From the IMG/VR virus record IMGVR_UViG_3300028573_000017, positions 4,217 to 68,216 of that record: a stretch of DNA of 64,000 nt; one strand, given 5' to 3'. Source of the DNA: a virus. Every line of letters begins with the position of its first letter. Positions within the stretch are counted from its first letter, which is position 1. Below are positions 1 through 64,000 of this stretch, in pieces. The notes under the pieces were generated by a model, which saw only the letters and a list, made by a program, of their open reading frames with translations, searched no databases and was not told where the DNA came from. The translations under genes and the position numbers were made by a program.

Positions 1-377
1 GATCGCTCGATGAACAGCCCATGCAGCTTGCCCTTAGCCACCGTGGCCGAGACCGCGGCGCCGTGGTTGCCATCGCCCATTGCCGCCGAGCGAGCCCATT
101 CGAGCTCTTCGGTTATTGACTCGGCCGTGACCTTGTAACGGGCTTGAGCCGCACCGCGGGCAACGTCCACCAGGCGCGCGACAACCGGATGGCCGAGCGT
201 GCGCATTGCCTCGCCTGTGACCATGGCCGAATTCCAGCCCTTGGTCGAATAGGCCGCTCGATAGGCTTTCGATGGATTGCCCGTCCGAAGATACGCCACC
301 ACAAAGGCCCGCTGCTTCGGTGTAGCGGGTCGATCCATTTTCGGGCTGGCATACGGACGCGGCTTGCGCTTCGCCAT
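1..377 (-). CDS. terS: Terminase small subunit (3' end runs off the window)
   Basis: Hand translation from ATG at 377 gives MAKRKPRPYASPKMDRPATPKQRAFVVAYLRTGNPSKAYRAAYS...VTAESITEELEWARSAAM...AAVSATVAKGKLHGLFIER. This has the TerS-type N-terminal HTH (TPKQxAF..AY..AY) and a KLxGLF motif. It is missing from the ORF track because it has no stop inside the window. Confidence 0.85.
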   Translation of the reverse strand, partial: MAKRKPRPYASPKMDRPATPKQRAFVVAYLRTGNPSKAYRAAYSTKGWNSAMVTGEAMRTLGHPVVARLVDVARGAAQARYKVTAESITEELEWARSAAMGDGNHGAAVSATVAKGKLHGLFIER

Positions 378-406
378 GCGGGCAGGATTAGCCGATTGCG
401 AGCGAA

Positions 407-802
407 CTATCCACCATTGACCGGCGCCGGCGAGGTTTGCGGAGCCTCGGGCGCGGGCTGGGACTGGATTGGCGCGCTATTCGGGGTCGCAGCAGCAGCC
501 TTGCCAGTGAGGATCACGCGACCGGCAAAAGATTGAAGGAATTCGGACAGACCGCGGCATGGCGCGACATCGCCGCGCAGCTGGATCGACGCGACGCAGG
601 AATCGAGGGATTGCACCACCAATGGCCACGATTGAAGATCGCCTGGCGTCAGCGAAAACGGATAGGCAGCGTCAGCGGCTTGGACAGACTGCGGGAGACC
701 TATCATCAAAACCGATAGAACAACGGCTGATCTAGTGAGAACAACTGATAGACTGCGGAACGTATTGAGAACGTTGAGGGATTTGGTGTTTAACCTGGAC
801 AT
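407..802 (-). CDS. Hypothetical secreted protein
   Basis: Hydrophobic N-terminal stretch ending VQA-AD, a Cys pair and a Pro-rich tail; start chosen at the internal ATG. Confidence 0.5.
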   Translation of the reverse strand: MSRLNTKSLNVLNTFRSLSVVLTRSAVVLSVLMIGLPQSVQAADAAYPFSLTPGDLQSWPLVVQSLDSCVASIQLRGDVAPCRGLSEFLQSFAGRVILTGKAAAATPNSAPIQSQPAPEAPQTSPAPVNGG

Positions 803-968
803 ATGGCGGATCCTTTTTTTGACGCGGCGGGATTGTGTCTCAGGGTTCGTGTCCATGTCAACATGATTGCATGGTGGTGGATTGACGTTTGGGCCTCCCG
901 AGCTGAGGCGAGGGAGGGGGGCACGGGATTGGCGCGGGGCGCTGGCGCGCCATCCGATGGTCACAGCC

Positions 969-1646
969 CTATGACGGGGAGAATGGTTCCGGTGGCACGG
1001 GTTCGTCATCAGCAATTGAAGAATCTGCTGTACCCGGACGTGTGCCATCTAGGGCAGCGGTGCTTACCTTGTTGCGCCTGCGGAACCACGTTCGGCGGGA
1101 TATGCCTTCTGCCTTCCATGGTTCGCCGAGGCTGACCTGAGCGATGTATTCGGCGCGGGTTTTGTGGCCGGCCGATAGTCGCGCGTCCATTTTGGCGAGG
1201 CGGTTACGTTGGGCGCGGGCTTTGATGCGGGCGGGCGTCGAGAGATCGACGGATCCGATGGTGGTGATTCGGAGCGTGGCGCGATCAGCTTCAGTCAGCT
1301 TTAGTTGCCATGCGAGCGCCTGTGCTTTGTATCGGCGCGGCTTGGTGCTCACCTGGAGGATCAGCGCTTCGGCATCGCCGAGGCTGTACCATGGCGCGCG
1401 AAGACCGAGCCAGCCGATGACGCTATGCCGCGGATTGACCGATAGATTGCCGAGATGGTTGGCGACGATGACGATCGCGCGGCGCGTGTCTGGCGTGTCG
1501 GGCAGCACCTCGCCGCCATATCGGCACGTAAGCAGGAGGTTGAGTTCGCGCAGACGGATTGCGAGAACATTGGCCCTGCGGCGCCGGCGGGCCCGCTTCG
1601 CCTGAATTGCGTTTTCGCGAAGGACGGCAGCGGCGCGAGTGACCAT
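969..1646 (-). CDS. Putative DNA-binding protein with C-terminal HTH (replicase-like C-terminus)
   Basis: C-terminal TRAEY...PWKAEGISRRTWFRRR motif. Confidence 0.55.
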   Translation of the reverse strand: MVTRAAAVLRENAIQAKRARRRRRANVLAIRLRELNLLLTCRYGGEVLPDTPDTRRAIVIVANHLGNLSVNPRHSVIGWLGLRAPWYSLGDAEALILQVSTKPRRYKAQALAWQLKLTEADRATLRITTIGSVDLSTPARIKARAQRNRLAKMDARLSAGHKTRAEYIAQVSLGEPWKAEGISRRTWFRRRNKVSTAALDGTRPGTADSSIADDEPVPPEPFSPS

Positions 1647-1835
1647 GCCGCGTCACCTTGCCCGATGACGGCCCGCGCGCCAATAGATCAGCCAGCAAAC
1701 GGGACAGGTTAACGCCATGTCCGAGCATGTCCCCATCTGTCCACCCATTGCCCTGCCTCAATGTCCCAATCTGTCCGGCATCGATCACAAGTCCGTGATA
1801 ATGCCTCTCCATGGTTCCATGGCGTCATTATTCAA

Positions 1836-1864
1836 TTGACTAGGTGTGCGCGTATGCGTATGGT
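1836..1864 (+). promoter_or_regulatory. Sigma70-type early promoter
   Basis: TTGACT (1836-1841), 17-bp spacer, TATGGT (1859-1864), upstream of the small-gene block. Confidence 0.6.
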
Positions 1865-1901
1865 TGGGGCATAGAGAGACACCAACAAGGGAGCCGCCGA
1901 C

Positions 1902-2135
1902 ATGACCGCCTACGCAACCGATAGCAAGTGCCACAACGCGGAGCCGGGAACCTACGGCCACGAATGCGGCAAGCCCGCCGAATGGATCGGAACCACCGCG
2001 ACCGGCTTCCGGTCTGGCTATTGCCTGAAATGCCGCGCCACCGGTTTCGAGGCGCGGCGGGTGGTGAAATGGGAGCCGGCCTTTACGGACGAGCCCGCGC
2101 ACAAGATCCAGCCCGGATCGCGCTTCGACTACTGA
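1902..2135 (+). CDS. Small Cys-rich (possible Zn-binding) early protein
   Basis: RBS AGGGAG; CH..ECG..CLKC. Confidence 0.6.
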   Translation: MTAYATDSKCHNAEPGTYGHECGKPAEWIGTTATGFRSGYCLKCRATGFEARRVVKWEPAFTDEPAHKIQPGSRFDY

Positions 2136-2244
2136 CAGGACGAAACGGGCTCCCGCAGCCGTCAACCGGCGAAGGCTTTGAATACGCCACGCCAACCGCC
2201 ACCACCTAACCCGCGCCACGCGCACCCGAACAGGAGCAACGACA

Positions 2245-2463
2245 ATGACCCTCGAAGAAGCCAACGCCCTCCGCCAGAAATACAAGATCGTTCGCGGCTA
2301 TTTCAAAGGCGGCCGCCGCACCATCGCAACCAATCTCACGCTGGACGAGGCGCAGGCGCATTGCCGCGACCCCGAGACCAGCTCGAGCACCTGCACCAAG
2401 TCGGCCGGCAAGGCGCGGACGCGCCGGATGGGCCCTTGGTTCGACGGATACGAGAAAGACTAG
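2245..2463 (+). CDS. Phage hypothetical protein
   Basis: RBS AGGAG; LTLDEAQAHCRDPETSS..WFDGY. Confidence 0.7.
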   Translation: MTLEEANALRQKYKIVRGYFKGGRRTIATNLTLDEAQAHCRDPETSSSTCTKSAGKARTRRMGPWFDGYEKD

Positions 2464-2529
2464 CTTTCTACAGCGCGGCTATTTGTGGCCGCGTCATAGA
2501 GCGCTAAGGCTCAATTTGGAGGATTGTAC

Positions 2530-3078
2530 ATGAACGAGACAATCGAACAGCGTGCCGACCGCCTGGTTAGGCAAGAGGTTTATGTGTGCCTTTCGTCGCT
2601 GGTCTCGACACTGGCACAAGGCTACGGGCAGGCCACTAGCGATCCGCTGGCCGAACTGGTCAACCAGGCTTTCGAGCTGGCTTGCCCGGTGGACGACTAC
2701 GAAGAAGCCGCAATACAGGCGGGATGGACGGAAACTAACGGCGAGTGGCGGAACAAGCCTTCGCAATTCATGTCCGGGCAGGTTTACGACGACGCCAAGA
2801 CCATGTGTCGCGAGGAAAATATCGAACCCTACCAACGCGACGTGTTTGAGCATTGGGCGGTTAGCGACTGGCTGGCCGACAAGTTGATCGAACGCGGCGA
2901 GAAGGTCGACAAGGATTTCGCCGGCATGTGCGTGTGGGCGCGGTCCACGACCGGCCAAATGATTTCAATGGACTCGTGCATCGAAGCGATAGCTAAGGCG
3001 ACGATGGCCCCCGTTGACTGCTCCAAGCCTATAGCAATTTCAGAACCAGAACACGCGGCGCACCACCGAGACGCCTGA
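2530..3078 (+). CDS. Acidic phage hypothetical protein
   Basis: RBS GGAGG; EHWAVSDWLADKL..GE..VWARxTTGQ motif. Confidence 0.7.
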   Translation: MNETIEQRADRLVRQEVYVCLSSLVSTLAQGYGQATSDPLAELVNQAFELACPVDDYEEAAIQAGWTETNGEWRNKPSQFMSGQVYDDAKTMCREENIEPYQRDVFEHWAVSDWLADKLIERGEKVDKDFAGMCVWARSTTGQMISMDSCIEAIAKATMAPVDCSKPIAISEPEHAAHHRDA

Positions 3079-3145
3079 ACCCCTAGCCCATGCCCGGCCG
3101 CGCGTCGGGCATGCACGAGCGGTTAAGCAAACGGAGGCAAAGACA

Positions 3146-3604
3146 ATGGAAAAGCCGGAAATCATCACGCTATTCAGCTTCAAGCCGGGTGATCGCGTCG
3201 AGTATGTCATGGCGAAGACGGAGCTTGTCGGGCGCCGCGCGACTGTGGTCCGCATCGTCAAAAGCCGAAATGTCGTCACGATCGATTGGGACGGCGACGC
3301 TCCCGCGAATCAACGGCGATACGACGCCTATCCGACCAGCCTGCGGCCGATCCGCGAACCGGTCACCAAATCCCCCGCGCGAATCGCCTACGAGGCGGAC
3401 GTCGAGGCCATGCCGACCTACTGCCTCAGCGGAAACCCGCGCAAGACCTGGGACCAGCTTTCCGAGGCCGTGCAAGACACCTGGAAGCGCAACCCCACGC
3501 CGCGCCAATACGCTAGCGAGCCGACCGAGCAGGGGAATCAACTGGTCATTCCCGGCTGCGAGCGCGACCGGTCACGCGGGCCAGCCCAAGGGGATTTATT
3601 CTAA
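3146..3604 (+). CDS. Hypothetical protein, SH3/KOW-like N-terminus, C-terminal QGDLF
   Basis: RBS GGAGG; FKPGDRV..; ends QLVIPG..QGDLF. Confidence 0.65.
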   Translation: MEKPEIITLFSFKPGDRVEYVMAKTELVGRRATVVRIVKSRNVVTIDWDGDAPANQRRYDAYPTSLRPIREPVTKSPARIAYEADVEAMPTYCLSGNPRKTWDQLSEAVQDTWKRNPTPRQYASEPTEQGNQLVIPGCERDRSRGPAQGDLF

Positions 3605-3747
3605 TGCGCCGCCAGTTCGTCGAGTGCGCATCATGGGCGACCGCCCGTCGCCGTTGCCCATGGGCCGCCGTGGTCGCCCGCGCGTCTGGCGGCTTCCTGT
3701 GCTTCGAGTCCGTCACCGACTGGCAAACCTGGAAACGCCAGACCTAA
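3604..3747 (+). CDS. Small phage protein (47 aa, not in ORF track)
   Basis: TAATG translational coupling; MRRQFVECASWATARRRCPWAAVVARASGGFLCFESVTDWQTWKRQT. Confidence 0.6.
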   Translation: MRRQFVECASWATARRRCPWAAVVARASGGFLCFESVTDWQTWKRQT

Positions 3748-3764
3748 CCCCAAAGGATCCGCCC

Positions 3765-3971
3765 ATGACCAAATTCTGCAAGGACTGCCGCCATTGTTTG
3801 CCCGAAACGGCCGACTTTCCGACCGCGCCGCCGTTCAAGTATGCGCGATGTGCGCTCACTGGACAGCCGAATCTCGTGACCGGCAATATGGAGACCCACT
3901 TTTGCGCCGTTGCCCGCCAGGACGGCCAGCCCTGCGGGCCCCTCGGCTCACGCTTCGAGGCCAGGCCATGA
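3765..3971 (+). CDS. Small Cys-rich protein
   Basis: MTKFCKDCRHC...C...C...CG; RBS AAGGA. Confidence 0.6.
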   Translation: MTKFCKDCRHCLPETADFPTAPPFKYARCALTGQPNLVTGNMETHFCAVARQDGQPCGPLGSRFEARP

Positions 3972-4050
3972 GGTACCCGCCCGCCTTCGTCGCCGCCCTG
4001 TGGGTGACGGGCTTCCTCCTCACCTTCGCCGCTTGCGCGCTGGCGCTTTG

Positions 4051-4602
4051 ATGGCCGCCCCGTTCAACATCATGCCGGTCGGGCGATCGTTCCGCCTGTT
4101 CCGCACGCTCAGCGGCCCGCCAGTGCCCGCGGAGATCGACCTGGCATACCCAACACGGGAGGAGGCAGAAAACGCTGCCGGCGGTCACGCTGGCCAGCCG
4201 GCGACGGCATCGGAAGCACCGCCGCAGCCACGTAAGGAGATCGGCGCGATCGAGGTAACGCTTGCGGACAGGCGGGACACTCCCGCGGCGCGTCCGATAT
4301 TCGTCGCGACTGGCGCCTATATGCCCGTCTCGCCTGAAACAGCCGCCGCGATGGAGACGGACAAGCTCCGCAACATCGACCGCGCGCTTCGTCGGCGCCG
4401 CATCCTGCAGCACGCCGAGCGCGTGGGTACGCTCGCCCCGGATGCATTTCAGGCCATGCTCGATACAATGGGAATCGGCCGGAATACCGCCTGCCAGGCG
4501 CTGGAGATCAGCGCCGACCGCCTGCGCCGCATGCTCGCCGGCAAGGTGCCCATCCCCCGCCATATCGGCCTCGCGTGCGCCGAATTGAAAAGGAGCAAAT
4601 AA
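4051..4602 (+). CDS. Protein with C-terminal HTH
   Basis: C-terminal MGIGRNTACQALEISADRLRRMLAGKVPIPRHIGLAC. Confidence 0.6.
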   Translation: MAAPFNIMPVGRSFRLFRTLSGPPVPAEIDLAYPTREEAENAAGGHAGQPATASEAPPQPRKEIGAIEVTLADRRDTPAARPIFVATGAYMPVSPETAAAMETDKLRNIDRALRRRRILQHAERVGTLAPDAFQAMLDTMGIGRNTACQALEISADRLRRMLAGKVPIPRHIGLACAELKRSK

Positions 4603-4603
4603 A

Positions 4604-4900
4604 ATGCCGGTTATCGTCGGAGGGATCTGCGACGGCGGGCGCTGTCGCGTGGCGGTTCCAGAGCAAGGCGTCATTAGGCTCGCCAAGCGCAAACCGCTCG
4701 ATCCGCGCTCTTGGACATCGCTTGACCCGCCGTCCGAACCCCAGCCGTCGGACACAGTAGCAATGGAGGTTTACCGTCTCCGCTCGATCCGCATAGGCGA
4801 AGAGACGTTTCGGTACTATGCCGCGAACCACATGACCGACCTCGAGGCGATCGAGCAGGTCTTCGCGGCCTACGCCGGATCGAACAAGGCAAAGCCGTGA
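4604..4900 (+). CDS. Hypothetical protein
   Basis: RBS AGGAG; coupled to the next gene. Confidence 0.55.
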   Translation: MPVIVGGICDGGRCRVAVPEQGVIRLAKRKPLDPRSWTSLDPPSEPQPSDTVAMEVYRLRSIRIGEETFRYYAANHMTDLEAIEQVFAAYAGSNKAKP

Positions 4901-5298
4901 AGTCTCTGTTTTTGGCCGGCGTTGGTGCCGGGCTGATCGTCGCTGCAATCTCTGCCAATGTGCCCGCCCGAACCGTCACCGCCGACCGGATTCTGGATGG
5001 AGACACGGCCGCCGCCGGCGGACTCCGCATCCGCCTCACCGGCTACGACGCGCCCGAGATATTCCACCCGCGATGCCCGGCCGAGCTCGCTCTGGGACTG
5101 CGGGCAAAAGCAAGGGCCGCCGTGCTCCTCCACGACGCGCAAATCACGATCGTCCCCTGCGCCGGATGGAACTACGGCCGCGCCTGTGGGACCGTGCCAG
5201 GCCTCGCCGCAACCATGATCCGCGAAGGCTTGGCCATCCCCTACGACTGCCGCAACAGCCATTGCCCGCACACGCCGGCAAACGCGTGGTGCCACTAG
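4897..5298 (+). CDS. Thermonuclease (SNase-like) with N-terminal signal/TM segment
   Basis: ILDGDT..RIRLTGYDAPE..YGR..MIREGLA motifs. Confidence 0.85.
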   Translation: MKSLFLAGVGAGLIVAAISANVPARTVTADRILDGDTAAAGGLRIRLTGYDAPEIFHPRCPAELALGLRAKARAAVLLHDAQITIVPCAGWNYGRACGTVPGLAATMIREGLAIPYDCRNSHCPHTPANAWCH

Positions 5299-5356
5299 CG
5301 TTGCGTTTTGGATTATTAATTAATTCTCTGAATCGTAACGTGAGGGCGGTTGAGCC

Positions 5357-7417
5357 TTAGCCCGACGCTGCCGGCTTCTCCTCGCGCACGATCCACACGT
5401 AGGGCTTCTCCCGCCCGATCACGCGCTTGTCGAGCAGGTATTCGCCCGCCCGCTGCAGAGCCTTGCGCACTGCATCCGGCTTCGAGTCCTCGCCGCCCTC
5501 AAAGGATTTCTTGGTAAAGGCGTCGATCCAGAAATTCCACTTAACGACGCGCACGCCCTCGGGCAGCTTCATCGACCCGGGCGCCACCTCGCCGTGCTCG
5601 AGCAGCGCATCGCGGAGTGCATCCAGCGCGATCCGCACCTTCGGCGTGAGGTTTTTCAAGGTCGGCGATCGCAGCGAGCCTTGAACCCATTTGTCCAGAG
5701 GCACAACCACGCAAGACGTGATCGGCCGGCCATCGTCCCGGGCCCCAAGCGTGATCGACTGCAGCCGGAACGGCGTAAGAAAGCCCTCCTCGGCATCCTT
5801 CATTTTCGTGATTTTGAAGGATCGATCCTTGTTCTCGGCGCAGTTCACTTCGATCGCATTGTCGACCGCCGCGCGGAACGATGAATGACCGCGCTCGCGG
5901 GCCCCCATGGCGTTCTTGTGGTGCACGATCATCACATGCCCGCCGGTCGTCTCCTGAATCGAATTATAGTGCTTCAGTAGCCGGCTAACGTCCTCGCTGG
6001 CGTTCTCGTTCGCGCCAGGCGAGACCGCGGCATGTGTATCGACAACCGTCATGTCGATGCCACATTGGAACCGATCCCGCATTTGTGCGCCAAGGATCTT
6101 CAGGTCGGCCAGCAGCTTTGGGAAATCGCCCTCCTCAGTGAACAGGTTCAAGGCGATCGGAAGGAACACAAACGGCAGGCTTTGATGGTCGCTGATGTCG
6201 AAGTGCTGGCGGTAAGCCTGCAGCCGCTTGGGAAAGCCCTTGCGCCCCTCGGCCGCCAGATAGACCACCCCGCCCCGCTTCAGGACCTTGTGCCCAAACA
6301 CCGGCTCCGCCCGCGCCACACCCATGGCGAAGTGCGTGGCAAGGAAGCTCTTGCCCGAGCCCGACGCCCCGATGAGCATCGAAATGTCGCCCCGGGTAAT
6401 CAGGTCATCAATCAGCCATTCGGTATCGGCCGCCATCCTTGGCGAATCGCCGAACCATACCGCCTCGAAATTCAGCCGCGGCGCCTCCGCCCCGAACGGG
6501 AGCGCGGACTTCTCCACCAGGTCATAGAGCCGCGTCGCGTCTCCGCCCTTGGCGATCCAGTCGACGACATCGCCTTTAGCTGGAAGGTCGGGAAGATCGA
6601 GAACGCGCTGGCGTGCGGCAATCCCGGTAAGTGCCGCTCCGACAACCGCGGTGTGGTTGCGGCCTGCCTCGTCGTTGTCCGACAGATGAATGATATCGGC
6701 ATCGCGGAAGAAATCGCCAAAGGTCTCAGGCCATTTGCCAGAGCCCATCGGATTGCACGTCGCCGGCACGCCCAACTCTGCCAGCCGGTCAACTTTGCGC
6801 TCGCCCTCAACTATAAATACCGGCCGCTCGGCAGATAGCGCCTCGAGCAGATCAGGAAGCCGATACGGTACCAGCCGACAGCCTTTTACGGACCAGCGCC
6901 AGCCATCATGCACCTTGTCGGGCTCGTCGGTAGGAAGCGCACGACGACGCTGGCCAAAGGTCTTTTGAACCTTGCCGTCTTTTGTCAGCGGCTTGCCGTC
7001 TGGCCCAATGAAAACGAACCTCACCGCCTGGAAAAGAAGCTCGCCGGACTCATCGACGTATTCGTAAATCTCGTCGATCGTCTTTTTACCGGCCGGCGCT
7101 TTTGACGTAGAAACGGGAGCCGGAAGATTGCGGTCGTGGTTGTCCTCGACGTCGTAGCCGTGTTCGCGCAGCCATTCGACCGCGCCGCCCGCCGCGCCGT
7201 TCACATGCCGGCCGGTCTCTCGGGCAATCAGATCGAGAACGCCGCCGCCCTCTTTGGCCTCGTGGTCGAACCACGTCCCGGCGGTTACGTCGATCGAGAA
7301 GGACCCGTTCGTCCCCCAGCGCAGTTCCGATTTGGAAGAGTGCGCCGGGTTGGGGTCGCCGAGCAGTTCCAGCGCGACGGCGCGCATGTGTAGAGAAAAA
7401 TCGGTACCGCTCGCCAT
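5357..7417 (-). CDS. Primase-helicase (TOPRIM plus RepA/AAA_25 SF4-like helicase)
   Basis: FIVEGE and DNDEAG (TOPRIM); GASGSGKS Walker A; VVDT Walker B; VHH..RGHSS. Confidence 0.92.
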   Translation of the reverse strand: MASGTDFSLHMRAVALELLGDPNPAHSSKSELRWGTNGSFSIDVTAGTWFDHEAKEGGGVLDLIARETGRHVNGAAGGAVEWLREHGYDVEDNHDRNLPAPVSTSKAPAGKKTIDEIYEYVDESGELLFQAVRFVFIGPDGKPLTKDGKVQKTFGQRRRALPTDEPDKVHDGWRWSVKGCRLVPYRLPDLLEALSAERPVFIVEGERKVDRLAELGVPATCNPMGSGKWPETFGDFFRDADIIHLSDNDEAGRNHTAVVGAALTGIAARQRVLDLPDLPAKGDVVDWIAKGGDATRLYDLVEKSALPFGAEAPRLNFEAVWFGDSPRMAADTEWLIDDLITRGDISMLIGASGSGKSFLATHFAMGVARAEPVFGHKVLKRGGVVYLAAEGRKGFPKRLQAYRQHFDISDHQSLPFVFLPIALNLFTEEGDFPKLLADLKILGAQMRDRFQCGIDMTVVDTHAAVSPGANENASEDVSRLLKHYNSIQETTGGHVMIVHHKNAMGARERGHSSFRAAVDNAIEVNCAENKDRSFKITKMKDAEEGFLTPFRLQSITLGARDDGRPITSCVVVPLDKWVQGSLRSPTLKNLTPKVRIALDALRDALLEHGEVAPGSMKLPEGVRVVKWNFWIDAFTKKSFEGGEDSKPDAVRKALQRAGEYLLDKRVIGREKPYVWIVREEKPAASG

Positions 7418-7424
7418 GGCGCGC

Positions 7425-7634
7425 TCACGCGCTTTCGAGGTCTAGGCGGCTGATAAGCTGGGCGGCCTCGTCGTCGGTCAGCACGGCGAGCTCTGGCATG
7501 CGCATGGTGAGAACGAGCACCTTCAGCCGGCTATCGTCTACCCCGTTCCCCCGCGCGCATAGGAGCAGCGCCTGGGCTGCTATCCAGAGAGTCCGGCGCC
7601 GGGTATCGGCCGGCAGGTCGGCGACAATCTTCAT
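7425..7634 (-). CDS. Hypothetical protein
   Basis: Coupled ORF within the operon. Confidence 0.5.
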   Translation of the reverse strand: MKIVADLPADTRRRTLWIAAQALLLCARGNGVDDSRLKVLVLTMRMPELAVLTDDEAAQLISRLDLESA

Positions 7635-8143
7635 GCATCCACCGGCACGCGGAGTCGACGATCGGAAAGGGGGTTAAAACAGAGCGCGCTATGGAATCGG
7701 CAATATGGCGGTCGGCCATCGGTCGGCGCGCCGCAGAACAGAAACGGCAGCGCATCGCCGTGCGGAAACTTGCACGTCTGGTCGGTCAAATCTTCCAGGC
7801 GACGGTCACGGCTTATCGGCTCGAGGAGGTCCGCCGGTGGCGCCGGGCGCGGCTTTGGCGTATGGGCAACGAACTGCCCGGGCCGCGGCAGGTTGAACGA
7901 CGGGCGGCCAGGATGTGCTCTCCGCGGCCGGATATTGCGCTTGCGCGGTCCCTTTGGCGCGGGAGCGGCGCGCTTCGGCAATTTGCACCGATGCACCTTA
8001 GAAATGACCGCGTTGCGCGATACGCCGCCAAGCTCAGCCGCAATCTTGCTCGCCGACAGCCCGTTGGCCCAATGCTGTTTCAGCGCAACAATGCGCTCCT
8101 CGGTCCACATGGGGACGATCCTCCTCTTATTGTTTGTCGTCAT
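7631..8143 (-). CDS. gcrA: GcrA-like cell-cycle transcriptional regulator
   Basis: MWTEERI..LK..WANGLSASKIAAELGGVSRNAVISKVHR and TCKFP.GD..FLFCG..PYCRFH. Confidence 0.92.
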   Translation of the reverse strand: MTTNNKRRIVPMWTEERIVALKQHWANGLSASKIAAELGGVSRNAVISKVHRCKLPKRAAPAPKGPRKRNIRPRRAHPGRPSFNLPRPGQFVAHTPKPRPAPPADLLEPISRDRRLEDLTDQTCKFPHGDALPFLFCGAPTDGRPPYCRFHSALCFNPLSDRRLRVPVDA

Positions 8144-8553
8144 GCCAATTCGATAGGACGAATGACGATCTCCAGCCGTGGCGCCAAGCCGTAGAACTTT
8201 TCGATGGTCGCGCGGACGATCTGCTTGTCGTCCACGAAAGCGACCTGGTTCAGCGCATCGAGAACCTTGAGCAGATTGTCGGCGTCAGGCTTTGTCGTTG
8301 GCCTGATCTCATAAAGCAGAGCGCTGCGTTTCTTCTTCTGTGACCAGCTTTCAGGGATCGGAAACGTCGCCGTCACCGTCACGTCGAGCGGCACGTCAAG
8401 AGGGGCCCGGCCGCCCATCGCGACCTGCGCGGCGTAGCGGAGATTGTCCTCGTAGTCCCTCGTTTTGGCGGGTGTATAGGCGCGCCCGGTAACCCGGACG
8501 AACCGCGGCCGCCCCTTGCCGGTCGGCGTGCCGGCCAAGCAAATCGTTATCAC
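8140..8553 (-). CDS. rusA: RusA-family Holliday junction resolvase
   Basis: GKGRPRF..YTP; KPDADNLLK.LDALN..DDKQIV. Confidence 0.92.
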   Translation of the reverse strand: MITICLAGTPTGKGRPRFVRVTGRAYTPAKTRDYEDNLRYAAQVAMGGRAPLDVPLDVTVTATFPIPESWSQKKKRSALLYEIRPTTKPDADNLLKVLDALNQVAFVDDKQIVRATIEKFYGLAPRLEIVIRPIELA

Positions 8554-9122
8554 GCGGCCGCCTCTTCAGACTCGCCTTCTTCCTCGCCCTCGAATTCAGA
8601 CGCATCTCGCGTGCGCTGAATGTTGAACAGTTCACCTTGGGCAGCGTGCCACGCTTCGGCATAGGCGTCGTATTGCGGCACGGACGGATCGTAAGGAGGC
8701 GCAAGTGTCTTGCCGGCCAAGCCGTCGCGGCGCCCTTCGGCCTTAGCGCGGTCAACGGCGGGCATCATGTCTCCGTCGAACATATCCGCCTGCTTGCCGA
8801 ACGGCACGGCCATCCACTTGGCGATCTCGGCCTGCCGGCGAATGTTTGCCTCGATCAGCGCCGCGCCCTCCGGCGTTTCCAGAAGCAACGCATCCTTTAT
8901 GGAATCAACGGCGGACGGGCCGAGTTCGGCCTTGGCTTTCTTGCAGGCGTTCTTGAACGCTGCGTCGGCTTCTTTTTTGATGGCGAGCGCTGCCGAATAC
9001 TTGCGCTTGTGCTGGAAAAAAAGCGCCTGGCGCTGCTCGTCGGTGAGCGGAGGAGGTGGCCCGTTATGGCCCGGTCCCGGTGTTCCGCTACCCGGCGCTT
9101 GCTCGGCTTTCTTTGACGGCAT
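8550..9122 (-). CDS. Hypothetical protein, GapR/DUF2312-like N-terminus and Rmf-like C-terminus
   Basis: GHN motif followed by a helical region (KKAKAELG); C-terminal AKAEGRRDGLAG..PPY..AYAEAW. Confidence 0.5.
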   Translation of the reverse strand: MPSKKAEQAPGSGTPGPGHNGPPPPLTDEQRQALFFQHKRKYSAALAIKKEADAAFKNACKKAKAELGPSAVDSIKDALLLETPEGAALIEANIRRQAEIAKWMAVPFGKQADMFDGDMMPAVDRAKAEGRRDGLAGKTLAPPYDPSVPQYDAYAEAWHAAQGELFNIQRTRDASEFEGEEEGESEEAAA

Positions 9123-9393
9123 TGGCCTCTCCTTCGTGTGGCAATGTCTTTTCGATCAAGGCAACGAGGTCGCCGACCGTGTACACGCCTTCCAGCTCGG
9201 TTTCGGTCATTTCAAGGCCAAACCGCTCTTCGCAGTGCATCACGATCTCGATCGCGTCGAGCGAATCGGCGTTGAGGTCGTCGAAGATGTTGGCGTCGAG
9301 GCGGACCTGCGACGGGTCGGTGCCGAGGAGCATCCGCAGAACGTCTTTCAGTTCGGCGGTGACGCGCTCGTGCAGTTCCTGAGAAAACGTCAT
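9088..9393 (-). CDS. acpP: Acyl carrier protein
   Basis: DDLNADSLDAIEIVM..EERFGLEM..TVGDLV with the intact phosphopantetheine Ser. Confidence 0.9.
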   Translation of the reverse strand: MTFSQELHERVTAELKDVLRMLLGTDPSQVRLDANIFDDLNADSLDAIEIVMHCEERFGLEMTETELEGVYTVGDLVALIEKTLPHEGEANAVKESRASAG

Positions 9394-9628
9394 GTTACCC
9401 TCGCTCGCAAGAGTTAGGTCACCACCGCCCGGAATATTGGCGACCGGATCGGCGGGTGTGCGTCCCTCCCCGGTCGCCAGTTTTCCGAAATGGGCGATTG
9501 TGGGCTACCTACATCACGTCCTCCTGCATTGCCCGGGTAGTACCGGATAGAACTGCTGCAAAGAGAAAGGCCGGGCTCGCGCCGCAGCCAGTTTATCGCC
9601 CAGGGGAGGAAGGGAGGGCGAGGTTCGA

Positions 9629-9823
9629 TCATGGCGCGCCAGCCGATTCGCGCGCCAGAATGCCGATGAGCTTGGAAAGCGGTCCGCGGGGATCGAGTTT
9701 GCCTTCCTCGATTCGGGAAATGGTCGACTGGTCACAGCCAAGGTAATCGGCCATTTGCTTCTGCGACCACCCGCGACTGGCTCGAAGACGCTTCAATTCC
9801 GCCTTCGGCTCTTTCTTTGGCAT
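9629..9823 (-). CDS. Cro-like XRE HTH regulator
   Basis: LKRLRASRGWSQKQMADYLGCDQSTISRIEEG; 64 aa with no peptidase domain. Confidence 0.88.
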   Translation of the reverse strand: MPKKEPKAELKRLRASRGWSQKQMADYLGCDQSTISRIEEGKLDPRGPLSKLIGILARESAGAP

Positions 9824-9854
9824 CGTCCGTTCCCTAGTGACGCTGGCTTGCCGC

Positions 9855-9948
9855 AAAATATGCACGACGCATTGCCGCTGTCAACGCAGCCACAGAAAGA
9901 AAAATGCATAGCGCATGGTTGACAGGCTTTATGCACGCCGCATATGTT
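9855..9948. promoter_or_regulatory. Divergent sigma70 promoters with three ATGCA-N4-GCAT operators
   Basis: Leftward TTGACA (9884-9879) and TATTTT; rightward TTGACA (9919-9924) and TATGTT; palindromes at 9860-9872, 9904-9916 and 9931-9943. Confidence 0.8.
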
Positions 9949-9977
9949 GCGTGCGACGACCTAAACCGGAGAGGCCA

Positions 9978-10190
9978 ATGAGCGGAGAGAAGGATAATTT
10001 CTGGCTGGTGTGGAACCCGCAACGGGGAAGCCCGTCGTTTCGCCACACCAACGGCGACTCCGCGCTGGCTGAGGCTAAGCGTCTGGCAATTCAGCATCCG
10101 GGTGAGGGATTCTTTACCTTGGTTGCCGTCCACGCCGTACAGGCGATGGAGCCGGTCACCGTGACCAAACTCGACGACATACCGTTTTAG
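9978..10190 (+). CDS. Phage hypothetical protein
   Basis: FWLVWNP..P..RH...A.AEAKRLA..HPG..F; RBS GGAG. Confidence 0.75.
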   Translation: MSGEKDNFWLVWNPQRGSPSFRHTNGDSALAEAKRLAIQHPGEGFFTLVAVHAVQAMEPVTVTKLDDIPF

Positions 10191-10200
10191 GACGCGCCCG

Positions 10201-10620
10201 ATGACCGCCAACCCCGACGACCGCATCCCCGACGTGGACGAGGGCCTGCAGGGCCGCATGGACACGCGCGGCGCGGGCGTACAGCAGCCAGACTGGCAGA
10301 AGATGGACACGGCGCCACGCGATGGGCGCGGCTTCCTCGTCCAGAGGCTTCCCTATGCTGATGCCGACCTGTGCATGAGGCGGGTTAAGTGGGTCGAAGA
10401 CGGCGACAAGGTAAAGGTTGTCGATTTGGGCGGGTGGGTGATCGTTGACGGGATCGACGACGATTTCACCGAGTTCCTCCCAACCAGCGGTCAGGCTGCC
10501 GTTATCGTCGCGCCTGACCACCTCAACTCCACTCACATTTGGCGATGGATACCGCTGCCCCAAGCGCCCGCCGAGGTGCTCGCCGCGATTCGCTCCGAAC
10601 TCGGATGGGCAAAGCCATGA
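10201..10620 (+). CDS. Hypothetical protein (DUF551-like)
   Basis: WQKMDTAPRDG...WIPLPQAP. Confidence 0.6.
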   Translation: MTANPDDRIPDVDEGLQGRMDTRGAGVQQPDWQKMDTAPRDGRGFLVQRLPYADADLCMRRVKWVEDGDKVKVVDLGGWVIVDGIDDDFTEFLPTSGQAAVIVAPDHLNSTHIWRWIPLPQAPAEVLAAIRSELGWAKP

Positions 10621-10934
10621 ACGCGCTCACCGCCGCGATCGCCGATATGCAGGCCAGCCTCGCCGGCACGCTGGAGGCCGTCCACGAGGCCAACGCGAAT
10701 CTGTTCCTGGCGGAGAAATGGCGGCTTGTTCGGGCGGTCTACGGCGCCGAGACGGTCTTTCCCGCCGCATGGCCGATCATCGGCAAGACGACGGATGAGG
10801 TGCGGGCCGATTGCCGTGAGGCGCTTGAGATTCAGCGGACGATAGGACGGACGGGGCACTGGTCGTTCGACGGCAGTCGGTTGCGGGCGCTTGTCCCGGC
10901 CGAGCGGGCGCTGGCAAGGATGGTGGCAGCATGA
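10617..10934 (+). CDS. Hypothetical protein
   Basis: ATGA coupling at both ends. Confidence 0.6.
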   Translation: MNALTAAIADMQASLAGTLEAVHEANANLFLAEKWRLVRAVYGAETVFPAAWPIIGKTTDEVRADCREALEIQRTIGRTGHWSFDGSRLRALVPAERALARMVAA

Positions 10935-11341
10935 GCTACGCATCGAAAACCAAAGTCGGCGTGGACAAGACGCGGAACGAGATCGAGACCACGCTGAAGC
11001 GCTACGGCGCGTCGAGTTTCGCTTATGCCAGCGAGCCTCAGCGCGCGACCATCATCTTTGAGGCTGCCGATCGCCGCGTGCGCTTCGAGTTGCCGCTGCC
11101 ACCGGACGAGGAGAAGTACGCGCAGGCGCGTCGGTCGCGCTGGCGGGCCCTCCTCCTCTGCATCAAAGCGAAACTCGAAGCGGTCGCGAGCAAGATCGAG
11201 ACGTTCGACGAGGCTTTCTTAGCGCATGTCGTCATGCCGGACGGGTTTACCGTCGGCCAACACACCCTGGGCCCGGTCAAACAAGCCTATCTCGACAAGA
11301 AGATGGTCCCGCTGCTCGCAGCCCCGGAGAAACCGGCATGA
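10931..11341 (+). CDS. Phage hypothetical protein
   Basis: EIETTLKRYGA..RWRALLLCIKAKLEAV..FDEAFLAH. Confidence 0.75.
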   Translation: MSYASKTKVGVDKTRNEIETTLKRYGASSFAYASEPQRATIIFEAADRRVRFELPLPPDEEKYAQARRSRWRALLLCIKAKLEAVASKIETFDEAFLAHVVMPDGFTVGQHTLGPVKQAYLDKKMVPLLAAPEKPA

Positions 11342-11502
11342 GCGAGTTTATCGTCACGAGCTATTGGGCCAAGCCAATCCCGATGCGGCAGTTCGATTGG
11401 TCGGCGTGGTTTGAAGGCACTGAGGACGAGGGAATGCCGTTGGGCTACGGCCGCACCGAGGCCGAGGCCATCGCGGACCTGAAGGAGCAAGTCGAGGAAT
11501 GA
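11338..11502 (+). CDS. Small phage protein
   Basis: PIPMRQFDWSA..GYGRTEAEAIADL; coupled at both ends. Confidence 0.6.
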   Translation: MSEFIVTSYWAKPIPMRQFDWSAWFEGTEDEGMPLGYGRTEAEAIADLKEQVEE

Positions 11503-12452
11503 GCAACGATTACGCTTATTGGCAGGCCAAGCTCCGCGGCGAAGACCCGGATCCACTCGCCGATCGCACCGTCATGCCGTGCGGCTTTTTCCGCACGAGT
11601 CACAACGAACCGCTTGCCTGCTGGCTCGACGACAGCGGCGAGCGGATTGCGACGATTAGCGGTCACCCCATGACGCGCAGCCGCATGGAGCGCGTCGCGG
11701 AGGTGGGCGGCTTTGGCAAGGCCATCACCGAAGATGCGTACCGCTTTCGCATGAAGAACGGACACTTCCCCGACGATCCGCCGCTGCACGAACCTGGCAT
11801 TGGACACAATCTCAGCGGTGACGCGCTGGTCGACATCAAGGCCGAACTCGACAGCGAGGTCGAGACGACCACCGCCTTCCTAGCCAAGCCGATCGAGACA
11901 CAAGAGGACGCCGACCGCTGCGGAACGTGGTCCCGCCGCGTCGGGCAGTTGGCGAAGCGCGCCGACGAGGCGCACGACGTCGAGAAGGAACCGCATTTGG
12001 TCGCTGGCCGCGCCGTCGATGACCGCTGGCGTCCGATCCGCGAGGGTGCCACAGGCCTCACGCGGAAGCTGAAGGACCATCTGGAAACGTACCTGAAGGC
12101 GCAGCGCCGCAAGCAGGAGGAGGCCGCCCGCGCCGCCGCTGCCGAGGCCGAGCGCCTGCGCCGGGAGGCCGCGACGGCCACCGAGGAGCAGCGCACGGCG
12201 CTCAACCGTGAGGCCGCAGCGCACGAGAAGAAGGCCGCCGCGCCGATCAGCACCACGGCGGGCCGGACGGGCTTCAAGGTCGCGCTCAAGACCGAAACGC
12301 GGGCGCGCATCGTCGACTACAACAAGGCGCTGAAAGCTGTGAAGGACAACGCCGAGATCAAGGAACTGGTGCAGACGCTGGCGAACCGCGCCGCGAAGGC
12401 TGGCATCCCGCTGGCCGGGACAGAGATAGAGAAAGTGGAGGCAGTACGCTAA
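11499..12452 (+). CDS. Coiled-coil protein of the recombination module (Gp157/Gam-like)
   Basis: PGIGHN motif, long coiled coil, C-terminal GIPLAG; lies upstream of recT. Confidence 0.55.
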   Translation: MSNDYAYWQAKLRGEDPDPLADRTVMPCGFFRTSHNEPLACWLDDSGERIATISGHPMTRSRMERVAEVGGFGKAITEDAYRFRMKNGHFPDDPPLHEPGIGHNLSGDALVDIKAELDSEVETTTAFLAKPIETQEDADRCGTWSRRVGQLAKRADEAHDVEKEPHLVAGRAVDDRWRPIREGATGLTRKLKDHLETYLKAQRRKQEEAARAAAAEAERLRREAATATEEQRTALNREAAAHEKKAAAPISTTAGRTGFKVALKTETRARIVDYNKALKAVKDNAEIKELVQTLANRAAKAGIPLAGTEIEKVEAVR

Positions 12453-12676
12453 TGGCCGATGACAAGGAAACGACGATCACAATCTCGATGAGCCGGAAAG
12501 TCAATCTTGGCAATTACTCGTCCGCCGACTGTTTTGTGTCGATCAGCGGCATCAAAGCCGGGATGACGGTGGAGGAACTGACGCCACTCATCGACACCGG
12601 CAAGGTCGGGTGGGAACTGGTCAAACACGCGCTAACCGAAAAAGTCCGCGAAATCATCTCGGAGAATGCACGATGA
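12452..12676 (+). CDS. Hypothetical protein
   Basis: RKVNLGNYSS motif; coupled. Confidence 0.6.
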   Translation: MADDKETTITISMSRKVNLGNYSSADCFVSISGIKAGMTVEELTPLIDTGKVGWELVKHALTEKVREIISENAR

Positions 12677-13782
12677 ACGACAAGACGCCCGCCACGACGG
12701 AGACGCGCGCCGTCGTCCCGTTCCGCGATCAGTTGGCGCAGCAGGCCGGGCAGTTCTCCGCTGTGCTTCCTTCGCATATCCCGGTCGAGCGCTTCCAGCG
12801 CGTCGTGATGACCGCCGTCCAGAACAACCCGAAGCTTCTTGAGGCCGACCGGCGGTCGCTCTGGAACTCGGCCATGCGCGCTGCCCAGGATGGTCTTCTG
12901 CCCGACGGCAGAGAGGGCGCCATGGTGCTCTTCAAGAACGTCGTCCAGTGGATGCCCATGGTTGCCGGCATTCGCAAGAAGGTCCGCCAGTCAGGCGAGA
13001 TTGCGACGTGGGACGCCTATGTCGTCCACGCCAAGGATGCGTTCGAGTTCGAGCTCGGCGACGACCCGTTCATCAAGCACAAGCCGTCGATGGATGCCGA
13101 CCCCGGCAAGGTGATTGCAGCCTATTCGGTGGCGACGCTGAAGAGCGGCGAGAAAAGCCGCGAGGTGATGACGGTCGCGCAGATCGAGAAGGTGCGCGCC
13201 GTGTCACGCGCGAAGGACAACGGGCCGTGGGTGTCGTGGTACGAGGAGATGTGCCGCAAGACCGTAATTCGCCGGCACTCCAAGTCACTGCCCATGTCGA
13301 CCGACATCGACGAGATCATCCGGCGCGATGAGGCCGACGACGCTGCAGCAGACCGGGCGCTGGTACCGCCGCCCGCGCCAACCGCAGCAGCGCACGTCGC
13401 CCACGATCCTGCAACCGGCGAGATCGTCGAAGAAACGATTTGGGCCGATGCCAACGAGGCCGCGCCCGACAAGACCGGCAATGCGTCCCCCGGCGCATCG
13501 CTGCAGGAGGCGCCGTCATCCCCCACCCCCGCGCAGGACGGCGCCTCCGCCAATCCCCCCGCCGCGCCGGTTGAGGCTACGGGCGCTCCGGCACCGCGGG
13601 CGATCACAAACTGGACCGAGGCAGAGTGCCGCCGACATGGCGTGGCCGCCTTTGAGAAGGGCATGATGCGCACGGCGGCTGTCCATCCGAAGTTGCGCGT
13701 CGACGGGCAGGAGCAGCGCCAGGCGTGGATCCTCGACGGCTACGACGAGGCGGCGGAGACGGCGGCCAAGCTGGCCGACTGA
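12673..13782 (+). CDS. recT: RecT-family single-strand annealing protein with C-terminal extension
   Basis: LP.HIP.ERF.R..AAQDGLLPDGRE..GPW..W.EEM.RKTVIRR..K.LP. Confidence 0.92.
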   Translation: MNDKTPATTETRAVVPFRDQLAQQAGQFSAVLPSHIPVERFQRVVMTAVQNNPKLLEADRRSLWNSAMRAAQDGLLPDGREGAMVLFKNVVQWMPMVAGIRKKVRQSGEIATWDAYVVHAKDAFEFELGDDPFIKHKPSMDADPGKVIAAYSVATLKSGEKSREVMTVAQIEKVRAVSRAKDNGPWVSWYEEMCRKTVIRRHSKSLPMSTDIDEIIRRDEADDAAADRALVPPPAPTAAAHVAHDPATGEIVEETIWADANEAAPDKTGNASPGASLQEAPSSPTPAQDGASANPPAAPVEATGAPAPRAITNWTEAECRRHGVAAFEKGMMRTAAVHPKLRVDGQEQRQAWILDGYDEAAETAAKLAD

Positions 13783-13792
13783 GGGAAAACGG

Positions 13793-14140
13793 ATGGAACA
13801 GGTCCAGAGCTACCCGCTGACATGGCCGCAGGGCTTTCCGCGCGTCAAAGCGCGTGAGAACGGGCAATTCCGCACTGAACTGCACAAGGCTTTGAACAAC
13901 GTCGAAGGGTCGCTGCGTCATCCGCTCCCGCGACGAACCGCCAGCCCGCCCGGATGGAGAAACGAAATGACGATCAAGATTATTCGCCAGCCTGATCTGC
14001 ACATGACCGCCAGTGAATTGGCGCGCTATCGCCACGAATACGAGAAGGCGTTTGCGTTCTACTCCGGCGCGCCGCCCGACTTTGAAGATTGGGTTCGCGC
14101 CCAGAAAGAAGCCCACCTGGATGCGGGGAAGAAGGAGTGA
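13793..14140 (+). CDS. Apparent fusion of a truncated phage J-domain-associated protein N-terminus to a small ORF
   Basis: YPLTWPQGFPR..F N-terminus, then an internal RBS (GGAG) and ATG (MTIKIIRQ). Confidence 0.45.
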   Translation: MEQVQSYPLTWPQGFPRVKARENGQFRTELHKALNNVEGSLRHPLPRRTASPPGWRNEMTIKIIRQPDLHMTASELARYRHEYEKAFAFYSGAPPDFEDWVRAQKEAHLDAGKKE

Positions 14141-14144
14141 GGGG

Positions 14145-14345
14145 ATGAGCGACAGGCAATTTACCCATCCGAATCTCGGCAAAGAAGTCCGTGTCGAAGT
14201 CTGGGGCAACGAGGTCCGCCTGATCTTCGTATGCGCGACCGAGGGCAAGGCCAACAGCGCGGCCGATGACATTCTCGCCCAGCTGCAATCCGGGATGCTC
14301 AACGTCACGCTTGCCGGCAAGCCTACGAGCATTGTCCATGACTGA
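14145..14345 (+). CDS. Hypothetical protein
   Basis: RBS GAGGGG. Confidence 0.55.
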   Translation: MSDRQFTHPNLGKEVRVEVWGNEVRLIFVCATEGKANSAADDILAQLQSGMLNVTLAGKPTSIVHD

Positions 14346-15588
14346 CTCCACCACCCCGCCAGAGGCAGCAGCGCCGGTCGATACGGCACGAGAGGCGCTG
14401 GCCTCCCGCATCGGACTGGAAACAGCCGCTCGTTGGGGATCGCACAGCGCGTCCGCAGCGCAAATGATCGCGGCTGGCATTATTCGGGCGCTTGCCGAAG
14501 TCGCCGCCCCCAGCCAAGGGGATGATGAGCCAGTTCAGAAGCAACTCTATCCGGGCGTGATGCTCTGGGCTGCTCCATCCGTTTGGAGCCGGATGACGCT
14601 ATCACGCGGTCAGAACGACGAATTGGTGTATCGCCTCGCCGCCCTCGTCCCCGAGGCAAAGCAGGAAGGCGCCGACCCGCGCCAACTGCGCCGAGAGATT
14701 CGTAAACTATTGAGCCGTCACGCCTTTGAGATAGACGGCCTTGATGGCGAGAGCACGCTGCTGGCTTCAGACTTGCGCTCGGCAATCGTCGCTCTCGATG
14801 TCGCCCCGCCAGCGCCGCCACACGAAGGAGGTGATTCCCATTCGTTCGGACCTTCTGAGAGAACCGAGAAAGGGGGACATATAGCACGGCCTGATCCGGT
14901 CCCATCCCCGGATCAGGCCACCCCCAAGCCGCTATTTCTGACTGATTGGGAACGAGCCGATTATGAGCGTCGCAAGAAGGGATTACCAGAATTAGGACCA
15001 CTTGGTTCGGCCACCCCCAGCCAGGGGGATGTGGAGGCGCTTACGGTCGATGCTGAGAAGCGGGCTAACGTGCTTCTGGCGCGAGCGGACAGCGTAGCGG
15101 GCAGCATTGGCGAACAACCCCTACCCGATCAGGTCCGAGGCGCTTTGCGCTACGGCATAACAGTCGCAATTGTGGATGTCGCCACCGCCGCCCGCGCGGA
15201 GAGCCGGGCAGAGATCGAGCGACTGACGTCGGCACTCGCTGCACGCGGACAGGAAAAGGCGACGATCTACGCCAACCTCGAAGAGTGCCGCCAGCAACGC
15301 AAGGTCGCCGAGGCATCCGCCCGCAAGGCCGGGGAGGAGATGCGGGAGCGGCTACTATCCGACACCACTGTCGAACGGGCTGCACGCGCGATGTGCATTG
15401 AACACGGCGTTGTCTTTCCAGATGACGAAGGCCCCGGCTTTGTTCATTCGGTGCCAGATCGCGGCGATGGTATCCCCGGCATCATTCGCGACCACCACGG
15501 CCCAATGTGGAAGATGTTCGTGGCAGATGCGAAGGCCGCTTTAGCAGCCGCCCTCCCCATGCCGGGTGACGGGAAGGCGGGGCGGTGA
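14338..15588 (+). CDS. Mosaic hypothetical protein
   Basis: Long ORF with repeated (A/T)PSQGD linkers and a coiled coil. Confidence 0.55.
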   Translation: MTDSTTPPEAAAPVDTAREALASRIGLETAARWGSHSASAAQMIAAGIIRALAEVAAPSQGDDEPVQKQLYPGVMLWAAPSVWSRMTLSRGQNDELVYRLAALVPEAKQEGADPRQLRREIRKLLSRHAFEIDGLDGESTLLASDLRSAIVALDVAPPAPPHEGGDSHSFGPSERTEKGGHIARPDPVPSPDQATPKPLFLTDWERADYERRKKGLPELGPLGSATPSQGDVEALTVDAEKRANVLLARADSVAGSIGEQPLPDQVRGALRYGITVAIVDVATAARAESRAEIERLTSALAARGQEKATIYANLEECRQQRKVAEASARKAGEEMRERLLSDTTVERAARAMCIEHGVVFPDDEGPGFVHSVPDRGDGIPGIIRDHHGPMWKMFVADAKAALAAALPMPGDGKAGR

Positions 15589-15854
15589 GCATCGAATACG
15601 TTACGCGCGGGATGACGTTCGACAATCTCTATGTCGAGGTCACGGTGATCCGCTACATCTGCAACGAGTGCGCGCGGCGCGAATGTTTTCACGATGTACC
15701 TACGCCCTACGGAGAAGCGGTCCCGACGCCTCAAGGGCGCGGATGGGAACTGATCTACCCGATTGACGATGGCGAGCAAGAGGCTCGCTGCCCTCAATGC
15801 GTAGCTTCCCACAAGCCCCACCCACCCGCGCCACCAGAAGGGAGCGGGGGATGA
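15585..15854 (+). CDS. Zn-ribbon protein
   Basis: CNEC...CPQC. Confidence 0.55.
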   Translation: MSIEYVTRGMTFDNLYVEVTVIRYICNECARRECFHDVPTPYGEAVPTPQGRGWELIYPIDDGEQEARCPQCVASHKPHPPAPPEGSGG

Positions 15855-16357
15855 GCCGCGGCCGGCTTGTCGTCCTGCTGTGGGTCGGCGCGGCGCTTTG
15901 GTTGGGGGCCACGCTCGCCGTCGCCTACGGTGCCGAGGAAGGCTATTGTTCCATCTGGGCACGCGAGGCGACCCGCATCGGGCTGGCCGAAGCGTCCGAC
16001 GTGGATCTGGCGACCTTGACGCCGGACGTCATCAAGTACGCGCTGTCCCGCAACTTCAGCATCTGCTTGAACGCCGACGAGAACCCCGCGCTGCCGGCCA
16101 CGCCGCTCGCCTCGGACAGCGCGTGGCTCGAGATGGCCGCGCGCAACGTGCGCGACAAGCTAGGACAAGTTTCCGCAGGCGCCAAAGGGGCTGGGGAGAG
16201 CGCGGAAAGCTCGTCGATCCAGCCCCTGCCAATCACATCGAAGTACGATCCGCAGGACATTGCCAAGTGCAGGCGACAGTTCCGCAGCTTCGACCCCAAG
16301 GACAACACCGTCGTCGAAAGACATCACAAACGGAGGCAACTGTGCCCGCTTCTATGA
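15851..16357 (+). CDS. Secreted protein with C-terminal BA14K-like domain
   Basis: Signal peptide; CRRQFRSFDPKDNT....KRRQLC. Confidence 0.75.
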   Translation: MSRGRLVVLLWVGAALWLGATLAVAYGAEEGYCSIWAREATRIGLAEASDVDLATLTPDVIKYALSRNFSICLNADENPALPATPLASDSAWLEMAARNVRDKLGQVSAGAKGAGESAESSSIQPLPITSKYDPQDIAKCRRQFRSFDPKDNTVVERHHKRRQLCPLL

Positions 16358-16581
16358 ACGTTGAACTGGCCAACCAAACCCGCGTGACGATGGTCAAGGA
16401 AATCGCCCACGGGATCTGCTTGGTCACCGGGCCGAAGCCGGAGTGCCTGTGTCAAGGCAATCGCGCCAGGTGCCACAGTGCCAAGCTCTATAGCGACTTT
16501 GCCATCGGTGCGCTGCTCGCGCTCGAGCGGGCTGGCTATTCGATCACGCCGCCCGATACCGCTATGGTGCCGGCGCCTTGA
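16354..16581 (+). CDS. Hypothetical protein
   Basis: ATGA coupling; last gene of the + operon. Confidence 0.5.
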   Translation: MNVELANQTRVTMVKEIAHGICLVTGPKPECLCQGNRARCHSAKLYSDFAIGALLALERAGYSITPPDTAMVPAP

Positions 16582-16765
16582 ACTGTCCGCACCATTCGTC
16601 CGGCATCACCGTCGGCCACTTGGTCTCGAACGTCGTCTGGGCGCTGCCGGAGGCTGGCGTCGGCGGCACGGCGAACACGCGCGGCGTCGACTGACGGCAT
16701 AGCCCTTTCGTCGGCGGATCGTCGGCCGCTAGGAAGAACGCGCACGTCGCGCAGGTGTCGGTCAT
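16562..16765 (-). CDS. Small Cys-rich phage protein
   Basis: CATC..GLCR..P..WP.V..DEWCGQF. Confidence 0.7.
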   Translation of the reverse strand: MTDTCATCAFFLAADDPPTKGLCRQSTPRVFAVPPTPASGSAQTTFETKWPTVMPDEWCGQFKAPAP

Positions 16766-17037
16766 CGCCTGGATAATCCCCGTTCTCGCAAGTCAGCCGC
16801 CCGGTCGAGACTGCGGCGCATTTCGATCATCCGGTCCGTCGCTTCCTCGATGCGATCGCCCAAGCGATCGACTCGTCGCGCGTCGTCGTCGTCCAGCCGC
16901 ACGGTGAGCTGCGTTGATGCTGACTCGCCGGCGTCCTCGGTCGGCCGCATCTTTCGGGCCCCGTAGACAGCCGCCACCCCGGCGATGAGAAGTCCGCCGA
17001 CCGTAATCAGGTCGCTGCCACTGAAGAAGTCAGCCAT
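16762..17037 (-). CDS. Single-TM coiled-coil protein
   Basis: N-terminal TM followed by a coiled coil. Confidence 0.6.
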   Translation of the reverse strand: MADFFSGSDLITVGGLLIAGVAAVYGARKMRPTEDAGESASTQLTVRLDDDDARRVDRLGDRIEEATDRMIEMRRSLDRAADLRERGLSRR

Positions 17038-17049
17038 GTAGCCATGCTC

Positions 17050-17550
17050 TCAGCTTGCAGACGGGGCGGACTTATCGGTAACGCGCGCTTCTGATCTTGT
17101 TGCCTTGGTGAAGTCGCGCACCGAGCGGCCTACGCTGAACATATCGGCCGCCAAGAGAACGACGACGAATGCAACCCCCGGGAGAATATGCCCTAACCGC
17201 AGGCTGGCGTCATAAAAGCTGGCAAGTATTTGCGACCACAGGACGACGCCAAGAATTGCGCCCCCAATGCGCACGAGCGGCGACCCTCGCGGCGACCTGC
17301 CGTTGATATAGAGAGCGACGATCCGCGTGATGCCGACGGCGATCATGGCCGTGCCCCACCACGTCGCAGGGAGCTTGGCGAGAAGGTTGAGGAAGCCACC
17401 ACCGCTGCCGCTGGATAGCGTCGCCGGAACGTCCGGCTGCATGAACACCAGGCCGAGCATGATGGTCGTCAGCGACGTCTGCCACTCGAGGACCCGCGAC
17501 ATCGACAGCCGGTGGCTCGACCGGGATATGAATACGTTGGTGATCTGCAT
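17050..17550 (-). CDS. Four-TM membrane protein (holin-like)
   Basis: Four hydrophobic helices; NG..P.GSP..R motif. Confidence 0.65.
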   Translation of the reverse strand: MQITNVFISRSSHRLSMSRVLEWQTSLTTIMLGLVFMQPDVPATLSSGSGGGFLNLLAKLPATWWGTAMIAVGITRIVALYINGRSPRGSPLVRIGGAILGVVLWSQILASFYDASLRLGHILPGVAFVVVLLAADMFSVGRSVRDFTKATRSEARVTDKSAPSAS

Positions 17551-17553
17551 GGG

Positions 17554-17856
17554 CTATGGTGTAGGGCTCTTCAGCAGGATCTTCAGCATCTGCTTTTGAA
17601 CGTCCTTGAGCGTCGCAAGATCCGACTCGGCCCGCGCGCTGGACAGTTCCTCATCGTGCTGCTTGTTAAAAAGACCGTTGGCCTTGTCGTCGAGCTTCTT
17701 CAAGGTGTCCTCGATCGACGAGATGCGCCCGTCGACCGTAGTGCGAACGAAGTCCTCGGCGCGCGGTTCCAGGATGAACCACGTCCCGGTCCCGATAACC
17801 GAAAGCACGGTCAGGAATTCGACAACGCGCTGCCCGAGCGACGTCAGATTGTCCAT
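17554..17856 (-). CDS. Single-TM coiled-coil protein
   Basis: TM followed by heptad repeats. Confidence 0.6.
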   Translation of the reverse strand: MDNLTSLGQRVVEFLTVLSVIGTGTWFILEPRAEDFVRTTVDGRISSIEDTLKKLDDKANGLFNKQHDEELSSARAESDLATLKDVQKQMLKILLKSPTP

Positions 17857-17868
17857 CGTACGCCCCGT

Positions 17869-18042
17869 CTAGTGAGAGTGCAGACTGCCGAGGTTGCCGG
17901 TGAGCAGCAGGATGATGAAGATAACGAGGAGCACTCCGATCAAGCCGGACGGCCCGTAACCCCAATTGCGGGCGTAGGGCCACGACGGGATCGCGCCGAT
18001 GAGGAGCAGGATCAGAACGACGATTAGAATTGTACCGAGCAT
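17869..18042 (-). CDS. DUF3309-family small membrane protein
   Basis: LILLLIGAIPSWPYARNWGYGPSG. Confidence 0.85.
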   Translation of the reverse strand: MLGTILIVVLILLLIGAIPSWPYARNWGYGPSGLIGVLLVIFIILLLTGNLGSLHSH

Positions 18043-18043
18043 G

Positions 18044-18340
18044 TCACTTGTCCTTTTCGGCCGCTTCGCGGGTTTCCTGATGTACTTCCTCGCGGCCAAG
18101 AGCCTTTCCCTCGGCCAGACCTTTATCGCCGGCCAGTTGTTCGATTTTCCCCATTATGCCGTCGGTATGGGTCTTTACTTCTTCGACGGTCGACTTGACG
18201 GCAGTCATGTCGGTTGCGACGGCGGCGATTGCCGTCGAGTTCTTGCCAGACCGTATGGCCGACCACAGCCCGACCAACGCCACCCCGACCAGTGCCATGC
18301 CGTTGATCAGGGCAATGATGATCAGTGTGAGGTTGTCCAT
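18044..18340 (-). CDS. Single-TM protein
   Basis: N-terminal TM and coiled coil. Confidence 0.6.
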   Translation of the reverse strand: MDNLTLIIIALINGMALVGVALVGLWSAIRSGKNSTAIAAVATDMTAVKSTVEEVKTHTDGIMGKIEQLAGDKGLAEGKALGREEVHQETREAAEKDK

Positions 18341-18343
18341 GGC

Positions 18344-18811
18344 TCATGCGGCTTTAGCGGCCGGCGGCACGATCGTGGCCGCCTCACCGGCCGGAGGCTT
18401 TACCGGCGCGAGAACGTAGGAGACGTTGGTATCCGGATCCTTCTGAGCCGCGTGGACAATCTCGTCGTTCAGGTGCTTGACGACATCGGCCTTCGACGGC
18501 GGCACGATGTAGACCAGCGCCGCACCCACGGCCGACGCGATGTACATTTGCAAGGCGTCGATGCTGACACCGAAGTTCGCGGCGAACGTCACCAGGTCGA
18601 AGTGCAGCCAGTGCTGCAGACCCCAGATCAGCGCCCACGCGACGATGCCGCCGATGCCGCCGGCTAGAAACTTGCGCGGCGGGATCCAGCTATTGACTCC
18701 GGACGAGCCTGGTTCGGATGCAGGCACCGTGAGCCCGGCCGTAGCGCCGGCTTTGAGCATGGTCGCGGCTTGCGTCTCGGTCGGAACCGGGCGCGGCGCT
18801 TCGTCCGTCAT
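18344..18811 (-). CDS. Two-TM holin-like protein
   Basis: P.RKFLAGG..; second TM ending YIVPPS. Confidence 0.6.
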   Translation of the reverse strand: MTDEAPRPVPTETQAATMLKAGATAGLTVPASEPGSSGVNSWIPPRKFLAGGIGGIVAWALIWGLQHWLHFDLVTFAANFGVSIDALQMYIASAVGAALVYIVPPSKADVVKHLNDEIVHAAQKDPDTNVSYVLAPVKPPAGEAATIVPPAAKAA

Positions 18812-19035
18812 GTCAGCAGCCCTCCAACAACGTCGCCGCCCTTGGCCGGCAACTGAGCCTCGTAATAGTCGATGACGTCTTTCATCGACCTGGTGAAAGC
18901 GGCGGTCAGGTCGGCCTCCGCATGGAAAAAGCGCACCGGGAAGGTCCAGGAGAACACCTTCCCGTTTGTCAGCGTCTCGGTGACGACGTGCGCACCCGAT
19001 CCGTCCGACTTGATGGTCAGGTCCTTGAGCGGCAT
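18808..19035 (-). CDS. Hypothetical protein
   Basis: Coupled ORF. Confidence 0.5.
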   Translation of the reverse strand: MPLKDLTIKSDGSGAHVVTETLTNGKVFSWTFPVRFFHAEADLTAAFTRSMKDVIDYYEAQLPAKGGDVVGGLLT

Positions 19036-19039
19036 CGGA

Positions 19040-19345
19040 TCACTTCACGAAATGGCCGGTGACGCGGACGCCGCGGACGATCACGGTGATGTCGCCGGAC
19101 GGCTTGGCGAGCGACTGGATGCGAGCGGCGCCGAAGGTGGTCGGCTTGGCCAGCACGGCATCGCATATCGCCTGGGCGATGGCGATTGGCTGGGTGAGCT
19201 TCGGCGATGCGTTGAGGACGTTAGCGATCGCCGCCGCCGTCGGCAGGAAGCCGCAAATCTTCACGGCATCGGCTTGGACGGTTCCGGCTGAGTTACAGCC
19301 GGCAAGCATAACGACGGGAGCCAGAGCGAGAAGAGCGAGACGCAT
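19040..19345 (-). CDS. Lipoprotein (possible spanin component)
   Basis: Lipobox LAGC; additional Cys pair. Confidence 0.7.
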   Translation of the reverse strand: MRLALLALAPVVMLAGCNSAGTVQADAVKICGFLPTAAAIANVLNASPKLTQPIAIAQAICDAVLAKPTTFGAARIQSLAKPSGDITVIVRGVRVTGHFVK

Positions 19346-19389
19346 GGAGGCGGTTTCCTTTCATGGTCGCGGCCCGCAGAGGGTATCGC

Positions 19390-19428
19390 AAAATAAAAGG
19401 CCGCAGACTGTGCCTGCGGCCCGTTTTA
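19390..19428 (-). terminator. Rho-independent terminator
   Basis: GGCCGCAG-N7-CTGCGGCC stem flanked by an A-tract (U-tract on the - strand). Confidence 0.7.
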
Positions 19429-19451
19429 CGCGAGAACTGGTTGAAACGCTA

Positions 19452-20090
19452 CTACGGCCCTCCGGGCTGTCCCGGAAGGGGCTGGTTAGCCGGCTGGCCG
19501 TTCTGCCCGTTGTAAGCGAACGCGCCCGCGTTGGACGTGCCCTGGGCGGTGGTGACGGTCACCCTGCCGCTACCGCCGGCCGGAACCTTGGCGACAATCG
19601 TGGTGTCGTTCGGTACCGAGAAGTCGGTCGAGGCGACGGCCGAGCCGCCGAAGTCAACCGATTCGGCTCCGGTGAACGCCTTGCCGGTGATGGTGACGCT
19701 ATCGCCGACGTTGCCCGAGGTGGGGTCGATGCCGGTGATGAACGGGGTCGGGAGATTGTCCACGGGCGCCGGATTGATCGGGGTGCCGTCCGCCGAGATA
19801 GCCGAGGTGATGTCGGCGAGGTCGTTGTGGAACTTGACGTGCAGATCGTCGATCTTGGCCTGAACGTCCGCCGGGACGCCGGGGTTGCTGCCGAGCGCCT
19901 GAAGCTCCGCAAGCAGCGCGCCGGCAAGGTGAATGAGCTGTACGGTACCGTCCTTGAGGGAGGCTTCGTCGGTTTCGATGTCGTCGATGCTGGCCATAAT
20001 TCCCGTTTCCTTCTGTTCGATGGAGATGAGGCGGACGAGAACACGCCGCAACAGGGCCTCGATCCGGTCAAGCTGACGATGTTCAAACAT
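19452..20090 (-). CDS. Coiled-coil plus IPT/TIG Ig-like domain protein
   Basis: PFITGIDPTSG..GDSVTITG..F.GA..V.FG...TI.A.VP.G..G.VTVTT. Confidence 0.8.
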   Translation of the reverse strand: MFEHRQLDRIEALLRRVLVRLISIEQKETGIMASIDDIETDEASLKDGTVQLIHLAGALLAELQALGSNPGVPADVQAKIDDLHVKFHNDLADITSAISADGTPINPAPVDNLPTPFITGIDPTSGNVGDSVTITGKAFTGAESVDFGGSAVASTDFSVPNDTTIVAKVPAGGSGRVTVTTAQGTSNAGAFAYNGQNGQPANQPLPGQPGGP

Positions 20091-20132
20091 GAGAGCGTGG
20101 CTTTACCACAGTTCTCATCAACGCGCGAGGGA

Positions 20133-23100
20133 CTACTTTGTGCCTGCCCTGAGCGGTGCCAGCTTGGCCGCCGTCGCGTCGCGCGGGATGTGCGGGTACT
20201 TTGCCATCAGCACGCCGATCGCCGCCTCCCGCGCCTGCCGGAACTGCTCCTGCAGGGTGTCGTGCTTCGCCTCAAGCGAAAGCGTCTGCCAGTCCGGTGA
20301 CCGCACGATGACGTCGAGCTGGTGCTTGGCCAGCCGGCCGGCGAGCCGCGCGTAGTCGTCGTATTCCTGCGGGGTGAGGGTGACGCCGCGCACCTTCTTG
20401 TCAACCGCCGCCGGGAAATAGTTGTTTCTGAGCAGCGCCTGGGTCGTCGGGTCGTTGTTCACCTTCTGCATGTAGATCGCGGTGAAGTCGCCGATGCCGC
20501 GGAGATTGGGCAGCGGCTCGCCCCATATGTCGCGCCGGGGCAGCAGCGTCTCGGACAGACCGGGCACCTTGTTCTTGATCGCGTCCATGATGGTGCGCGC
20601 CTGCCGAGAATAGGGGTCCGACTGGCGGGCGAGTTGCGCCAGGCCGACCGAATAGGGCACGAACGACGCAATGAAGTTGCGGATGTACGACTGCCCGTAG
20701 CGACCGGGATCCTCTACCGCCTGCATCAGTTGGGCGGGCCCGCGCATGAAACTCTCGTCGAGCACGTTCTGGGTGAAGCCGTGCATCAGCGCGGCGCCGG
20801 CCGTCTGCAGGTCGCCCTCGATCGCCGCATGGGCGACGTCGTACATATCGGCCGAGATGCTGGCGAGCATGCCGAGCGGGCCGAGGCGGTTCATCTGGTA
20901 CCAGGTATTGCCGATCTTGATGCTGTGGGCCTGATTGCCGGCGAGCCGCCACACCGCCGCCTTGTTCGGATCGGACGGGCCGGAGCCGCTCACCAGTCCC
21001 TCGCCGGCGAGAGTGCCAAAGGCGACGGACAGACCGGTTCCGACCAGCATCCGCGCCATCGCCATGTCCTGCGCGATGTTGCCGTTCTTGCCCATGATGT
21101 CCGCGCGTATCTCGCGGGAGAGCAGCCCGACCGGAGTGCGCTGCACAATCGACTGGTCGATGATGTTGCCGCCGATGTGAACGAACGGATCGATGAACTT
21201 CAGGATCGGCATGCCGAGAATGCGCGTGTTGGTCAGCCGGCTGAGCGCCTGGACGAAGGCGCTGCCCTTGCCCATGAGGGTGAGATCGGTCGCGATCGTG
21301 CGCGCCGCGGCCATCGTTTCCGGCGCCGGGTTCTGGCGTAGGTCGGCGACGCGAGCCTCGAAGGCCGGACCCTGCAGCCCTTCCTCCGCCGCCTGGCGGA
21401 AGACCATGGCGTTCTTGGCCATCGAGTAGTTGACCGTCCGGAAGAAGCTGTGGATGGCCGCGATAAACCGGCTGGGCAGGCGGGCGAGCGTCCCGACCGG
21501 CAGTATCGGCACGCCATGGATCGCAACGTCCGGAATGGCGCCGAGCGGCGAGTAATTGAGGCCAAGGAGTGGCGCGCCCGGCTCGCCGCCGGCGCCGATC
21601 AGCGTCCCGGTCGAGATGATGCCGTCGCGGATGCCGCGAGCCGCGCCAAAGAGGCCGCTGCCAAGGTCGGAATATCGGAACGCCTCGTCGATCGCCGCTC
21701 CGGGAACGCCGCTGGTGTTGGGCTGGAACGGCAGCGCCCGAACCTTCTCGCCGGGGAGCAGCGTAGTTACGCCGGTGCGGAAGGCATCCACCGCCGCTTT
21801 CAGCGCCGACGGTATCGAGCGCCCGGCCGCCGCCAGTTGCTCGCGCACCTCGCCGAGATGAACCACCTCGCCGGTGCGCCCGCCCGCCCGTCGCGCCGCG
21901 CCAATGAGCGCCGCAACGCCGGTCTCGGGAACCGCCTTCTCGAGCGCGAGGATGGTATTGCCGACGGAATAGGTGATGTGGGTGGTCGGGCCTGAGATCA
22001 GGCCGTTGATCCAGTATTCGAGCAGCATGTCCCAGAAGCCGCGCTTGCGGGAATCGCGGACGAACTTCGACACGCTCTCCGGATCGCCAAGCAAGGAGCC
22101 GAGTTTCGCTTCGGCCCGCAACTGGAACAGGGTGCGCGCGGTTGCAGTGCGAAGGAACTGGTCGACGCCGGCCGCCTGCGTCTCGCCGATCAGCGAGCGG
22201 AACGCGCGGAGAGCTCGCCCGGCTTCGGCCGTCAGTCCGGCCACCTGTGCCTGAATCATCTGGTGACGGGCCTTGGCACGGGCATACTCGAGCACGTCTT
22301 CATCGGTTCCGGCGGCCGCCTTCTTCATGGCATCGGCGGTCGTCGTCGCCGATTGCAGCAGGAGTTTACGCGCGGCAACCACCTGCTCCGCGTTGAACGC
22401 CTCGCCCAGCCGCCGCTGCGACAGTTGCGCCGCGTCCATGCCGAGGGCGTCGGCGAGGTCGAGAACCTGCCCGTCCGTGATGACGCCACGACGGTCGCCG
22501 ATGAAATCGTTGTTGGCGTTGGCGGCGTCACGGATCGCCTGTGCGACTTCGGTCAGGTTGGTAAGGTTGTCGATCCGAATGTTTCCGGCTTTGTCGACGA
22601 GGGGGCTTTCCCGGGCGTCGAACCGGTTGGCTGGCTCTGGGGCAAGGGGTTGAGGCCGAGCATTTTCAGAAGCGCCGGGTCGCTGAGACCGTAGTCCGGC
22701 TCCAGGCTCTTCTCGTCCTGCGCCTCCAGTCCCTCCTGATACGCCAGCGCCTTCTTCCACGCGCGGGCCGCCGCCTTCGACGACTGCGCCACGTTCGTCG
22801 CCACCGCCGACGCCTGGGGCGAGAGGCCCGGGCTCGTTGCCACCGCCGCCCACCTCTGGCTGTCCGCCTCCGCCTGCGCCACTTTCTCCGGCAGGCTCGG
22901 TTCCGGCTGCGGCTTGTCTTGCTGCTTCGGCTTTGGCGATTTCATTTTGCACCTCCGGCGGCTGGTCGGCCAAGTATCGATCGCGTTCGGCCGCTATCCG
23001 GTCGCCGATGCCGTGGGCTTCCGATGGATGGGCCTCGGCAGCATCGGCCGCGTGAATGGCGGCAAGGGAAACGTTGGCCTCGCGCTCCGGTGCGACCACC

Positions 23101-26100
23101 GTGCGCTGCGGCTCCTCGGCCAGCAGGCGGTCGAACACGCCGCGAATGTCGTCGCTGATCGGGGCACCGAGACCCTTGATGGTCTGGTAGATCGAGGTCA
23201 GCCATGACTTGAATTGGGCGAAGACGCGGGCGAGCGCGGACGACGGCGCCACGCCCTCGCGCATGTACTGCTCGAAGCCGCGAGCGAACTTCTCGTGTTG
23301 CGCGGTCTTCAGGGGCGCGTCTTTCTCCGCGCCTATCCAGCGCTCGGCCGTTCGCGCGTCGGCGATGATCTGATCGCTGGCGGCCGGGTGCGCTGCGTCA
23401 CGTCGCAGTTCTTCGAGCCACTGATGCCCGACTTCGTGGATGAGGGTCGACGCGTCGGCCTCGGCGAACATCTTGATGATCGGGCGGCGGCCTTCGGCGA
23501 GGGTGATCGAGCCTTTTTTCGCTGGCTGAAACAGTTCGCGCTGGGCACGGTCGGCAAACAGGCCACCGGCCTGCTCCTCGACGGGCGCCTGTCCGCCCTT
23601 GCGCATCATCGACTGCCGGGCGCGCAATGCGGCCTCCGCGCGCTGGCGCTCGGACCGCACCTGCCGAGCGGCCTCCTCGCGGGTAAGCGCCTCGGCACCG
23701 GGGATGACCAGTTGCGGCAGTCCCTCGGCACCCGGCTCCTCCGGCTGCTTCTCCTGAAACAGTTCCGTCTCTACAGGAGCGGGCTGTCCTTCGCGCTCTC
23801 CTGCTGCGCCAGGCTCAACGCTGCCAGCGTTTGGCCTTGCGTCCAAGCGTCCTTCAATTGCTGACCGGACAGCCCCAATGAATTCACGGGCGGCTTCTCC
23901 GGGCTTGAGCTCCCCGGCTTTAAGGCGGCGGGCGACGGCGCTGAGGGCGTCGCTGACCGGGCCCGCGTGGAATGCGAGCGAGGTGAGGCTTTCTGTGGCT
24001 TTTTCATCGGCGGTCAGCCTTCCTACGTTTGCCTGCTGGTCGAGTACGTTTTCGCCGACGCCGTGAATTCGCTCGGCCTCGTCGACCAGAGTGCGGAATG
24101 CGTTCTTGTCCTTGCGGAGTTGCTTCAGCGCCTCGTCGGCGATCTTGGCGCGCTCGAGGACGATGCTGTTGGCGAACGACTCCTCGCCGAACAGGCCGCC
24201 CTGCCGCGTCTCCGGCGTAGTGCCCGACGCGAGCATGTCCTTCACGATCATCTCGGCCTGGGTAACGTTCTCCGGCTTGGTGGCGTTGAGCACGCGCACG
24301 GCTTCCATCTGCTGTGCCGGATCGGCGACCAGACGCCCGATGATGGCAGCGTGTGAGGCTGGGATAACCCCGTTCACGGCAGCGCCGAAGGCTTCCGGCG
24401 ACAGGCGGGCGAGTGCCTTGCCCTCACGTACCAGCGTCGAACGCGGCGGCAGAGGGGGCAGTTCGATGCCCGATTCCGCAGCCGCGCGGAGCACCTTCGC
24501 CGCGTCTATCGAGGTTCCGGTGCCCTCAGCAATGTTCTTGACGCCTGCAATGGCGCGGGCAGCCGCCTCCGTCATCCCCTGCTTGGCGTCGAGCACGAAC
24601 GCATTGAGTTTGATGCCGGGCTGATTCGCGCTGAGGCGCTTGGCGAGTGCAAGGCGCTGATGGCCGTCGGCGATCCAATCCTTGCCGTTCACGTCGCGGA
24701 AGACCAGCGCGGTGCCGGCCAGCCGTGGGTCCCACTTCTCGACGCCTTGCAGGCGCTCGGTGACGCCGTGTTCGTTGCCGCCGGATTTGAACTGGAAGCG
24801 CTTGGCGTCGACGCCGATGGTAGCCGGATCCAGCGCTTCGATGCCGCCCTCGGATACGGCTGACGGCTGCGCGGGCGCTTGTGGAGCGGCTGGCGGTTCG
24901 ACAGGTGCGGTCGGCGGTGCTTCGGCGACCGGCTGCGGTGCGGGCGCCTCGGGTACCGGTTGTGGCGCCGGGACGGCAGCCGGAGTGGCCTGTGCCGCTG
25001 GTGCCTGCTCGGCTGGTGCGGCAACAGGCGGCGGCGCCGACTTACGGATGGCCGCCACTTCCTGCTCGCTGACCTTGCGGCCGTAGAGCGTCGAGATTTC
25101 CGCGTCCGACATTCCGGCGGCGATCGTGCGCTCGACCGGCTTAAGCAATCCCTGAGCGGCCGCCTTGGCGCGGGCAGCGGCACCGTCGGCCGGTTCCGGC
25201 GTCCGCGACGGCAGGTTCGGCTCGGCCACGGTCGGCATGAGCGGGGCCTTGCCGCCGGCCCGGATGATCGGCCCTTCCGACTCGAAGAGCGCCAGCGGTC
25301 CGCCGATTGCTCCCTGCATGCGGGCGGCGCGGGTCTTGTAGCGCTGGGCGATCAATTCCGCGTTGGCGCGGGCTTCCTCCGGCGGGCGACCAGCGGCGAT
25401 CAACTGGTCGTTGACCGTCTTGGCGATCGCGTCGACCTGCGTCTGGATGCTGCCCGGCGCGTGGTCTGCCCTCTTGGCTTGCGCTGCTAGTTCCTTTGGA
25501 AGAGTGAACTCCGCGTTTGTAGCTGCTCCCGCCGTGTTGACGTACTTTGACGCCTGTTCCGTAGGAATATCGACATACGAAAGATCGCCTCCGTAGGCTT
25601 TGCGGAACGGCAGCGCGAGCCCCGGCAGGTCGTTGGTGAATTGCGGGTTCTGTCCCGTCTCCCCGGGCCGGTTGCCGCGCCATAGACGGGTCATGCCGGC
25701 GGCTGGCGGCGGCAGGTTTCGGTTGATCTCCTCGGCGTCGCGCCGGAACTGCACAATTGGCGCTTCCTTCGGCTGAGCCGCTCCCGCTTGAGGCGTAGGC
25801 GCCGCTGCCTCGCGGATGGCCTGCGTAGCGGCCTCGGTGCGGTCCAGTGCCTCGTGATCGACCGTCTCGGTGTTGGCCGCGTCCGCCGCGCGCCGGTATG
25901 CCGCCGACAACTGCGGCACCATGTCGCGCATGGCAACGTCCGTTTCCATCACCTTTTGCCGCAGCGCGGTCATTTCCGGGGTGTCCGCGCCTTGTCCGGT
26001 CGAAAACGCCTTCTGCCGCTCGGTCAGTTCGTTGACCTCCGCCTGGGCATCCCTGACCTGTGCGCGGAGCGCGCGAGCCTCATGGCCGCCTGTGTAGCCA

Positions 26101-27398
26101 CCACGACCGGCCACATGTTCGTCCAGACGGGCCTGCAGCCCCGCCAGCCGCTCGGTGGCCGTCTGCACCGCCTCGGCCGGTGGATTGGCCAGCGACGCCA
26201 GTTGCGAGCGCAGGGCCTCGCGCTGGGCCGACAGGGCGTCATAAGCCTGAAAGGTCTCCGGCTCCATGCGTCGGGCAACCGCGTGCACGTCCGGCTCGAT
26301 CGGCTGCGGGCGGAGAAGCGCACTCTCGGTACGGGCGGCGTCCTGTGCCGTCATGGCCGATTCGGGGGACTGCGCGTGCGACCCCATGAACACGTCTTCG
26401 GTAATCCCGGCGCCCATCACCTTGGCGTCCGCGGCCTGGGCGACGGTCAGTGGTTCCTCGCCGACGGGCGCGGTCGGTGGCTTATACCCGGGGAGGTCTT
26501 CGACGCGGGTGGCGAGCGGTTCGGTCGGCACGTTCGCGCGGAATGGCTCGCCGCCAAGCCAGCGAAGGGCGTCACCGCCGACGTGCGCAGCGGATGAACC
26601 AGCCCCGACGATTGCCTTGCCCAATCCCATCGGCTCGTTGAAGATCAGGCCGAACCCGGTCGCAATGGCGACATGCGCCCAATCAACCGAGTTGCCGCCC
26701 TGCACCTCGTTCGCCGTCTCCATGCCGCCCATCATGGCGCCGCCGAACAGGCGTGCGGTCAGTGGGTTGGCGACGATCTTCTGCCAGGCTGTCGCATTCT
26801 CCGGCAGCGCCTTTGCCGCCATCGAGAAACTTCCCGGACGCATGGCGAGCGCGTAGGGCACGAGGCCGCCAAGGAATGATGCGGTCGGGTGGTATTCCTG
26901 ATCGAGTTGCTGCTGGCGATCGCTGACGCCGAGGGCGTCGACCCACGACTCCGGCAGTTGATGCAGGACCCAATTCTGAACATCGGAAACTGCTCTAGCC
27001 CCTAGTATGCCGCCTGCAACGGCACCGGTGAACCCGCCGATAAGACTTCCCCACGGTCCGGCCACACTACCGATTTCGGCACCAGTCTCTGCTCCGTAAC
27101 CGGCCGCCGCCAAACTTCCGGCTCCTGGAAGGGCACCAAGCTCCATCCCGTGCACGAAGCTGGTCGGGTTGGAAGTCTGCTCCTCCGGCGTCGTCAGAAT
27201 GTCCTTGAACGGGTCGGTGCCGTTATTCTTCTCGAACGCCTGCGCGGGCGTATCCTCGCCGGCCGGGCGCGCGGGAGCGCCGGTGCCGAGGAGGTCGGCA
27301 AACGGGTCCGGCCCGTCCGGTCCCGGCGGAGCGGTGGGCGCCGAAGCCTGTGCGTCGTCTGGAGGTGGCCGGCCGATGCCGGTAAAGCCGGTGGGCAT
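20133..27398 (-). CDS. Giant internal virion/ejection polyvalent protein (2421 aa; ART-like, ParB-like, zincin and C-terminal LPD-type regions)
   Basis: TRLWRG; IADGHQRL; ASTLIHEVGH..HEKFARGFEQY; position after the nozzle and internal genes. Confidence 0.8.
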   Translation of the reverse strand: MPTGFTGIGRPPPDDAQASAPTAPPGPDGPDPFADLLGTGAPARPAGEDTPAQAFEKNNGTDPFKDILTTPEEQTSNPTSFVHGMELGALPGAGSLAAAGYGAETGAEIGSVAGPWGSLIGGFTGAVAGGILGARAVSDVQNWVLHQLPESWVDALGVSDRQQQLDQEYHPTASFLGGLVPYALAMRPGSFSMAAKALPENATAWQKIVANPLTARLFGGAMMGGMETANEVQGGNSVDWAHVAIATGFGLIFNEPMGLGKAIVGAGSSAAHVGGDALRWLGGEPFRANVPTEPLATRVEDLPGYKPPTAPVGEEPLTVAQAADAKVMGAGITEDVFMGSHAQSPESAMTAQDAARTESALLRPQPIEPDVHAVARRMEPETFQAYDALSAQREALRSQLASLANPPAEAVQTATERLAGLQARLDEHVAGRGGYTGGHEARALRAQVRDAQAEVNELTERQKAFSTGQGADTPEMTALRQKVMETDVAMRDMVPQLSAAYRRAADAANTETVDHEALDRTEAATQAIREAAAPTPQAGAAQPKEAPIVQFRRDAEEINRNLPPPAAGMTRLWRGNRPGETGQNPQFTNDLPGLALPFRKAYGGDLSYVDIPTEQASKYVNTAGAATNAEFTLPKELAAQAKRADHAPGSIQTQVDAIAKTVNDQLIAAGRPPEEARANAELIAQRYKTRAARMQGAIGGPLALFESEGPIIRAGGKAPLMPTVAEPNLPSRTPEPADGAAARAKAAAQGLLKPVERTIAAGMSDAEISTLYGRKVSEQEVAAIRKSAPPPVAAPAEQAPAAQATPAAVPAPQPVPEAPAPQPVAEAPPTAPVEPPAAPQAPAQPSAVSEGGIEALDPATIGVDAKRFQFKSGGNEHGVTERLQGVEKWDPRLAGTALVFRDVNGKDWIADGHQRLALAKRLSANQPGIKLNAFVLDAKQGMTEAAARAIAGVKNIAEGTGTSIDAAKVLRAAAESGIELPPLPPRSTLVREGKALARLSPEAFGAAVNGVIPASHAAIIGRLVADPAQQMEAVRVLNATKPENVTQAEMIVKDMLASGTTPETRQGGLFGEESFANSIVLERAKIADEALKQLRKDKNAFRTLVDEAERIHGVGENVLDQQANVGRLTADEKATESLTSLAFHAGPVSDALSAVARRLKAGELKPGEAAREFIGAVRSAIEGRLDARPNAGSVEPGAAGEREGQPAPVETELFQEKQPEEPGAEGLPQLVIPGAEALTREEAARQVRSERQRAEAALRARQSMMRKGGQAPVEEQAGGLFADRAQRELFQPAKKGSITLAEGRRPIIKMFAEADASTLIHEVGHQWLEELRRDAAHPAASDQIIADARTAERWIGAEKDAPLKTAQHEKFARGFEQYMREGVAPSSALARVFAQFKSWLTSIYQTIKGLGAPISDDIRGVFDRLLAEEPQRTVVAPEREANVSLAAIHAADAAEAHPSEAHGIGDRIAAERDRYLADQPPEVQNEIAKAEAARQAAAGTEPAGESGAGGGGQPEVGGGGNEPGPLAPGVGGGDERGAVVEGGGPRVEEGAGVSGGTGGAGREEPGAGLRSQRPGASENARPQPLAPEPANRFDARESPLVDKAGNIRIDNLTNLTEVAQAIRDAANANNDFIGDRRGVITDGQVLDLADALGMDAAQLSQRRLGEAFNAEQVVAARKLLLQSATTTADAMKKAAAGTDEDVLEYARAKARHQMIQAQVAGLTAEAGRALRAFRSLIGETQAAGVDQFLRTATARTLFQLRAEAKLGSLLGDPESVSKFVRDSRKRGFWDMLLEYWINGLISGPTTHITYSVGNTILALEKAVPETGVAALIGAARRAGGRTGEVVHLGEVREQLAAAGRSIPSALKAAVDAFRTGVTTLLPGEKVRALPFQPNTSGVPGAAIDEAFRYSDLGSGLFGAARGIRDGIISTGTLIGAGGEPGAPLLGLNYSPLGAIPDVAIHGVPILPVGTLARLPSRFIAAIHSFFRTVNYSMAKNAMVFRQAAEEGLQGPAFEARVADLRQNPAPETMAAARTIATDLTLMGKGSAFVQALSRLTNTRILGMPILKFIDPFVHIGGNIIDQSIVQRTPVGLLSREIRADIMGKNGNIAQDMAMARMLVGTGLSVAFGTLAGEGLVSGSGPSDPNKAAVWRLAGNQAHSIKIGNTWYQMNRLGPLGMLASISADMYDVAHAAIEGDLQTAGAALMHGFTQNVLDESFMRGPAQLMQAVEDPGRYGQSYIRNFIASFVPYSVGLAQLARQSDPYSRQARTIMDAIKNKVPGLSETLLPRRDIWGEPLPNLRGIGDFTAIYMQKVNNDPTTQALLRNNYFPAAVDKKVRGVTLTPQEYDDYARLAGRLAKHQLDVIVRSPDWQTLSLEAKHDTLQEQFRQAREAAIGVLMAKYPHIPRDATAAKLAPLRAGTK

Positions 27399-27580
27399 CA
27401 GCGCCCTTTATTAGGTGGTCGTTTCAGCGGCGGACGCGGTGTTTCCAAAGGTACCACGCCGACTTGTCCCATCTCACGGATTACGACAGATCGTTTCATA
27501 AGCGCAAATAGGTCGGGCTTCGACAGCCAGCCCGGCGCGTCTGCGGGGGAAACAATGCGATGGATTAGGCGCGGGGTCAT
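27398..27580 (-). CDS. Small cargo ORF
   Basis: RBS AGGAGG; TGATG coupling to the giant gene. Confidence 0.55.
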   Translation of the reverse strand: MTPRLIHRIVSPADAPGWLSKPDLFALMKRSVVIREMGQVGVVPLETPRPPLKRPPNKGR

Positions 27581-27593
27581 GGCAGCCTCCTAC

Positions 27594-27851
27594 TCAGCGC
27601 ACTCTATTAGACGGCCATTTCATTGGTGGTTTCGGTTCTACTGATGGGGCTAAAAATGTCACTTCTTCTGGACGAATATGCAGGGCGCCTTCCGCCAACG
27701 TTTCAAGGCGCTGCCTTTCCATTGCCCGGTACACCGCCTTTGCCACATAGTCTGCACTATTCTCCAGACCGCCGGGGTTGACGTACTCCTCCAAGCAATC
27801 CGTGCCGGCCCGCGCCATCTCACTGGTGATTTTTGTATCATTGTCTCTCAT
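27594..27851 (-). CDS. Small cargo ORF
   Basis: ITSEMARAG...VYRAM motif; RBS GGAG; lower GC. Confidence 0.6.
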   Translation of the reverse strand: MRDNDTKITSEMARAGTDCLEEYVNPGGLENSADYVAKAVYRAMERQRLETLAEGALHIRPEEVTFLAPSVEPKPPMKWPSNRVR

Positions 27852-27872
27852 AAGTATTACTCCGTTACACGA

Positions 27873-28089
27873 TTAAGGGGTGAAATCTCCAAGCGGTCGG
27901 TTCGGATCGAATGGCGGAGCCGCTGGCGGGGGACGGGCTGGCGCGGCTGCGGGCGGCGGAGCGGCGGCGACCGGCGCGGAGGAGGTCGGCAAACGGGTCC
28001 GGCCCGTCGGGTCCCGGCGCAGTGGCCGCCGGTGGTGCCGGAGCCTCTGCTGTGTCAGTTCCCGGAGGTGGCCGACCGATGCTTACCAT
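27873..28089 (-). repeat. Chimeric duplicate: 5' end of the 2421-aa gene joined to the 3' end of the 1162-aa gene
   Basis: 27981-28089 resembles 27290-27398 (IGRPPP..PGPDGPDPFADLL). 27873-27987 resembles 28928-29039 (PFDPNRPLGDFTP* vs PFNPNQPLGDFTP*). Confidence 0.9.
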
Positions 28090-28105
28090 CGGCGCACTCT
28101 ATCGC

Positions 28106-28648
28106 TCACGGGGCCGGCGCCTGCTCTGCGGATAAGATTACATGGCGCCACGGCTGTGCCCACAAGGTTATCAACCCAGAACCCACTGCCGCTTCGAGAA
28201 TCTCTCGAACGACTTTGCGTGCGATCCTACGGTCTAGGTCCAAATTTGAGGTATCGACACCTGAACTAAGCAGGGCGTGGACGCCCGCATCAATCTGATC
28301 GTCAAAAGACTCAACCTCGCGCTTCATAATCACAAGACCATTTGGCGTCTCACGGACGCAAACCAGACCAGCGCCGATAATGAATGGCTCAAGTTCCCGA
28401 CGGAGATCGCGCACGAGCGCATCTGCGCTTTCTTTTTTGTAAAAGCCGTCGAAGTAGATACGCACGAGTTCGTCGGGATCGGGCGACCTAATAGAGTAGC
28501 TCTGAACGTGGATTTTGCCTTCCATTTCGCCATTGATGTATCGGGACGGAATGGAAATCGCGGACGCCCAGCCCTCCGACGTACAACATGCGGAAGCGCG
28601 TGCCTCGTGCGCGATTTGAAAGGCTATTCCTTCGAGTGCGGTGGTCAT
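28106..28648 (-). CDS. Cargo hypothetical protein
   Basis: RBS GGAGG; lower GC. Confidence 0.55.
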   Translation of the reverse strand: MTTALEGIAFQIAHEARASACCTSEGWASAISIPSRYINGEMEGKIHVQSYSIRSPDPDELVRIYFDGFYKKESADALVRDLRRELEPFIIGAGLVCVRETPNGLVIMKREVESFDDQIDAGVHALLSSGVDTSNLDLDRRIARKVVREILEAAVGSGLITLWAQPWRHVILSAEQAPAP

Positions 28649-28685
28649 GGTGGCGCTGCCTCCAATCTGATTGCTACCAAATACA

Positions 28686-28931
28686 TCACTTCGCTCGGCG
28701 CTGTCGGCGCCATAGTGCCCAGCGGACCGACCTGAGAAAGCCATGCCCGATGCGCCACTTCAATTCCTTCAGGTCACGTCCCATGCGGCTTTTGGGGACA
28801 CTTACCATCACGAGGTCGCGAGCCATGCCTCCGCCATACACGATGCACCGCTTGCCGACGAAGCTATCAGCCGCTCGCTTAAAGGATTCTTCGCTAAACA
28901 CGTAGTTGATCTTTGTGGCATCCTTGGTCAC
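28686..28931 (-). CDS. Cargo hypothetical protein
   Basis: GTGA overlap with the stop of the 1162-aa gene. Confidence 0.5.
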   Translation of the reverse strand: MTKDATKINYVFSEESFKRAADSFVGKRCIVYGGGMARDLVMVSVPKSRMGRDLKELKWRIGHGFLRSVRWALWRRQRRAK

Positions 28932-31900
28932 GGCGTGAAATCTCCAAGCGGCTGGTTCGGATTGAACGGCGCGGCCGGCGGTGGCGGACCTGCCGGAGTG
29001 CCCGGTGCCGGCGGTGCTGACGCGATCGGCGCAGAGGTCTGCCGCTCGTCCGGCCCTTTCTGCAATTCCTTCGGCACGCCGAGCGCGTCGAGCACGTCAT
29101 CGGCCCTCAGCCCCTTTGCTTCAAAATACTTGTCAAACCAGTTGCGCACGCCGGGCGTCGGGTTAGCCACCAGCCGCTCGACGACCTGCTGCCACTTGCC
29201 GGGATCGAGCGCGGTGCCGTCTTCCTGCGGCGGCGGCGTATTCATCACCAACTTCCAGCCTTCCGGATTAACCCCGGTCGGCGGCGGAGGAGCGGTGAAT
29301 GTGCTGGTGTCCTGATTGTCCTGAGCATGGATCTTCTGCAGCGCCATCTCGGTCGGCGAGCGCAATCCCTGCATCAGCTTGTCCGTGTTTTCTTGGGTTA
29401 GAAACTGCCACGGGTCCTTGCCGGCTTTCTTCCACTGGTCGAACGCAGACTCGAACTTCGGGATGAAGCGGGCATTGAAGATACGCTCGCCCTCCGGGTC
29501 CTTGATCGTGATCGTTCCGGTGTCGGGCTGGTTGGACAGCCGGCTCTTGGCATAGGCGATCAGCCCCATCTTGGTCGTGTTGACGGCCTGATCGTCGACG
29601 CTGCGGGTGTTCTCGCCCATGATCGTGACCAGCTTCTGCACACCGGCCAGCGTGAGATCACCGCCCGGTCCGGCCCGGTTAAGGACTGCCGCCACGTCCG
29701 AAATGCGCGAGGGGTCGCCGACGGGCGCGCTCACCTGCTTGTACGCAGACCAGAAGCCGGGGCCGAATGCCGCGGATGCTCCCGACACCGTGTTCTCGGA
29801 ATGCGCCTCCGCTGCGCGAGTGAGCGATTCCTTCGTCTCCCACGTCAGCCGCGTGTCCTTGGCGATGTCGGAAAGCAGCGTCGGCCCGGCGCTCCCGCCG
29901 AGCAATTGCGTCATGTAGCCGTCCGCCGCCTTGTCGCTTTCGTTCTTGCGCTGGGTGGCGGTCGCGTCGGCGGCGACCTGCTCGGCCGCGAGTTGCTGCC
30001 GCAGCGCCTCGAAGGCGTACTGCTTGGCCTCCGGCGTGAGGTCGGACGCGGCGATATCGCGGTAGCCTTGCGCCAGTTCCGACAGGGGAGCGGGCTGTTC
30101 GGCCTGTTGCTCCGGCGTCGGCGGCGGTGGGGACAGGTCGCCGTCCGGAGCGGGCGGGGCGACACCGGTCGGTGCCGGCGCGCCTGGGACCGTGTTGTCG
30201 GTGCTCGCCACCTGCACACCGGCGCCGTTTGCGCGCAACGTGCCGCCGGACGCGACGACGGCCGCGTTCTCGCGCGACGCCGATGGCACCCGGCGCAGTC
30301 CGCCTCCGGCGTCCGTCGCGACATTGACGTCCGGGACCACCTCTCCGCCAGCGCTGATCGGGGCGCCCGACGCCGCCGCGCGCAGCCAGCCAGGCGCGTT
30401 GGACGAGGCGCCCTTGGCGCCCCACACCATGCGCGGGCCGCCCTTCACGCCGTTCGGTCCGTAGCCGACGTGGATACCGGCTCCCATGTAGCCGGGCCCG
30501 GCACCGATGCCCGTGGCGCCCGCCGCAAATGCCGCCGTCACGAACTTCTCGACGTAGGGCAGGTCGGCCGGGTTGCGGAAGTCGAGGAGCTTGCCGTTCC
30601 TATAGAGATAGACGTCGCCGGCATTGCCGTTGTCGTGGCGCGTCGATCCGGTCCGCCGAGCGCCGGGCGTGCCCCGAGGACCCTGGCCGCCGGAATAGAC
30701 CACCACCTTGACGCCAGGGTCGGTCGCCGCGGCCGCCGTGGTCAGCACCGTCGACAGGGCCGGCTGGATCGGCCGCGAGCGAATACCGGACTGGATCTGC
30801 TTGACGACCGGAGCATTGTCCTCGATCGCAGCCGGAGCCGGGTGGTTCTCTTCCTGCACTCCCTCCGGAGTGGTTGCCGGCGTCTCGACCTGATCGGGAG
30901 AGGCCAGCGTGCCGTCCGGGTTGGTCGCCAAGCCCGGGGCGGAGGCATCGCCGATGGGCATTCCGGTCTTCGGGTCCGTCGGAACACCTGGATATAAGGG
31001 CTTGTGGGTTTCAGGATCGAAAAGCTGAACACCATCTTGGTTCGACGCGGATACGGCCGGAGCGCCTCGCTTCGCCACGCTCGCTGCCGGTCCGGTGCCG
31101 TCGAACTTGTGCGTCCACATGGCGGTAAACTGCGCCGCCGTCATATCCGGCGATCCGCCGTTCTGGATCACGGCCTGCCGCCCGATCAGGCTCGCCGCGG
31201 TAGCACCGGGATGGGAGAGAAGCCGCGCCGCGCCGACGCCACCCTGCTGATGGGCAAGGTAGAGCTCGGCATCGGTTGGAGGCCGCCCGAGGATCGGCGT
31301 CAGGATGCGCGCGTTATAGGCCGCATATCGCTGCACGGCCGCAGCCGCATCGGCGGGATTGTCAGGATTGCCGCCGGCACCGAAGCGCGCCCATGTGTCG
31401 GACGAGAACTGTCCCTGCCCCATGTGGCCGCTGTCGTTGGTGATCGGCCGGCCGCCGCTTTCGAGCGCGATCGTGCGGGCGACACCCTTGGTCGAGAAGC
31501 CGCCCGGGATGTCGGTGACCGCCTGGCGGATGTACGGCTGGTCGGGATTGGTCGGCGACGCCGCCGCGGCTGCCGCCTTGTCGCTGGTCCGCTTGGTCAG
31601 CCATCCCGCTGAGTACGCCGTGCCGGACTGCTTGTCGGCGCGGGTCTTCAGGTCGGCATAGAGGTTGTCGTAGTCGGTCCCGGCGATCGTGCGGTTCTTG
31701 TTGAGAATGCGTAGCGCCGTGGTCGGGTCGGTGGCGCCGATCGCCTGCACCTGCACCTTCAGCGCATCACGCTTGGCGCCGTCGACAGCGCTTTTCCACA
31801 CGTCGTCTCCCGGCGTGGCGCCGGCTAGCATCGCCTGCTTGGCCGCGAAGTTGGCGGCATCTGCCGCGCCCGCCGCAACCACCTTCGGATTGAACGGATC

Positions 31901-32416
31901 GTTGGCAATCTGGTCGAATGCGTTCTTTTTTCCGGCATCGTTGACCGTGGTCGCCCAAAACGTTTGCTGGCGGTCGAGATGCTCGCCGACGCGCTCGCTG
32001 AGGTTTACCCGGTAGCGGCGCGAGAACGTGTCGAACTGAAGTTGCTCCTCGGGAGTGCCGAGACCCTTCCGGGCATCGGCGAATATCTTGTCGAGGTTCT
32101 TCTGGTAGCCTGGCGCTGCCCGGAGCGCGGCATCGCCCTTCAGGCCGAAGAAGCCGGTATCTGGCACCATCGTGCCATCCGGACCGGGCACGGATTTGGT
32201 GGGATCGCCATAGGAGAGGTTGGTCGCAGCCGTGGTGGCGTTGTTGTAGGTGTTGTCGGCCGCCACCTGACCGAAGAATTTGCCGGCCGTCGACAGGCCC
32301 TGCCCGAACGCCTGCAGTCCTTCCGCGGCGCGCGGCTCGATGTGCTGGTAATCCTCCGGCGGCGTCGGATTTGGCGCCTCGGTCGGGACCCCCTGCCGAT
32401 CCGGTACCTGGGCCAT
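28928..32416 (-). CDS. Internal virion/ejection protein with lytic transglycosylase-like and peptidase M15-like domains
   Basis: IALESGG..GQF...TW..YLAHQQG; SGGQ..STRHDNGNAGD..GIG..YM...IHVG. Confidence 0.8.
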   Translation of the reverse strand: MAQVPDRQGVPTEAPNPTPPEDYQHIEPRAAEGLQAFGQGLSTAGKFFGQVAADNTYNNATTAATNLSYGDPTKSVPGPDGTMVPDTGFFGLKGDAALRAAPGYQKNLDKIFADARKGLGTPEEQLQFDTFSRRYRVNLSERVGEHLDRQQTFWATTVNDAGKKNAFDQIANDPFNPKVVAAGAADAANFAAKQAMLAGATPGDDVWKSAVDGAKRDALKVQVQAIGATDPTTALRILNKNRTIAGTDYDNLYADLKTRADKQSGTAYSAGWLTKRTSDKAAAAAASPTNPDQPYIRQAVTDIPGGFSTKGVARTIALESGGRPITNDSGHMGQGQFSSDTWARFGAGGNPDNPADAAAAVQRYAAYNARILTPILGRPPTDAELYLAHQQGGVGAARLLSHPGATAASLIGRQAVIQNGGSPDMTAAQFTAMWTHKFDGTGPAASVAKRGAPAVSASNQDGVQLFDPETHKPLYPGVPTDPKTGMPIGDASAPGLATNPDGTLASPDQVETPATTPEGVQEENHPAPAAIEDNAPVVKQIQSGIRSRPIQPALSTVLTTAAAATDPGVKVVVYSGGQGPRGTPGARRTGSTRHDNGNAGDVYLYRNGKLLDFRNPADLPYVEKFVTAAFAAGATGIGAGPGYMGAGIHVGYGPNGVKGGPRMVWGAKGASSNAPGWLRAAASGAPISAGGEVVPDVNVATDAGGGLRRVPSASRENAAVVASGGTLRANGAGVQVASTDNTVPGAPAPTGVAPPAPDGDLSPPPPTPEQQAEQPAPLSELAQGYRDIAASDLTPEAKQYAFEALRQQLAAEQVAADATATQRKNESDKAADGYMTQLLGGSAGPTLLSDIAKDTRLTWETKESLTRAAEAHSENTVSGASAAFGPGFWSAYKQVSAPVGDPSRISDVAAVLNRAGPGGDLTLAGVQKLVTIMGENTRSVDDQAVNTTKMGLIAYAKSRLSNQPDTGTITIKDPEGERIFNARFIPKFESAFDQWKKAGKDPWQFLTQENTDKLMQGLRSPTEMALQKIHAQDNQDTSTFTAPPPPTGVNPEGWKLVMNTPPPQEDGTALDPGKWQQVVERLVANPTPGVRNWFDKYFEAKGLRADDVLDALGVPKELQKGPDERQTSAPIASAPPAPGTPAGPPPPAAPFNPNQPLGDFTP

Positions 32417-32877
32417 CAGGCGGCCTTATTGAACTTGAAGCCGATCGAGGACGCGCTACTCAACAGGCTTCCGGCCGCGCCAAACGACGCACCGATGCGA
32501 TCCTGCTCGGCCTGCGCCTTCTCGTTCACCGCGGTCGTCGTGTAGCCATAGGCTTGCAGTTCGGCGTTGTTCATCACGGTCTCGGCGTCTAGGCGGCCGG
32601 TCTCACGGTTGCCGGTCGCAACATCCGCCGCCGATCCGGTGTTTACGTCGACCCCGTTAGCGGCAAGCCCGGCCCTGATCGTGGCACCCTCTGCAGCCGC
32701 CTTGCGGCTGGCGGTCGCTGCGGCTTCCGAACCGGCCTCGCGCGCATAGGCGGCATTCTGCTCGGCCGTCTTGGCGTTGTTCTCGGCGACCTGCGCGGCG
32801 TAATCGCCCTGCTGCTTGATGCCCGCCGCCTGCACAATGCCGCCGACGAGGCCAAGGATAGGAGCGATGAAACCCAT
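32416..32877 (-). CDS. Internal virion protein (T7 gp14-like)
   Basis: Ala/Gly/Gln-rich, AANGVDVNTGSA motif, position. Confidence 0.75.
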   Translation of the reverse strand: MGFIAPILGLVGGIVQAAGIKQQGDYAAQVAENNAKTAEQNAAYAREAGSEAAATASRKAAAEGATIRAGLAANGVDVNTGSAADVATGNRETGRLDAETVMNNAELQAYGYTTTAVNEKAQAEQDRIGASFGAAGSLLSSASSIGFKFNKAA

Positions 32878-32878
32878 C

Positions 32879-33331
32879 TCAGGACATCCTTCGCGGCTGT
32901 TCGATCACCATGATCGCTGCCTCGGCACCGTGGATCGTGATCGTCTCTTTTACGTGGAACCCAAGGAAATAGGCAAAATCCATGGCCGTCCGGTCTGCTT
33001 TTAACACAATCGTCGCCAGATGGCGTTTCGTGCGGAGCAGTTCGTTGAGGTGGCGGAGCGCGGTCCGCGCAATCGCTATCGGGTGCGCCGCGCTGTCCTC
33101 GGTTGCCGCCAGCCACACCGATCCGTCGCTCGAGGCCAGCGGCCCGGTGACGCCCGCGATCGCCACGACCTTGCCGTCGATGACCAGCGCGCGGCTGAAG
33201 GACGACTCGTCGTAGGTGGCGCGAAGATCGCGATGCGCGTTGACCTTCATGGCGGCGAGGAGATCGCGGTATTCCGTGCGCAGCCGGCGCGCCACCTTGC
33301 CGCAATGGTGCGCCTGCCCTTCGACGATCAT
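32879..33331 (-). CDS. T7 gp13-like / GNAT-fold virion assembly protein
   Basis: DG.VVAIAG..GSVWL...FLGF; follows the nozzle gene. Confidence 0.65.
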   Translation of the reverse strand: MIVEGQAHHCGKVARRLRTEYRDLLAAMKVNAHRDLRATYDESSFSRALVIDGKVVAIAGVTGPLASSDGSVWLAATEDSAAHPIAIARTALRHLNELLRTKRHLATIVLKADRTAMDFAYFLGFHVKETITIHGAEAAIMVIEQPRRMS

Positions 33332-36300
33332 TGCTGCTCCTGCGGCTGGCCGCGCTGCCCGCGCTTCGACACCATCTGCTCCGGGGTATCGCCGGCCAGA
33401 ACCTCCGAGACAACGGCATCTATGTTCATCGGCAGCGGGAAATTCTGTTGCAACGAGAACTGTCCGGTCTTGTTGAACCCGGCCGTCACCGGCGCGCGGT
33501 TGTAGCCGGTGTAGAGCGGCGTCACGGCGCTATTGAAGGACGGGGCCGCAAGGTTGGGCATCGCCGTCAGGTGTCTCCATCTCGGAGCCAGTTGCGGCGG
33601 GCTCTGGGTCGAGCCGTCCGGCTGCGCTCCTCCGGCAAGGACGTCGCGCGAGCCGTCCAATAGCACGTTGACGGCGCCCATCTTTTTCCGCGCACCCTGC
33701 ACGCTTGGCGCTCCGGCGTCGAGATAGACGCCCTGCAACTGCGCGCGGAAGCCGAGGCCGACGACGACGTTGCTTGCTGGCGCATCTAGCGCGATCGATC
33801 CGGCGGCGCTGACGACGCGCGGCGTGATGACCTGCCCATCGGCTACGCCGGTCACCATCCCGCCGATGAGGTGGTCGAGGCCGGAGATCACGCTTACCGG
33901 CGTCGTCATCGTCCACGAGCCCGGCGGCTGAGGAATAACGTTGCCGCCGCTGTCTGGCTGCATGGCGGTAATCGGATCGGTCAGCACGCCGTCGACGCTG
34001 GTCGGGCCGTGATAGACGGTGATCGTCGCTATGCCGCCGCCCATGCGGATGACGTCGCCGATGTTCGCGGGATCGAAGACCGGGGTGTCGGACATGAAGT
34101 GCGTCGTGGTGTCGAGAACGCAGGTTGCCGATGCACCGGAGCCGGAGTTTGTCGGGTCGGTGATGACGAGCTTTGGGCTGGTGTAGAGCGTCCCTTGCGA
34201 CCCTGGAGCAAAGGTCACCGCCGTGATGACGCCGCCGACGATGGTGAGCGTGGGAATGGCGCCGGTTCCGGTCCCGTCGCCGTTATTGTCGACCACCGCG
34301 GCCGTGGTGTTTGCCGCATAGTTGGCGCCGCCGATCAGGCCGGTGACGCCGGTGATGGCGCCGATGCCGTTCGGGAGGTCTGCGGTCAGCGTCCCGTTGG
34401 GCGTCGGCTGCGGCAGCGACAGTCCGGCATCGACCGCCCAGACATCATCGACGCTTGCCCACAGGCGATGGTCCATCCGCTCGACCATGTAGGAACTGTT
34501 GCCGCCGATGTTCCGCTTGGTCGCGACATAGAGCGCGTCGATCGGCGGCTCGGTTATCGAGCATACGCTGACGAAGTACCCGTTGGTGTCATGCCGCGCC
34601 CAGCCGGCCACGGCCTGCGTCTTGTAGTAGGTGAGGCTGAGAAGGATGCCATCGTCGCGGACGGCCCAGAGCAGCTTGCTTGGCTGCTCGCACCATGCGT
34701 TTTCCTTGATGACGTGGAACTGGAAAAGGTGGGCAGACAGTTCCGAGAGGTCGATCGGCTCGGACAGCACATAGAGCTGGTAGGGCAGCGCGTAGTAGTA
34801 GGACCCCTTCGAGTTCACATAGATCACGTCGTAGTTGATCTTGATCGGCTGGACGATCGGCGAGACGCCGGTGAACGCCTGGGGCACGTCGTCCTGCGTC
34901 GAGGGTGAGATCGGCTGCACGTTGGTGGCAAAGCTGCCGGCACCGGCGAGGAGCCATGCCGATGAGCCGGTCATCACGAGCAGACCGCCGGAGGTCTGGA
35001 TCAGCCACTGGATGCCGTTCACCTGCAGAGACCACGGACTGCCGATGATCGCGTCGGTGTCGATCGTCGGGATGCGGCTGTCGAAGTTCCGGAAGGCACC
35101 CGGCTGCGACATGAAGTAGGTGTCCGGAAGGTTGAGCGTGTCGGCGAACACGCGCCGCTCCTGAAAATATCCGGGGACCGACGGATAGGTGCCGCTCTGC
35201 GGCCCGACGACGAGTTGAGCCGTCGCGCCGGCTCCCGTCCCGGTGATCGCCACGGTGTCGGTTGGCAGGTATCCGCTGCCGGTATCCTCGACAATCGCGG
35301 CGACAACCGCCCCGCCGACTAGCACGAGGTCAATCTTCGCTCCGGAACCGGTGGCCGAAGTGATGACGGCGGTCGCTGACGTGTAGCCGGCCCCGCCAGT
35401 CAGCATCTTCAGCGAGATGATCCTGCCTCGCGCAAAGGGATCGACATGCCGCGGTGGGACCTGAGCGAAGTCCGGGATGATGTTGTTGTCGACGGTCTGG
35501 TTCCCGTAGGCGCTCCCCATGTATCCAAAAAGCGATCCGACCGGCGGAAGAAAACCAAAACCCGGCTGCGCCTTGTAGACGTTGTACTGGTTGACACCGG
35601 GCACGGTCGGCCAGGTGACGATGACCTGTCCGGCCACGGTCGAGATATTGACGCTGCCGACATAAGCGATGGGCGACGCGATGCTTTCGGTCCCGTCATC
35701 CGGAGAGACGGCGGTGACCTCGTAGGCATAGTAGGTCGTGCCGCCCGCTGTCGCCGTGGCCAAGGAACTGGCGGGCGGCGACACCGACGGCACTGAAACG
35801 GCCGGCGTGAAGGTCCAGGCCGTGTCGCTGATGCGGGCAAGATCCTGCGGCGGATATTCGGTCCGGGTCACCGGGTTGACGCAGCAAAGCGTCATCACGT
35901 CCGCCGACTGGACGTATTTCAGGTAGGCGAGATCCTGATCGTTGTAGATCGTCGGCAGGGTGTAGATGCGCGAGGCCGTGCCGCCGCCGGTATAGGCGCC
36001 AAAGGCGCTGGAATCGACCGGGTTTCCGTACACGTCGAGGAGGGCGACCGTCGTGGCCGTGGCGGCGGCGACGACAAACGTGTTGCCGTTCAACTCGGTC
36101 ATGCCCTGCACGTCCTGGACGAATATCCAGTCGCCGTTGTTGAACGCGGCGACGGCCGCGAAGGTCATGGTGAAGGTGGCGCCGAGGCCGGAGCCCGTGG
36201 TCGTGTCCTGCGCGACCGGGTTGGCCGGCACGGCCGTATAGGCGCCGGGGTTGGAGATCGTCACCGCCTGCGGGCCGAAGACTGCCGTCTGGAATGACGC

Positions 36301-37329
36301 GCCGGCCCCGCCGCCGGATGTCGCCGATTGTGTCATGTTCCCGCCGGCGGGAAGCGCGGTGTAGACGCCGGCCGTGTTGATCGACAGGGTGCTGATTCCG
36401 GTCGTCGTACCACCGGTCAGGGTGGCGCCGCTCCGCACCGCGACGCTTGCCGCCAGCGTGTAAGCATTTCCGCCGGCGCCGGTCGTGTCGTAGTTGATGT
36501 TGATCGTGGTCGCTGTCGAGGAGTAGGTGGCCACCGTCAGCGATGCATTTGCCGAGGCGTTCAGGTCGACAGCAAGCTGCGCCAGCGTTCCCGCGAGCGT
36601 CGGCTGGATTTGCGTCTGCGCGGCCGCGGTTGGGGTCGTCTTGAAGGTCCACGCGACGCCGTTCAAGGTCACCGTGTCGCCGTCGGACGGGTTGACCGAG
36701 AACGTGATGAACCCGGCTGCCGCATAGGCTGCAACCGCCGTCACCTTGGCCACGGCCGCGACGCTGAAGGTTCCGCCGGCAAGCGTGACCGTATCGTTCA
36801 CCGCATAGCCGGTGCCGTGCGCGTTCGGCAGGAGAGATACGAGCTGGCTCGCCGTCACGGAAAGCACGGCTGGCGTCAGGAAGGTGCCGCCAAGAAGCGT
36901 TACCAGGTCGCCGGGCGCATAGGAGAAGGTCACGCCGGTGACGATGGGCGTGGCCGCCGTCGCCCCCTGCGCGCCGAAAGTGAGCACTGCCGGATTGGCT
37001 TGGGTCGCCCCGCCGATGCCAACCGGCGACTCGGTGACATAGGCACCGTCGAGAAGGGCGCGCATGTACTGCTGACCGAACTCGAGCACGAGACCCTGAT
37101 CGAGCGAGAACTGGAACGGGATCAGCCGCGGCGGGTAATTCCTACCGGTCTGCTTGGAGAAGCCGCAGAATTGCGTTCCGGCCCGGCTGTTGGCGCCGCC
37201 TTTGTACGAAACGAAGAGATTCCTCATTGTCGTGGCCGCGATATGCTCGCGGTCTAGATCAATGCGCCCATAGACGTTCGGAGAAATCTCGCCCGTCACG
37301 AAGGCTGGGGTTATAAAAGGCGTGGCCAT
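33328..37329 (-). CDS. Tail tubular protein B (nozzle) with inserted domains
   Basis: F.TGEISP..GR.D; RLIPFQFS; QSADVM; YPS...FQER; AW.RH. Confidence 0.9.
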   Translation of the reverse strand: MATPFITPAFVTGEISPNVYGRIDLDREHIAATTMRNLFVSYKGGANSRAGTQFCGFSKQTGRNYPPRLIPFQFSLDQGLVLEFGQQYMRALLDGAYVTESPVGIGGATQANPAVLTFGAQGATAATPIVTGVTFSYAPGDLVTLLGGTFLTPAVLSVTASQLVSLLPNAHGTGYAVNDTVTLAGGTFSVAAVAKVTAVAAYAAAGFITFSVNPSDGDTVTLNGVAWTFKTTPTAAAQTQIQPTLAGTLAQLAVDLNASANASLTVATYSSTATTININYDTTGAGGNAYTLAASVAVRSGATLTGGTTTGISTLSINTAGVYTALPAGGNMTQSATSGGGAGASFQTAVFGPQAVTISNPGAYTAVPANPVAQDTTTGSGLGATFTMTFAAVAAFNNGDWIFVQDVQGMTELNGNTFVVAAATATTVALLDVYGNPVDSSAFGAYTGGGTASRIYTLPTIYNDQDLAYLKYVQSADVMTLCCVNPVTRTEYPPQDLARISDTAWTFTPAVSVPSVSPPASSLATATAGGTTYYAYEVTAVSPDDGTESIASPIAYVGSVNISTVAGQVIVTWPTVPGVNQYNVYKAQPGFGFLPPVGSLFGYMGSAYGNQTVDNNIIPDFAQVPPRHVDPFARGRIISLKMLTGGAGYTSATAVITSATGSGAKIDLVLVGGAVVAAIVEDTGSGYLPTDTVAITGTGAGATAQLVVGPQSGTYPSVPGYFQERRVFADTLNLPDTYFMSQPGAFRNFDSRIPTIDTDAIIGSPWSLQVNGIQWLIQTSGGLLVMTGSSAWLLAGAGSFATNVQPISPSTQDDVPQAFTGVSPIVQPIKINYDVIYVNSKGSYYYALPYQLYVLSEPIDLSELSAHLFQFHVIKENAWCEQPSKLLWAVRDDGILLSLTYYKTQAVAGWARHDTNGYFVSVCSITEPPIDALYVATKRNIGGNSSYMVERMDHRLWASVDDVWAVDAGLSLPQPTPNGTLTADLPNGIGAITGVTGLIGGANYAANTTAAVVDNNGDGTGTGAIPTLTIVGGVITAVTFAPGSQGTLYTSPKLVITDPTNSGSGASATCVLDTTTHFMSDTPVFDPANIGDVIRMGGGIATITVYHGPTSVDGVLTDPITAMQPDSGGNVIPQPPGSWTMTTPVSVISGLDHLIGGMVTGVADGQVITPRVVSAAGSIALDAPASNVVVGLGFRAQLQGVYLDAGAPSVQGARKKMGAVNVLLDGSRDVLAGGAQPDGSTQSPPQLAPRWRHLTAMPNLAAPSFNSAVTPLYTGYNRAPVTAGFNKTGQFSLQQNFPLPMNIDAVVSEVLAGDTPEQMVSKRGQRGQPQEQQ

Positions 37330-37428
37330 TGAGCCTGAACCCTATGCCCTATAAGGTGTTGCGAGGTGCCGACCTACTGACAATAGATCGGCACCTCTAG
37401 CCCAAGAGCGCAGCAAGGAGGCGCCCTT

Positions 37429-38208
37429 ATGGATACCGTGACGGCGCGCACGTGGCGTATCTATCGGATCACGTGCTCGGTCAATGGCAAGCGATACATT
37501 GGTCTCACGCGCGACACCGTTCGTCAGCGGTGGTCGAACCACGTGTGCAAAGCGATGTCTGTTCACGAGACGCCGCGAATACCGCTTCACAGGGCTGTTA
37601 GAAAATACGGCCGCAGCTGCTTCGTCGTAGACACGATCTGCGAGGTTTCCACTCTTGCCGAAGCCGGCGAGGCTGAGCGTCGTCTGATTGAGCAAGAGCA
37701 CACTCTTGTCCCGTCTGGCTACAACGTCGCTGCTGGCGGGATGGGCACTCCCGGCGTGCGCCGCCCGCACACCGCAGAGACGAAGGCGAAGATCGCCGAC
37801 GGCAATAGAGGACGTGTCGCCTCTCTTGAGACTCGCGAAAGGCAAAGCGCGTCTCGGCGCGGGAAACGACCCACACCGGAAACGTTGGCCAAACAGGCTG
37901 CCTCCCGAACAGGCCGCAAGCACAGCGCCGCTTGGCGCACGGCAATCGCCGACGGGCACCGAGGGCGACACTTCCCGGCGCGGAGCATAGCCCTGCTCAA
38001 AAGCTCGCTTATGTCTTCGACCGGGACCGCATCCGGCAGCCGCGGCATCACCGCGGAGGGACGGCGCTGGACCGCCCGCATTGGCATCAATGGTGTGCGC
38101 GTTCACCTTGGTGTCTTCGACACCATCGAAGAAGCATCGGCCGCCTATCGCGCTGCCGTCCGGAGGCGCATCGATGAACTGAGCGCCCACTGCGCATCTC
38201 CCGCCTAG
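37429..38208 (+). CDS. Free-standing GIY-YIG homing endonuclease with NUMOD3 repeats and AP2 domain
   Basis: RIYRIT..NGKRYIGLT; GYN..GG; HTAETKAKI repeats; W.ARI..NG..HLG.F.T.EEA..AY. Confidence 0.88.
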   Translation: MDTVTARTWRIYRITCSVNGKRYIGLTRDTVRQRWSNHVCKAMSVHETPRIPLHRAVRKYGRSCFVVDTICEVSTLAEAGEAERRLIEQEHTLVPSGYNVAAGGMGTPGVRRPHTAETKAKIADGNRGRVASLETRERQSASRRGKRPTPETLAKQAASRTGRKHSAAWRTAIADGHRGRHFPARSIALLKSSLMSSTGTASGSRGITAEGRRWTARIGINGVRVHLGVFDTIEEASAAYRAAVRRRIDELSAHCASPA

Positions 38209-39101
38209 AACGCGGAACCGCCGGCAAGCGGCATCTGGTCCCATCCGTAGCCGTACACGCCGTCACCGCCATCCCAGCCGCCGCCACCAACCGACCATCG
38301 GCCGGCGGAACCGCCGCTGCGCCGCGTCTGCATCCAGTCGACCGCGATGTCGCTGCTGAAAACGCCCTCGTTGCCGTCCACGAGGCGCGCTTCCTGCACC
38401 TTTTGCTTGACGATGAGCAATTGCTCGTCGCGTATCCGCATCCCAAGCTTCGTGTCCTTGCGCGTCCATATCGGACCGGCGATCTCGCTGGCGAGGTAGG
38501 CGACGAAGGCGGCCCGGAAGAGCGGATCCCAGACGCTCGGGTAGAGCATGATCGCAGTGTAGACGCAGGTGGCAAACCGGACGTTGGTGCAGATCACCGT
38601 CCGCCCCTGCGGGCTGATGCCCTGCACCTCCCACGAGATTGACCCGCCCGGTACCGGATAGTTGAAATCGGTCTCGACGCTGAACTTCGCGGGCCGGATG
38701 CGCTGGCCGAGCGCCACCTGGCCGATGCCGGTGAGGAGTGGCGTCTGCGGTATCTGGATGTTGCCGGCGGGAACGAGCGACGCCTGATTGGCGAGGTTCC
38801 ACGGCAGGAAGCGCACCTTGGCGCAGTCCTCCGGGTAGGCGTACTCGTAGATGAACCATGGATTGGGCACGACGGTGCCAACGCCCGCCGTGTTGCCGCT
38901 GGCGTCGGCGAGCAGGGTGAGCGGCGCGGTCTTGCGCGCGAAGTTCCAGTGAGCGGCGCGGAGCAACTGCATCAGGCAATTGCGGTAGGCGCGGACAATG
39001 ATACGGCCTTCGTCGGACCCGTCCTCGATGTCGCCGAGCGTGATCGGCCACATGATGGCGTCGAGCGCCTGGTTGCCGATATCGGACGGAAGGTTGACCA
39101 T
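38205..39101 (-). CDS. Tail tubular protein A / adaptor paralogue 3
   Basis: DIGNQAL; LR..HWNFARK; YEYAYP.DC; WDPLF..A. Confidence 0.8.
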   Translation of the reverse strand: MVNLPSDIGNQALDAIMWPITLGDIEDGSDEGRIIVRAYRNCLMQLLRAAHWNFARKTAPLTLLADASGNTAGVGTVVPNPWFIYEYAYPEDCAKVRFLPWNLANQASLVPAGNIQIPQTPLLTGIGQVALGQRIRPAKFSVETDFNYPVPGGSISWEVQGISPQGRTVICTNVRFATCVYTAIMLYPSVWDPLFRAAFVAYLASEIAGPIWTRKDTKLGMRIRDEQLLIVKQKVQEARLVDGNEGVFSSDIAVDWMQTRRSGGSAGRWSVGGGGWDGGDGVYGYGWDQMPLAGGSAF

Positions 39102-39718
39102 CAGCCCTGCTCCGTCATCGCCTGCACGGTTTCACCCTGGCCCTCGACCGCCTGCATCTTGGCGGTCTCTAGGTTGGCCAGCCCCGGCGCGAGCCGCTCG
39201 CCGAGCGCTTGCGTCAGCGCCTCGATGAAGCCGACGTCCATGGTCGCGGGGTCGGTGACGCGCCCGATGTAGACCACCAGAGCGTTCGGCACGTTGCAGA
39301 GAATGACGCGCTGCGCCGGGTTCAAGTAGTTGTCGTTGTCGATCGAGAAGATGTTGTCCTGCGGATCGACGTTCGGGAAGAAGAGCGGCGTCGGCTTGAC
39401 CGCGCGCACCTTCAGGCAGGAGTCCGGATAGGCGTACTCGAACAGCCAGTTCACCGGCGGATTGACCGTCGGGTCCCACGGATTGACGCCGGGGATGTAG
39501 CTGTCGGGCGCGCTTTTCAGCAGCGTGAGAACGGCGTTCCGCTGGGCAAAGCCCGGGTTCATCTTCCGCAGGAGCTCGTCGCGAGTTTGCCCGTAAATGT
39601 TGAGGGCCAATTGCGCGGCCGCGGAGCCGTCGTAGAGGCTCGCCACCTCCTGCCGCCAGCCGATACGGACCAACGAGGCATTCACAATATCGGCGGCCGT
39701 GGTGCTGCTGCTTGGCAT
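39101..39718 (-). CDS. Tail tubular protein A / adaptor paralogue 2
   Basis: DIVNASL..IG; FEYAYPDSCL; D..F.EAL...L. Confidence 0.8.
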   Translation of the reverse strand: MPSSSTTAADIVNASLVRIGWRQEVASLYDGSAAAQLALNIYGQTRDELLRKMNPGFAQRNAVLTLLKSAPDSYIPGVNPWDPTVNPPVNWLFEYAYPDSCLKVRAVKPTPLFFPNVDPQDNIFSIDNDNYLNPAQRVILCNVPNALVVYIGRVTDPATMDVGFIEALTQALGERLAPGLANLETAKMQAVEGQGETVQAMTEQG

Positions 39719-39731
39719 TCAGGCCGCCTCG

Positions 39732-40298
39732 TCAGTTCCGCCTCTGCGCCCCGATCTGCGTAAATGTCCCGCCCGACTCTAGCATCGATTGGGCAAGATC
39801 GGGCTTGCCGGCAAGGGCAAGCGAAAGAGCGCTCGCCAGCGTTCTTACCACGGCCTCCCGGAACAAACTATTCCAGGTGTTTTCGTTGGGGTTGTTGTTG
39901 TAGACGCACTGCGCCGGCGAGAGGTTGGTGCGGATGACACGCGCCTGCGATCCGGCGACGATCGCGTTGGCCTCGATCCAGTTGATCGGGATCGGATCGT
40001 TCAGGTCGATGCCCGACGTCGGCATGACCTCCCAGACCTGAATTCCGTCCGCGGGGTAGATGTACTCGTAGGCCCACGGGTAGGGCGCCGGGTTGCCCGT
40101 AGGGTTGAGCACGGCGGTGCTGCGGGCGAAGTCCCACTCGAACTCCCGCCCGACAGTGGCAACGGTCGGCCCATACAGAAAAGACGCCGCAATGCCGGCC
40201 GGCGAGGTGTCAAACGTCGGGAACACCCCGGTCACGGCGGGCTGATTATCGCCGATGAGCTGGATCGCCTGATTGACGATATCCGCCGAGGTGACCAT
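39732..40298 (-). CDS. Tail tubular protein A / adaptor paralogue 1
   Basis: DIVNQAI..IG; WDFAR; W.YEY.YP.D; W..LFREA...LA. Confidence 0.8.
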   Translation of the reverse strand: MVTSADIVNQAIQLIGDNQPAVTGVFPTFDTSPAGIAASFLYGPTVATVGREFEWDFARSTAVLNPTGNPAPYPWAYEYIYPADGIQVWEVMPTSGIDLNDPIPINWIEANAIVAGSQARVIRTNLSPAQCVYNNNPNENTWNSLFREAVVRTLASALSLALAGKPDLAQSMLESGGTFTQIGAQRRN

Positions 40299-40307
40299 GC
40301 GGATTCT

Positions 40308-42059
40308 CTACGGGCTGTTGAACTCGGTGACGATCACCAGGCCGGCGCTGCCGGCGCCCCCGGCGGCCGTGCCACCGCCATTAAATGATATGCCGCCGTT
40401 TCCACCCGCGCCAAACCCTTGTCCTGCGGCGCCGGCCGTTGATGCAACGACACTCCTGTTTGCTGGTGCGCCGCCGAAAGGACCGGCTCCCCCTGCGCCA
40501 ACCTTCGCAATGATGTTGGTGGCAGCCGCCTGCCACCCGTCACCCCCGGCATTGCCGACTGTCGTTACATCCCCTGTCCCAGCAACGCCACCAGCGCCGA
40601 AAGCCCCAAGATTCGATCCGTTGGCCCCGGAGCCGGATGCCCCGCCTTTGCCAATGCACAAAGCCCCAAGCGACGTGTCGCCGCCAGCCGCGCCTGCGTT
40701 ATTACCAGCCGACCCGCCAGTGCCCGCCGCCCCTATGGTGACGGCCTTAGACGCTCCTATGTCAGACGCCGACACCCTTTTAATTGACAGACTGCCGCCG
40801 CCTCCACCACCAGCCCCCACTGCGCTGCCAGCGGCGGCGTTTGCCGCGCCACCGCCTCCGCCACCGCCACCAACGCACTGAACGATCGCATAGAGCATCT
40901 TGGCGTTCGGCGTGTAGGTGCCGGACGCGGTGAATTTCTGAATCGTGACGCTGCCGATCGTGCCGCTGGCCGTGATCGCGCCCGTCGAGAACGTCAGGCC
41001 CGATCCAAGGTTCGCCAGCACCGTCGTGCCGCTGACCGTCAGGCCGTTGCCGAGCGTGTACGACTGCCAGTCGGTGCCGTCCGACACGAGCAGGTTATTG
41101 GCGGACCCGGACGAGGTGAGGTGCGTGCCGCCCTTCGCCGTCGTGATCGCCGTGCCGCTCCACACACCGCTCGCGACCGTGCCCGTGGCCGTGATGTTCG
41201 CCTGCACCGCCGCCGGCAGCGTGCTCGAGATGGACGGTGCGCCGGCGCCGCTGGTGATCAGCACGCCGTTGTTGGCCGTCGCCAGCCCCGCCACCGTCGC
41301 TGCCGATCCCGGGTAATAGGCGAGCTGGTTGGTCGTGCCGGCCGTGACCGTGCCGGAGCCGCCGCCCGTCGTGCAAGGGCCGCCCGCATCGACGAAGTTG
41401 CCGGAGCTGATCGAGACACAATCGCCGTTGGTGAGCGACCCGGTGGACGTGGCAAAGGCGGTGGTCGTGCCTGTCCGCGTGCCGACCGCGATTGCGTTGG
41501 TCCCATTGCCGATAAGCGGCGCGTTGGAAGTGAAGCTGAGTGCGCCCGTCCCGCCGAGTGTCACCGGGACCGTCGTCAGTGAGATGACGCCGCTGGTGAT
41601 GACCAGCGGGGACGCCGCGCTGAGCGTCAGGTTCTGGGGGACGCCATTGACGAGAAACTGCAGCGGCAGAGGTGTCGCTCCGCCGGCCGCGCCGTAAGAG
41701 AGCAGGCCGCCTCCCTGGGCGTTCGGTGACAGGCAGAGATAGTGGTAGCCGGTCGAATTCGTGGTCGGTGCATCGTAGTCGCAGATGTTCTCGCCGTTCG
41801 GGCCAGTCCCGGCATTGGCGTAGGGCGCCGTGCCGGTACCGCGTACCACCGACAGGATCTCGCTGAGGCCAAGGCCGACCGCGCCGCCGCCTGCCGGTCC
41901 GCTGTCCTGCACGACCGGCTGCTGCGAGCCTTGCCCGACGTACATCGGCGCATGGCCTGGGGTCGTCGGCCCGCCCTGCAGGATGACCGTCTGCGCCATC
42001 GCCGCAGTCGAAAGAGCCATCGCGGCGAGGAAGGAAAGGATGGAACGACCGAACCGCAT
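40308..42059 (-). CDS. Tail fibre-like protein with signal peptide and C-terminal glycine-rich domain
   Basis: MRFGRSILSFLAAMALSTAAMA-Q; V..GGTG repeats; FTASGTYTP..CVGGGGGGG. Confidence 0.75.
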   Translation of the reverse strand: MRFGRSILSFLAAMALSTAAMAQTVILQGGPTTPGHAPMYVGQGSQQPVVQDSGPAGGGAVGLGLSEILSVVRGTGTAPYANAGTGPNGENICDYDAPTTNSTGYHYLCLSPNAQGGGLLSYGAAGGATPLPLQFLVNGVPQNLTLSAASPLVITSGVISLTTVPVTLGGTGALSFTSNAPLIGNGTNAIAVGTRTGTTTAFATSTGSLTNGDCVSISSGNFVDAGGPCTTGGGSGTVTAGTTNQLAYYPGSAATVAGLATANNGVLITSGAGAPSISSTLPAAVQANITATGTVASGVWSGTAITTAKGGTHLTSSGSANNLLVSDGTDWQSYTLGNGLTVSGTTVLANLGSGLTFSTGAITASGTIGSVTIQKFTASGTYTPNAKMLYAIVQCVGGGGGGGGAANAAAGSAVGAGGGGGGSLSIKRVSASDIGASKAVTIGAAGTGGSAGNNAGAAGGDTSLGALCIGKGGASGSGANGSNLGAFGAGGVAGTGDVTTVGNAGGDGWQAAATNIIAKVGAGGAGPFGGAPANRSVVASTAGAAGQGFGAGGNGGISFNGGGTAAGGAGSAGLVIVTEFNSP

Positions 42060-42107
42060 GGCGACCTCGCTAGGCGTTGAACCGTATAGTGGCGGACGCA
42101 GGCGAGG

Positions 42108-42464
42108 CTAGTAGATGCCGATCATCTTGCCAACGCCGCCCTCTGGCTTGTCGGCTGGTTTAACGTCCTCGTCGTCACCGCCAAGGATGCCCATGTCCTC
42201 GATCTGGGCCTCGATGCGATAGCACTTACCGTCCGGCCCGTCGTTGCACGATACCGAGGTCACCCGGGCCAGACCCTGCAGCATGAAGGTACCGCCTACC
42301 GTCGCATCCGTCGGATCGATGCCGAGCTTCTCGATCTCGTCGTCCGTCAGGCAGATGCGAAGCCCGTAGGGATAATCCGGCTTGTTCGGCATGGCGATAG
42401 GCATCGGCGCATCGAGCTTCGACTCGTCGTCGAGTTCCATCGACTGCATGGGGATGAGGGCCAT
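42108..42464 (-). CDS. Capsid staple protein (epsilon15 gp10-like)
   Basis: YPYGLRI.L..EIEKLG..A.VTSVS..QI.DM. Confidence 0.75.
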   Translation of the reverse strand: MALIPMQSMELDDESKLDAPMPIAMPNKPDYPYGLRICLTDDEIEKLGIDPTDATVGGTFMLQGLARVTSVSCNDGPDGKCYRIEAQIEDMGILGGDDEDVKPADKPEGGVGKMIGIY

Positions 42465-42475
42465 CGATGCGCTCC

Positions 42476-42889
42476 CTAGACCGGTGGCGTGGGGCCAGCG
42501 GCACCCGGCGCCTGCGGCTCGCCAGCAGCACCCGGGACTGCGGCCGGACCGGAACCGGCGGCACCAAGCTCGGCGTCGTTCGCCGTGTTCATGGTCCCGA
42601 TTTCCTTCTCGTGCCGGGCTGCCATCTGGCGCATCGCCTCGCGGTGGTTGCCATGGAGGTCGCGGCGCTCGGTCTCATGCCGCTTGTGCATGTCCGCGCG
42701 GGCCTTGGCGTGCCGACCGTGGACGCTTTCCTTGCCCTCGGCCTTGGGGTCCTTCTCCTCGGCCTTCTTTTCGGCAGCGGGCTCTTTCTTCTCCTCGGCC
42801 GCGCCCTCGGGCTTCTTCTCCTCCGGCTTCGACTCGGATTTCTTGCCGCCGTACATGCGCTCGCGTCTGGTGCTCTTTTCGTCGGCCAT
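42476..42889 (-). CDS. Charged low-complexity protein
   Basis: Lys/Glu-rich; H..ERRD.H..H repeats. Confidence 0.65.
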   Translation of the reverse strand: MADEKSTRRERMYGGKKSESKPEEKKPEGAAEEKKEPAAEKKAEEKDPKAEGKESVHGRHAKARADMHKRHETERRDLHGNHREAMRQMAARHEKEIGTMNTANDAELGAAGSGPAAVPGAAGEPQAPGAAGPTPPV

Positions 42890-42893
42890 CGGA

Positions 42894-43062
42894 TTAACCC
42901 TTCGCCATCTTGGCTGCTGATCTCGGGTAGAGGCGAGCGCGGCGATCCCCGAATGCTCGCTTCGGGTCCGGCTCAGTAACGCCCTTGCTGCGGAAGTCGT
43001 CTCCCTTGCGGGAGTCCGGCGCCGCCTTCTGGATCCACTTCTTCTTCGGCTTGTCGGCCATC
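42894..43062 (-). CDS. Small basic protein
   Basis: MADKPKKKWIQKA...RRARLYP; start approximate. Confidence 0.5.
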
Positions 43063-43098
43063 GGCTTCGTCCTCGATGCAGCGTCGGCGAGCGTCAGA

Positions 43099-43290
43099 CT
43101 AGCCATTGCCCCGGCTGCGCTTGTGCTTGTACATCCGCTCCGCCCGGGTGCCGACGCGCTCCGGCAGCTTGCCCGGCTTGTCGTCGGCGATCATCTTCTT
43201 CGCAGTCTCTTGGGAGACGCCACCGGCGCCTCCCTTCTTCGATCCGGCGCTGTAGAACAGCGCCCGCTGCTTTTCCGAACGGAACGGCAC
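43099..43290 (-). CDS. Small basic protein
   Basis: MPFRSEKQRA....KLPERV. Confidence 0.7.
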   Translation of the reverse strand: MPFRSEKQRALFYSAGSKKGGAGGVSQETAKKMIADDKPGKLPERVGTRAERMYKHKRSRGNG

Positions 43291-44609
43291 TATAGCTCGG
43301 CCGATGCCTGGATGGATCCGGTCGGCGAACCGGTGCCCGCATCCCAGAACCAGCCAGCCGTACCCGCCGCCGGCCCGCCCGCCGAGGACGCGCAGTCAAT
43401 GAGCACGCCCGTCGTGGACGGACCAAACCCGGTGACGGTCGCCGAGGTGGTGAGGCCCGTGCAGGCAAAGCCGGAGGTCGACGCGGCCTGCGCGCTGGCA
43501 AGAAAGCCGGTCGCGTAGGTCATCGTCGGAGCGACGCGCATGTTCTGCGGGAACTTCACAAAGCAGTTCGAGATGCTCGTCGTCGACGAAATGCACTCGC
43601 CTTCGACGATCTTCGAGGTCGAGCTTTCAGTGATCTGGTAGAAATAGCGCAACTGAAGCATGGTCTCGACGCCCTGAAGGCGTCGGTCGAATGCGGCGCA
43701 CTGCACCGTGCCGGCCGTGGTGCCGCACACCTGTCCGACCGTGGTCGAGACGCTGGCAGCGAGCGACGAATTGCGCACCAGTTGGAGGCCGGCGAGCGCG
43801 ATATAGTCGTTCGTGCCGGCGGTGCCGACCGGGGTCCAGCAGATCGCTACGCCGATCTCGGTCGCGGTTGTCGGGATGGTCGCGATCGCTGCATAACGGC
43901 CATTGACGGTGCTGATCGGAATGACAGCCGCCGTCGCGTTGGCCTGCCCGGTCCAGCCGGAACCGCCGCCACCGCCGGCATTGATGCCGAAGGCCATCTT
44001 GGCGATGCCTTCGTCGACGCCGGTGCCAGTGACGATGTAGGCAGTGATGTTCGAGCTCGCCGCCGAGAAGTTGGCGCCGGCTACCGCATGGAAGTCGAAT
44101 TCGGCGGTCTGGCCCTGGAACTGGTATGAGTTGGCCGTTTCCACCGCCTGTGCCATGCATACCGGAATGACGCCAGTCTGTCCGGAGGTGCGGGCCATTT
44201 TGAAGGCATAGGGATAGGCGCTCGCCGGAAGGTCTGCGGCGGTCGAGTCGCGCGAGACGGTCATCGCCGTCGCGGTGCCAGACCAGTAGGCAAAGCGGTC
44301 CGGGCCACCATAGGTCGTGGTCGTGGTGACGCTGGAGCCGGTGGTGCCGCGCTGCCAAAGATTGGTGGCTGCGTCGCCGCCGATGAGCGCATTGCCCTTG
44401 GTCGGGAGCGACCCGTTGTAGCCGGCGAGCGTGAGCGCGCTGGCGTAGACGTTGCCGGCCTGCGCATTGCCGCCAACGACATCCTGGAAGAGATCGGTCG
44501 GCCCGACGATCGAGACCTGCGGAGGCGCGGCATTTGCCGGAACGATGGGCGCGAGGATGAGGGCAATGGCTGCCGCAAGGCTCGCGAGACGGTTCAGTTT
44601 CATGGTCAT
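43290..44609 (-). CDS. Fibre/decoration protein with signal peptide and carbohydrate-binding-like domain
   Basis: Signal peptide ending ANA-A; N.L.GGD...WQRGT..DRF; E....RYFY; MR.APT. Confidence 0.7.
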   Translation of the reverse strand: MTMKLNRLASLAAAIALILAPIVPANAAPPQVSIVGPTDLFQDVVGGNAQAGNVYASALTLAGYNGSLPTKGNALIGGDAATNLWQRGTTGSSVTTTTTYGGPDRFAYWSGTATAMTVSRDSTAADLPASAYPYAFKMARTSGQTGVIPVCMAQAVETANSYQFQGQTAEFDFHAVAGANFSAASSNITAYIVTGTGVDEGIAKMAFGINAGGGGGSGWTGQANATAAVIPISTVNGRYAAIATIPTTATEIGVAICWTPVGTAGTNDYIALAGLQLVRNSSLAASVSTTVGQVCGTTAGTVQCAAFDRRLQGVETMLQLRYFYQITESSTSKIVEGECISSTTSISNCFVKFPQNMRVAPTMTYATGFLASAQAASTSGFACTGLTTSATVTGFGPSTTGVLIDCASSAGGPAAGTAGWFWDAGTGSPTGSIQASAEL

Positions 44610-44635
44610 TTCTCCTCGAATTGTCCCGGCCGCGA

Positions 44636-44968
44636 TCAGCCGATGATGCCGTAATTGTACGTCCCCGTATCACCCGCGACGCCGCCGACGGTAAAGCCGG
44701 TGCCGGGCGTGATCGTCAGCACGTTTGGGGCCGTCGGACTTATCGTCCCGCCGACCGTTTTAAGGGTGAAGATGATGAGCGAGCCAGCTTTGACGCGGGC
44801 GTCTGCGACGGTGACCGGGGTGGCGCCGTTCAGCACGAAGGTGCCGCCGCCAACCGGCAGGGACGTGACTTCTGGACCGCCGTTGTCGATCGGCATGACG
44901 CCGGGCTTCGCCGCGGTGATGGCGGGCAGGCCGCCGGTGAGGATCGTCTGGCCTGGCTGCACGGTCAT
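44636..44968 (-). CDS. Small beta-rich virion (head fibre-like) protein
   Basis: GTFVLNGATPVTV..ITPGTGFTV..DT.TYNY. Confidence 0.6.
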   Translation of the reverse strand: MTVQPGQTILTGGLPAITAAKPGVMPIDNGGPEVTSLPVGGGTFVLNGATPVTVADARVKAGSLIIFTLKTVGGTISPTAPNVLTITPGTGFTVGGVAGDTGTYNYGIIG

Positions 44969-45060
44969 CGGTCAGTTCCTTTCAAAGCGAGCGTGGCACC
45001 TATACCACGGATATTCCTGTTGCGGGAGAGCGCCCGAACATCAAGCGGAGCGCAATCCGC

Positions 45061-46170
45061 CTAGCATGCATTGATGTCGATGCCCGTACTGCCTGGACTC
45101 AGATAGTAGGGGCTGGCAAGAAAGCGCACGGTGTTGCCGCAGACCATTCCATTGTAATTACCGGACTGCATGGCAATGCCACCGGTGTTCGTGTACGGGG
45201 ACGGCATATTGCTTTTGAAGCTGTTGCCGGAAATCGTAAAATCGGCAACGCCATAAATGCTTATGCCGTAGCCGGGGGATCCGATGATCGTGAACACATT
45301 ATCGTTGAAATTCGCCTGTTGCAGCCAGGTTATATTCGCGGGGTGCTGCGTCACGCTGATGCCGTAGCCGGCAGCTATTCCGATCTGGTTGCCAATCACT
45401 TGGAAATTGAAAAAGTTCCATGGGTTGGTGGCGGGCGGTGTCAGGGCTACTGCGGCGGCGACGGTCCCCTCGATTGAGTTGCCGTCGATTACGATGTCGG
45501 AGCCTCCCGGAACAGCCGCGAAGACACCGCGATAGCCGTAGGCCGCGCCTAGAATTTTGTTGTTGGTGACGCGAAGCCCGTCGCCGCTTTCCTGGTAAAT
45601 GGCCGTGTAGTTTCCGGAGCAACAAAAAAGGCTGTCGATGATACGATTGTCGCCGGCATCGTAGTTGTAATGGTTGGCGATATGGATGCCCTCGTGCGTG
45701 ACAGACTGTGCCCAGAGATCATCGACGATCCAATATGCCGCCGCGTCCATCTTGATGCAGTCATAGAGGCTGACACAGCGCATGTGCAGGAATGAACTGC
45801 GATAATTGTTGTTTCCGGGAGCGGTCACATAAATGGCTGCCCCGGCGGTCTGAGTGTGCCCGCTCGCCGGCTGAATAGTGAAGTCGCGAAAGGTATCGCT
45901 GTAAACAGTGTTGACGTAGAATCCGTTCTGCGTCGTCGAACCCAAGGTGACGATCGCGCTCTGATTCTCGTTTCCGTAGATGGCAAGACCGCAGGTAATG
46001 TTGACCGCCGCCCCGAGCGCGTAGGTCTGCGCGCCGAGGTGGACGAAGTGGTCGCTGGCGCAAGCGGTGTTGACCGCAGCCTGCATTTCGACGTCGGTGT
46101 AGGGACTGGCGACCTCAGTCGCGAGGGCCGGTGAGGCGAATAGAAGAAGGGCTGCGAGAAGTCTCTTCAT
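45061..46170 (-). CDS. Parallel beta-helix (pectate lyase-like) tailspike/depolymerase with signal peptide
   Basis: MKRLLAALLLFASPALA-T; MQAAVN; repeated I.GN/N.I..GI turns. Confidence 0.8.
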   Translation of the reverse strand: MKRLLAALLLFASPALATEVASPYTDVEMQAAVNTACASDHFVHLGAQTYALGAAVNITCGLAIYGNENQSAIVTLGSTTQNGFYVNTVYSDTFRDFTIQPASGHTQTAGAAIYVTAPGNNNYRSSFLHMRCVSLYDCIKMDAAAYWIVDDLWAQSVTHEGIHIANHYNYDAGDNRIIDSLFCCSGNYTAIYQESGDGLRVTNNKILGAAYGYRGVFAAVPGGSDIVIDGNSIEGTVAAAVALTPPATNPWNFFNFQVIGNQIGIAAGYGISVTQHPANITWLQQANFNDNVFTIIGSPGYGISIYGVADFTISGNSFKSNMPSPYTNTGGIAMQSGNYNGMVCGNTVRFLASPYYLSPGSTGIDINAC

Positions 46171-46925
46171 CTTACGTACTCCGTGATGATTACGATTCCC
46201 GCCGTGCCCACGCCCCCCGAAACACTGGTCGCCGAGTTAATTCCGAACCCCCCGCTTCCTCCCGAGCAAAACCCTGACGCAGCATTTCCGACGACTGTAC
46301 CCGTAGAAAACGAAACGACACCCCTCCCACCACCCCCATAGGCACAACTTCCTCCCGCGCCGCTACCACTTCCCGCAGTTATGATCGTTCCTCCGAACCC
46401 GGTGAACCCAGGCGCCCCGGTTGCGGCAACATCGCCGGTCCCTGCGACGCCGCCCAGCCCACCAGTGCCGGCGAGGACCGTAGCCGCATTGGCGAAGCCT
46501 CCGCCCGAACCGCCTTTGCCTATGCAAAGCGTGCCGACAGACGTGTCACCCCCGCCATTACCTGGATTGGCCCCGGCCGTTCCGGCGGTCCCCGCCGCCC
46601 CTATGGTGACGGTTTGCGAAGCCCCGACCGTAGCGGCAGAAACAGTTACGCGACTATAGCTTCCCGCTCCTCCTCCGCCCGCTCCGTTAGTATCCGCAAC
46701 GGCCCCTAGAACGCCTCCGCCTGCGCCGCCCCCACCGACACATTCGATAACCGCTGAAAACATCCCAGCGGTAGGAGTGTACGTTCCACTGCCAGTGAAC
46801 ACCTGCTTGACTACGGCGCTAATCGTGGAGGAACTCGCTCCACCGCTGGTCGTGATGATGACCGCCTTGGCGGGGAGAGCCGCGAAGGCAAGCGCGAGAA
46901 GTCCGAAGAGGATGCGCTTTATCAC
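46167..46925 (-). CDS. Glycine-rich fibre-domain protein with signal peptide
   Basis: MIKRILFGLLALAFAALPAKA-V; FTGSGTYTP..CVGGGG. Confidence 0.75.
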   Translation of the reverse strand: MIKRILFGLLALAFAALPAKAVIITTSGGASSSTISAVVKQVFTGSGTYTPTAGMFSAVIECVGGGGAGGGVLGAVADTNGAGGGGAGSYSRVTVSAATVGASQTVTIGAAGTAGTAGANPGNGGGDTSVGTLCIGKGGSGGGFANAATVLAGTGGLGGVAGTGDVAATGAPGFTGFGGTIITAGSGSGAGGSCAYGGGGRGVVSFSTGTVVGNAASGFCSGGSGGFGINSATSVSGGVGTAGIVIITEYVR

Positions 46926-48715
46926 TTGGTCTGCCCACTAAACGCTGCGGTTGCGGAGTCCGTCTTGGTGAATGGCGTGGTCGATGCACTGAAGGCTACC
47001 GAGATGCCCGTCGCCATGACCAGCGGCGGCATGAAGTTCAACCCACAGGTCCCGTTTATGGCTACGTAGCAGAACGCCACCGGCGTCACCGCCCCTGCTG
47101 CCGGTACGGTCGTAGAGTTGAACACTTCGAGAAACCCGGCAACGGTCGTCGCCTGAACCTCAACGCCGTAAAGATTGCCCGCCGACGCCTTGAGGACATG
47201 TCCCGTTTCGAGTGCAGAGGAGACGACCGGCGCCATGCCCGCAGCAGCGCCCGCCGTCGGCGCGATCTCGACGCCATTGGTGGTCACATCCGTCGTCTGG
47301 TCGATGCCGACCTTGCCAACAATCTGCGAACCAGCCCCCAGTGCAACGGTCGCGCCGGTACCGCCGTCGAGAGACACGGAAAGCTGGTTCGATGCGTTGA
47401 CGTTCGCCCCGCGAGCATTGCCGGCCGCGTCACGGATGATCTGGTAGGTGCCAAGCGTCGTGCCCGGCACACGGTCCCAGGTCGTGCCGTTATAGGCGTA
47501 GTTGCGGCCGGTGGTAGAGACCGCGCCGGTCGGTGTATTTGATGCACCGTCCGCCAGTGCCGATCCGGTGTTGATCGCGACAGCCGTGTTGTTGTCGGCC
47601 GCGTACAGGTTGACGAGCAGGCCGCCGCGGGACCCGACCTGCAAGCCGCCCTGCTGGCCGTTGGTGAGCGTCTCCAGCGTGGAGTTGTACTGCGCACCGA
47701 GCATCAAGCCCTTGGTCGCGGTCGCCGTATTCGGCGTGATCGGCGTCTGCTCCGCTACCAGGTCGACCATCGACCCCGAGGCAAGCGAACCGGACGCATA
47801 CGCCCCGGAGGCCGCGGTCACCGCGCTCTGCGTGGCGAACGTACCAGTGCCGACCACGGTCGCGTTTAGATTGGATGCCGTGGCCTGCGACACCTGCACC
47901 GGGGTCATCGACGCGATGCCCTGGATGGTCGCTACGCCGGTGGCCGCCGATCCGGCCGTCCCACCACCAGCCACGATCCACGGCGACGTGCTTTGCGTGA
48001 CGGCGACCGTGCCGGAGACCGGGAACGTGCCGCCGGTGCCCGTCACCAGCATCGCCGTGCCGTTCGCGCCGGTGTTGGCGACGCTCACCTGAAGCGGCGC
48101 CGCTGCGGTGCCGACCTCGGTGCCGGACGCATTCCGGAGATTCGTGAAGATCGCCCGGTTGGCGGTCATCTGGAACCAGCCGCCCTGACCGTTCGTCAGC
48201 GCATTGGCTGTCGGCGTGGTCTGGTAGAAGCCTCCCGACGGCGTGTAGGGCGTGGCGCCGGCGACAAATGCCGCCTCGTCCACCGCGCTCGTGCCCGTGC
48301 TTCCCCCACCGCCGCCGGTGTTTCCGGCCGGGTTGGCGATCACGGCGACCTTCTGGCCGGGGATCACGCCGAAGGTGACGGGAACGCCCTGCTGAAGAAG
48401 ATAGTTCGAGGTGGTCGCGGTCGGGGTGGCGCCGAACGAAATCGAGCAGCCTTCGTCGCAGATCAGCGAAACCGCGTGGGTCTTGGAGTTGAAGGCCGCC
48501 GAGGCGGCGGACGCGCCGCTGACCGCTATCGCCTGATCGGCGACGGACGGCTGCGGCGGTATCTGCGGCTGGGTCGAACCGACCAGCGACAGGCCATTCT
48601 GGAACTCGCTGATGTAGAGCGTGGCGGCGTCGGCGGCTTCCGTCGCGATGACGATGCCGGCGACGGCGGCAAGCGCCGCGGCCGCCCATCTCCGCAGGCT
48701 TCCCGGGCGGCCCAT
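46922..48715 (-). CDS. Beta-strand repeat fibre-like protein with signal peptide
   Basis: RRWAAAALAAVAGIVIATEAADA-ATLYISEF; Thr/Gly/Ala repeats. Confidence 0.7.
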   Translation of the reverse strand: MGRPGSLRRWAAAALAAVAGIVIATEAADAATLYISEFQNGLSLVGSTQPQIPPQPSVADQAIAVSGASAASAAFNSKTHAVSLICDEGCSISFGATPTATTSNYLLQQGVPVTFGVIPGQKVAVIANPAGNTGGGGGSTGTSAVDEAAFVAGATPYTPSGGFYQTTPTANALTNGQGGWFQMTANRAIFTNLRNASGTEVGTAAAPLQVSVANTGANGTAMLVTGTGGTFPVSGTVAVTQSTSPWIVAGGGTAGSAATGVATIQGIASMTPVQVSQATASNLNATVVGTGTFATQSAVTAASGAYASGSLASGSMVDLVAEQTPITPNTATATKGLMLGAQYNSTLETLTNGQQGGLQVGSRGGLLVNLYAADNNTAVAINTGSALADGASNTPTGAVSTTGRNYAYNGTTWDRVPGTTLGTYQIIRDAAGNARGANVNASNQLSVSLDGGTGATVALGAGSQIVGKVGIDQTTDVTTNGVEIAPTAGAAAGMAPVVSSALETGHVLKASAGNLYGVEVQATTVAGFLEVFNSTTVPAAGAVTPVAFCYVAINGTCGLNFMPPLVMATGISVAFSASTTPFTKTDSATAAFSGQTK

Positions 48716-48719
48716 CGGA

Positions 48720-49559
48720 CTACAGCGCTCGAGGAGAAGAACTGCCGCGAACAGCGGGCGGGTGGATGGTGCCGAGCACCGGGATCTTGGTTGCCCGGGG
48801 ATCATCGACGCTGGTGATCTCCTCGGCGACCAGCCGCGAGCGGCCGTTGCCGACGTCGGCGATCGCTTCGCCGTTGGCCATAATCGGGTCGGCCTCCATG
48901 ACCATGCCGTGCGAGCGCGCGGTGACGGTCGCGGCCGTAATCACGGCGCCGTTGTTGGTCATCCAGAACGGCTTGGCGCCGAGGGCGTCCGGCGCGATCT
49001 GGCCGTTGACGAGATTGTCGCCACCGCCGATCGAACCCATGAAGGCCGCGTAGATTTCCTGCGCCTTCGCGTTGACCGGCTCGAGGCCGAGGTTCGGCGC
49101 CGACAGGAACACGATATGGGTCGGCGTCACGGTGCCGCCCTGGCCGCGCTGGTACGGCTCGATCAGCTTGTCGCCGAGATAGACCTTGGAGCGGACCCGG
49201 TAGACCGGCCGCTCGGACTTCGGCAGTTCATGCACCTTGTCGAGCAGGGCGTGCATCTTCTTTTCGGACTTGCGCCGGGCTTCGAGGATCTCCGGAGCGA
49301 CGCGCTTCCGGTTGGTGCCCTGATCGGCCATCTCGGCGTTCGACGACGCGATGGCGCGGGCAAGGCGCTCGATCTCGCTCTGCTCGGCCGGAATAGCCTT
49401 TGCGCCGCTCTCGGCCATGAGAGCGCGCACGTCGGCGAGGATCGCATCGTGGATTTCCGCAGTCGCCTTGGCGAGCGCCATCTGAAACTCCGGCGTCTCG
49501 CTGATATCCACTGCCGGCGTCTCGTCCGCCGGCGCGGTGCTGATCGGTTCTTTGGCCAT
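48720..49559 (-). CDS. Hypothetical protein of the head module
   Basis: ORF with host-like codon usage directly downstream of the cement gene. Confidence 0.65.
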   Translation of the reverse strand: MAKEPISTAPADETPAVDISETPEFQMALAKATAEIHDAILADVRALMAESGAKAIPAEQSEIERLARAIASSNAEMADQGTNRKRVAPEILEARRKSEKKMHALLDKVHELPKSERPVYRVRSKVYLGDKLIEPYQRGQGGTVTPTHIVFLSAPNLGLEPVNAKAQEIYAAFMGSIGGGDNLVNGQIAPDALGAKPFWMTNNGAVITAATVTARSHGMVMEADPIMANGEAIADVGNGRSRLVAEEITSVDDPRATKIPVLGTIHPPAVRGSSSPRAL

Positions 49560-49598
49560 GTGCGCCTGACTGTTCCCGGGTTACGCGAAGGCGGTCAA

Positions 49599-50159
49599 CT
49601 AGACCGCCCCGACGGAGAAGTTCTTGGCAGCGTTGCCTTCGCTGTACCAGTCGTCCCGGACGTTGGTGACGATGGCGTTGGCGATCGTGCCGGCGCTGAA
49701 GCTGCCGCCCGCGGACGGGGCGAACAGAAGCCGCAGGAAGCGCGGGCGGAGCGTCACCGGGAACACCGGCGGCCAGTCGAAGCGGGCGCAGATGGCGTTG
49801 GCGGCGAGCTGGGCCGCCGTCATCGCGCCGGTCTCGATCAAGGTCTGCCAGGTTCCGGGCTGGTAGTTGCCGGCGGCGCCCTGATCGGGAGCGGCTTGGA
49901 AGGCCACGTTCAGCGTCGACCCGCCGACCGCAACCAACCCGGTGCCGATGGCGACGCGGACCTGCAGCTTATGGTCGCCAATACCCGTATCGGCGCCAAA
50001 CGTGCTCACCGTGCCGATGATGCGCTCGTCGGGAGCGACACCCACGCCAAGGCCGAGCAGGTCGATGACCCCCGGCGACGGGATGGAGACACCGGCGCCG
50101 GCCACCAGCGAGAGCGGGCTGCCCTGCGCGACAAACCCGAGCAGACTGTCAAGCAACAT
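49599..50159 (-). CDS. Capsid cement protein (BPP-1 Bbp16-like)
   Basis: MLLD..L.F; IDL; RFLRL..F.AG.I; directly follows the capsid gene. Confidence 0.8.
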   Translation of the reverse strand: MLLDSLLGFVAQGSPLSLVAGAGVSIPSPGVIDLLGLGVGVAPDERIIGTVSTFGADTGIGDHKLQVRVAIGTGLVAVGGSTLNVAFQAAPDQGAAGNYQPGTWQTLIETGAMTAAQLAANAICARFDWPPVFPVTLRPRFLRLLFAPSAGGSFSAGTIANAIVTNVRDDWYSEGNAAKNFSVGAV

Positions 50160-50198
50160 GGGAAAATTCCTTCTTTCGGTGTCCTCGGGGCGGCCCGC

Positions 50199-51242
50199 TT
50201 ACGAGACCAGGGTCTCGGTGTTGAGGAGCTGGTCGACGATCTTGATCGGGATGCCACGCCAGGCCGTGATCGGCTTGCCGGCGTAGTCGTTGAGCGTGAG
50301 CAGGACGTTGCGGTCGCGCATCGCCTGGATGTCCATCCACTGCCGGACCGTGCGGTTGCAGTAGAAGATGCCGCGGACAGTCACGTCTTCGCGCGGCGCG
50401 TCGGTGCGTGTGATGCCGCTGGTCGGCGGCGTGAACTTCGGGAACAGCATAACCTGGTGGGCCATGATGGTGAACAGGTCCGGCGGGGTCGGGCCCGCGA
50501 GGCCGGCCGTGGTCGTGTCGAGGTTGGCGACGCGCGAGGCATACCGCCAATCCATCGGGCAGAGGCCGATCTGCTGGCGGAACCACGAGGTATACGCCTC
50601 GAAGCGGTTGCCGAGGTTGTCGTAGCCGGGAACGATGTCGCCCTTGTCCTCCATGGCGAGGCCCGCCTTGGAGCCGCGCGGGTAGAGGCCGAAGATGGTC
50701 TTGGTGCCCCAGCCGACCAGCCAGAGCGAGGCGTTGTTGTTGCCGAGGCCGCCACCGTTGACGACGTTGGCCGCATTCTGGGCGGTGGCCGTGTTGACCG
50801 TGTTGTAGAAGGCCGAGAGGCCCATGAATTCCGACGGCGTGGCGACCGTGTTACCGTAGAACATGGTCTGCGCGATCGTCTGGCTCATGCCCTCGAGGAA
50901 GGCCACGTCTTCCGACTCGCGGAAGCCCATGAGGTCGCCGGAGTGCTCGGCGAGAGCGCGGTCGACCTGGCTGTAGTCCTCCAGCATGCCGAGGCCGACG
51001 CGCGCCTTGGCGGTGGTCGACTTGCTGTAGGGAACGCCCTGATTGTACTGGCGCCAGGTGCCGGCCGGGATCGAGGTGCGGAAGATGAACTCGTGGCCGG
51101 TCATCTCGTTTGCCTCGACCATCGGCATGTCTTCCGCATAGTCGTTCGACTGCGAAAGCATCTCAGCGATGTCGCCGATGTTCCCGTCGGGGTCCATGCG
51201 GGTCGCAACATCCAAGATAGTGGGCCAGCTACCGGTCGCCAT
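50199..51242 (-). CDS. Major capsid protein (Bbp17/epsilon15 gp7-like)
   Basis: I.EMLSQ.N...DMP..E.N; RT.IP...WR..NQGV; FYGN..P.EF.GL; GIPI..VDQLLNTE. Confidence 0.92.
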   Translation of the reverse strand: MATGSWPTILDVATRMDPDGNIGDIAEMLSQSNDYAEDMPMVEANEMTGHEFIFRTSIPAGTWRQYNQGVPYSKSTTAKARVGLGMLEDYSQVDRALAEHSGDLMGFRESEDVAFLEGMSQTIAQTMFYGNTVATPSEFMGLSAFYNTVNTATAQNAANVVNGGGLGNNNASLWLVGWGTKTIFGLYPRGSKAGLAMEDKGDIVPGYDNLGNRFEAYTSWFRQQIGLCPMDWRYASRVANLDTTTAGLAGPTPPDLFTIMAHQVMLFPKFTPPTSGITRTDAPREDVTVRGIFYCNRTVRQWMDIQAMRDRNVLLTLNDYAGKPITAWRGIPIKIVDQLLNTETLVS

Positions 51243-51254
51243 CGCTCAATCTCC

Positions 51255-52190
51255 TCAGCGTTGCGCGTCTGTCATTGACGGATACATTCTCGCCTTGCGG
51301 CTCTCGCCGGCGGGTCGACCTGGGCCGGATGACGGCGGCCGCGGATTGTCCGGCGGCAGCGCGGGTTCATCGAAGTAACGGCCGAAATTGTGCAGCATGC
51401 GCAGGAATGCCGGATGGTCGCCGGCGCCGGTGACGGCGAGGAACTCGTCGAATTCCTTCTTGTGCGCGGTGTAGGCTTCCGTGCCCGGCTTGTCGGACGA
51501 CAAAGCGAGGTCGCGCATGCGAGCGATCGTGCCCATGGCGGTCTGGTGACCGGCGCCGCCGAGAATCGGATCGGCCTTGACGCGGGTCACCCAATTCTTG
51601 CGCGTGTCGTTGAAGGTGTCCCACTGCTCCTTGCGGAGCCCTTCGGCGTACTGGCTCATCGTCTGCGCATGCAGGTCGAAGAGCTTCTGGACGCCCTCGC
51701 TGGTCTTGCCGCTGCGGAGAAGGTCGAGCGCGCCCGTGACGTCCTTCCGCTCGTTGTCGGCGAGCGCAATCGTCTCCGGGATCTTCACGTCCTTGAAATA
51801 ATCGACCGCGACCGGCTCAACGACGGGCGCTGCCTCTACGGGCTTCGCCGCATCCGGGATTTTTCCCGTTTCTTCCGGCTTTTTTCCGGAATCATCGGGT
51901 TTTGCCACATCCGCCGGCTTTTCGGCCGGTTTCTCGGCGGGTTTGGATTCTTCCGCCTTTTTCGCGTCAAACTGCTCCAGGAGCGTCGGTTCGCGTGCGG
52001 GCTCTTCCGGCTTTGCGGGAGGTTCCGCGCCAGCCGCCGAGGGAGGTAGTTCAGCGGCTGGCGCAGTGGTCGCAGCGGCCAGGTCCGCCTGAACAGGCGC
52101 CGCGATCTCGGGAGATGGTGCTGGTGCTGACGCGGGAGTCGCAGCCGGAGCGGGCTGCTCTACAACCGGATCGTTGGGGCCAGCGGCCAA
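51255..52190 (-). CDS. Scaffolding protein
   Basis: Pro/Ala/Glu-rich N-terminus; W....KADP.LGG; TG.GDHP..R; precedes the capsid gene. Confidence 0.8.
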   Translation of the reverse strand: MAAGPNDPVVEQPAPAATPASAPAPSPEIAAPVQADLAAATTAPAAELPPSAAGAEPPAKPEEPAREPTLLEQFDAKKAEESKPAEKPAEKPADVAKPDDSGKKPEETGKIPDAAKPVEAAPVVEPVAVDYFKDVKIPETIALADNERKDVTGALDLLRSGKTSEGVQKLFDLHAQTMSQYAEGLRKEQWDTFNDTRKNWVTRVKADPILGGAGHQTAMGTIARMRDLALSSDKPGTEAYTAHKKEFDEFLAVTGAGDHPAFLRMLHNFGRYFDEPALPPDNPRPPSSGPGRPAGESRKARMYPSMTDAQR

Positions 52191-52296
52191 TTGCCAGTCT
52201 CATTCGCGTGGCGTCGGCGGACTGACGCGATTGAGGTGTTCGGATGATTACCACAGTTTCTTTGAAAGTACAGCGCGTCTATAATCGGGTAGTGCG

Positions 52297-52569
52297 TCAG
52301 TTTGAATTTCTGCCGAACAATGATTGCATCCATGACGGCGGCTCGTAGCAGTCCGGTTGGTCCGCGATTGGGCTTGGGCACGTAAGCTTGTAGCCACGGG
52401 CAGTCATGCAATCAGAAATGAACGTTTCCACGGGCTGGAGTCCGAGCCTGATGTCTTCAGCGGGAAAATGCTCATAGGCCTTGATCTTGCACTGCGCGAT
52501 CTCCTGCGCTGGCGGCTGGCCGCAAGCGGTAAGGAGAGCAATCGGCAGAAGGAAAAGAAGCGGTCTCAC
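52297..52569 (-). CDS. Passenger lipoprotein
   Basis: Lipobox LTAC; its stop codon lies inside the left IR. Confidence 0.7.
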   Translation of the reverse strand: MRPLLFLLPIALLTACGQPPAQEIAQCKIKAYEHFPAEDIRLGLQPVETFISDCMTARGYKLTCPSPIADQPDCYEPPSWMQSLFGRNSN

Positions 52570-53447
52570 GCCGCTTTGCGCTTCTTGTAGGTTGCCGGTC
52601 GCCCTGCCTTAGGCAACGTCGCCTCAACCATCTCGGCAATCTCCCGCATGTCGATTAGGTGATCGGTCAAGCCAGCGGCCATCGCCGGGCTGACGCGAAG
52701 CGTCTTGTGAATGCGCGTCCAGTTGTACCAGACCGTGTAGAGCGCAACCATGTGGACGTGATGCTCGAATTTCTTGGAGAAGGCATTCGTGAGCCGAGTA
52801 AAGCGGCGCATGTGCATCCGCATCGTGAGATTCTGACGTTCGGCATAGGACGTGGAGACGTGCGCCATGTCGGGGTTGCCCTCGACGCGCTCTTTCTTCG
52901 CACCGATGCATTCTGCCGGGCTGTAGCGGCCCTTGGCGTTCTCCGGGACGGCGCCATAGAGCTTGATCAATTGCGCGTAGTCGATATCGGCACCGAACGC
53001 GCCCTCGACGGCTTCAAGGTATGCGCGATGGCCGTCAGAGGTTAGCTGGACACGGTTCGCGAGACGCGACCGCAGATCGTCCATGAACGCCATCGCGTAT
53101 TCGCCGTCGCGCCCACCGACAAGCCACGACACGATCAGCTTGGTATCGGCCTCGATTGCCGTCCACGTCCACGTATCGCCAGCCCATTCCGGCGCAGCTT
53201 TCGCGTTCGGGACATTGCGCTGCTTCGCGTAGGTGAAGCTCCAAATCTCATCGACCTGGACCCGACGCGCCTTCACATCGCGGACCTTCTCATCGTGGAA
53301 GGCCGCGCAAGCGCGACCGGCATCGATCAGGAGCTTCTTGACCGTGTTGAATGACACGTCCGCAACGCGGGCAATCGTCCGCATCGACGCGCCTTCGCAA
53401 AGGAGCGTGAGGATTTGGACGCGGGTTTCGAGGGGTAACTTGTTCAT
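52566..53447 (-). CDS. IS1-family DDE transposase (single ORF)
   Basis: N-terminal HTH; QVDEIWSF; LTSDG; STS..ERQNL.MR...RRF.RLT..FSKK. Confidence 0.93.
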   Translation of the reverse strand: MNKLPLETRVQILTLLCEGASMRTIARVADVSFNTVKKLLIDAGRACAAFHDEKVRDVKARRVQVDEIWSFTYAKQRNVPNAKAAPEWAGDTWTWTAIEADTKLIVSWLVGGRDGEYAMAFMDDLRSRLANRVQLTSDGHRAYLEAVEGAFGADIDYAQLIKLYGAVPENAKGRYSPAECIGAKKERVEGNPDMAHVSTSYAERQNLTMRMHMRRFTRLTNAFSKKFEHHVHMVALYTVWYNWTRIHKTLRVSPAMAAGLTDHLIDMREIAEMVEATLPKAGRPATYKKRKAA

Positions 53448-53552
53448 GTTTCTAATCTCTGCACTTTTGTGCGTAGCGTCAAGAACAAACTATCATTAAC
53501 AACTTGTTTGCGAATCCAATGGCCCTATGTCAGGTTAAAAAGGGGTACGAAA

Positions 53553-53732
53553 ATGAAACGTCCGCGATCGAAACCAGAGGCCAACGCGCCATCCGATCTG
53601 GAGGGCGCCTTGGAAAGCCTGGTCGCCAAAGAGAGCGATCACTACGCTGTCCTGACAATTATCAAAGAGATGGCGAAGCTTGAAAGCCCCAAGATACTCT
53701 ACACTGCGCTGCCCGCATACAACTCCGGGTGA
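53553..53732 (+). CDS. Small passenger protein upstream of the protease
   Basis: RBS AGGGG; ends 3 bp before the protease gene. Confidence 0.55.
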   Translation: MKRPRSKPEANAPSDLEGALESLVAKESDHYAVLTIIKEMAKLESPKILYTALPAYNSG

Positions 53733-53735
53733 TGG

Positions 53736-54659
53736 ATGCCTGCGTGGAATGAGCTTTTAGCTGAAACGCAAGTATCGGGCAGCGTACATGACGTAATCCG
53801 ACGTAAATACCTAATGCAATTATACGAATATACAAAGCGGCCGACGATCCTCTATTATTCTGGATGGCTGCAAAAGCAACATTTACAAAATCAACCTGGA
53901 GTTTCTCTAGGGATTTCGGATGCCGACAAGAATGGATTCATGTCGGTTATCCACAAGCTGGACCGGACCAACGGTCTAGACCTAATTTTGCACACTCCGG
54001 GCGGCGATATGGCCGCCACAGAGTCGCTTGTCGACTATCTGCGTTCCATGTTCGGCAACGATATTCGTGCCATCGTTCCGCAGCTCGCCATGTCGGGCGG
54101 GACCATCATCGCCTTGGCGTGTAAGCAAATAGTGATGGGAAAGGAGTCGAGCATCGGGCCGATTGATCCTCAATTCGGTTCAATGGCAGCTACCGGCCTC
54201 CTTCAGGAGTTTGAGCGGATACGCGCGGAAATCCAAAAAGACTCGTCTAACGCGCTGTTATGGGAACCGATCCTAAGAAAGATTCAGCCAGGCTTCATTA
54301 CCGAGTGTGAGAACGCTGTCCGCTGGGCGAGGGACATGGCAGAACGCTTTCTAAAAGAGAACATGTTCAGCAATGAGAAAAATGCAAAGAAGAAGATCGA
54401 CCCGATCATAAGACATCTAACGGAAAAGCAAACAACGATAACACACGGTCGTCACATTGGCCTAGATGAAGCTAAAGCACTATTCGGCGATAAAATAATA
54501 TTACTAGAGGACGATCAAACGTTCCAAGATTTGGTGCTTACCGTGCATCATGCGTCAGTGATAACTCTGCAAGCAACGCCCGCGTTCAAGATGATCGAGA
54601 ATCACAATGGACGCGCTTTCATGCAGATTCAGCAACAAATGCAGGTGATTGGTAGCTAG
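53736..54659 (+). CDS. SDH-family ClpP/crotonase-fold serine protease
   Basis: LDLILHTPGGD; IVPQLAMSGGT; IGPIDPQ; THGRHI. Confidence 0.88.
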   Translation: MPAWNELLAETQVSGSVHDVIRRKYLMQLYEYTKRPTILYYSGWLQKQHLQNQPGVSLGISDADKNGFMSVIHKLDRTNGLDLILHTPGGDMAATESLVDYLRSMFGNDIRAIVPQLAMSGGTIIALACKQIVMGKESSIGPIDPQFGSMAATGLLQEFERIRAEIQKDSSNALLWEPILRKIQPGFITECENAVRWARDMAERFLKENMFSNEKNAKKKIDPIIRHLTEKQTTITHGRHIGLDEAKALFGDKIILLEDDQTFQDLVLTVHHASVITLQATPAFKMIENHNGRAFMQIQQQMQVIGS

Positions 54660-54901
54660 CTTGTCTTTGTTCTGGCGGCCCAACGCTGCAGGGCGGCGTC
54701 TTTTGCAATCTCCGCCCGCCGCTTCTTAGACAGGCTTGCAGCCCGCGCCGCGCCTCCCTTGCGTCCTAGCGCCTGAGCGGCCTTGTCCTTCCCGTCATCG
54801 GGAACGGTGTCTTCAATCTCTCCCGTAGCAATCCGCATGACGTGGACGGCATTGCCAACCACGTCAGCGGGGCGCTTCTCGCCTTTAGGACCGCGCGGCA
54901 T
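54656..54901 (-). CDS. Small basic IS-associated protein
   Basis: MPRGPKGEKRPADV.GNAV.VMRIATGE..GRKGG.ARA..LS..RR.EIA..AA..RW. Confidence 0.8.
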   Translation of the reverse strand: MPRGPKGEKRPADVVGNAVHVMRIATGEIEDTVPDDGKDKAAQALGRKGGAARAASLSKKRRAEIAKDAALQRWAARTKTS

Positions 54902-55097
54902 TGGTTCTCTCGACCCTAGTGCGGACCGTCTTATCGAATATGTCGATTCGGTATTTGGCCGTTAGCGGCCATGCTTCTCCACGGGCATCATCTTCATCGA
55001 GGGCAAGGACGGTCTCGCGCACCAGCTCGACGCCATCCCTTTCAAGGACGACAACGAACGGCGATAGAAGATCGCTGTACGACCTGCGTCGGCGCAT
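54885..55097 (-). CDS. Passenger hypothetical protein
   Basis: ORF inside the IRs; RBS GGGAG. Confidence 0.5.
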   Translation of the reverse strand: MRRRRSYSDLLSPFVVVLERDGVELVRETVLALDEDDARGEAWPLTAKYRIDIFDKTVRTRVERTNAARS

Positions 55098-55198
55098 TGT
55101 GAACTCCCAAAGGCTCCCTGCTAAGCATATAGGAGCCAAAGGCGGCGATCGAGTGACCGTCAAGGCCGGCGGATTTCAAACTGACGCACTACCGAAGG

Positions 55199-55612
55199 TC
55201 ACGCATCGGTCTTTCTCCGTGTCGGCCGCGGTCTCGGCTTGAAGCGAGGATCGTTCTCGATGTGCATCATCTTGACGCCCTCGGGATCGATCGACTGCCA
55301 TTTGAGGTAGAGCTGTAGCCCGAAGTCCTGAAGGGCGCGGTGATACCACGCCGCCTCGGTGTAAGGCGAGCCGTTCGGGCTGACGGCGAAGTTGACGCTG
55401 AAGGCGTGCAGGTTGCCCTCGCCGAGCAGCGTCCACATCTCGCGGCGCCCGGCTTCGCTGGTGAAGACCATCCGCCAGAAATCTTCGGAGTCCTCGTTGG
55501 CGCGCTTCTGCTTGCGCTTTTGCGTGCGCAGTCCTTCCGGGCTGGCGGCATCGACGGTCGCGGTTTCGGCCGGCAGGATTTCCTCCGGCCCGTCTTCCGG
55601 CTCGTCGGCCAT
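55199..55612 (-). CDS. Bbp19-like protein
   Basis: W..VF.SEAGRR..W.LL; lies between portal and scaffold. Confidence 0.7.
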   Translation of the reverse strand: MADEPEDGPEEILPAETATVDAASPEGLRTQKRKQKRANEDSEDFWRMVFTSEAGRREMWTLLGEGNLHAFSVNFAVSPNGSPYTEAAWYHRALQDFGLQLYLKWQSIDPEGVKMMHIENDPRFKPRPRPTRRKTDA

Positions 55613-55818
55613 CAGAGCGGCTTGACCACGGTGAGGCCCTGCACGGTGCGGCGCCCGTACTGATCGTCGGAAAGATTGAAGCCGAAGATAAGGCCGTCCT
55701 TCTTCGCCCGGTCGATGACGGCGCATGCGGCGTTCAGGTGCGGCATGATCTCGGCGCGGTAGGCGTCGGCCTTCTGCTGGTCGGTGAAGGGCGGCGATTC
55801 GATCTTGTCGGCCATCAC
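55612..55818 (-). CDS. Hypothetical protein
   Basis: Coupled ORF. Confidence 0.55.
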   Translation of the reverse strand: MMADKIESPPFTDQQKADAYRAEIMPHLNAACAVIDRAKKDGLIFGFNLSDDQYGRRTVQGLTVVKPL

Positions 55819-56171
55819 GCGACGCTCGTGCCTTCGACCCCGCGCGCCATGCGGGTTCGCGTCCGCGAATGAAGCCAGTGTTGCGCTTCCTCGATCTTGG
55901 TGAGAGCCAGCGCATTCTCGCGACAGGCGTAAGGTCCTTTCTGGAACGACCTCAGTCGATCAACGACAATTGCCAAAAGCACCTCTTGGGTTAGGCCGTT
56001 GACGCCCTTCTCGTTGATGGGGCCGTTCTGGAACGAGATATTGGTCCTCTGTCCGGACGGCAACTTGACCTCGTATTCGTGGTTGGCACCACCGGCACCC
56101 GGCTCGTCCGATACCTCGATGATGATCAGGTCGTTGGCAGCATTGACGCGATGATCTTCAATTGTCCTCAT
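55815..56171 (-). CDS. tad1: Tad1-like anti-Thoeris/anti-CBASS signal sponge
   Basis: FQNGPI.E.GVNG; CRENALALTKIEEA..WL..RT..R.ARGVEGT. Confidence 0.8.
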   Translation of the reverse strand: MRTIEDHRVNAANDLIIIEVSDEPGAGGANHEYEVKLPSGQRTNISFQNGPINEKGVNGLTQEVLLAIVVDRLRSFQKGPYACRENALALTKIEEAQHWLHSRTRTRMARGVEGTSVA

Positions 56172-56193
56172 TGGGGACTCCTCTTCGATTAAG

Positions 56194-56700
56194 TCAGTGC
56201 CTCGTTTCGCTCGGGAGAATGACGCCGCCCGCGCTGACCTTCAGGTGATCGGGCAGGCTGACGGGAACCGGCGCGCCGACCGCGCGATGCTCGGTCCCGA
56301 CGTCGGGCAGGATCGGTCCGCGCACGCCGGTCTTGTCGTGCTGCAGCTTCTCGACGCCGACCAGCATGAAGGCAAGGTTCTGGGCGAGCAGCGTGAAATT
56401 CTGGTTGCGGCTTTGGCCGTTGATGTAGATGCGCTTCCCTTGGAACTTGAAGCCTCGCAGCCAGTTGCCGGAGCGCTTGTGCGCCTCGGCCATCAGCATT
56501 CCGAGCGGGTACCACCGGGCGTCATCGCGCATTGCCGCGATCTGGCGGCAGCATCCTTCGACGAGAAGCAGATGCTCGCGGAGCTTCGTGTACGCCGGTC
56601 CGATGCGCGTGAGCAGCGACAGGGTGACCGCCGCCTGCCCGGCTTCCTTCAGGCTCGATTTCAATCTGTCGAGCACCTCGTTTTCGGTAAGGTCGCTCAT
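56194..56700 (-). CDS. Hypothetical protein
   Basis: ORF; C-terminal SAGGVILP. Confidence 0.6.
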   Translation of the reverse strand: MSDLTENEVLDRLKSSLKEAGQAAVTLSLLTRIGPAYTKLREHLLLVEGCCRQIAAMRDDARWYPLGMLMAEAHKRSGNWLRGFKFQGKRIYINGQSRNQNFTLLAQNLAFMLVGVEKLQHDKTGVRGPILPDVGTEHRAVGAPVPVSLPDHLKVSAGGVILPSETRH

Positions 56701-56963
56701 CGCGGCAACGGCAATCCTTTGCTGTAGTCGGGGAAGCTCATACTCGCGATTTCACGATCCTCTTTGTGCTTTGCGATCGTCATCCTGAGTTCGAGGCCCT
56801 CTTTGGTCAGCCACGTTTTCCAGCCGCAGCCAGTCGTGTTCGGCCACGCTCGGTGCGCAAACCCCTTCACGATCATGTCGTCGCGATCTTCGGTCGATAG
56901 GTTCTCAATCGCTCTTTCGTCGCAAAGAAGCGCAGCAATTTGCCGTTCATTGAGGTCGCTCAC
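56697..56963 (-). CDS. Hypothetical protein (possible winged helix)
   Basis: GTG start overlapping the upstream stop; LTKEG motif. Confidence 0.45.
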   Translation of the reverse strand: MSDLNERQIAALLCDERAIENLSTEDRDDMIVKGFAHRAWPNTTGCGWKTWLTKEGLELRMTIAKHKEDREIASMSFPDYSKGLPLPR

Positions 56964-57226
56964 TTGTCGCGTTCCTTCGCGGTGACGCCGGGCGAGCGCT
57001 TCGGCTGCATCATCCACGCGAATGCGCCGGCGCTCATTGCCTTCTCGACTTCTTCCGTTGTTACCCACCCAAGAAGCGAGGAGACCACGACCCGACTTTC
57101 CGATGCACGTCGGCGCGCGATTTCATAGTGGTCGTGACACGCCAGTCCGCTCCACGGGGAGCCCTCACAGACAAAATCGACGACCGCCCGCTTGTCGCAC
57201 CACGAGCACTTCGGGTTCATTTTCAC
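56960..57226 (-). CDS. Zn-finger-like protein
   Basis: CSWC...CHDH. Confidence 0.5.
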   Translation of the reverse strand: MKMNPKCSWCDKRAVVDFVCEGSPWSGLACHDHYEIARRRASESRVVVSSLLGWVTTEEVEKAMSAGAFAWMMQPKRSPGVTAKERDK

Positions 57227-59058
57227 GACGCTGGTACCTCTCCCGGCCCGACCATGGCGCGCAATGCGGTGTTCCCGCTTAGCGGCGTTTGCGCCAGCGT
57301 GTGGGCGGCCTGAACCGCCGCCATTGCCGCGCCTGGCACCTGCTGTTGCTGCTTGGCGTTCTGCACCGCCTGATCGTGCTCGTCCACCTCGTTGTCGGTG
57401 TACCAGAGATTCTGCGGGAAGTTGTTGCGGTTGCCGTACTCGCGGAACGCCTTGTCGAGATTGACCGTGCGGAGCGGATCCGGCACGCCCGCCGCCTTCG
57501 CCGCGCTCGACAGCGCACCGCCGGTCGCAAACACGTCCTTCATCGACACCGATTCGGTCGCGTTCTGCGCCAGTTTCATTATCGACACGTAGTTAATCCG
57601 GATCGGGATTCCCTGCAGCGACTTCGGCATCGGCTTCAACAGCCGGCGGCGCTGCATGATGTCGAGCACCCGGCGAAGCGCCGGAGCGGCGAATTCGTTC
57701 TCGAACATGTGGATGAACGGTCCGAGCTCCTGCAAGCGCTCCAGGTTGCGCTGGGTCAGTTCCAGTTCGTTCCGTGGCTGGACGCCTTCCATGCGCGAGA
57801 TCGCCATGAACAGGTCGACGAACAGCGCCTTGTCGATGCGCGCGTTCACCTTGTCGATGTCGGCAGTGATTCCGGCAAGCCACTCGGGCCGGACCTCGAA
57901 GAGCGGCCAGAAGCCCTTCCGGTTATTGTCCGTGCTCATGTAGGTGATCATGCCGGGCACGATCGACGACGGTTCGTTCTTAAGCTCCGGGTTGGCGCCC
58001 ATCGGCGGGCGCACGCCCTTCTCGATGAACTCGGCCTTGCGGCGCGTCTCGAGCTGGACCTGCTTGTTGTCGCCGAGCGCGTCCATGCACGGCGAGCGGC
58101 CGTAGGGTTCGTTCGACGTGGTGGCCCAGCGCGCGGCCATGAACGGCGTCATGTGGAAGCCGCGGAGGCTGAGAGGCTGGTCGGTCTTCACGCCCTTCAG
58201 CCAGTACACCTCGCGGAAGGAGAAGATGCCCGGCACCACCTTGATCGCCGGCTTGCCGCCTTTCGGATTCATACCGACGTTCGGCTCGATTGCATGGGCG
58301 ACGACGTACTCAGTATCGAGCGAAAGTCCGCTGTTCCACAGCGTCCGCACCTGCTCCGGGCACTTGTCGATGCCAAACATATCGACGATCTGGACGATGG
58401 TCAGATTGAACTCGCGATAGAGCGTATCGACGGCGAAGCGAGCGCCCGACGCGAGATAGTATTCACCGGCGACCGGAAGGTAACACCGGATTACGTCTTC
58501 ATAGTCCTCATAGATGATGACCGGCGCTGTACCGATTACAGTCACATCCTGAAAGGCTTGTGACATTGTGGTATAGAAATTCGACTGCGCCAATACTGTA
58601 TAGACGCGCTGCTGGGTGTCCTCCAGCCACGCCTTGCCCTCGGGGTCGAGGTCGATCCACGGCAGTCCGATTTCCAGCGTAAACCACGGTCGCGACGGGC
58701 TGGTCAGCCCGGTCCACATGCCGGCGGCGCAAGTGCGCACGGCGAGCAGGCCGGTGGAATCGACGATGGTGTCGTTGATCGGCTGGCCTTTCCAAGTGCG
58801 GTTTGGAACAACAAGCCACGCCCATCTTCTCGGTAAAAAGTATTGCGCAAGTACACTCCAGTGTACCCACCATGACCATCTCCACGTGCGAAGCATCGCG
58901 AGCCGCGCCTCAAGACGGCCGTAGATCACGTCCGTCCAATCGGTGCTTTGCTTTCTTTGACGAGGCGCTTCTTCATCCACTGGCTGCAAGGCCAGCAGAC
59001 TCGGGCTCATCTCTTGGTACGGTGCCTTAGCAAAGGCGGCGTCCGATCCGTCAGCCAT
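57223..59058 (-). CDS. Portal / head-tail connector (Bbp21/T7 gp8-like)
   Basis: DSTG..A....AAG...GLTSPSRPWF; SNFY; RW....YGRSP; E....LGP. Confidence 0.93.
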   Translation of the reverse strand: MADGSDAAFAKAPYQEMSPSLLALQPVDEEAPRQRKQSTDWTDVIYGRLEARLAMLRTWRWSWWVHWSVLAQYFLPRRWAWLVVPNRTWKGQPINDTIVDSTGLLAVRTCAAGMWTGLTSPSRPWFTLEIGLPWIDLDPEGKAWLEDTQQRVYTVLAQSNFYTTMSQAFQDVTVIGTAPVIIYEDYEDVIRCYLPVAGEYYLASGARFAVDTLYREFNLTIVQIVDMFGIDKCPEQVRTLWNSGLSLDTEYVVAHAIEPNVGMNPKGGKPAIKVVPGIFSFREVYWLKGVKTDQPLSLRGFHMTPFMAARWATTSNEPYGRSPCMDALGDNKQVQLETRRKAEFIEKGVRPPMGANPELKNEPSSIVPGMITYMSTDNNRKGFWPLFEVRPEWLAGITADIDKVNARIDKALFVDLFMAISRMEGVQPRNELELTQRNLERLQELGPFIHMFENEFAAPALRRVLDIMQRRRLLKPMPKSLQGIPIRINYVSIMKLAQNATESVSMKDVFATGGALSSAAKAAGVPDPLRTVNLDKAFREYGNRNNFPQNLWYTDNEVDEHDQAVQNAKQQQQVPGAAMAAVQAAHTLAQTPLSGNTALRAMVGPGEVPAS

Positions 59059-59073
59059 CGGTCAGAGTCCTGT

Positions 59074-59301
59074 TCAGGTCGATCCGCCGAGAAGCTGCTT
59101 CTGGGCCGTGCTGGGCGTCGGCGCTCCGGCCTCGCCGCCGACGTTCTTGATGGTGTCGGCGAACCCGGCGCCGGACGTGGCGGCCGCGGCGAAACGAGCC
59201 GCGCTGCCGGACGCGCGCACGGACGAGTCGGCGTAGGTCGGCGGTGTCGGCGGGGGCGGCGGAGGTGCGGGTGGTGCCGACTTGTGCGACAGAAAGCCCA
59301 T
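59074..59301 (-). CDS. Small Pro-rich virion protein upstream of the portal
   Basis: MGF..PPAPPPPP...KQLLG. Confidence 0.7.
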   Translation of the reverse strand: MGFLSHKSAPPAPPPPPPTPPTYADSSVRASGSAARFAAAATSGAGFADTIKNVGGEAGAPTPSTAQKQLLGGST

Positions 59302-59438
59302 CACTTTCCTCCCTTCAGGCCCGGCCGCGCGGTGTTTTGCGGCGGCCCGAACTTCACCGGCGCCGGGGCGGCCGCGGCGGTCGACTTGTCGCGCGTGTGC
59401 TTGCCGGGAATGACGATGGTCTGCGATCGGGTGGCCAT
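59301..59438 (-). CDS. Small basic protein
   Basis: MATRSQTIVIPGKH...; TGATG coupling. Confidence 0.45.
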   Translation of the reverse strand: MATRSQTIVIPGKHTRDKSTAAAAPAPVKFGPPQNTARPGLKGGK

Positions 59439-59441
59439 GCT

Positions 59442-59717
59442 TCACCACAGGAGGCTGAGGCCGGCAGCGACACCGGTCGCGATGGAAGCTAGCACGAGAA
59501 CGACGGCGACGGTACCGGAGGGGTCAAGGACCTCGCGAAGCGGGTCGGGGATGCTCTGGATCGTAGCGCTGAGGTAGGCCAGCCCGATGGTGCCGAGCGC
59601 TAGGATAACAGCGAGATGGCTTTCCCACATGAGCCCGGCCGCGATGACGCCGGCGCAGTAGAGCGCGCTGTTCAGGATGACGGCGACGAGAAGGAACGGG
59701 CGGTCCGAATTCATCAT
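59442..59717 (-). CDS. Three-TM membrane protein
   Basis: Hydrophobic helices; overlaps the TerL stop. Confidence 0.6.
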   Translation of the reverse strand: MMNSDRPFLLVAVILNSALYCAGVIAAGLMWESHLAVILALGTIGLAYLSATIQSIPDPLREVLDPSGTVAVVLVLASIATGVAAGLSLLW

Positions 59718-62227
59718 CTGCCTCCAAAGGGATCGTACACCGAATTGGTCTTGTAGGATTCCGTGGCCTGCCTGTCGAGGTCGGCGAACGGATCGAACTT
59801 CCACTCGTGGCGCGGCTTGACCGCCGACTTGCTCGCCGCGGTGATCGGTTCGGCGAAGGTGAGCACGAACGCATCGGCGGAGTCGGGCGAGTAGCCGAGC
59901 TTGGCCTTCACGTCGGCTTTCGGCTCGAGGAGCAACTGCCCCTTGGCGAAGGTGTAGGTCGTGCGCGTCATCGCCTCGGCGAGTTGCTTGTCGGGCGGGA
60001 GGGCCCCGCCTTCCTTGATCCACTTCGCGGCATCGAAATACATCTCGGCGCGCTTGTTGGCGAAGCGCTGCGGCTCGTGGGCGCGCTCCGCGAAGCCGAC
60101 ACCGATGGGCGCGCGGCCGAGCTGGCGGAGCATGTCGATCCAGCCGGCACCGAAGCCGCCGGTGTTGTCGATGAACACCGCGTCGGCGCCCATCGTGTCC
60201 CACAGCCGGGTGACGATGCCGGCCCCGGCCTGCGAATCGAGGTTGCGGTGGATGACGGGCGAGAACGCCTGGATGCCGCGGCGCGTGTAGATCGCCGACG
60301 AGTCGTCGCCGAAGCGCGCGACGTCAACGCCGAGGATGACCGGCGCGAACGCGATGTCGCTCTCGCGGTAGACCCGCTTCTGGGCGGCCTCGATCTCCTC
60401 CATTCCGATAAGCGCGTTGAGGCTCGCCGACGGAAAGCGGCCGAGCACGTTGACCATGACCCACGGCGATTCGCGACCGTACTGCGCGATCTGCTCGCGG
60501 GCCCAATCGATCGAGACGCGCGGCGAGCGCTTGGGGTTGTCTGGATCCCCGTTGATCTCGACGACGTGCCAGAGTTTCCGGTTGCGGTGAGCGGCGTAGA
60601 GCGGCCCCTCGAGCGCGCTCGGATTGCCAGCCTGGACGATATGCGCCTCGATGCCGGAGGCGAGCGCGGCTTCCGCCGCCACCATGACCGCCTCGGGGAT
60701 CGAGCCGCTTTCGTCGAGGATGAAGAAAATATAATCGGCGTGAAGACCGGCGAGCGTCTCGGCCTGCTGCTCCTTGTCGCCGGAGCGCGGCCAGGTCCGC
60801 GCCGCCATCCACCACGTCTCGGGATTTTCGTTGGCGACGATGCGGTTCTTGGTCCAGGTGAACGAGGCTTGCAGGAGCGTCGACTTGCCCTGCCACTTTG
60901 CCATCTCGGTCCACAGACCGTCGTTGAGGTTGTCGCCGGTGACCGAGGTGGCCGCGATCTTCGGGTGCGGGCGCGTGAGGAGGAAGTTCCACGCGAGCCA
61001 CGCGAGCACTGTCGTGTTGTGGGTGACGATGAAATCATTGACGAGATAGCAGGCCGACGGATGATCGACCGTGATGCACATGCAGTCCGCCTCGCCGGCA
61101 GGCTCGATGCTCTCGATGTACCGTTTCAGGTATCGCGCCGTGGATGGCGACCGCATCGGGTCGGTCCACCGGACTGCCTTATGAGCGATCCGAAACGGAT
61201 TGAACGGCGTGCGAACGCTCACTCGATAGCAGTCTCGGCACTCAATACGGTTGCCGTTTTCGTCGTGGTAGGCACCCGCCTTAATGCCCTGCTTGACGAG
61301 CGCGTTTCCTCCAAGCGACCTGACCAACCACACGACGTCAAGCGCAAGCTGCTTCGATGTCGTGTCGTATTCCATGTGGCTGTCGTCGCCGATGCAGCCG
61401 TCGGTGTCCATGAGGCCACAAAGAAGGTCTCGACGCTGCTGGGGAGATGCGAGTTTGAAGCGTTCCGGAATGTATTTCTCGAAGCTGTAGCAGCCGAAAC
61501 ACTCTAGCTCTCGAAACTTGTCGAGCATCCCAAGAATGCGAACGTGATCGCCGGAACGCGAGGTGACGTATCCGCGGCGCTGAAGCTCATGCTCGATCTC
61601 GACGTATGGCTTGAAGTAAGAGGGCGAGTTTCGGGTGCCGTCTCCCAGCCAGACGCCGACCAAGTATGGGTCCAGCGGTAGAGTCGCCTCCGGATAGTGC
61701 GCCGCACCATGCAAGGGTATTTCAAACTGACGGCCTGCCCACTTCCCGTTCTTGACGCGCACGCCGCGCGCAATGATCTGCTCGGTCGTGAGCACCGACC
61801 ACGGCTTGTACATGCTTTTTCGGGCGCGCTCGGCCTGACCTCGCACCTTCCATTGGTGCTCCGCTCCGGCTAAAACGCTGGTACCGTCATCAAATTTCAC
61901 TCGCCATACAGGTTTAATTCCGTTATCAAAAATTGCAGTCACTACAGTTGGCATACCGTCGTCGGCAAATACTGCGTCTCCGACGACAAGATCGCCAAAT
62001 CGTCGATCTCCAACCGGTGTCGGTATAACTGTATTCTTACACAGTTCTTTGCCCGGACCTTTCGATGCAAGCATTGCTATACGTTGCTTGTGCGGGAAGG
62101 CGTCGAGAACGTCGGCCTGCCACTCGTCCGGCTCTGTCTGGAACAGTTCGCGGACCATGGTAGACGGCCGCTCGCGCCAGCGGATGATCTGGGCCTGGGC
62201 TTCCTTGAGTTCGCGGCGGGGGATCAT
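59714..62227 (-). CDS. terL: Terminase large subunit containing an intein
   Basis: Walker A GPGK/TT split by the intein; ILDES Walker B; GNP; LGVDVARFGDD; SPD.ADA nuclease motif. Confidence 0.93.
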   Translation of the reverse strand: MIPRRELKEAQAQIIRWRERPSTMVRELFQTEPDEWQADVLDAFPHKQRIAMLASKGPGKELCKNTVIPTPVGDRRFGDLVVGDAVFADDGMPTVVTAIFDNGIKPVWRVKFDDGTSVLAGAEHQWKVRGQAERARKSMYKPWSVLTTEQIIARGVRVKNGKWAGRQFEIPLHGAAHYPEATLPLDPYLVGVWLGDGTRNSPSYFKPYVEIEHELQRRGYVTSRSGDHVRILGMLDKFRELECFGCYSFEKYIPERFKLASPQQRRDLLCGLMDTDGCIGDDSHMEYDTTSKQLALDVVWLVRSLGGNALVKQGIKAGAYHDENGNRIECRDCYRVSVRTPFNPFRIAHKAVRWTDPMRSPSTARYLKRYIESIEPAGEADCMCITVDHPSACYLVNDFIVTHNTTVLAWLAWNFLLTRPHPKIAATSVTGDNLNDGLWTEMAKWQGKSTLLQASFTWTKNRIVANENPETWWMAARTWPRSGDKEQQAETLAGLHADYIFFILDESGSIPEAVMVAAEAALASGIEAHIVQAGNPSALEGPLYAAHRNRKLWHVVEINGDPDNPKRSPRVSIDWAREQIAQYGRESPWVMVNVLGRFPSASLNALIGMEEIEAAQKRVYRESDIAFAPVILGVDVARFGDDSSAIYTRRGIQAFSPVIHRNLDSQAGAGIVTRLWDTMGADAVFIDNTGGFGAGWIDMLRQLGRAPIGVGFAERAHEPQRFANKRAEMYFDAAKWIKEGGALPPDKQLAEAMTRTTYTFAKGQLLLEPKADVKAKLGYSPDSADAFVLTFAEPITAASKSAVKPRHEWKFDPFADLDRQATESYKTNSVYDPFGGR
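61016..62047 (-). mobile_element. Class-3-type intein with LAGLIDADG homing endonuclease (344 aa)
   Basis: ELCKNTVIPTP..; HQW; PYLVGVWLGDG and LLCGLMDTDG; CMCITVD; VTHN|T. Confidence 0.9.
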
Positions 62228-63057
62228 GGACGGAACGTCGCGCCGATGTGCCGGCTTAGCGGCAGCGGAATTTTCGCGATCATGGCGCTGGCGGCCTTGC
62301 GCCTGGCAGTCGCGCCGGACGATGTTCTTGGGCTCTTCCAGCCAAAGGCGGCCGGATGGTTGCGTTCGTATCCGTCGCTGTCCTTGAGCTTGCGTCCGTC
62401 CGGATTGCGCCCCTTGCCGCTCGTGGTGTTGTGCGCGATGGCGAACCAAGAACCGCCGTTGTTTTTGATGGCCCGCTCGGCGTGCGTGTTGAAGCCGAGG
62501 CCGGGGACGTGCTTAGGATGATCGGGCGGATACCAACCGGCGCCTAGCGTCGCCACCTTGACCGCCTTCACTACTGGCGGCATCAGCGCCGGCACGTCGC
62601 CCCACAGATAGAACGAACCAAACGACCAGCGTGCACGGCCGACCCACGGCTGCGCGCCGCGCACGTTCTCGACGACGAGCGGGATGACATGGCCGGCGGC
62701 GAACGAGGCTTCCTTCTGGATGCGGAAGCAGGCGCTGAACAGGCGGTTGAGCCGTTCAAGTTCGTTGCCAGTCGTGTCGGCGCGGATCGCCGCGGCCTTT
62801 GCCTTCGCCAGTTTCCACGGCATCGCCATGTAGCTGTATTCCTGGCAGGGCGGTGAAGCGACGATCAGCGCGGCGTCCTTGAACTGCGAGCCGTGCAGCG
62901 TCAGCACGTCTTGGATAACGAGCTGCGCGGGATAGCGATGATCGCCGTACTCGTGCCGTTCGATGTCGAAGCCGATCACGTCGTAGCCCTCGGCGAGCAG
63001 ACCTTCCGTCCAGCCGCCGAGGCCGCAATAGAGGTCGATGGCAAGCGGCCGCGTCAT
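62224..63057 (-). CDS. DNA (cytosine-5) methyltransferase
   Basis: IDLYCGLGG; ASPPCQ; VENV. Confidence 0.85.
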   Translation of the reverse strand: MTRPLAIDLYCGLGGWTEGLLAEGYDVIGFDIERHEYGDHRYPAQLVIQDVLTLHGSQFKDAALIVASPPCQEYSYMAMPWKLAKAKAAAIRADTTGNELERLNRLFSACFRIQKEASFAAGHVIPLVVENVRGAQPWVGRARWSFGSFYLWGDVPALMPPVVKAVKVATLGAGWYPPDHPKHVPGLGFNTHAERAIKNNGGSWFAIAHNTTSGKGRNPDGRKLKDSDGYERNHPAAFGWKSPRTSSGATARRKAASAMIAKIPLPLSRHIGATFRP

Positions 63058-63058
63058 G

Positions 63059-63298
63059 TCACCGTCCTGTCCGTCTTGTCTCGCCGGTGAACTTCAGCAT
63101 GCGGGTGCGCAAGCGGTTCGGGTCACCGCCCCGCGCGTTGCCGTGGGCCGGCCGGCCGAACGCCTTGTTGCGGCGCGCGCCGCGGTAGGTGGAGGCTGGG
63201 CGTGCCGACGACTGCGACACTGGTGCTGGTTCCGGTGCGCTGGCGATCCTGCCGAGGGCTGCGGCGGCGTGGGCCGCAATAAGGGCTGCTCGACTCAT
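63059..63298 (-). CDS. Small basic hypothetical protein
   Basis: RBS AAGGA; YRGARRN. Confidence 0.5.
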   Translation of the reverse strand: MSRAALIAAHAAAALGRIASAPEPAPVSQSSARPASTYRGARRNKAFGRPAHGNARGGDPNRLRTRMLKFTGETRRTGR

Positions 63299-63441
63299 TG
63301 GGTCGTTCCTTGTTCGAGGCGGAGTGCCGGCGCGAGCTCCGTACCCGCGCCGGCTGTTCTTTCCATCGGCCGTTAACCCGACCGATGTTCCGGCGCGTAG
63401 TGCAATCTTCCACGCGCCGCCGGGCGAGAGGTCTGGAACCC

Positions 63442-63748
63442 TCACCCAAGGCCGACGGCATCATCCTTGGTATCGGTCCGTCGGCCACTGTCAGCGGCGT
63501 TCCCAAAAACGCCGCCCCTGGCGGTCCCCGCCAAGTCCGCCAGCACGGCGCCGACCACGCGCTTGGTGATCGACCTCCGGGCTGTCCGCTCGACCGGGCG
63601 CGCACCGCGCTTCACCGGCCGCAAGTATTCCGGGTGATGGTATAGCGCGTCGGCGACCGCGCCATCAACGATGCGCCAGAGCCGCCGATAGTCGGCGGCG
63701 GCGCCGGACGGCGGGAGGACGCGGCGGATCATTGGCGCGTCTCCCATG
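63442..63748 (-). CDS. Phage hypothetical protein
   Basis: LWRIVDGAV.DA...HP.YL...AR.SI.KRV.G. Confidence 0.6.
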
Positions 63749-63929
63749 GCCGCTCGATCTTCATCTGTCGAAACCACTGCCGAGCTTCTTCGTAGGTCTG
63801 CACGACTTCTAAGGTCAGCACTTCGACGTGCCGGTCGCCGAGTTGCATCTGGCCGCGCGTCATTATCGCCAGCAGACCCGGACCTTTCGGGTTCGGGCCA
63901 GTCGTGAGGTAGATGGTGTCCTCGCTCAC
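63729..63929 (-). CDS. Hypothetical protein
   Basis: GTG start; EEARQWF....ERPWE. Confidence 0.5.
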   Translation of the reverse strand: MSEDTIYLTTGPNPKGPGLLAIMTRGQMQLGDRHVEVLTLEVVQTYEEARQWFRQMKIERPWETRQ

Positions 63930-64000
63930 GGGCGCGTCACCCGCCCTGCCACGGCGACGTCGGGGCCACCGGGTCGCCGGCCATATGCAGCGGATCATAG

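What the first reader, a model, noticed from the sequence alone, without database searches (positions are those of the whole stretch)
40308..48715. Five fibre/spike/decoration genes all carry Sec signal peptides and paired cysteines: possible periplasmic route for virion appendages
Seen in the sequence: five genes in the structural operon, between the cement and adaptor genes, start with n/h/c signal peptides ending in A-x-A. They are 40308 (MRFGRSILSFLAAMALSTAAMA|Q), 43290 (MKLNRLASLAAAIALILAPIVPANA|A), 45061 (MKRLLAALLLFASPALA|T), 46167 (MIKRILFGLLALAFAALPAKA|V) and 46922 (RRWAAAALAAVAGIVIATEAADA|A). They also contain closely spaced Cys pairs (NICDYD..YLCL, DCVS..GPC, VCGTTAGTVQC, CVSLYDC, ICDEGC, FCYVAINGTC). 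Established knowledge: tailed-phage fibres and spikes normally fold and assemble in the cytoplasm without signal peptides. Inference: these receptor-binding or depolymerase parts are exported, fold oxidatively in the periplasm, and either join the virion at or after inner-membrane breach or act on the host surface.
Basis: partly seen in the sequence, partly recalled or inferred. Interest (0 to 1): 0.88.

Follow-up and report, generated by a model that had tools for sequence, protein, structure and literature searches.

The report
Phage fibre-like proteins carrying export signals
An uncultured short-tailed soil phage puts ordinary bacterial secretion signals and paired cysteines on five fibre-, lectin- and enzyme-like late proteins, so these parts very probably mature in the host periplasm rather than in the cytoplasm where tailed-phage particles are built; whether they then join the particle is not shown.

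Summary
Observation confirmed. The window is a complete 68-kb epsilon15/BPP-1-like podovirus contig. Five minus-strand late genes (40308-42059, 43290-44609, 45061-46170, 46167-46925, 46922-48715) start with n/h/c leaders ending in A-x-A.

The leaders look real and cleaved:
- 117 of 120 relatives of the 439-aa protein and 138 of 150 cluster representatives of the 583-aa protein's N-domain pass my leader rule.
- In the second family, Gln is at +1 in 148 of 150.
- The N-domain of the 597-aa protein also exists without a leader. In 67 of 74 classed viral loci the initiator Met sits directly before the residue predicted as +1 after cleavage.
- Leader-bearing forms have a cysteine pair in 6 of 7 loci, against 7 of 67 leaderless forms.
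- All five mature proteins have even cysteine counts.

What they are: three clade-wide modules (a conserved part just behind the leader plus a fibre/lectin body) and two swapped-in cargo genes (a Gly-rich fibre-tip domain and a beta-helix).

Export is well supported (about 0.85). Docking onto virions at lysis is my preferred fate (about 0.4) but is untested; a non-virion periplasmic or surface role is nearly as likely.

Seven literature searches found no report for tailed phages. This scan has noted the same phenomenon before on other DNA.

The parts
46922..48715 (-). g597: 30-aa Sec leader (48626-48715), about 100-aa 'ATLYISEF' beta-sandwich domain (48311-48625), then a fibre-like body
   Evidence: ORF and start. 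Domain model pLDDT 87.8. Relatives with and without a leader. No Pfam or PHROG family.
46167..46925 (-). g252: 21-aa leader (46863-46925, GTG start overlapping the g597 stop by 4 nt) followed directly by a Gly-rich fibre-tip domain
   Evidence: PF21722 scores 26.9 bits against a cut-off of 24.3; phrog_863 E 2.7e-30. Junction. Relatives of the domain in 43 viral loci show no leader.
45061..46170 (-). g369: 17-aa leader (46120-46170) followed directly by a right-handed beta-helix; low G+C cargo
   Evidence: PF13229 scores 26.1 bits against a cut-off of 25.9. G+C is 0.564 against 0.64 for the window. No relative in IMG/VR by pattern scan. One leaderless relative in Shewanella phage vB_Sb_QDWS.
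44636..44968 (-). g110: conserved small protein without a leader here (K1-lyase_C-like); it belongs to the same conserved block
   Evidence: PF24146 E 3.2e-7. Conserved in L002, L006 and L010. Relatives in L063 and L068 have leader-like N-termini.
43290..44609 (-). g439: 27-aa leader (44529-44609), a conserved N-terminal segment, a CBM4/22-like beta-sandwich (about residues 65-280) and a second beta domain; 8 Cys
   Evidence: Relatives. Alignment A1. Model pLDDT 79. Fold matches of Z 14.4, 13.5 and 12.6.
40308..42059 (-). g583: 22-aa leader (41994-42059), conserved N-domain of about 140 aa with an invariant Cys pair (41580-41993), a variable stalk and a C-terminal Gly-rich domain
   Evidence: phrog_863 E 1.1e-29; PF21722 scores 18.7 bits, below the cut-off. 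N-domain family of 691 clusters. N-termini. C93 and C109 invariant in A3.
42108..42464 (-). Context: cement protein (epsilon15 gp10-like)
   Evidence: PF21628 E 1.1e-11
50199..51242 (-). Context: major capsid protein (GP7 type)
   Evidence: PF20911 E 9e-105
38205..40298 (-). Context: three adaptor paralogues directly downstream of g583
   Evidence: phrog_394, E 8e-20 to 4e-26, three times
33328..37329 (-). Context: 1333-aa nozzle, about twice the length of its family profile
   Evidence: phrog_376 E 1.9e-124, protein residues 1-1314 on profile positions 2-711 of 712

Best explanation
The five genes are late, operon-embedded phage genes. Their products begin with genuine signal-peptidase-I type Sec leaders. 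Each step below is marked shown or inferred.

1. Inferred from sequence and comparison, confidence about 0.85: the precursors are exported across the host inner membrane, the leader is cut after A-x-A, and the paired cysteines are oxidised in the periplasm.

2. Shown by comparison: three of the five are clade-wide modules. Each has a conserved part directly behind the leader, followed by a fibre- or lectin-like body.
- g597: the 'ATLYISEF' domain.
- g439: an N-terminal segment plus a CBM-like sandwich.
- g583: a 140-aa N-domain in front of bodies of 208 to 1599 aa.
- g252 and g369 are exchangeable cargo, a fibre-tip Gly-rich domain and a beta-helix, that also carry leaders.

3. Inferred, confidence about 0.4: the exported proteins work outside the cell. 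At least the three with a conserved N-part dock onto finished particles only when holin action or lysis merges cytoplasm and periplasm. They would then serve as disulfide-stabilised host-recognition or adhesion appendages.
For: Leaders are conserved in kind but not in sequence.
- g439 family: 117 of 120 best relatives pass my rule. The 3 misses show the same pattern by eye, one of them behind an upstream-extended start.
- g583 N-domain: 21 of 21 IMG/VR relatives have a leader by eye, and 138 of 150 cluster representatives pass my rule.
- In that family Gln is at +1 in 148 of 150. Position -3 is Ala in 128 of 148, and -1 is Ala/Gly/Ser in 145 of 148.
- Column entropy is 2.41 bits in the leader against 1.18 in the next 21 residues.

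Natural experiment in the g597 N-domain.
- Of 80 viral loci, 74 could be classed.
- 67 are leaderless stand-alone proteins whose Met sits directly before the predicted +1 Ala.
- 7 carry leaders. In the protein database, 23 of 26 short relatives are leaderless.
- Every form with a C-terminal body has a leader: 4 of 4 loci and all 18 listed proteins of 359-1038 aa, the window's own included.

Cysteines.
- Leader-bearing forms have a pair in 6 of 7 loci, leaderless forms in 7 of 67; Fisher p = 6e-5, not corrected for phylogeny.
- In the protein set the figures are 21 of 21 against 0 of 23.
- Mature Cys counts in the window are 6, 8, 8, 4 and 4, or 1.4 per 100 aa. The 16 leaderless structural proteins have 0.29 per 100 aa.
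- The g439 family has an even count in 119 of 120. C93 and C109 of g583 are invariant in 50 sequences.

Operon. Junctions run from -8 to +92 nt. Promoter-like and terminator-like sites are no more frequent than in shuffles.

Evidence for a virion or fibre nature.
- PHROG tail-fibre families match g583 and g252.
- 43 of 43 viral loci with relatives of the Gly-rich domain encode leaderless proteins (3 run off the locus end); most are long, with fibre-like N-termini by eye.
- The g439 sandwich matches distal domains of CBA120 TSP4 (Z 13.5, rmsd 2.5, 152 aligned) and of the Kp7 fibre (Z 12.6) as well as CBM4 (Z 14.4).
- The leaderless 'ATLYISEF' gene sits beside capsid, cement, adaptor or nozzle genes wherever my queries could place it.
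- I found no leaderless fibre or spike gene elsewhere in the 68-kb record.
Against: - No trained signal-peptide predictor and no experiment were available. Cleavage, export and disulfides are inferred.
- No result here shows that any of the five is in the particle.
- g252 and g369 have no docking part behind the leader.
- Six or more leader-bearing genes per phage is many for one podovirus tail.
- 9 of 150 g583-family members have a lipobox-like motif inside the leader. One relative's neighbouring gene has a twin-arginine-like leader (L072). Both would fit envelope-resident proteins better than virion parts.
- One leader-bearing 'ATLYISEF' form has a single Cys, and 7 leaderless ones have a pair.
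- The 1333-aa nozzle with large insertions could itself be the receptor-binding part.
- Bdellovibrio MAT fibres show that leader plus conserved 130-aa domain plus fibre can mean display on a cell surface.
- Later checks of similar findings elsewhere in this scan priced the virion-docking reading at about 10 in 100.
Confidence: 0.4

Rival explanations
1. The proteins are exported but never virion-bound. They act in the periplasm or on the envelope of the infected cell, or as free lectins and enzymes after lysis. Possible roles are trimming or masking the phage's own polysaccharide receptor so that progeny are not trapped on debris, excluding other phages, or being displayed on the cell surface like Bdellovibrio MAT fibres.
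For: - All known leader-bearing proteins of tailed phages that I can recall are non-virion: spanins, T5 Llp, lambda Lom and Bor, Sec and SAR endolysins (recalled, from no call).
- g252 and g369 are a leader followed directly by a domain, with no docking part.
- 9 of 150 g583-family leaders are lipobox-like.
- A neighbouring gene in L072 has a Tat-like leader.
- g439 is conserved at 50-77% identity and a constant length of about 430 aa, unlike typical receptor-binding proteins.
- The MAT architecture is a precedent (passages read).
- Porphyromonas phages carry leader proteins with Gln at +1 that were read as envelope modifiers (passages read).
Against: - The 'ATLYISEF' domain is leaderless in 67 of 74 classed loci, so its job cannot depend on being in the periplasm before lysis.
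- The genes are translationally coupled inside the head-tail operon, not set apart as morons.
- A conserved N-part in front of bodies of 208-1599 aa is the pattern of parts that dock on a conserved phage partner.
- ESM Atlas neighbours are all viral clusters.
- No other fibre gene was found in the genome.
Confidence: 0.35
2. The hydrophobic N-termini are not used for export. They remain as a structural element, or are removed by a phage protease, and the proteins assemble on the particle in the cytoplasm as in other tailed phages.
For: - Cytoplasmic assembly is the rule for tailed phages (established knowledge).
- Matrishin et al. 2023 suggest that predicted leaders on capsid proteins of Porphyromonas phages are removed by the prohead protease (passage read).
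Against: - A structural helix should be conserved in sequence. Here only the n/h/c character and the A-x-A site are kept.
- Leaderless orthologues begin exactly at +1.
- A Cys pair goes with the leader, and Cys counts are even.
- The leader is present on unrelated cargo of different G+C.
Confidence: 0.07
3. Artefact: wrong start codons or chance hydrophobic stretches in a G+C- and Ala-rich genome.
For: High-G+C genomes give many Ala/Leu-rich translations, and my rule also flags some spurious ORFs on the opposite strand.
Against: - Starts abut or overlap the upstream stops.
- Hundreds of homologues keep the feature at the same place.
- Enrichment is 5 of 10 against 2 of 57 genes.
Confidence: 0.02

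Closest known systems
Leaderless tail fibres of tailed phages with a C-terminal Gly-rich domain (Pfam PF21722; PHROG 863, 6202, 454, 12796)
   Same: The distal domain of g252 and g583 belongs to these families. 43 of 43 viral loci with relatives of it encode proteins without a leader, most of them long and fibre-like.
   Different: In this phage the domain sits behind a Sec leader. In g252 nothing lies between leader and domain.
Bdellovibrio bacteriovorus MAT fibres (Caulton et al. 2024, PMC10769870; passages read)
   Same: [quoted passage not shown] The g583 family has a leader, a conserved domain of about 140 aa and bodies of 208-1599 aa.
   Different: MATs are chromosomal genes of a predator and are displayed on its own surface. 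These genes sit in a phage head-tail operon. I could not test sequence homology of the N-domains because I held no MAT sequence.
Exported non-virion proteins of tailed phages: spanins, T5 Llp, lambda Lom and Bor, Sec-exported and SAR endolysins (recalled, from no call)
   Same: They are phage-encoded, leader-bearing, and act in the envelope.
   Different: None has a tail-fibre-like modular build or sits translationally coupled between capsid and adaptor genes. The leaders of the five proteins contain no Cys and so no lipobox.
Filamentous phage coat proteins pIII and pVIII (recalled)
   Same: They are virion proteins made with cleavable leaders and join the particle outside the cytoplasm.
   Different: Inoviruses assemble at the membrane by extrusion. 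This is an HK97-fold, DNA-packaging podovirus whose heads must form in the cytoplasm.
Leader-bearing genes of Porphyromonas gingivalis phages with Gln at +1 (Matrishin et al. 2023, PMC10367356; passages read)
   Same: They are phage genes of unknown function with SPase I leaders that expose an N-terminal Gln. The g583 family has Gln at +1 in 148 of 150.
   Different: That paper says nothing of fibres or tail parts in the passages I read, and reads the genes as modifiers of the host outer membrane. The host phylum also differs.
Late, spontaneous attachment of fibres and decoration proteins (T4 tail fibres, Hoc and Soc, lambda gpD; recalled)
   Same: These show that appendages can bind finished particles in vitro, which the docking step needs.
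   Different: Those proteins are made and attached in the cytoplasm.

Membership tests
Sec / signal peptidase I signal peptide | Positively charged n-region, hydrophobic h-region of about 8-15 residues, and a c-region with small residues at -3 and -1 | tested here: met
   All five meet it by reading. My rule flags 3 of the 5 in the automatic gene set. g597 was missed because the longest ORF start was used, and g252 was not flagged.
Sec / signal peptidase I signal peptide | The feature is kept across homologues while the leader sequence drifts | tested here: met
   117 of 120, 138 of 150 and 21 of 21 relatives keep it. Entropy is 2.41 against 1.18 bits. -3 is Ala in 128 of 148, and -1 is A/G/S in 145 of 148.
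Sec / signal peptidase I signal peptide | A positive call by a trained predictor (SignalP, DeepSig) | not tested
Sec / signal peptidase I signal peptide | Demonstrated cleavage and export | not testable with these tools
   Indirect only: leaderless orthologues start at the predicted +1 in 67 of 74 classed loci.
Lipoprotein (signal peptidase II) leader | A lipobox [LVI][ASTVI][GAS]C at the end of the h-region | tested here: not met
   There is no Cys in any of the five leaders. 9 of 150 g583-family relatives do have a lipobox-like motif.
Twin-arginine (Tat) leader | An S/T-R-R-x-F-L-K-like motif in the n-region (motif recalled) | tested here: not met
   Only g597 has an RR, and its relatives in L002 and L003 lack it. 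A Tat-like leader does occur on another gene in L072.
Gly_rich_2 (PF21722) fibre domain | Pfam score above the gathering cut-off of 24.3 bits | tested here: met
   g252 scores 26.9 bits. g583 scores 18.7 bits, below the cut-off, but matches phrog_863 at E 1.1e-29.
Right-handed beta-helix (PF13229) | Pfam score above the gathering cut-off of 25.9 bits | tested here: met
   g369 scores 26.1 bits, which is marginal. No solved relative by sequence.
Virion-attached receptor-binding protein of a podovirus | A conserved N-terminal particle-binding part with an exchangeable distal part | tested here: met
   g583 N-domain: 691 clusters, protein lengths 208-1599 aa, with the match starting within the first residues of the protein in nearly all 150 listed (latest start at residue 77). 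g597: one N-domain with several different bodies. g252 and g369 have no such part.
Virion-attached receptor-binding protein of a podovirus | Presence in the purified particle, or binding to the adaptor or nozzle | not testable with these tools
   No cultured relative: tblastn of g583 and g439 against 50,697 phage records found nothing.
CBM4/CBM22-like carbohydrate-binding beta-sandwich | Fold similarity over the whole module | tested here: met
   g439 residues 70-278 against 4bj0_A: Z 14.4, rmsd 3.0, 162 of 166 aligned. Sugar binding was not tested.
Bdellovibrio MAT fibre family | Sequence homology of the conserved domain behind the leader | not tested
   I held no MAT sequence. Only the architecture was compared.

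The most novel reading that the evidence does not exclude
In a large uncultured clade of 62-68 kb epsilon15-like podoviruses, probably of Hyphomicrobiales such as Bradyrhizobium, the host-recognition and adhesion gear is not built in the cytoplasm. Fibres, lectin modules and enzymes are sent through Sec, trimmed to a defined N-terminus and disulfide-bonded in the periplasm. They snap onto DNA-filled particles only when the holin opens the inner membrane. This would be a two-compartment assembly line, unknown for tailed phages. The 'ATLYISEF' adaptor domain shows both routes in sister phages, each giving the same mature N-terminus.
Probability: 0.35. Interest if true: 0.85.

Novelty: new variant of a known kind. 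Interest (0 to 1): 0.62.

Why it matters
Tailed-phage morphogenesis is taught as a cytoplasmic process. A whole clade whose fibre-like proteins must be exported would have four consequences.

- If the proteins dock on particles, it adds a second compartment and a timing problem: docking would depend on lysis.
- If they do not dock, it reveals a new class of phage-encoded, fibre-shaped envelope effectors.
- Either way it changes how receptor-binding proteins should be predicted in viromes. Filters that discard leader-bearing proteins as 'host-like' would miss them.
- It also changes how such proteins should be expressed for study. Disulfide-dependent folding needs periplasmic or oxidising expression.

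The leaderless and leader-bearing pairs of one domain give a ready-made experimental contrast.

Tried and rejected
- **Complex prediction**: I co-folded the g583 N-domain (residues 23-160, with alignment A3) with the three adaptor paralogues. The verdict was no answer (score 0.00, mark 0.32, controls not run). I use it neither for nor against binding.
- **Fold searches for the 'ATLYISEF' domain**: VIA-wide best Z was 5.4 (3rj2_X), within the noise range given by the tool. Foldseek against PDB gave nothing at E <= 0.001. BFVD gave only uncharacterised viral proteins of about 100 aa. No known fold or function was obtained.
- **Sequence searches of PDB**: g369, g597 and profiles A1 and A3 gave nothing meaningful.
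- **Isolated phages**: tblastn of g583 and g439 against the phage collection found no match. g597 gave a weak central-domain hit in Sphingomonas phage Scott. The 'ATLYISEF' domain gave one hit at E 0.3. So no cultured relative with virion proteomics was found.
- **g369**: no relative in IMG/VR by pattern scan.
- **g597 N-domain as a single query in IMG/VR**: only one locus. The alignment query A2 then gave 80.
- **Host assignment**: this rests on MAG binning only. Relatives lie on contigs binned as Bradyrhizobium (two; one of 64 kb), Hyphomicrobiales (one, 63 kb) and Rhizobiales (one), of which two are short fragments. The window's own phage lies in a bin labelled Salinisphaerales. I treat the host as probable, not shown.
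- **Tat export of g597**: considered because of its RR, and rejected because relatives lack it.
- **Lipoprotein reading for the five**: considered and rejected because the leaders contain no Cys.
- **ESM Atlas**: it gave only viral clusters without names, plus weak leads under 0.85 (lambda Stf, T4 gp9/10, Mtd_N, head fibre). I use these as leads only.
- **My first Cys tally** used too strict a motif and left many loci unclassed. It was replaced by the alignment-anchored tally.
- **Supplementary files** of the two papers were not opened. They may list which Porphyromonas phage genes carry leaders.
- **Literature**: seven searches found no report of Sec leaders on fibres of tailed phages. This covers the held library only.

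Full report
**Context**

The window is bases 4217-68216 of a 68,216-bp IMG/VR virus record rated complete. It is a podovirus of the epsilon15/BPP-1 type. All genes below are on the minus strand.

- T7-type portal, 57223-59058 (PF12236).
- Scaffold-like gene.
- GP7-type major capsid protein, 50199-51242 (PF20911, E 9e-105).
- gp10-like cement protein, 42108-42464.
- Three adaptor paralogues, 38205-40298 (phrog_394).
- A 1333-aa nozzle (phrog_376).
- Internal virion proteins and two giant ejection proteins.

The nearest isolated phages share only about 40% capsid identity. The 8.4-kb stretch has no near DNA match among 50,697 phage records. Close relatives are uncultured contigs of 62-68 kb. Some are binned in Bradyrhizobium, Hyphomicrobiales or Rhizobiales MAGs, which makes a diderm alphaproteobacterial host probable but not shown.

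**Observation**

- The gene at 46922 starts at ATG 48715, four bases after the upstream stop, and relatives start at the same place.
- Junctions in the stretch run from -8 to +92 nt.
- Promoter-like and terminator-like sites are no more frequent than in shuffles: 3 against 2.0, and 13 against 9.7. The five are therefore part of the late head-tail operon.
- Five of the ten genes in the stretch carry a leader, against 2 of 57 other genes called in the window (p = 5e-4).
- Only the 583-aa gene lies between cement and adaptors. The other four lie between the capsid genes and cement.

**Are the leaders real?**

No trained predictor was available, so I relied on comparison.

1. g439 family. 521 relatives passed E <= 0.001. 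Of the best 120, 117 pass my n/h/c plus A-x-A rule, and the 3 misses show the pattern by eye.

2. g583 N-domain (residues 1-160).
   - An exhaustive HMMER search found 691 clusters at 50% identity.
   - Of the 150 listed, 138 pass the rule. Most misses are proteins called from an upstream start.
   - 148 of 150 have Gln at +1. Ala is at -3 in 128 of 148, and Ala/Gly/Ser at -1 in 145 of 148.
   - Leader columns are far more variable than the next 21: 2.41 against 1.18 bits. Selection for export competence gives this signature; a structural helix would be conserved in sequence.

3. The N-domain of g597 offers a natural experiment.
   - Of 80 viral loci holding it, 74 could be classed.
   - 67 are stand-alone proteins of 61-108 aa without a leader. 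Their initiator Met sits directly before the Ala predicted as +1 of the leader-bearing forms.
   - 7 carry leaders. Both routes therefore give the same mature N-terminus.
   - Every form with a C-terminal body has a leader: 4 of 4 loci, and all 18 listed proteins of 359-1038 aa, the window's own included.

4. Cysteines follow the leader.
   - A close Cys pair or an alternative pair occurs in 6 of 7 leader-bearing loci and 7 of 67 leaderless loci. Fisher p = 6e-5, not corrected for relatedness.
   - In the protein set the figures are 21 of 21 against 0 of 23.
   - The five mature proteins have 6, 8, 8, 4 and 4 Cys, or 1.4 per 100 aa. Sixteen leaderless structural proteins have 0.29 per 100 aa.
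   - The g439 family has an even count in 119 of 120. C93 and C109 of g583 are invariant in 50 sequences.

Together these make export, cleavage at the A-x-A site and oxidative folding the reading I hold at about 0.85.

**What the proteins are**

- **g583.** Leader, a conserved N-domain of about 140 aa, a variable stalk and a Gly-rich C-terminal domain (phrog_863, E 1e-29). The same N-domain heads proteins of 208-1599 aa.
- **g252.** Leader plus the same kind of Gly-rich domain (PF21722, above the cut-off). In 43 other viral loci, relatives of this domain sit in proteins with no leader, mostly at the C-terminus of long ones.
- **g369.** Leader plus a beta-helix (PF13229, marginal), with G+C of 0.564. 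Its only phage relative found is a leaderless protein near the tail-fibre genes of a Shewanella phage.
- **g439.** A model with pLDDT 79 shows a CBM4/22-like sandwich. Matches are Z 14.4 to 4bj0, 13.5 to the distal part of CBA120 TSP4 and 12.6 to a Klebsiella phage fibre. A second beta domain follows.
- **g597.** The 'ATLYISEF' domain is a small beta-sandwich (pLDDT 87.8) with no informative solved match and only unnamed viral look-alikes. The central part of g597 recurs behind many other N-termini. Most have leaders, and about 25 of 120 do not.

**The clade**

- Relatives keep the conserved order: capsid, two small genes, the 'ATLYISEF' gene, a variable slot, the g110 gene, the g439-type gene, small basic genes, cement, the g583-type gene, adaptors.
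- The variable slot holds different cargo in different phages, much of it leader-bearing and of lower G+C. Examples are two ORFs in L002 and several in L003, one of them a leader plus a Gly-rich domain.
- In a minimal relative (L006) the 'ATLYISEF' gene is leaderless and the g439-type gene is cut down to a leader plus about 135 aa.
- Leaders thus recur on unrelated, recently acquired genes in this module, which argues that export is required for whatever these proteins do.

**Fate of the exported proteins**

For docking on the particle:
- The pattern of a conserved N-part with exchangeable bodies.
- Homology of the distal domains to true fibre domains.
- The leaderless 'ATLYISEF' orthologues sit among capsid, cement, adaptor or nozzle genes. 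Their function cannot depend on being in the periplasm before lysis.
- I found no other fibre or spike gene in the 68-kb record.

Against docking:
- There are no particle data.
- Two of the five have no docking part.
- 9 of 150 g583-family leaders look like lipoboxes.
- A neighbouring gene in L072 has a Tat-like leader.
- The oversized nozzle could be the receptor-binding part.
- Bdellovibrio MAT fibres show the same build on a cell surface.

I put docking at about 0.4 and a non-virion envelope or extracellular role at about 0.35.

**Literature and earlier notes**

- Seven full-text searches found no report of Sec leaders on fibres of tailed phages.
- I read passages of two papers:
  - Caulton et al. 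2024 (PMC10769870) on MAT fibres.
  - Matrishin et al. 2023 (PMC10367356), who note leader-bearing genes with Gln at +1 in Porphyromonas phages and read them as envelope modifiers.
- This scan has flagged the same phenomenon before in many other genomes. Two of those reports were checked later: the checks kept the observation and priced the virion-docking reading near 10 in 100.
- What this window adds is the leaderless versus leader-bearing contrast within one domain family, together with the cysteine pattern that goes with it.

**Limits**

- The leader rule is my own.
- The Fisher tests ignore phylogeny.
- ORF starts in loci are the first or nearest start codon.
- The host is inferred from binning.
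- One tool (look-up of encoding contigs) was closed.
- Supplements were not read.

Noticed in passing
L072:7203-8648: A low-G+C 482-aa ORF just upstream of the adaptor gene in a relative begins with a twin-arginine-like leader: KRRSF, then a hydrophobic stretch, then AQA. Tat export of folded proteins may therefore also be used in this module.
   Followed up: no
L063:2159-2566 and L068:3474-3851; window 44636-44968: The small K1-lyase_C-like protein (g110) has no leader in the window, but its relatives in two sister phages have leader-like N-termini. This is a second family with both forms.
   Followed up: partly
proteins P0293, P0298, P0317, P0321, P0327, P0334, P0339, P0359, P0370: 9 of 150 members of the g583 N-domain family have a lipobox-like motif inside the leader while keeping the downstream A-x-A|Q site. 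They could be lipoproteins or ordinary SPase I substrates.
   Followed up: partly
window 59714-62449 (-): The large terminase ORF is 911 aa, with a weak LAGLIDADG_3 match in its middle (E 5e-4, below the cut-off). This may be an intein or a homing-endonuclease insertion.
   Followed up: no
window 37429-38208 (+); L068:9301-9828; L078:10749-11312: A GIY-YIG homing endonuclease lies on the opposite strand between the third adaptor and the nozzle. Two relatives have unrelated low-G+C ORFs inserted among the adaptor genes, so this junction seems to be an insertion hotspot.
   Followed up: partly
window 33328-37329 (-): The nozzle is 1333 aa against a family profile of 712 positions. Insertions give weak CBM_5_12 and E1_FCCH-like matches. 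It may itself carry receptor-binding parts.
   Followed up: no
window 19040-19345 (-) and 4897-5298 (+): These are the only other leader-like N-termini among the called genes. One is a 101-aa protein with a lipobox (a likely outer-membrane spanin-type lipoprotein beside the membrane-protein cluster). The other is a 133-aa protein with a leader or signal-anchor.
   Followed up: no
L003:15184-15534 and 15519-15827: A relative carries two more small leader-bearing ORFs downstream of its fibre block. By recall, the first looks like an RlpA-type double-psi beta-barrel protein; this was not tested.
   Followed up: no
L082 (genome collection): A contig 100% identical to the window over the g439 gene is binned in a MAG labelled Salinisphaerales, while relatives are binned in Bradyrhizobium or Hyphomicrobiales MAGs. 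Binning of this phage contig is probably unreliable.
   Followed up: no
window 19452-20090 (-): A 212-aa protein with an IPT/TIG domain (PF01833, E 1e-10) and no leader lies between the giant ejection gene and the lysis-type cluster. Its role is unknown, and it could be a small virion or adhesion part.
   Followed up: no
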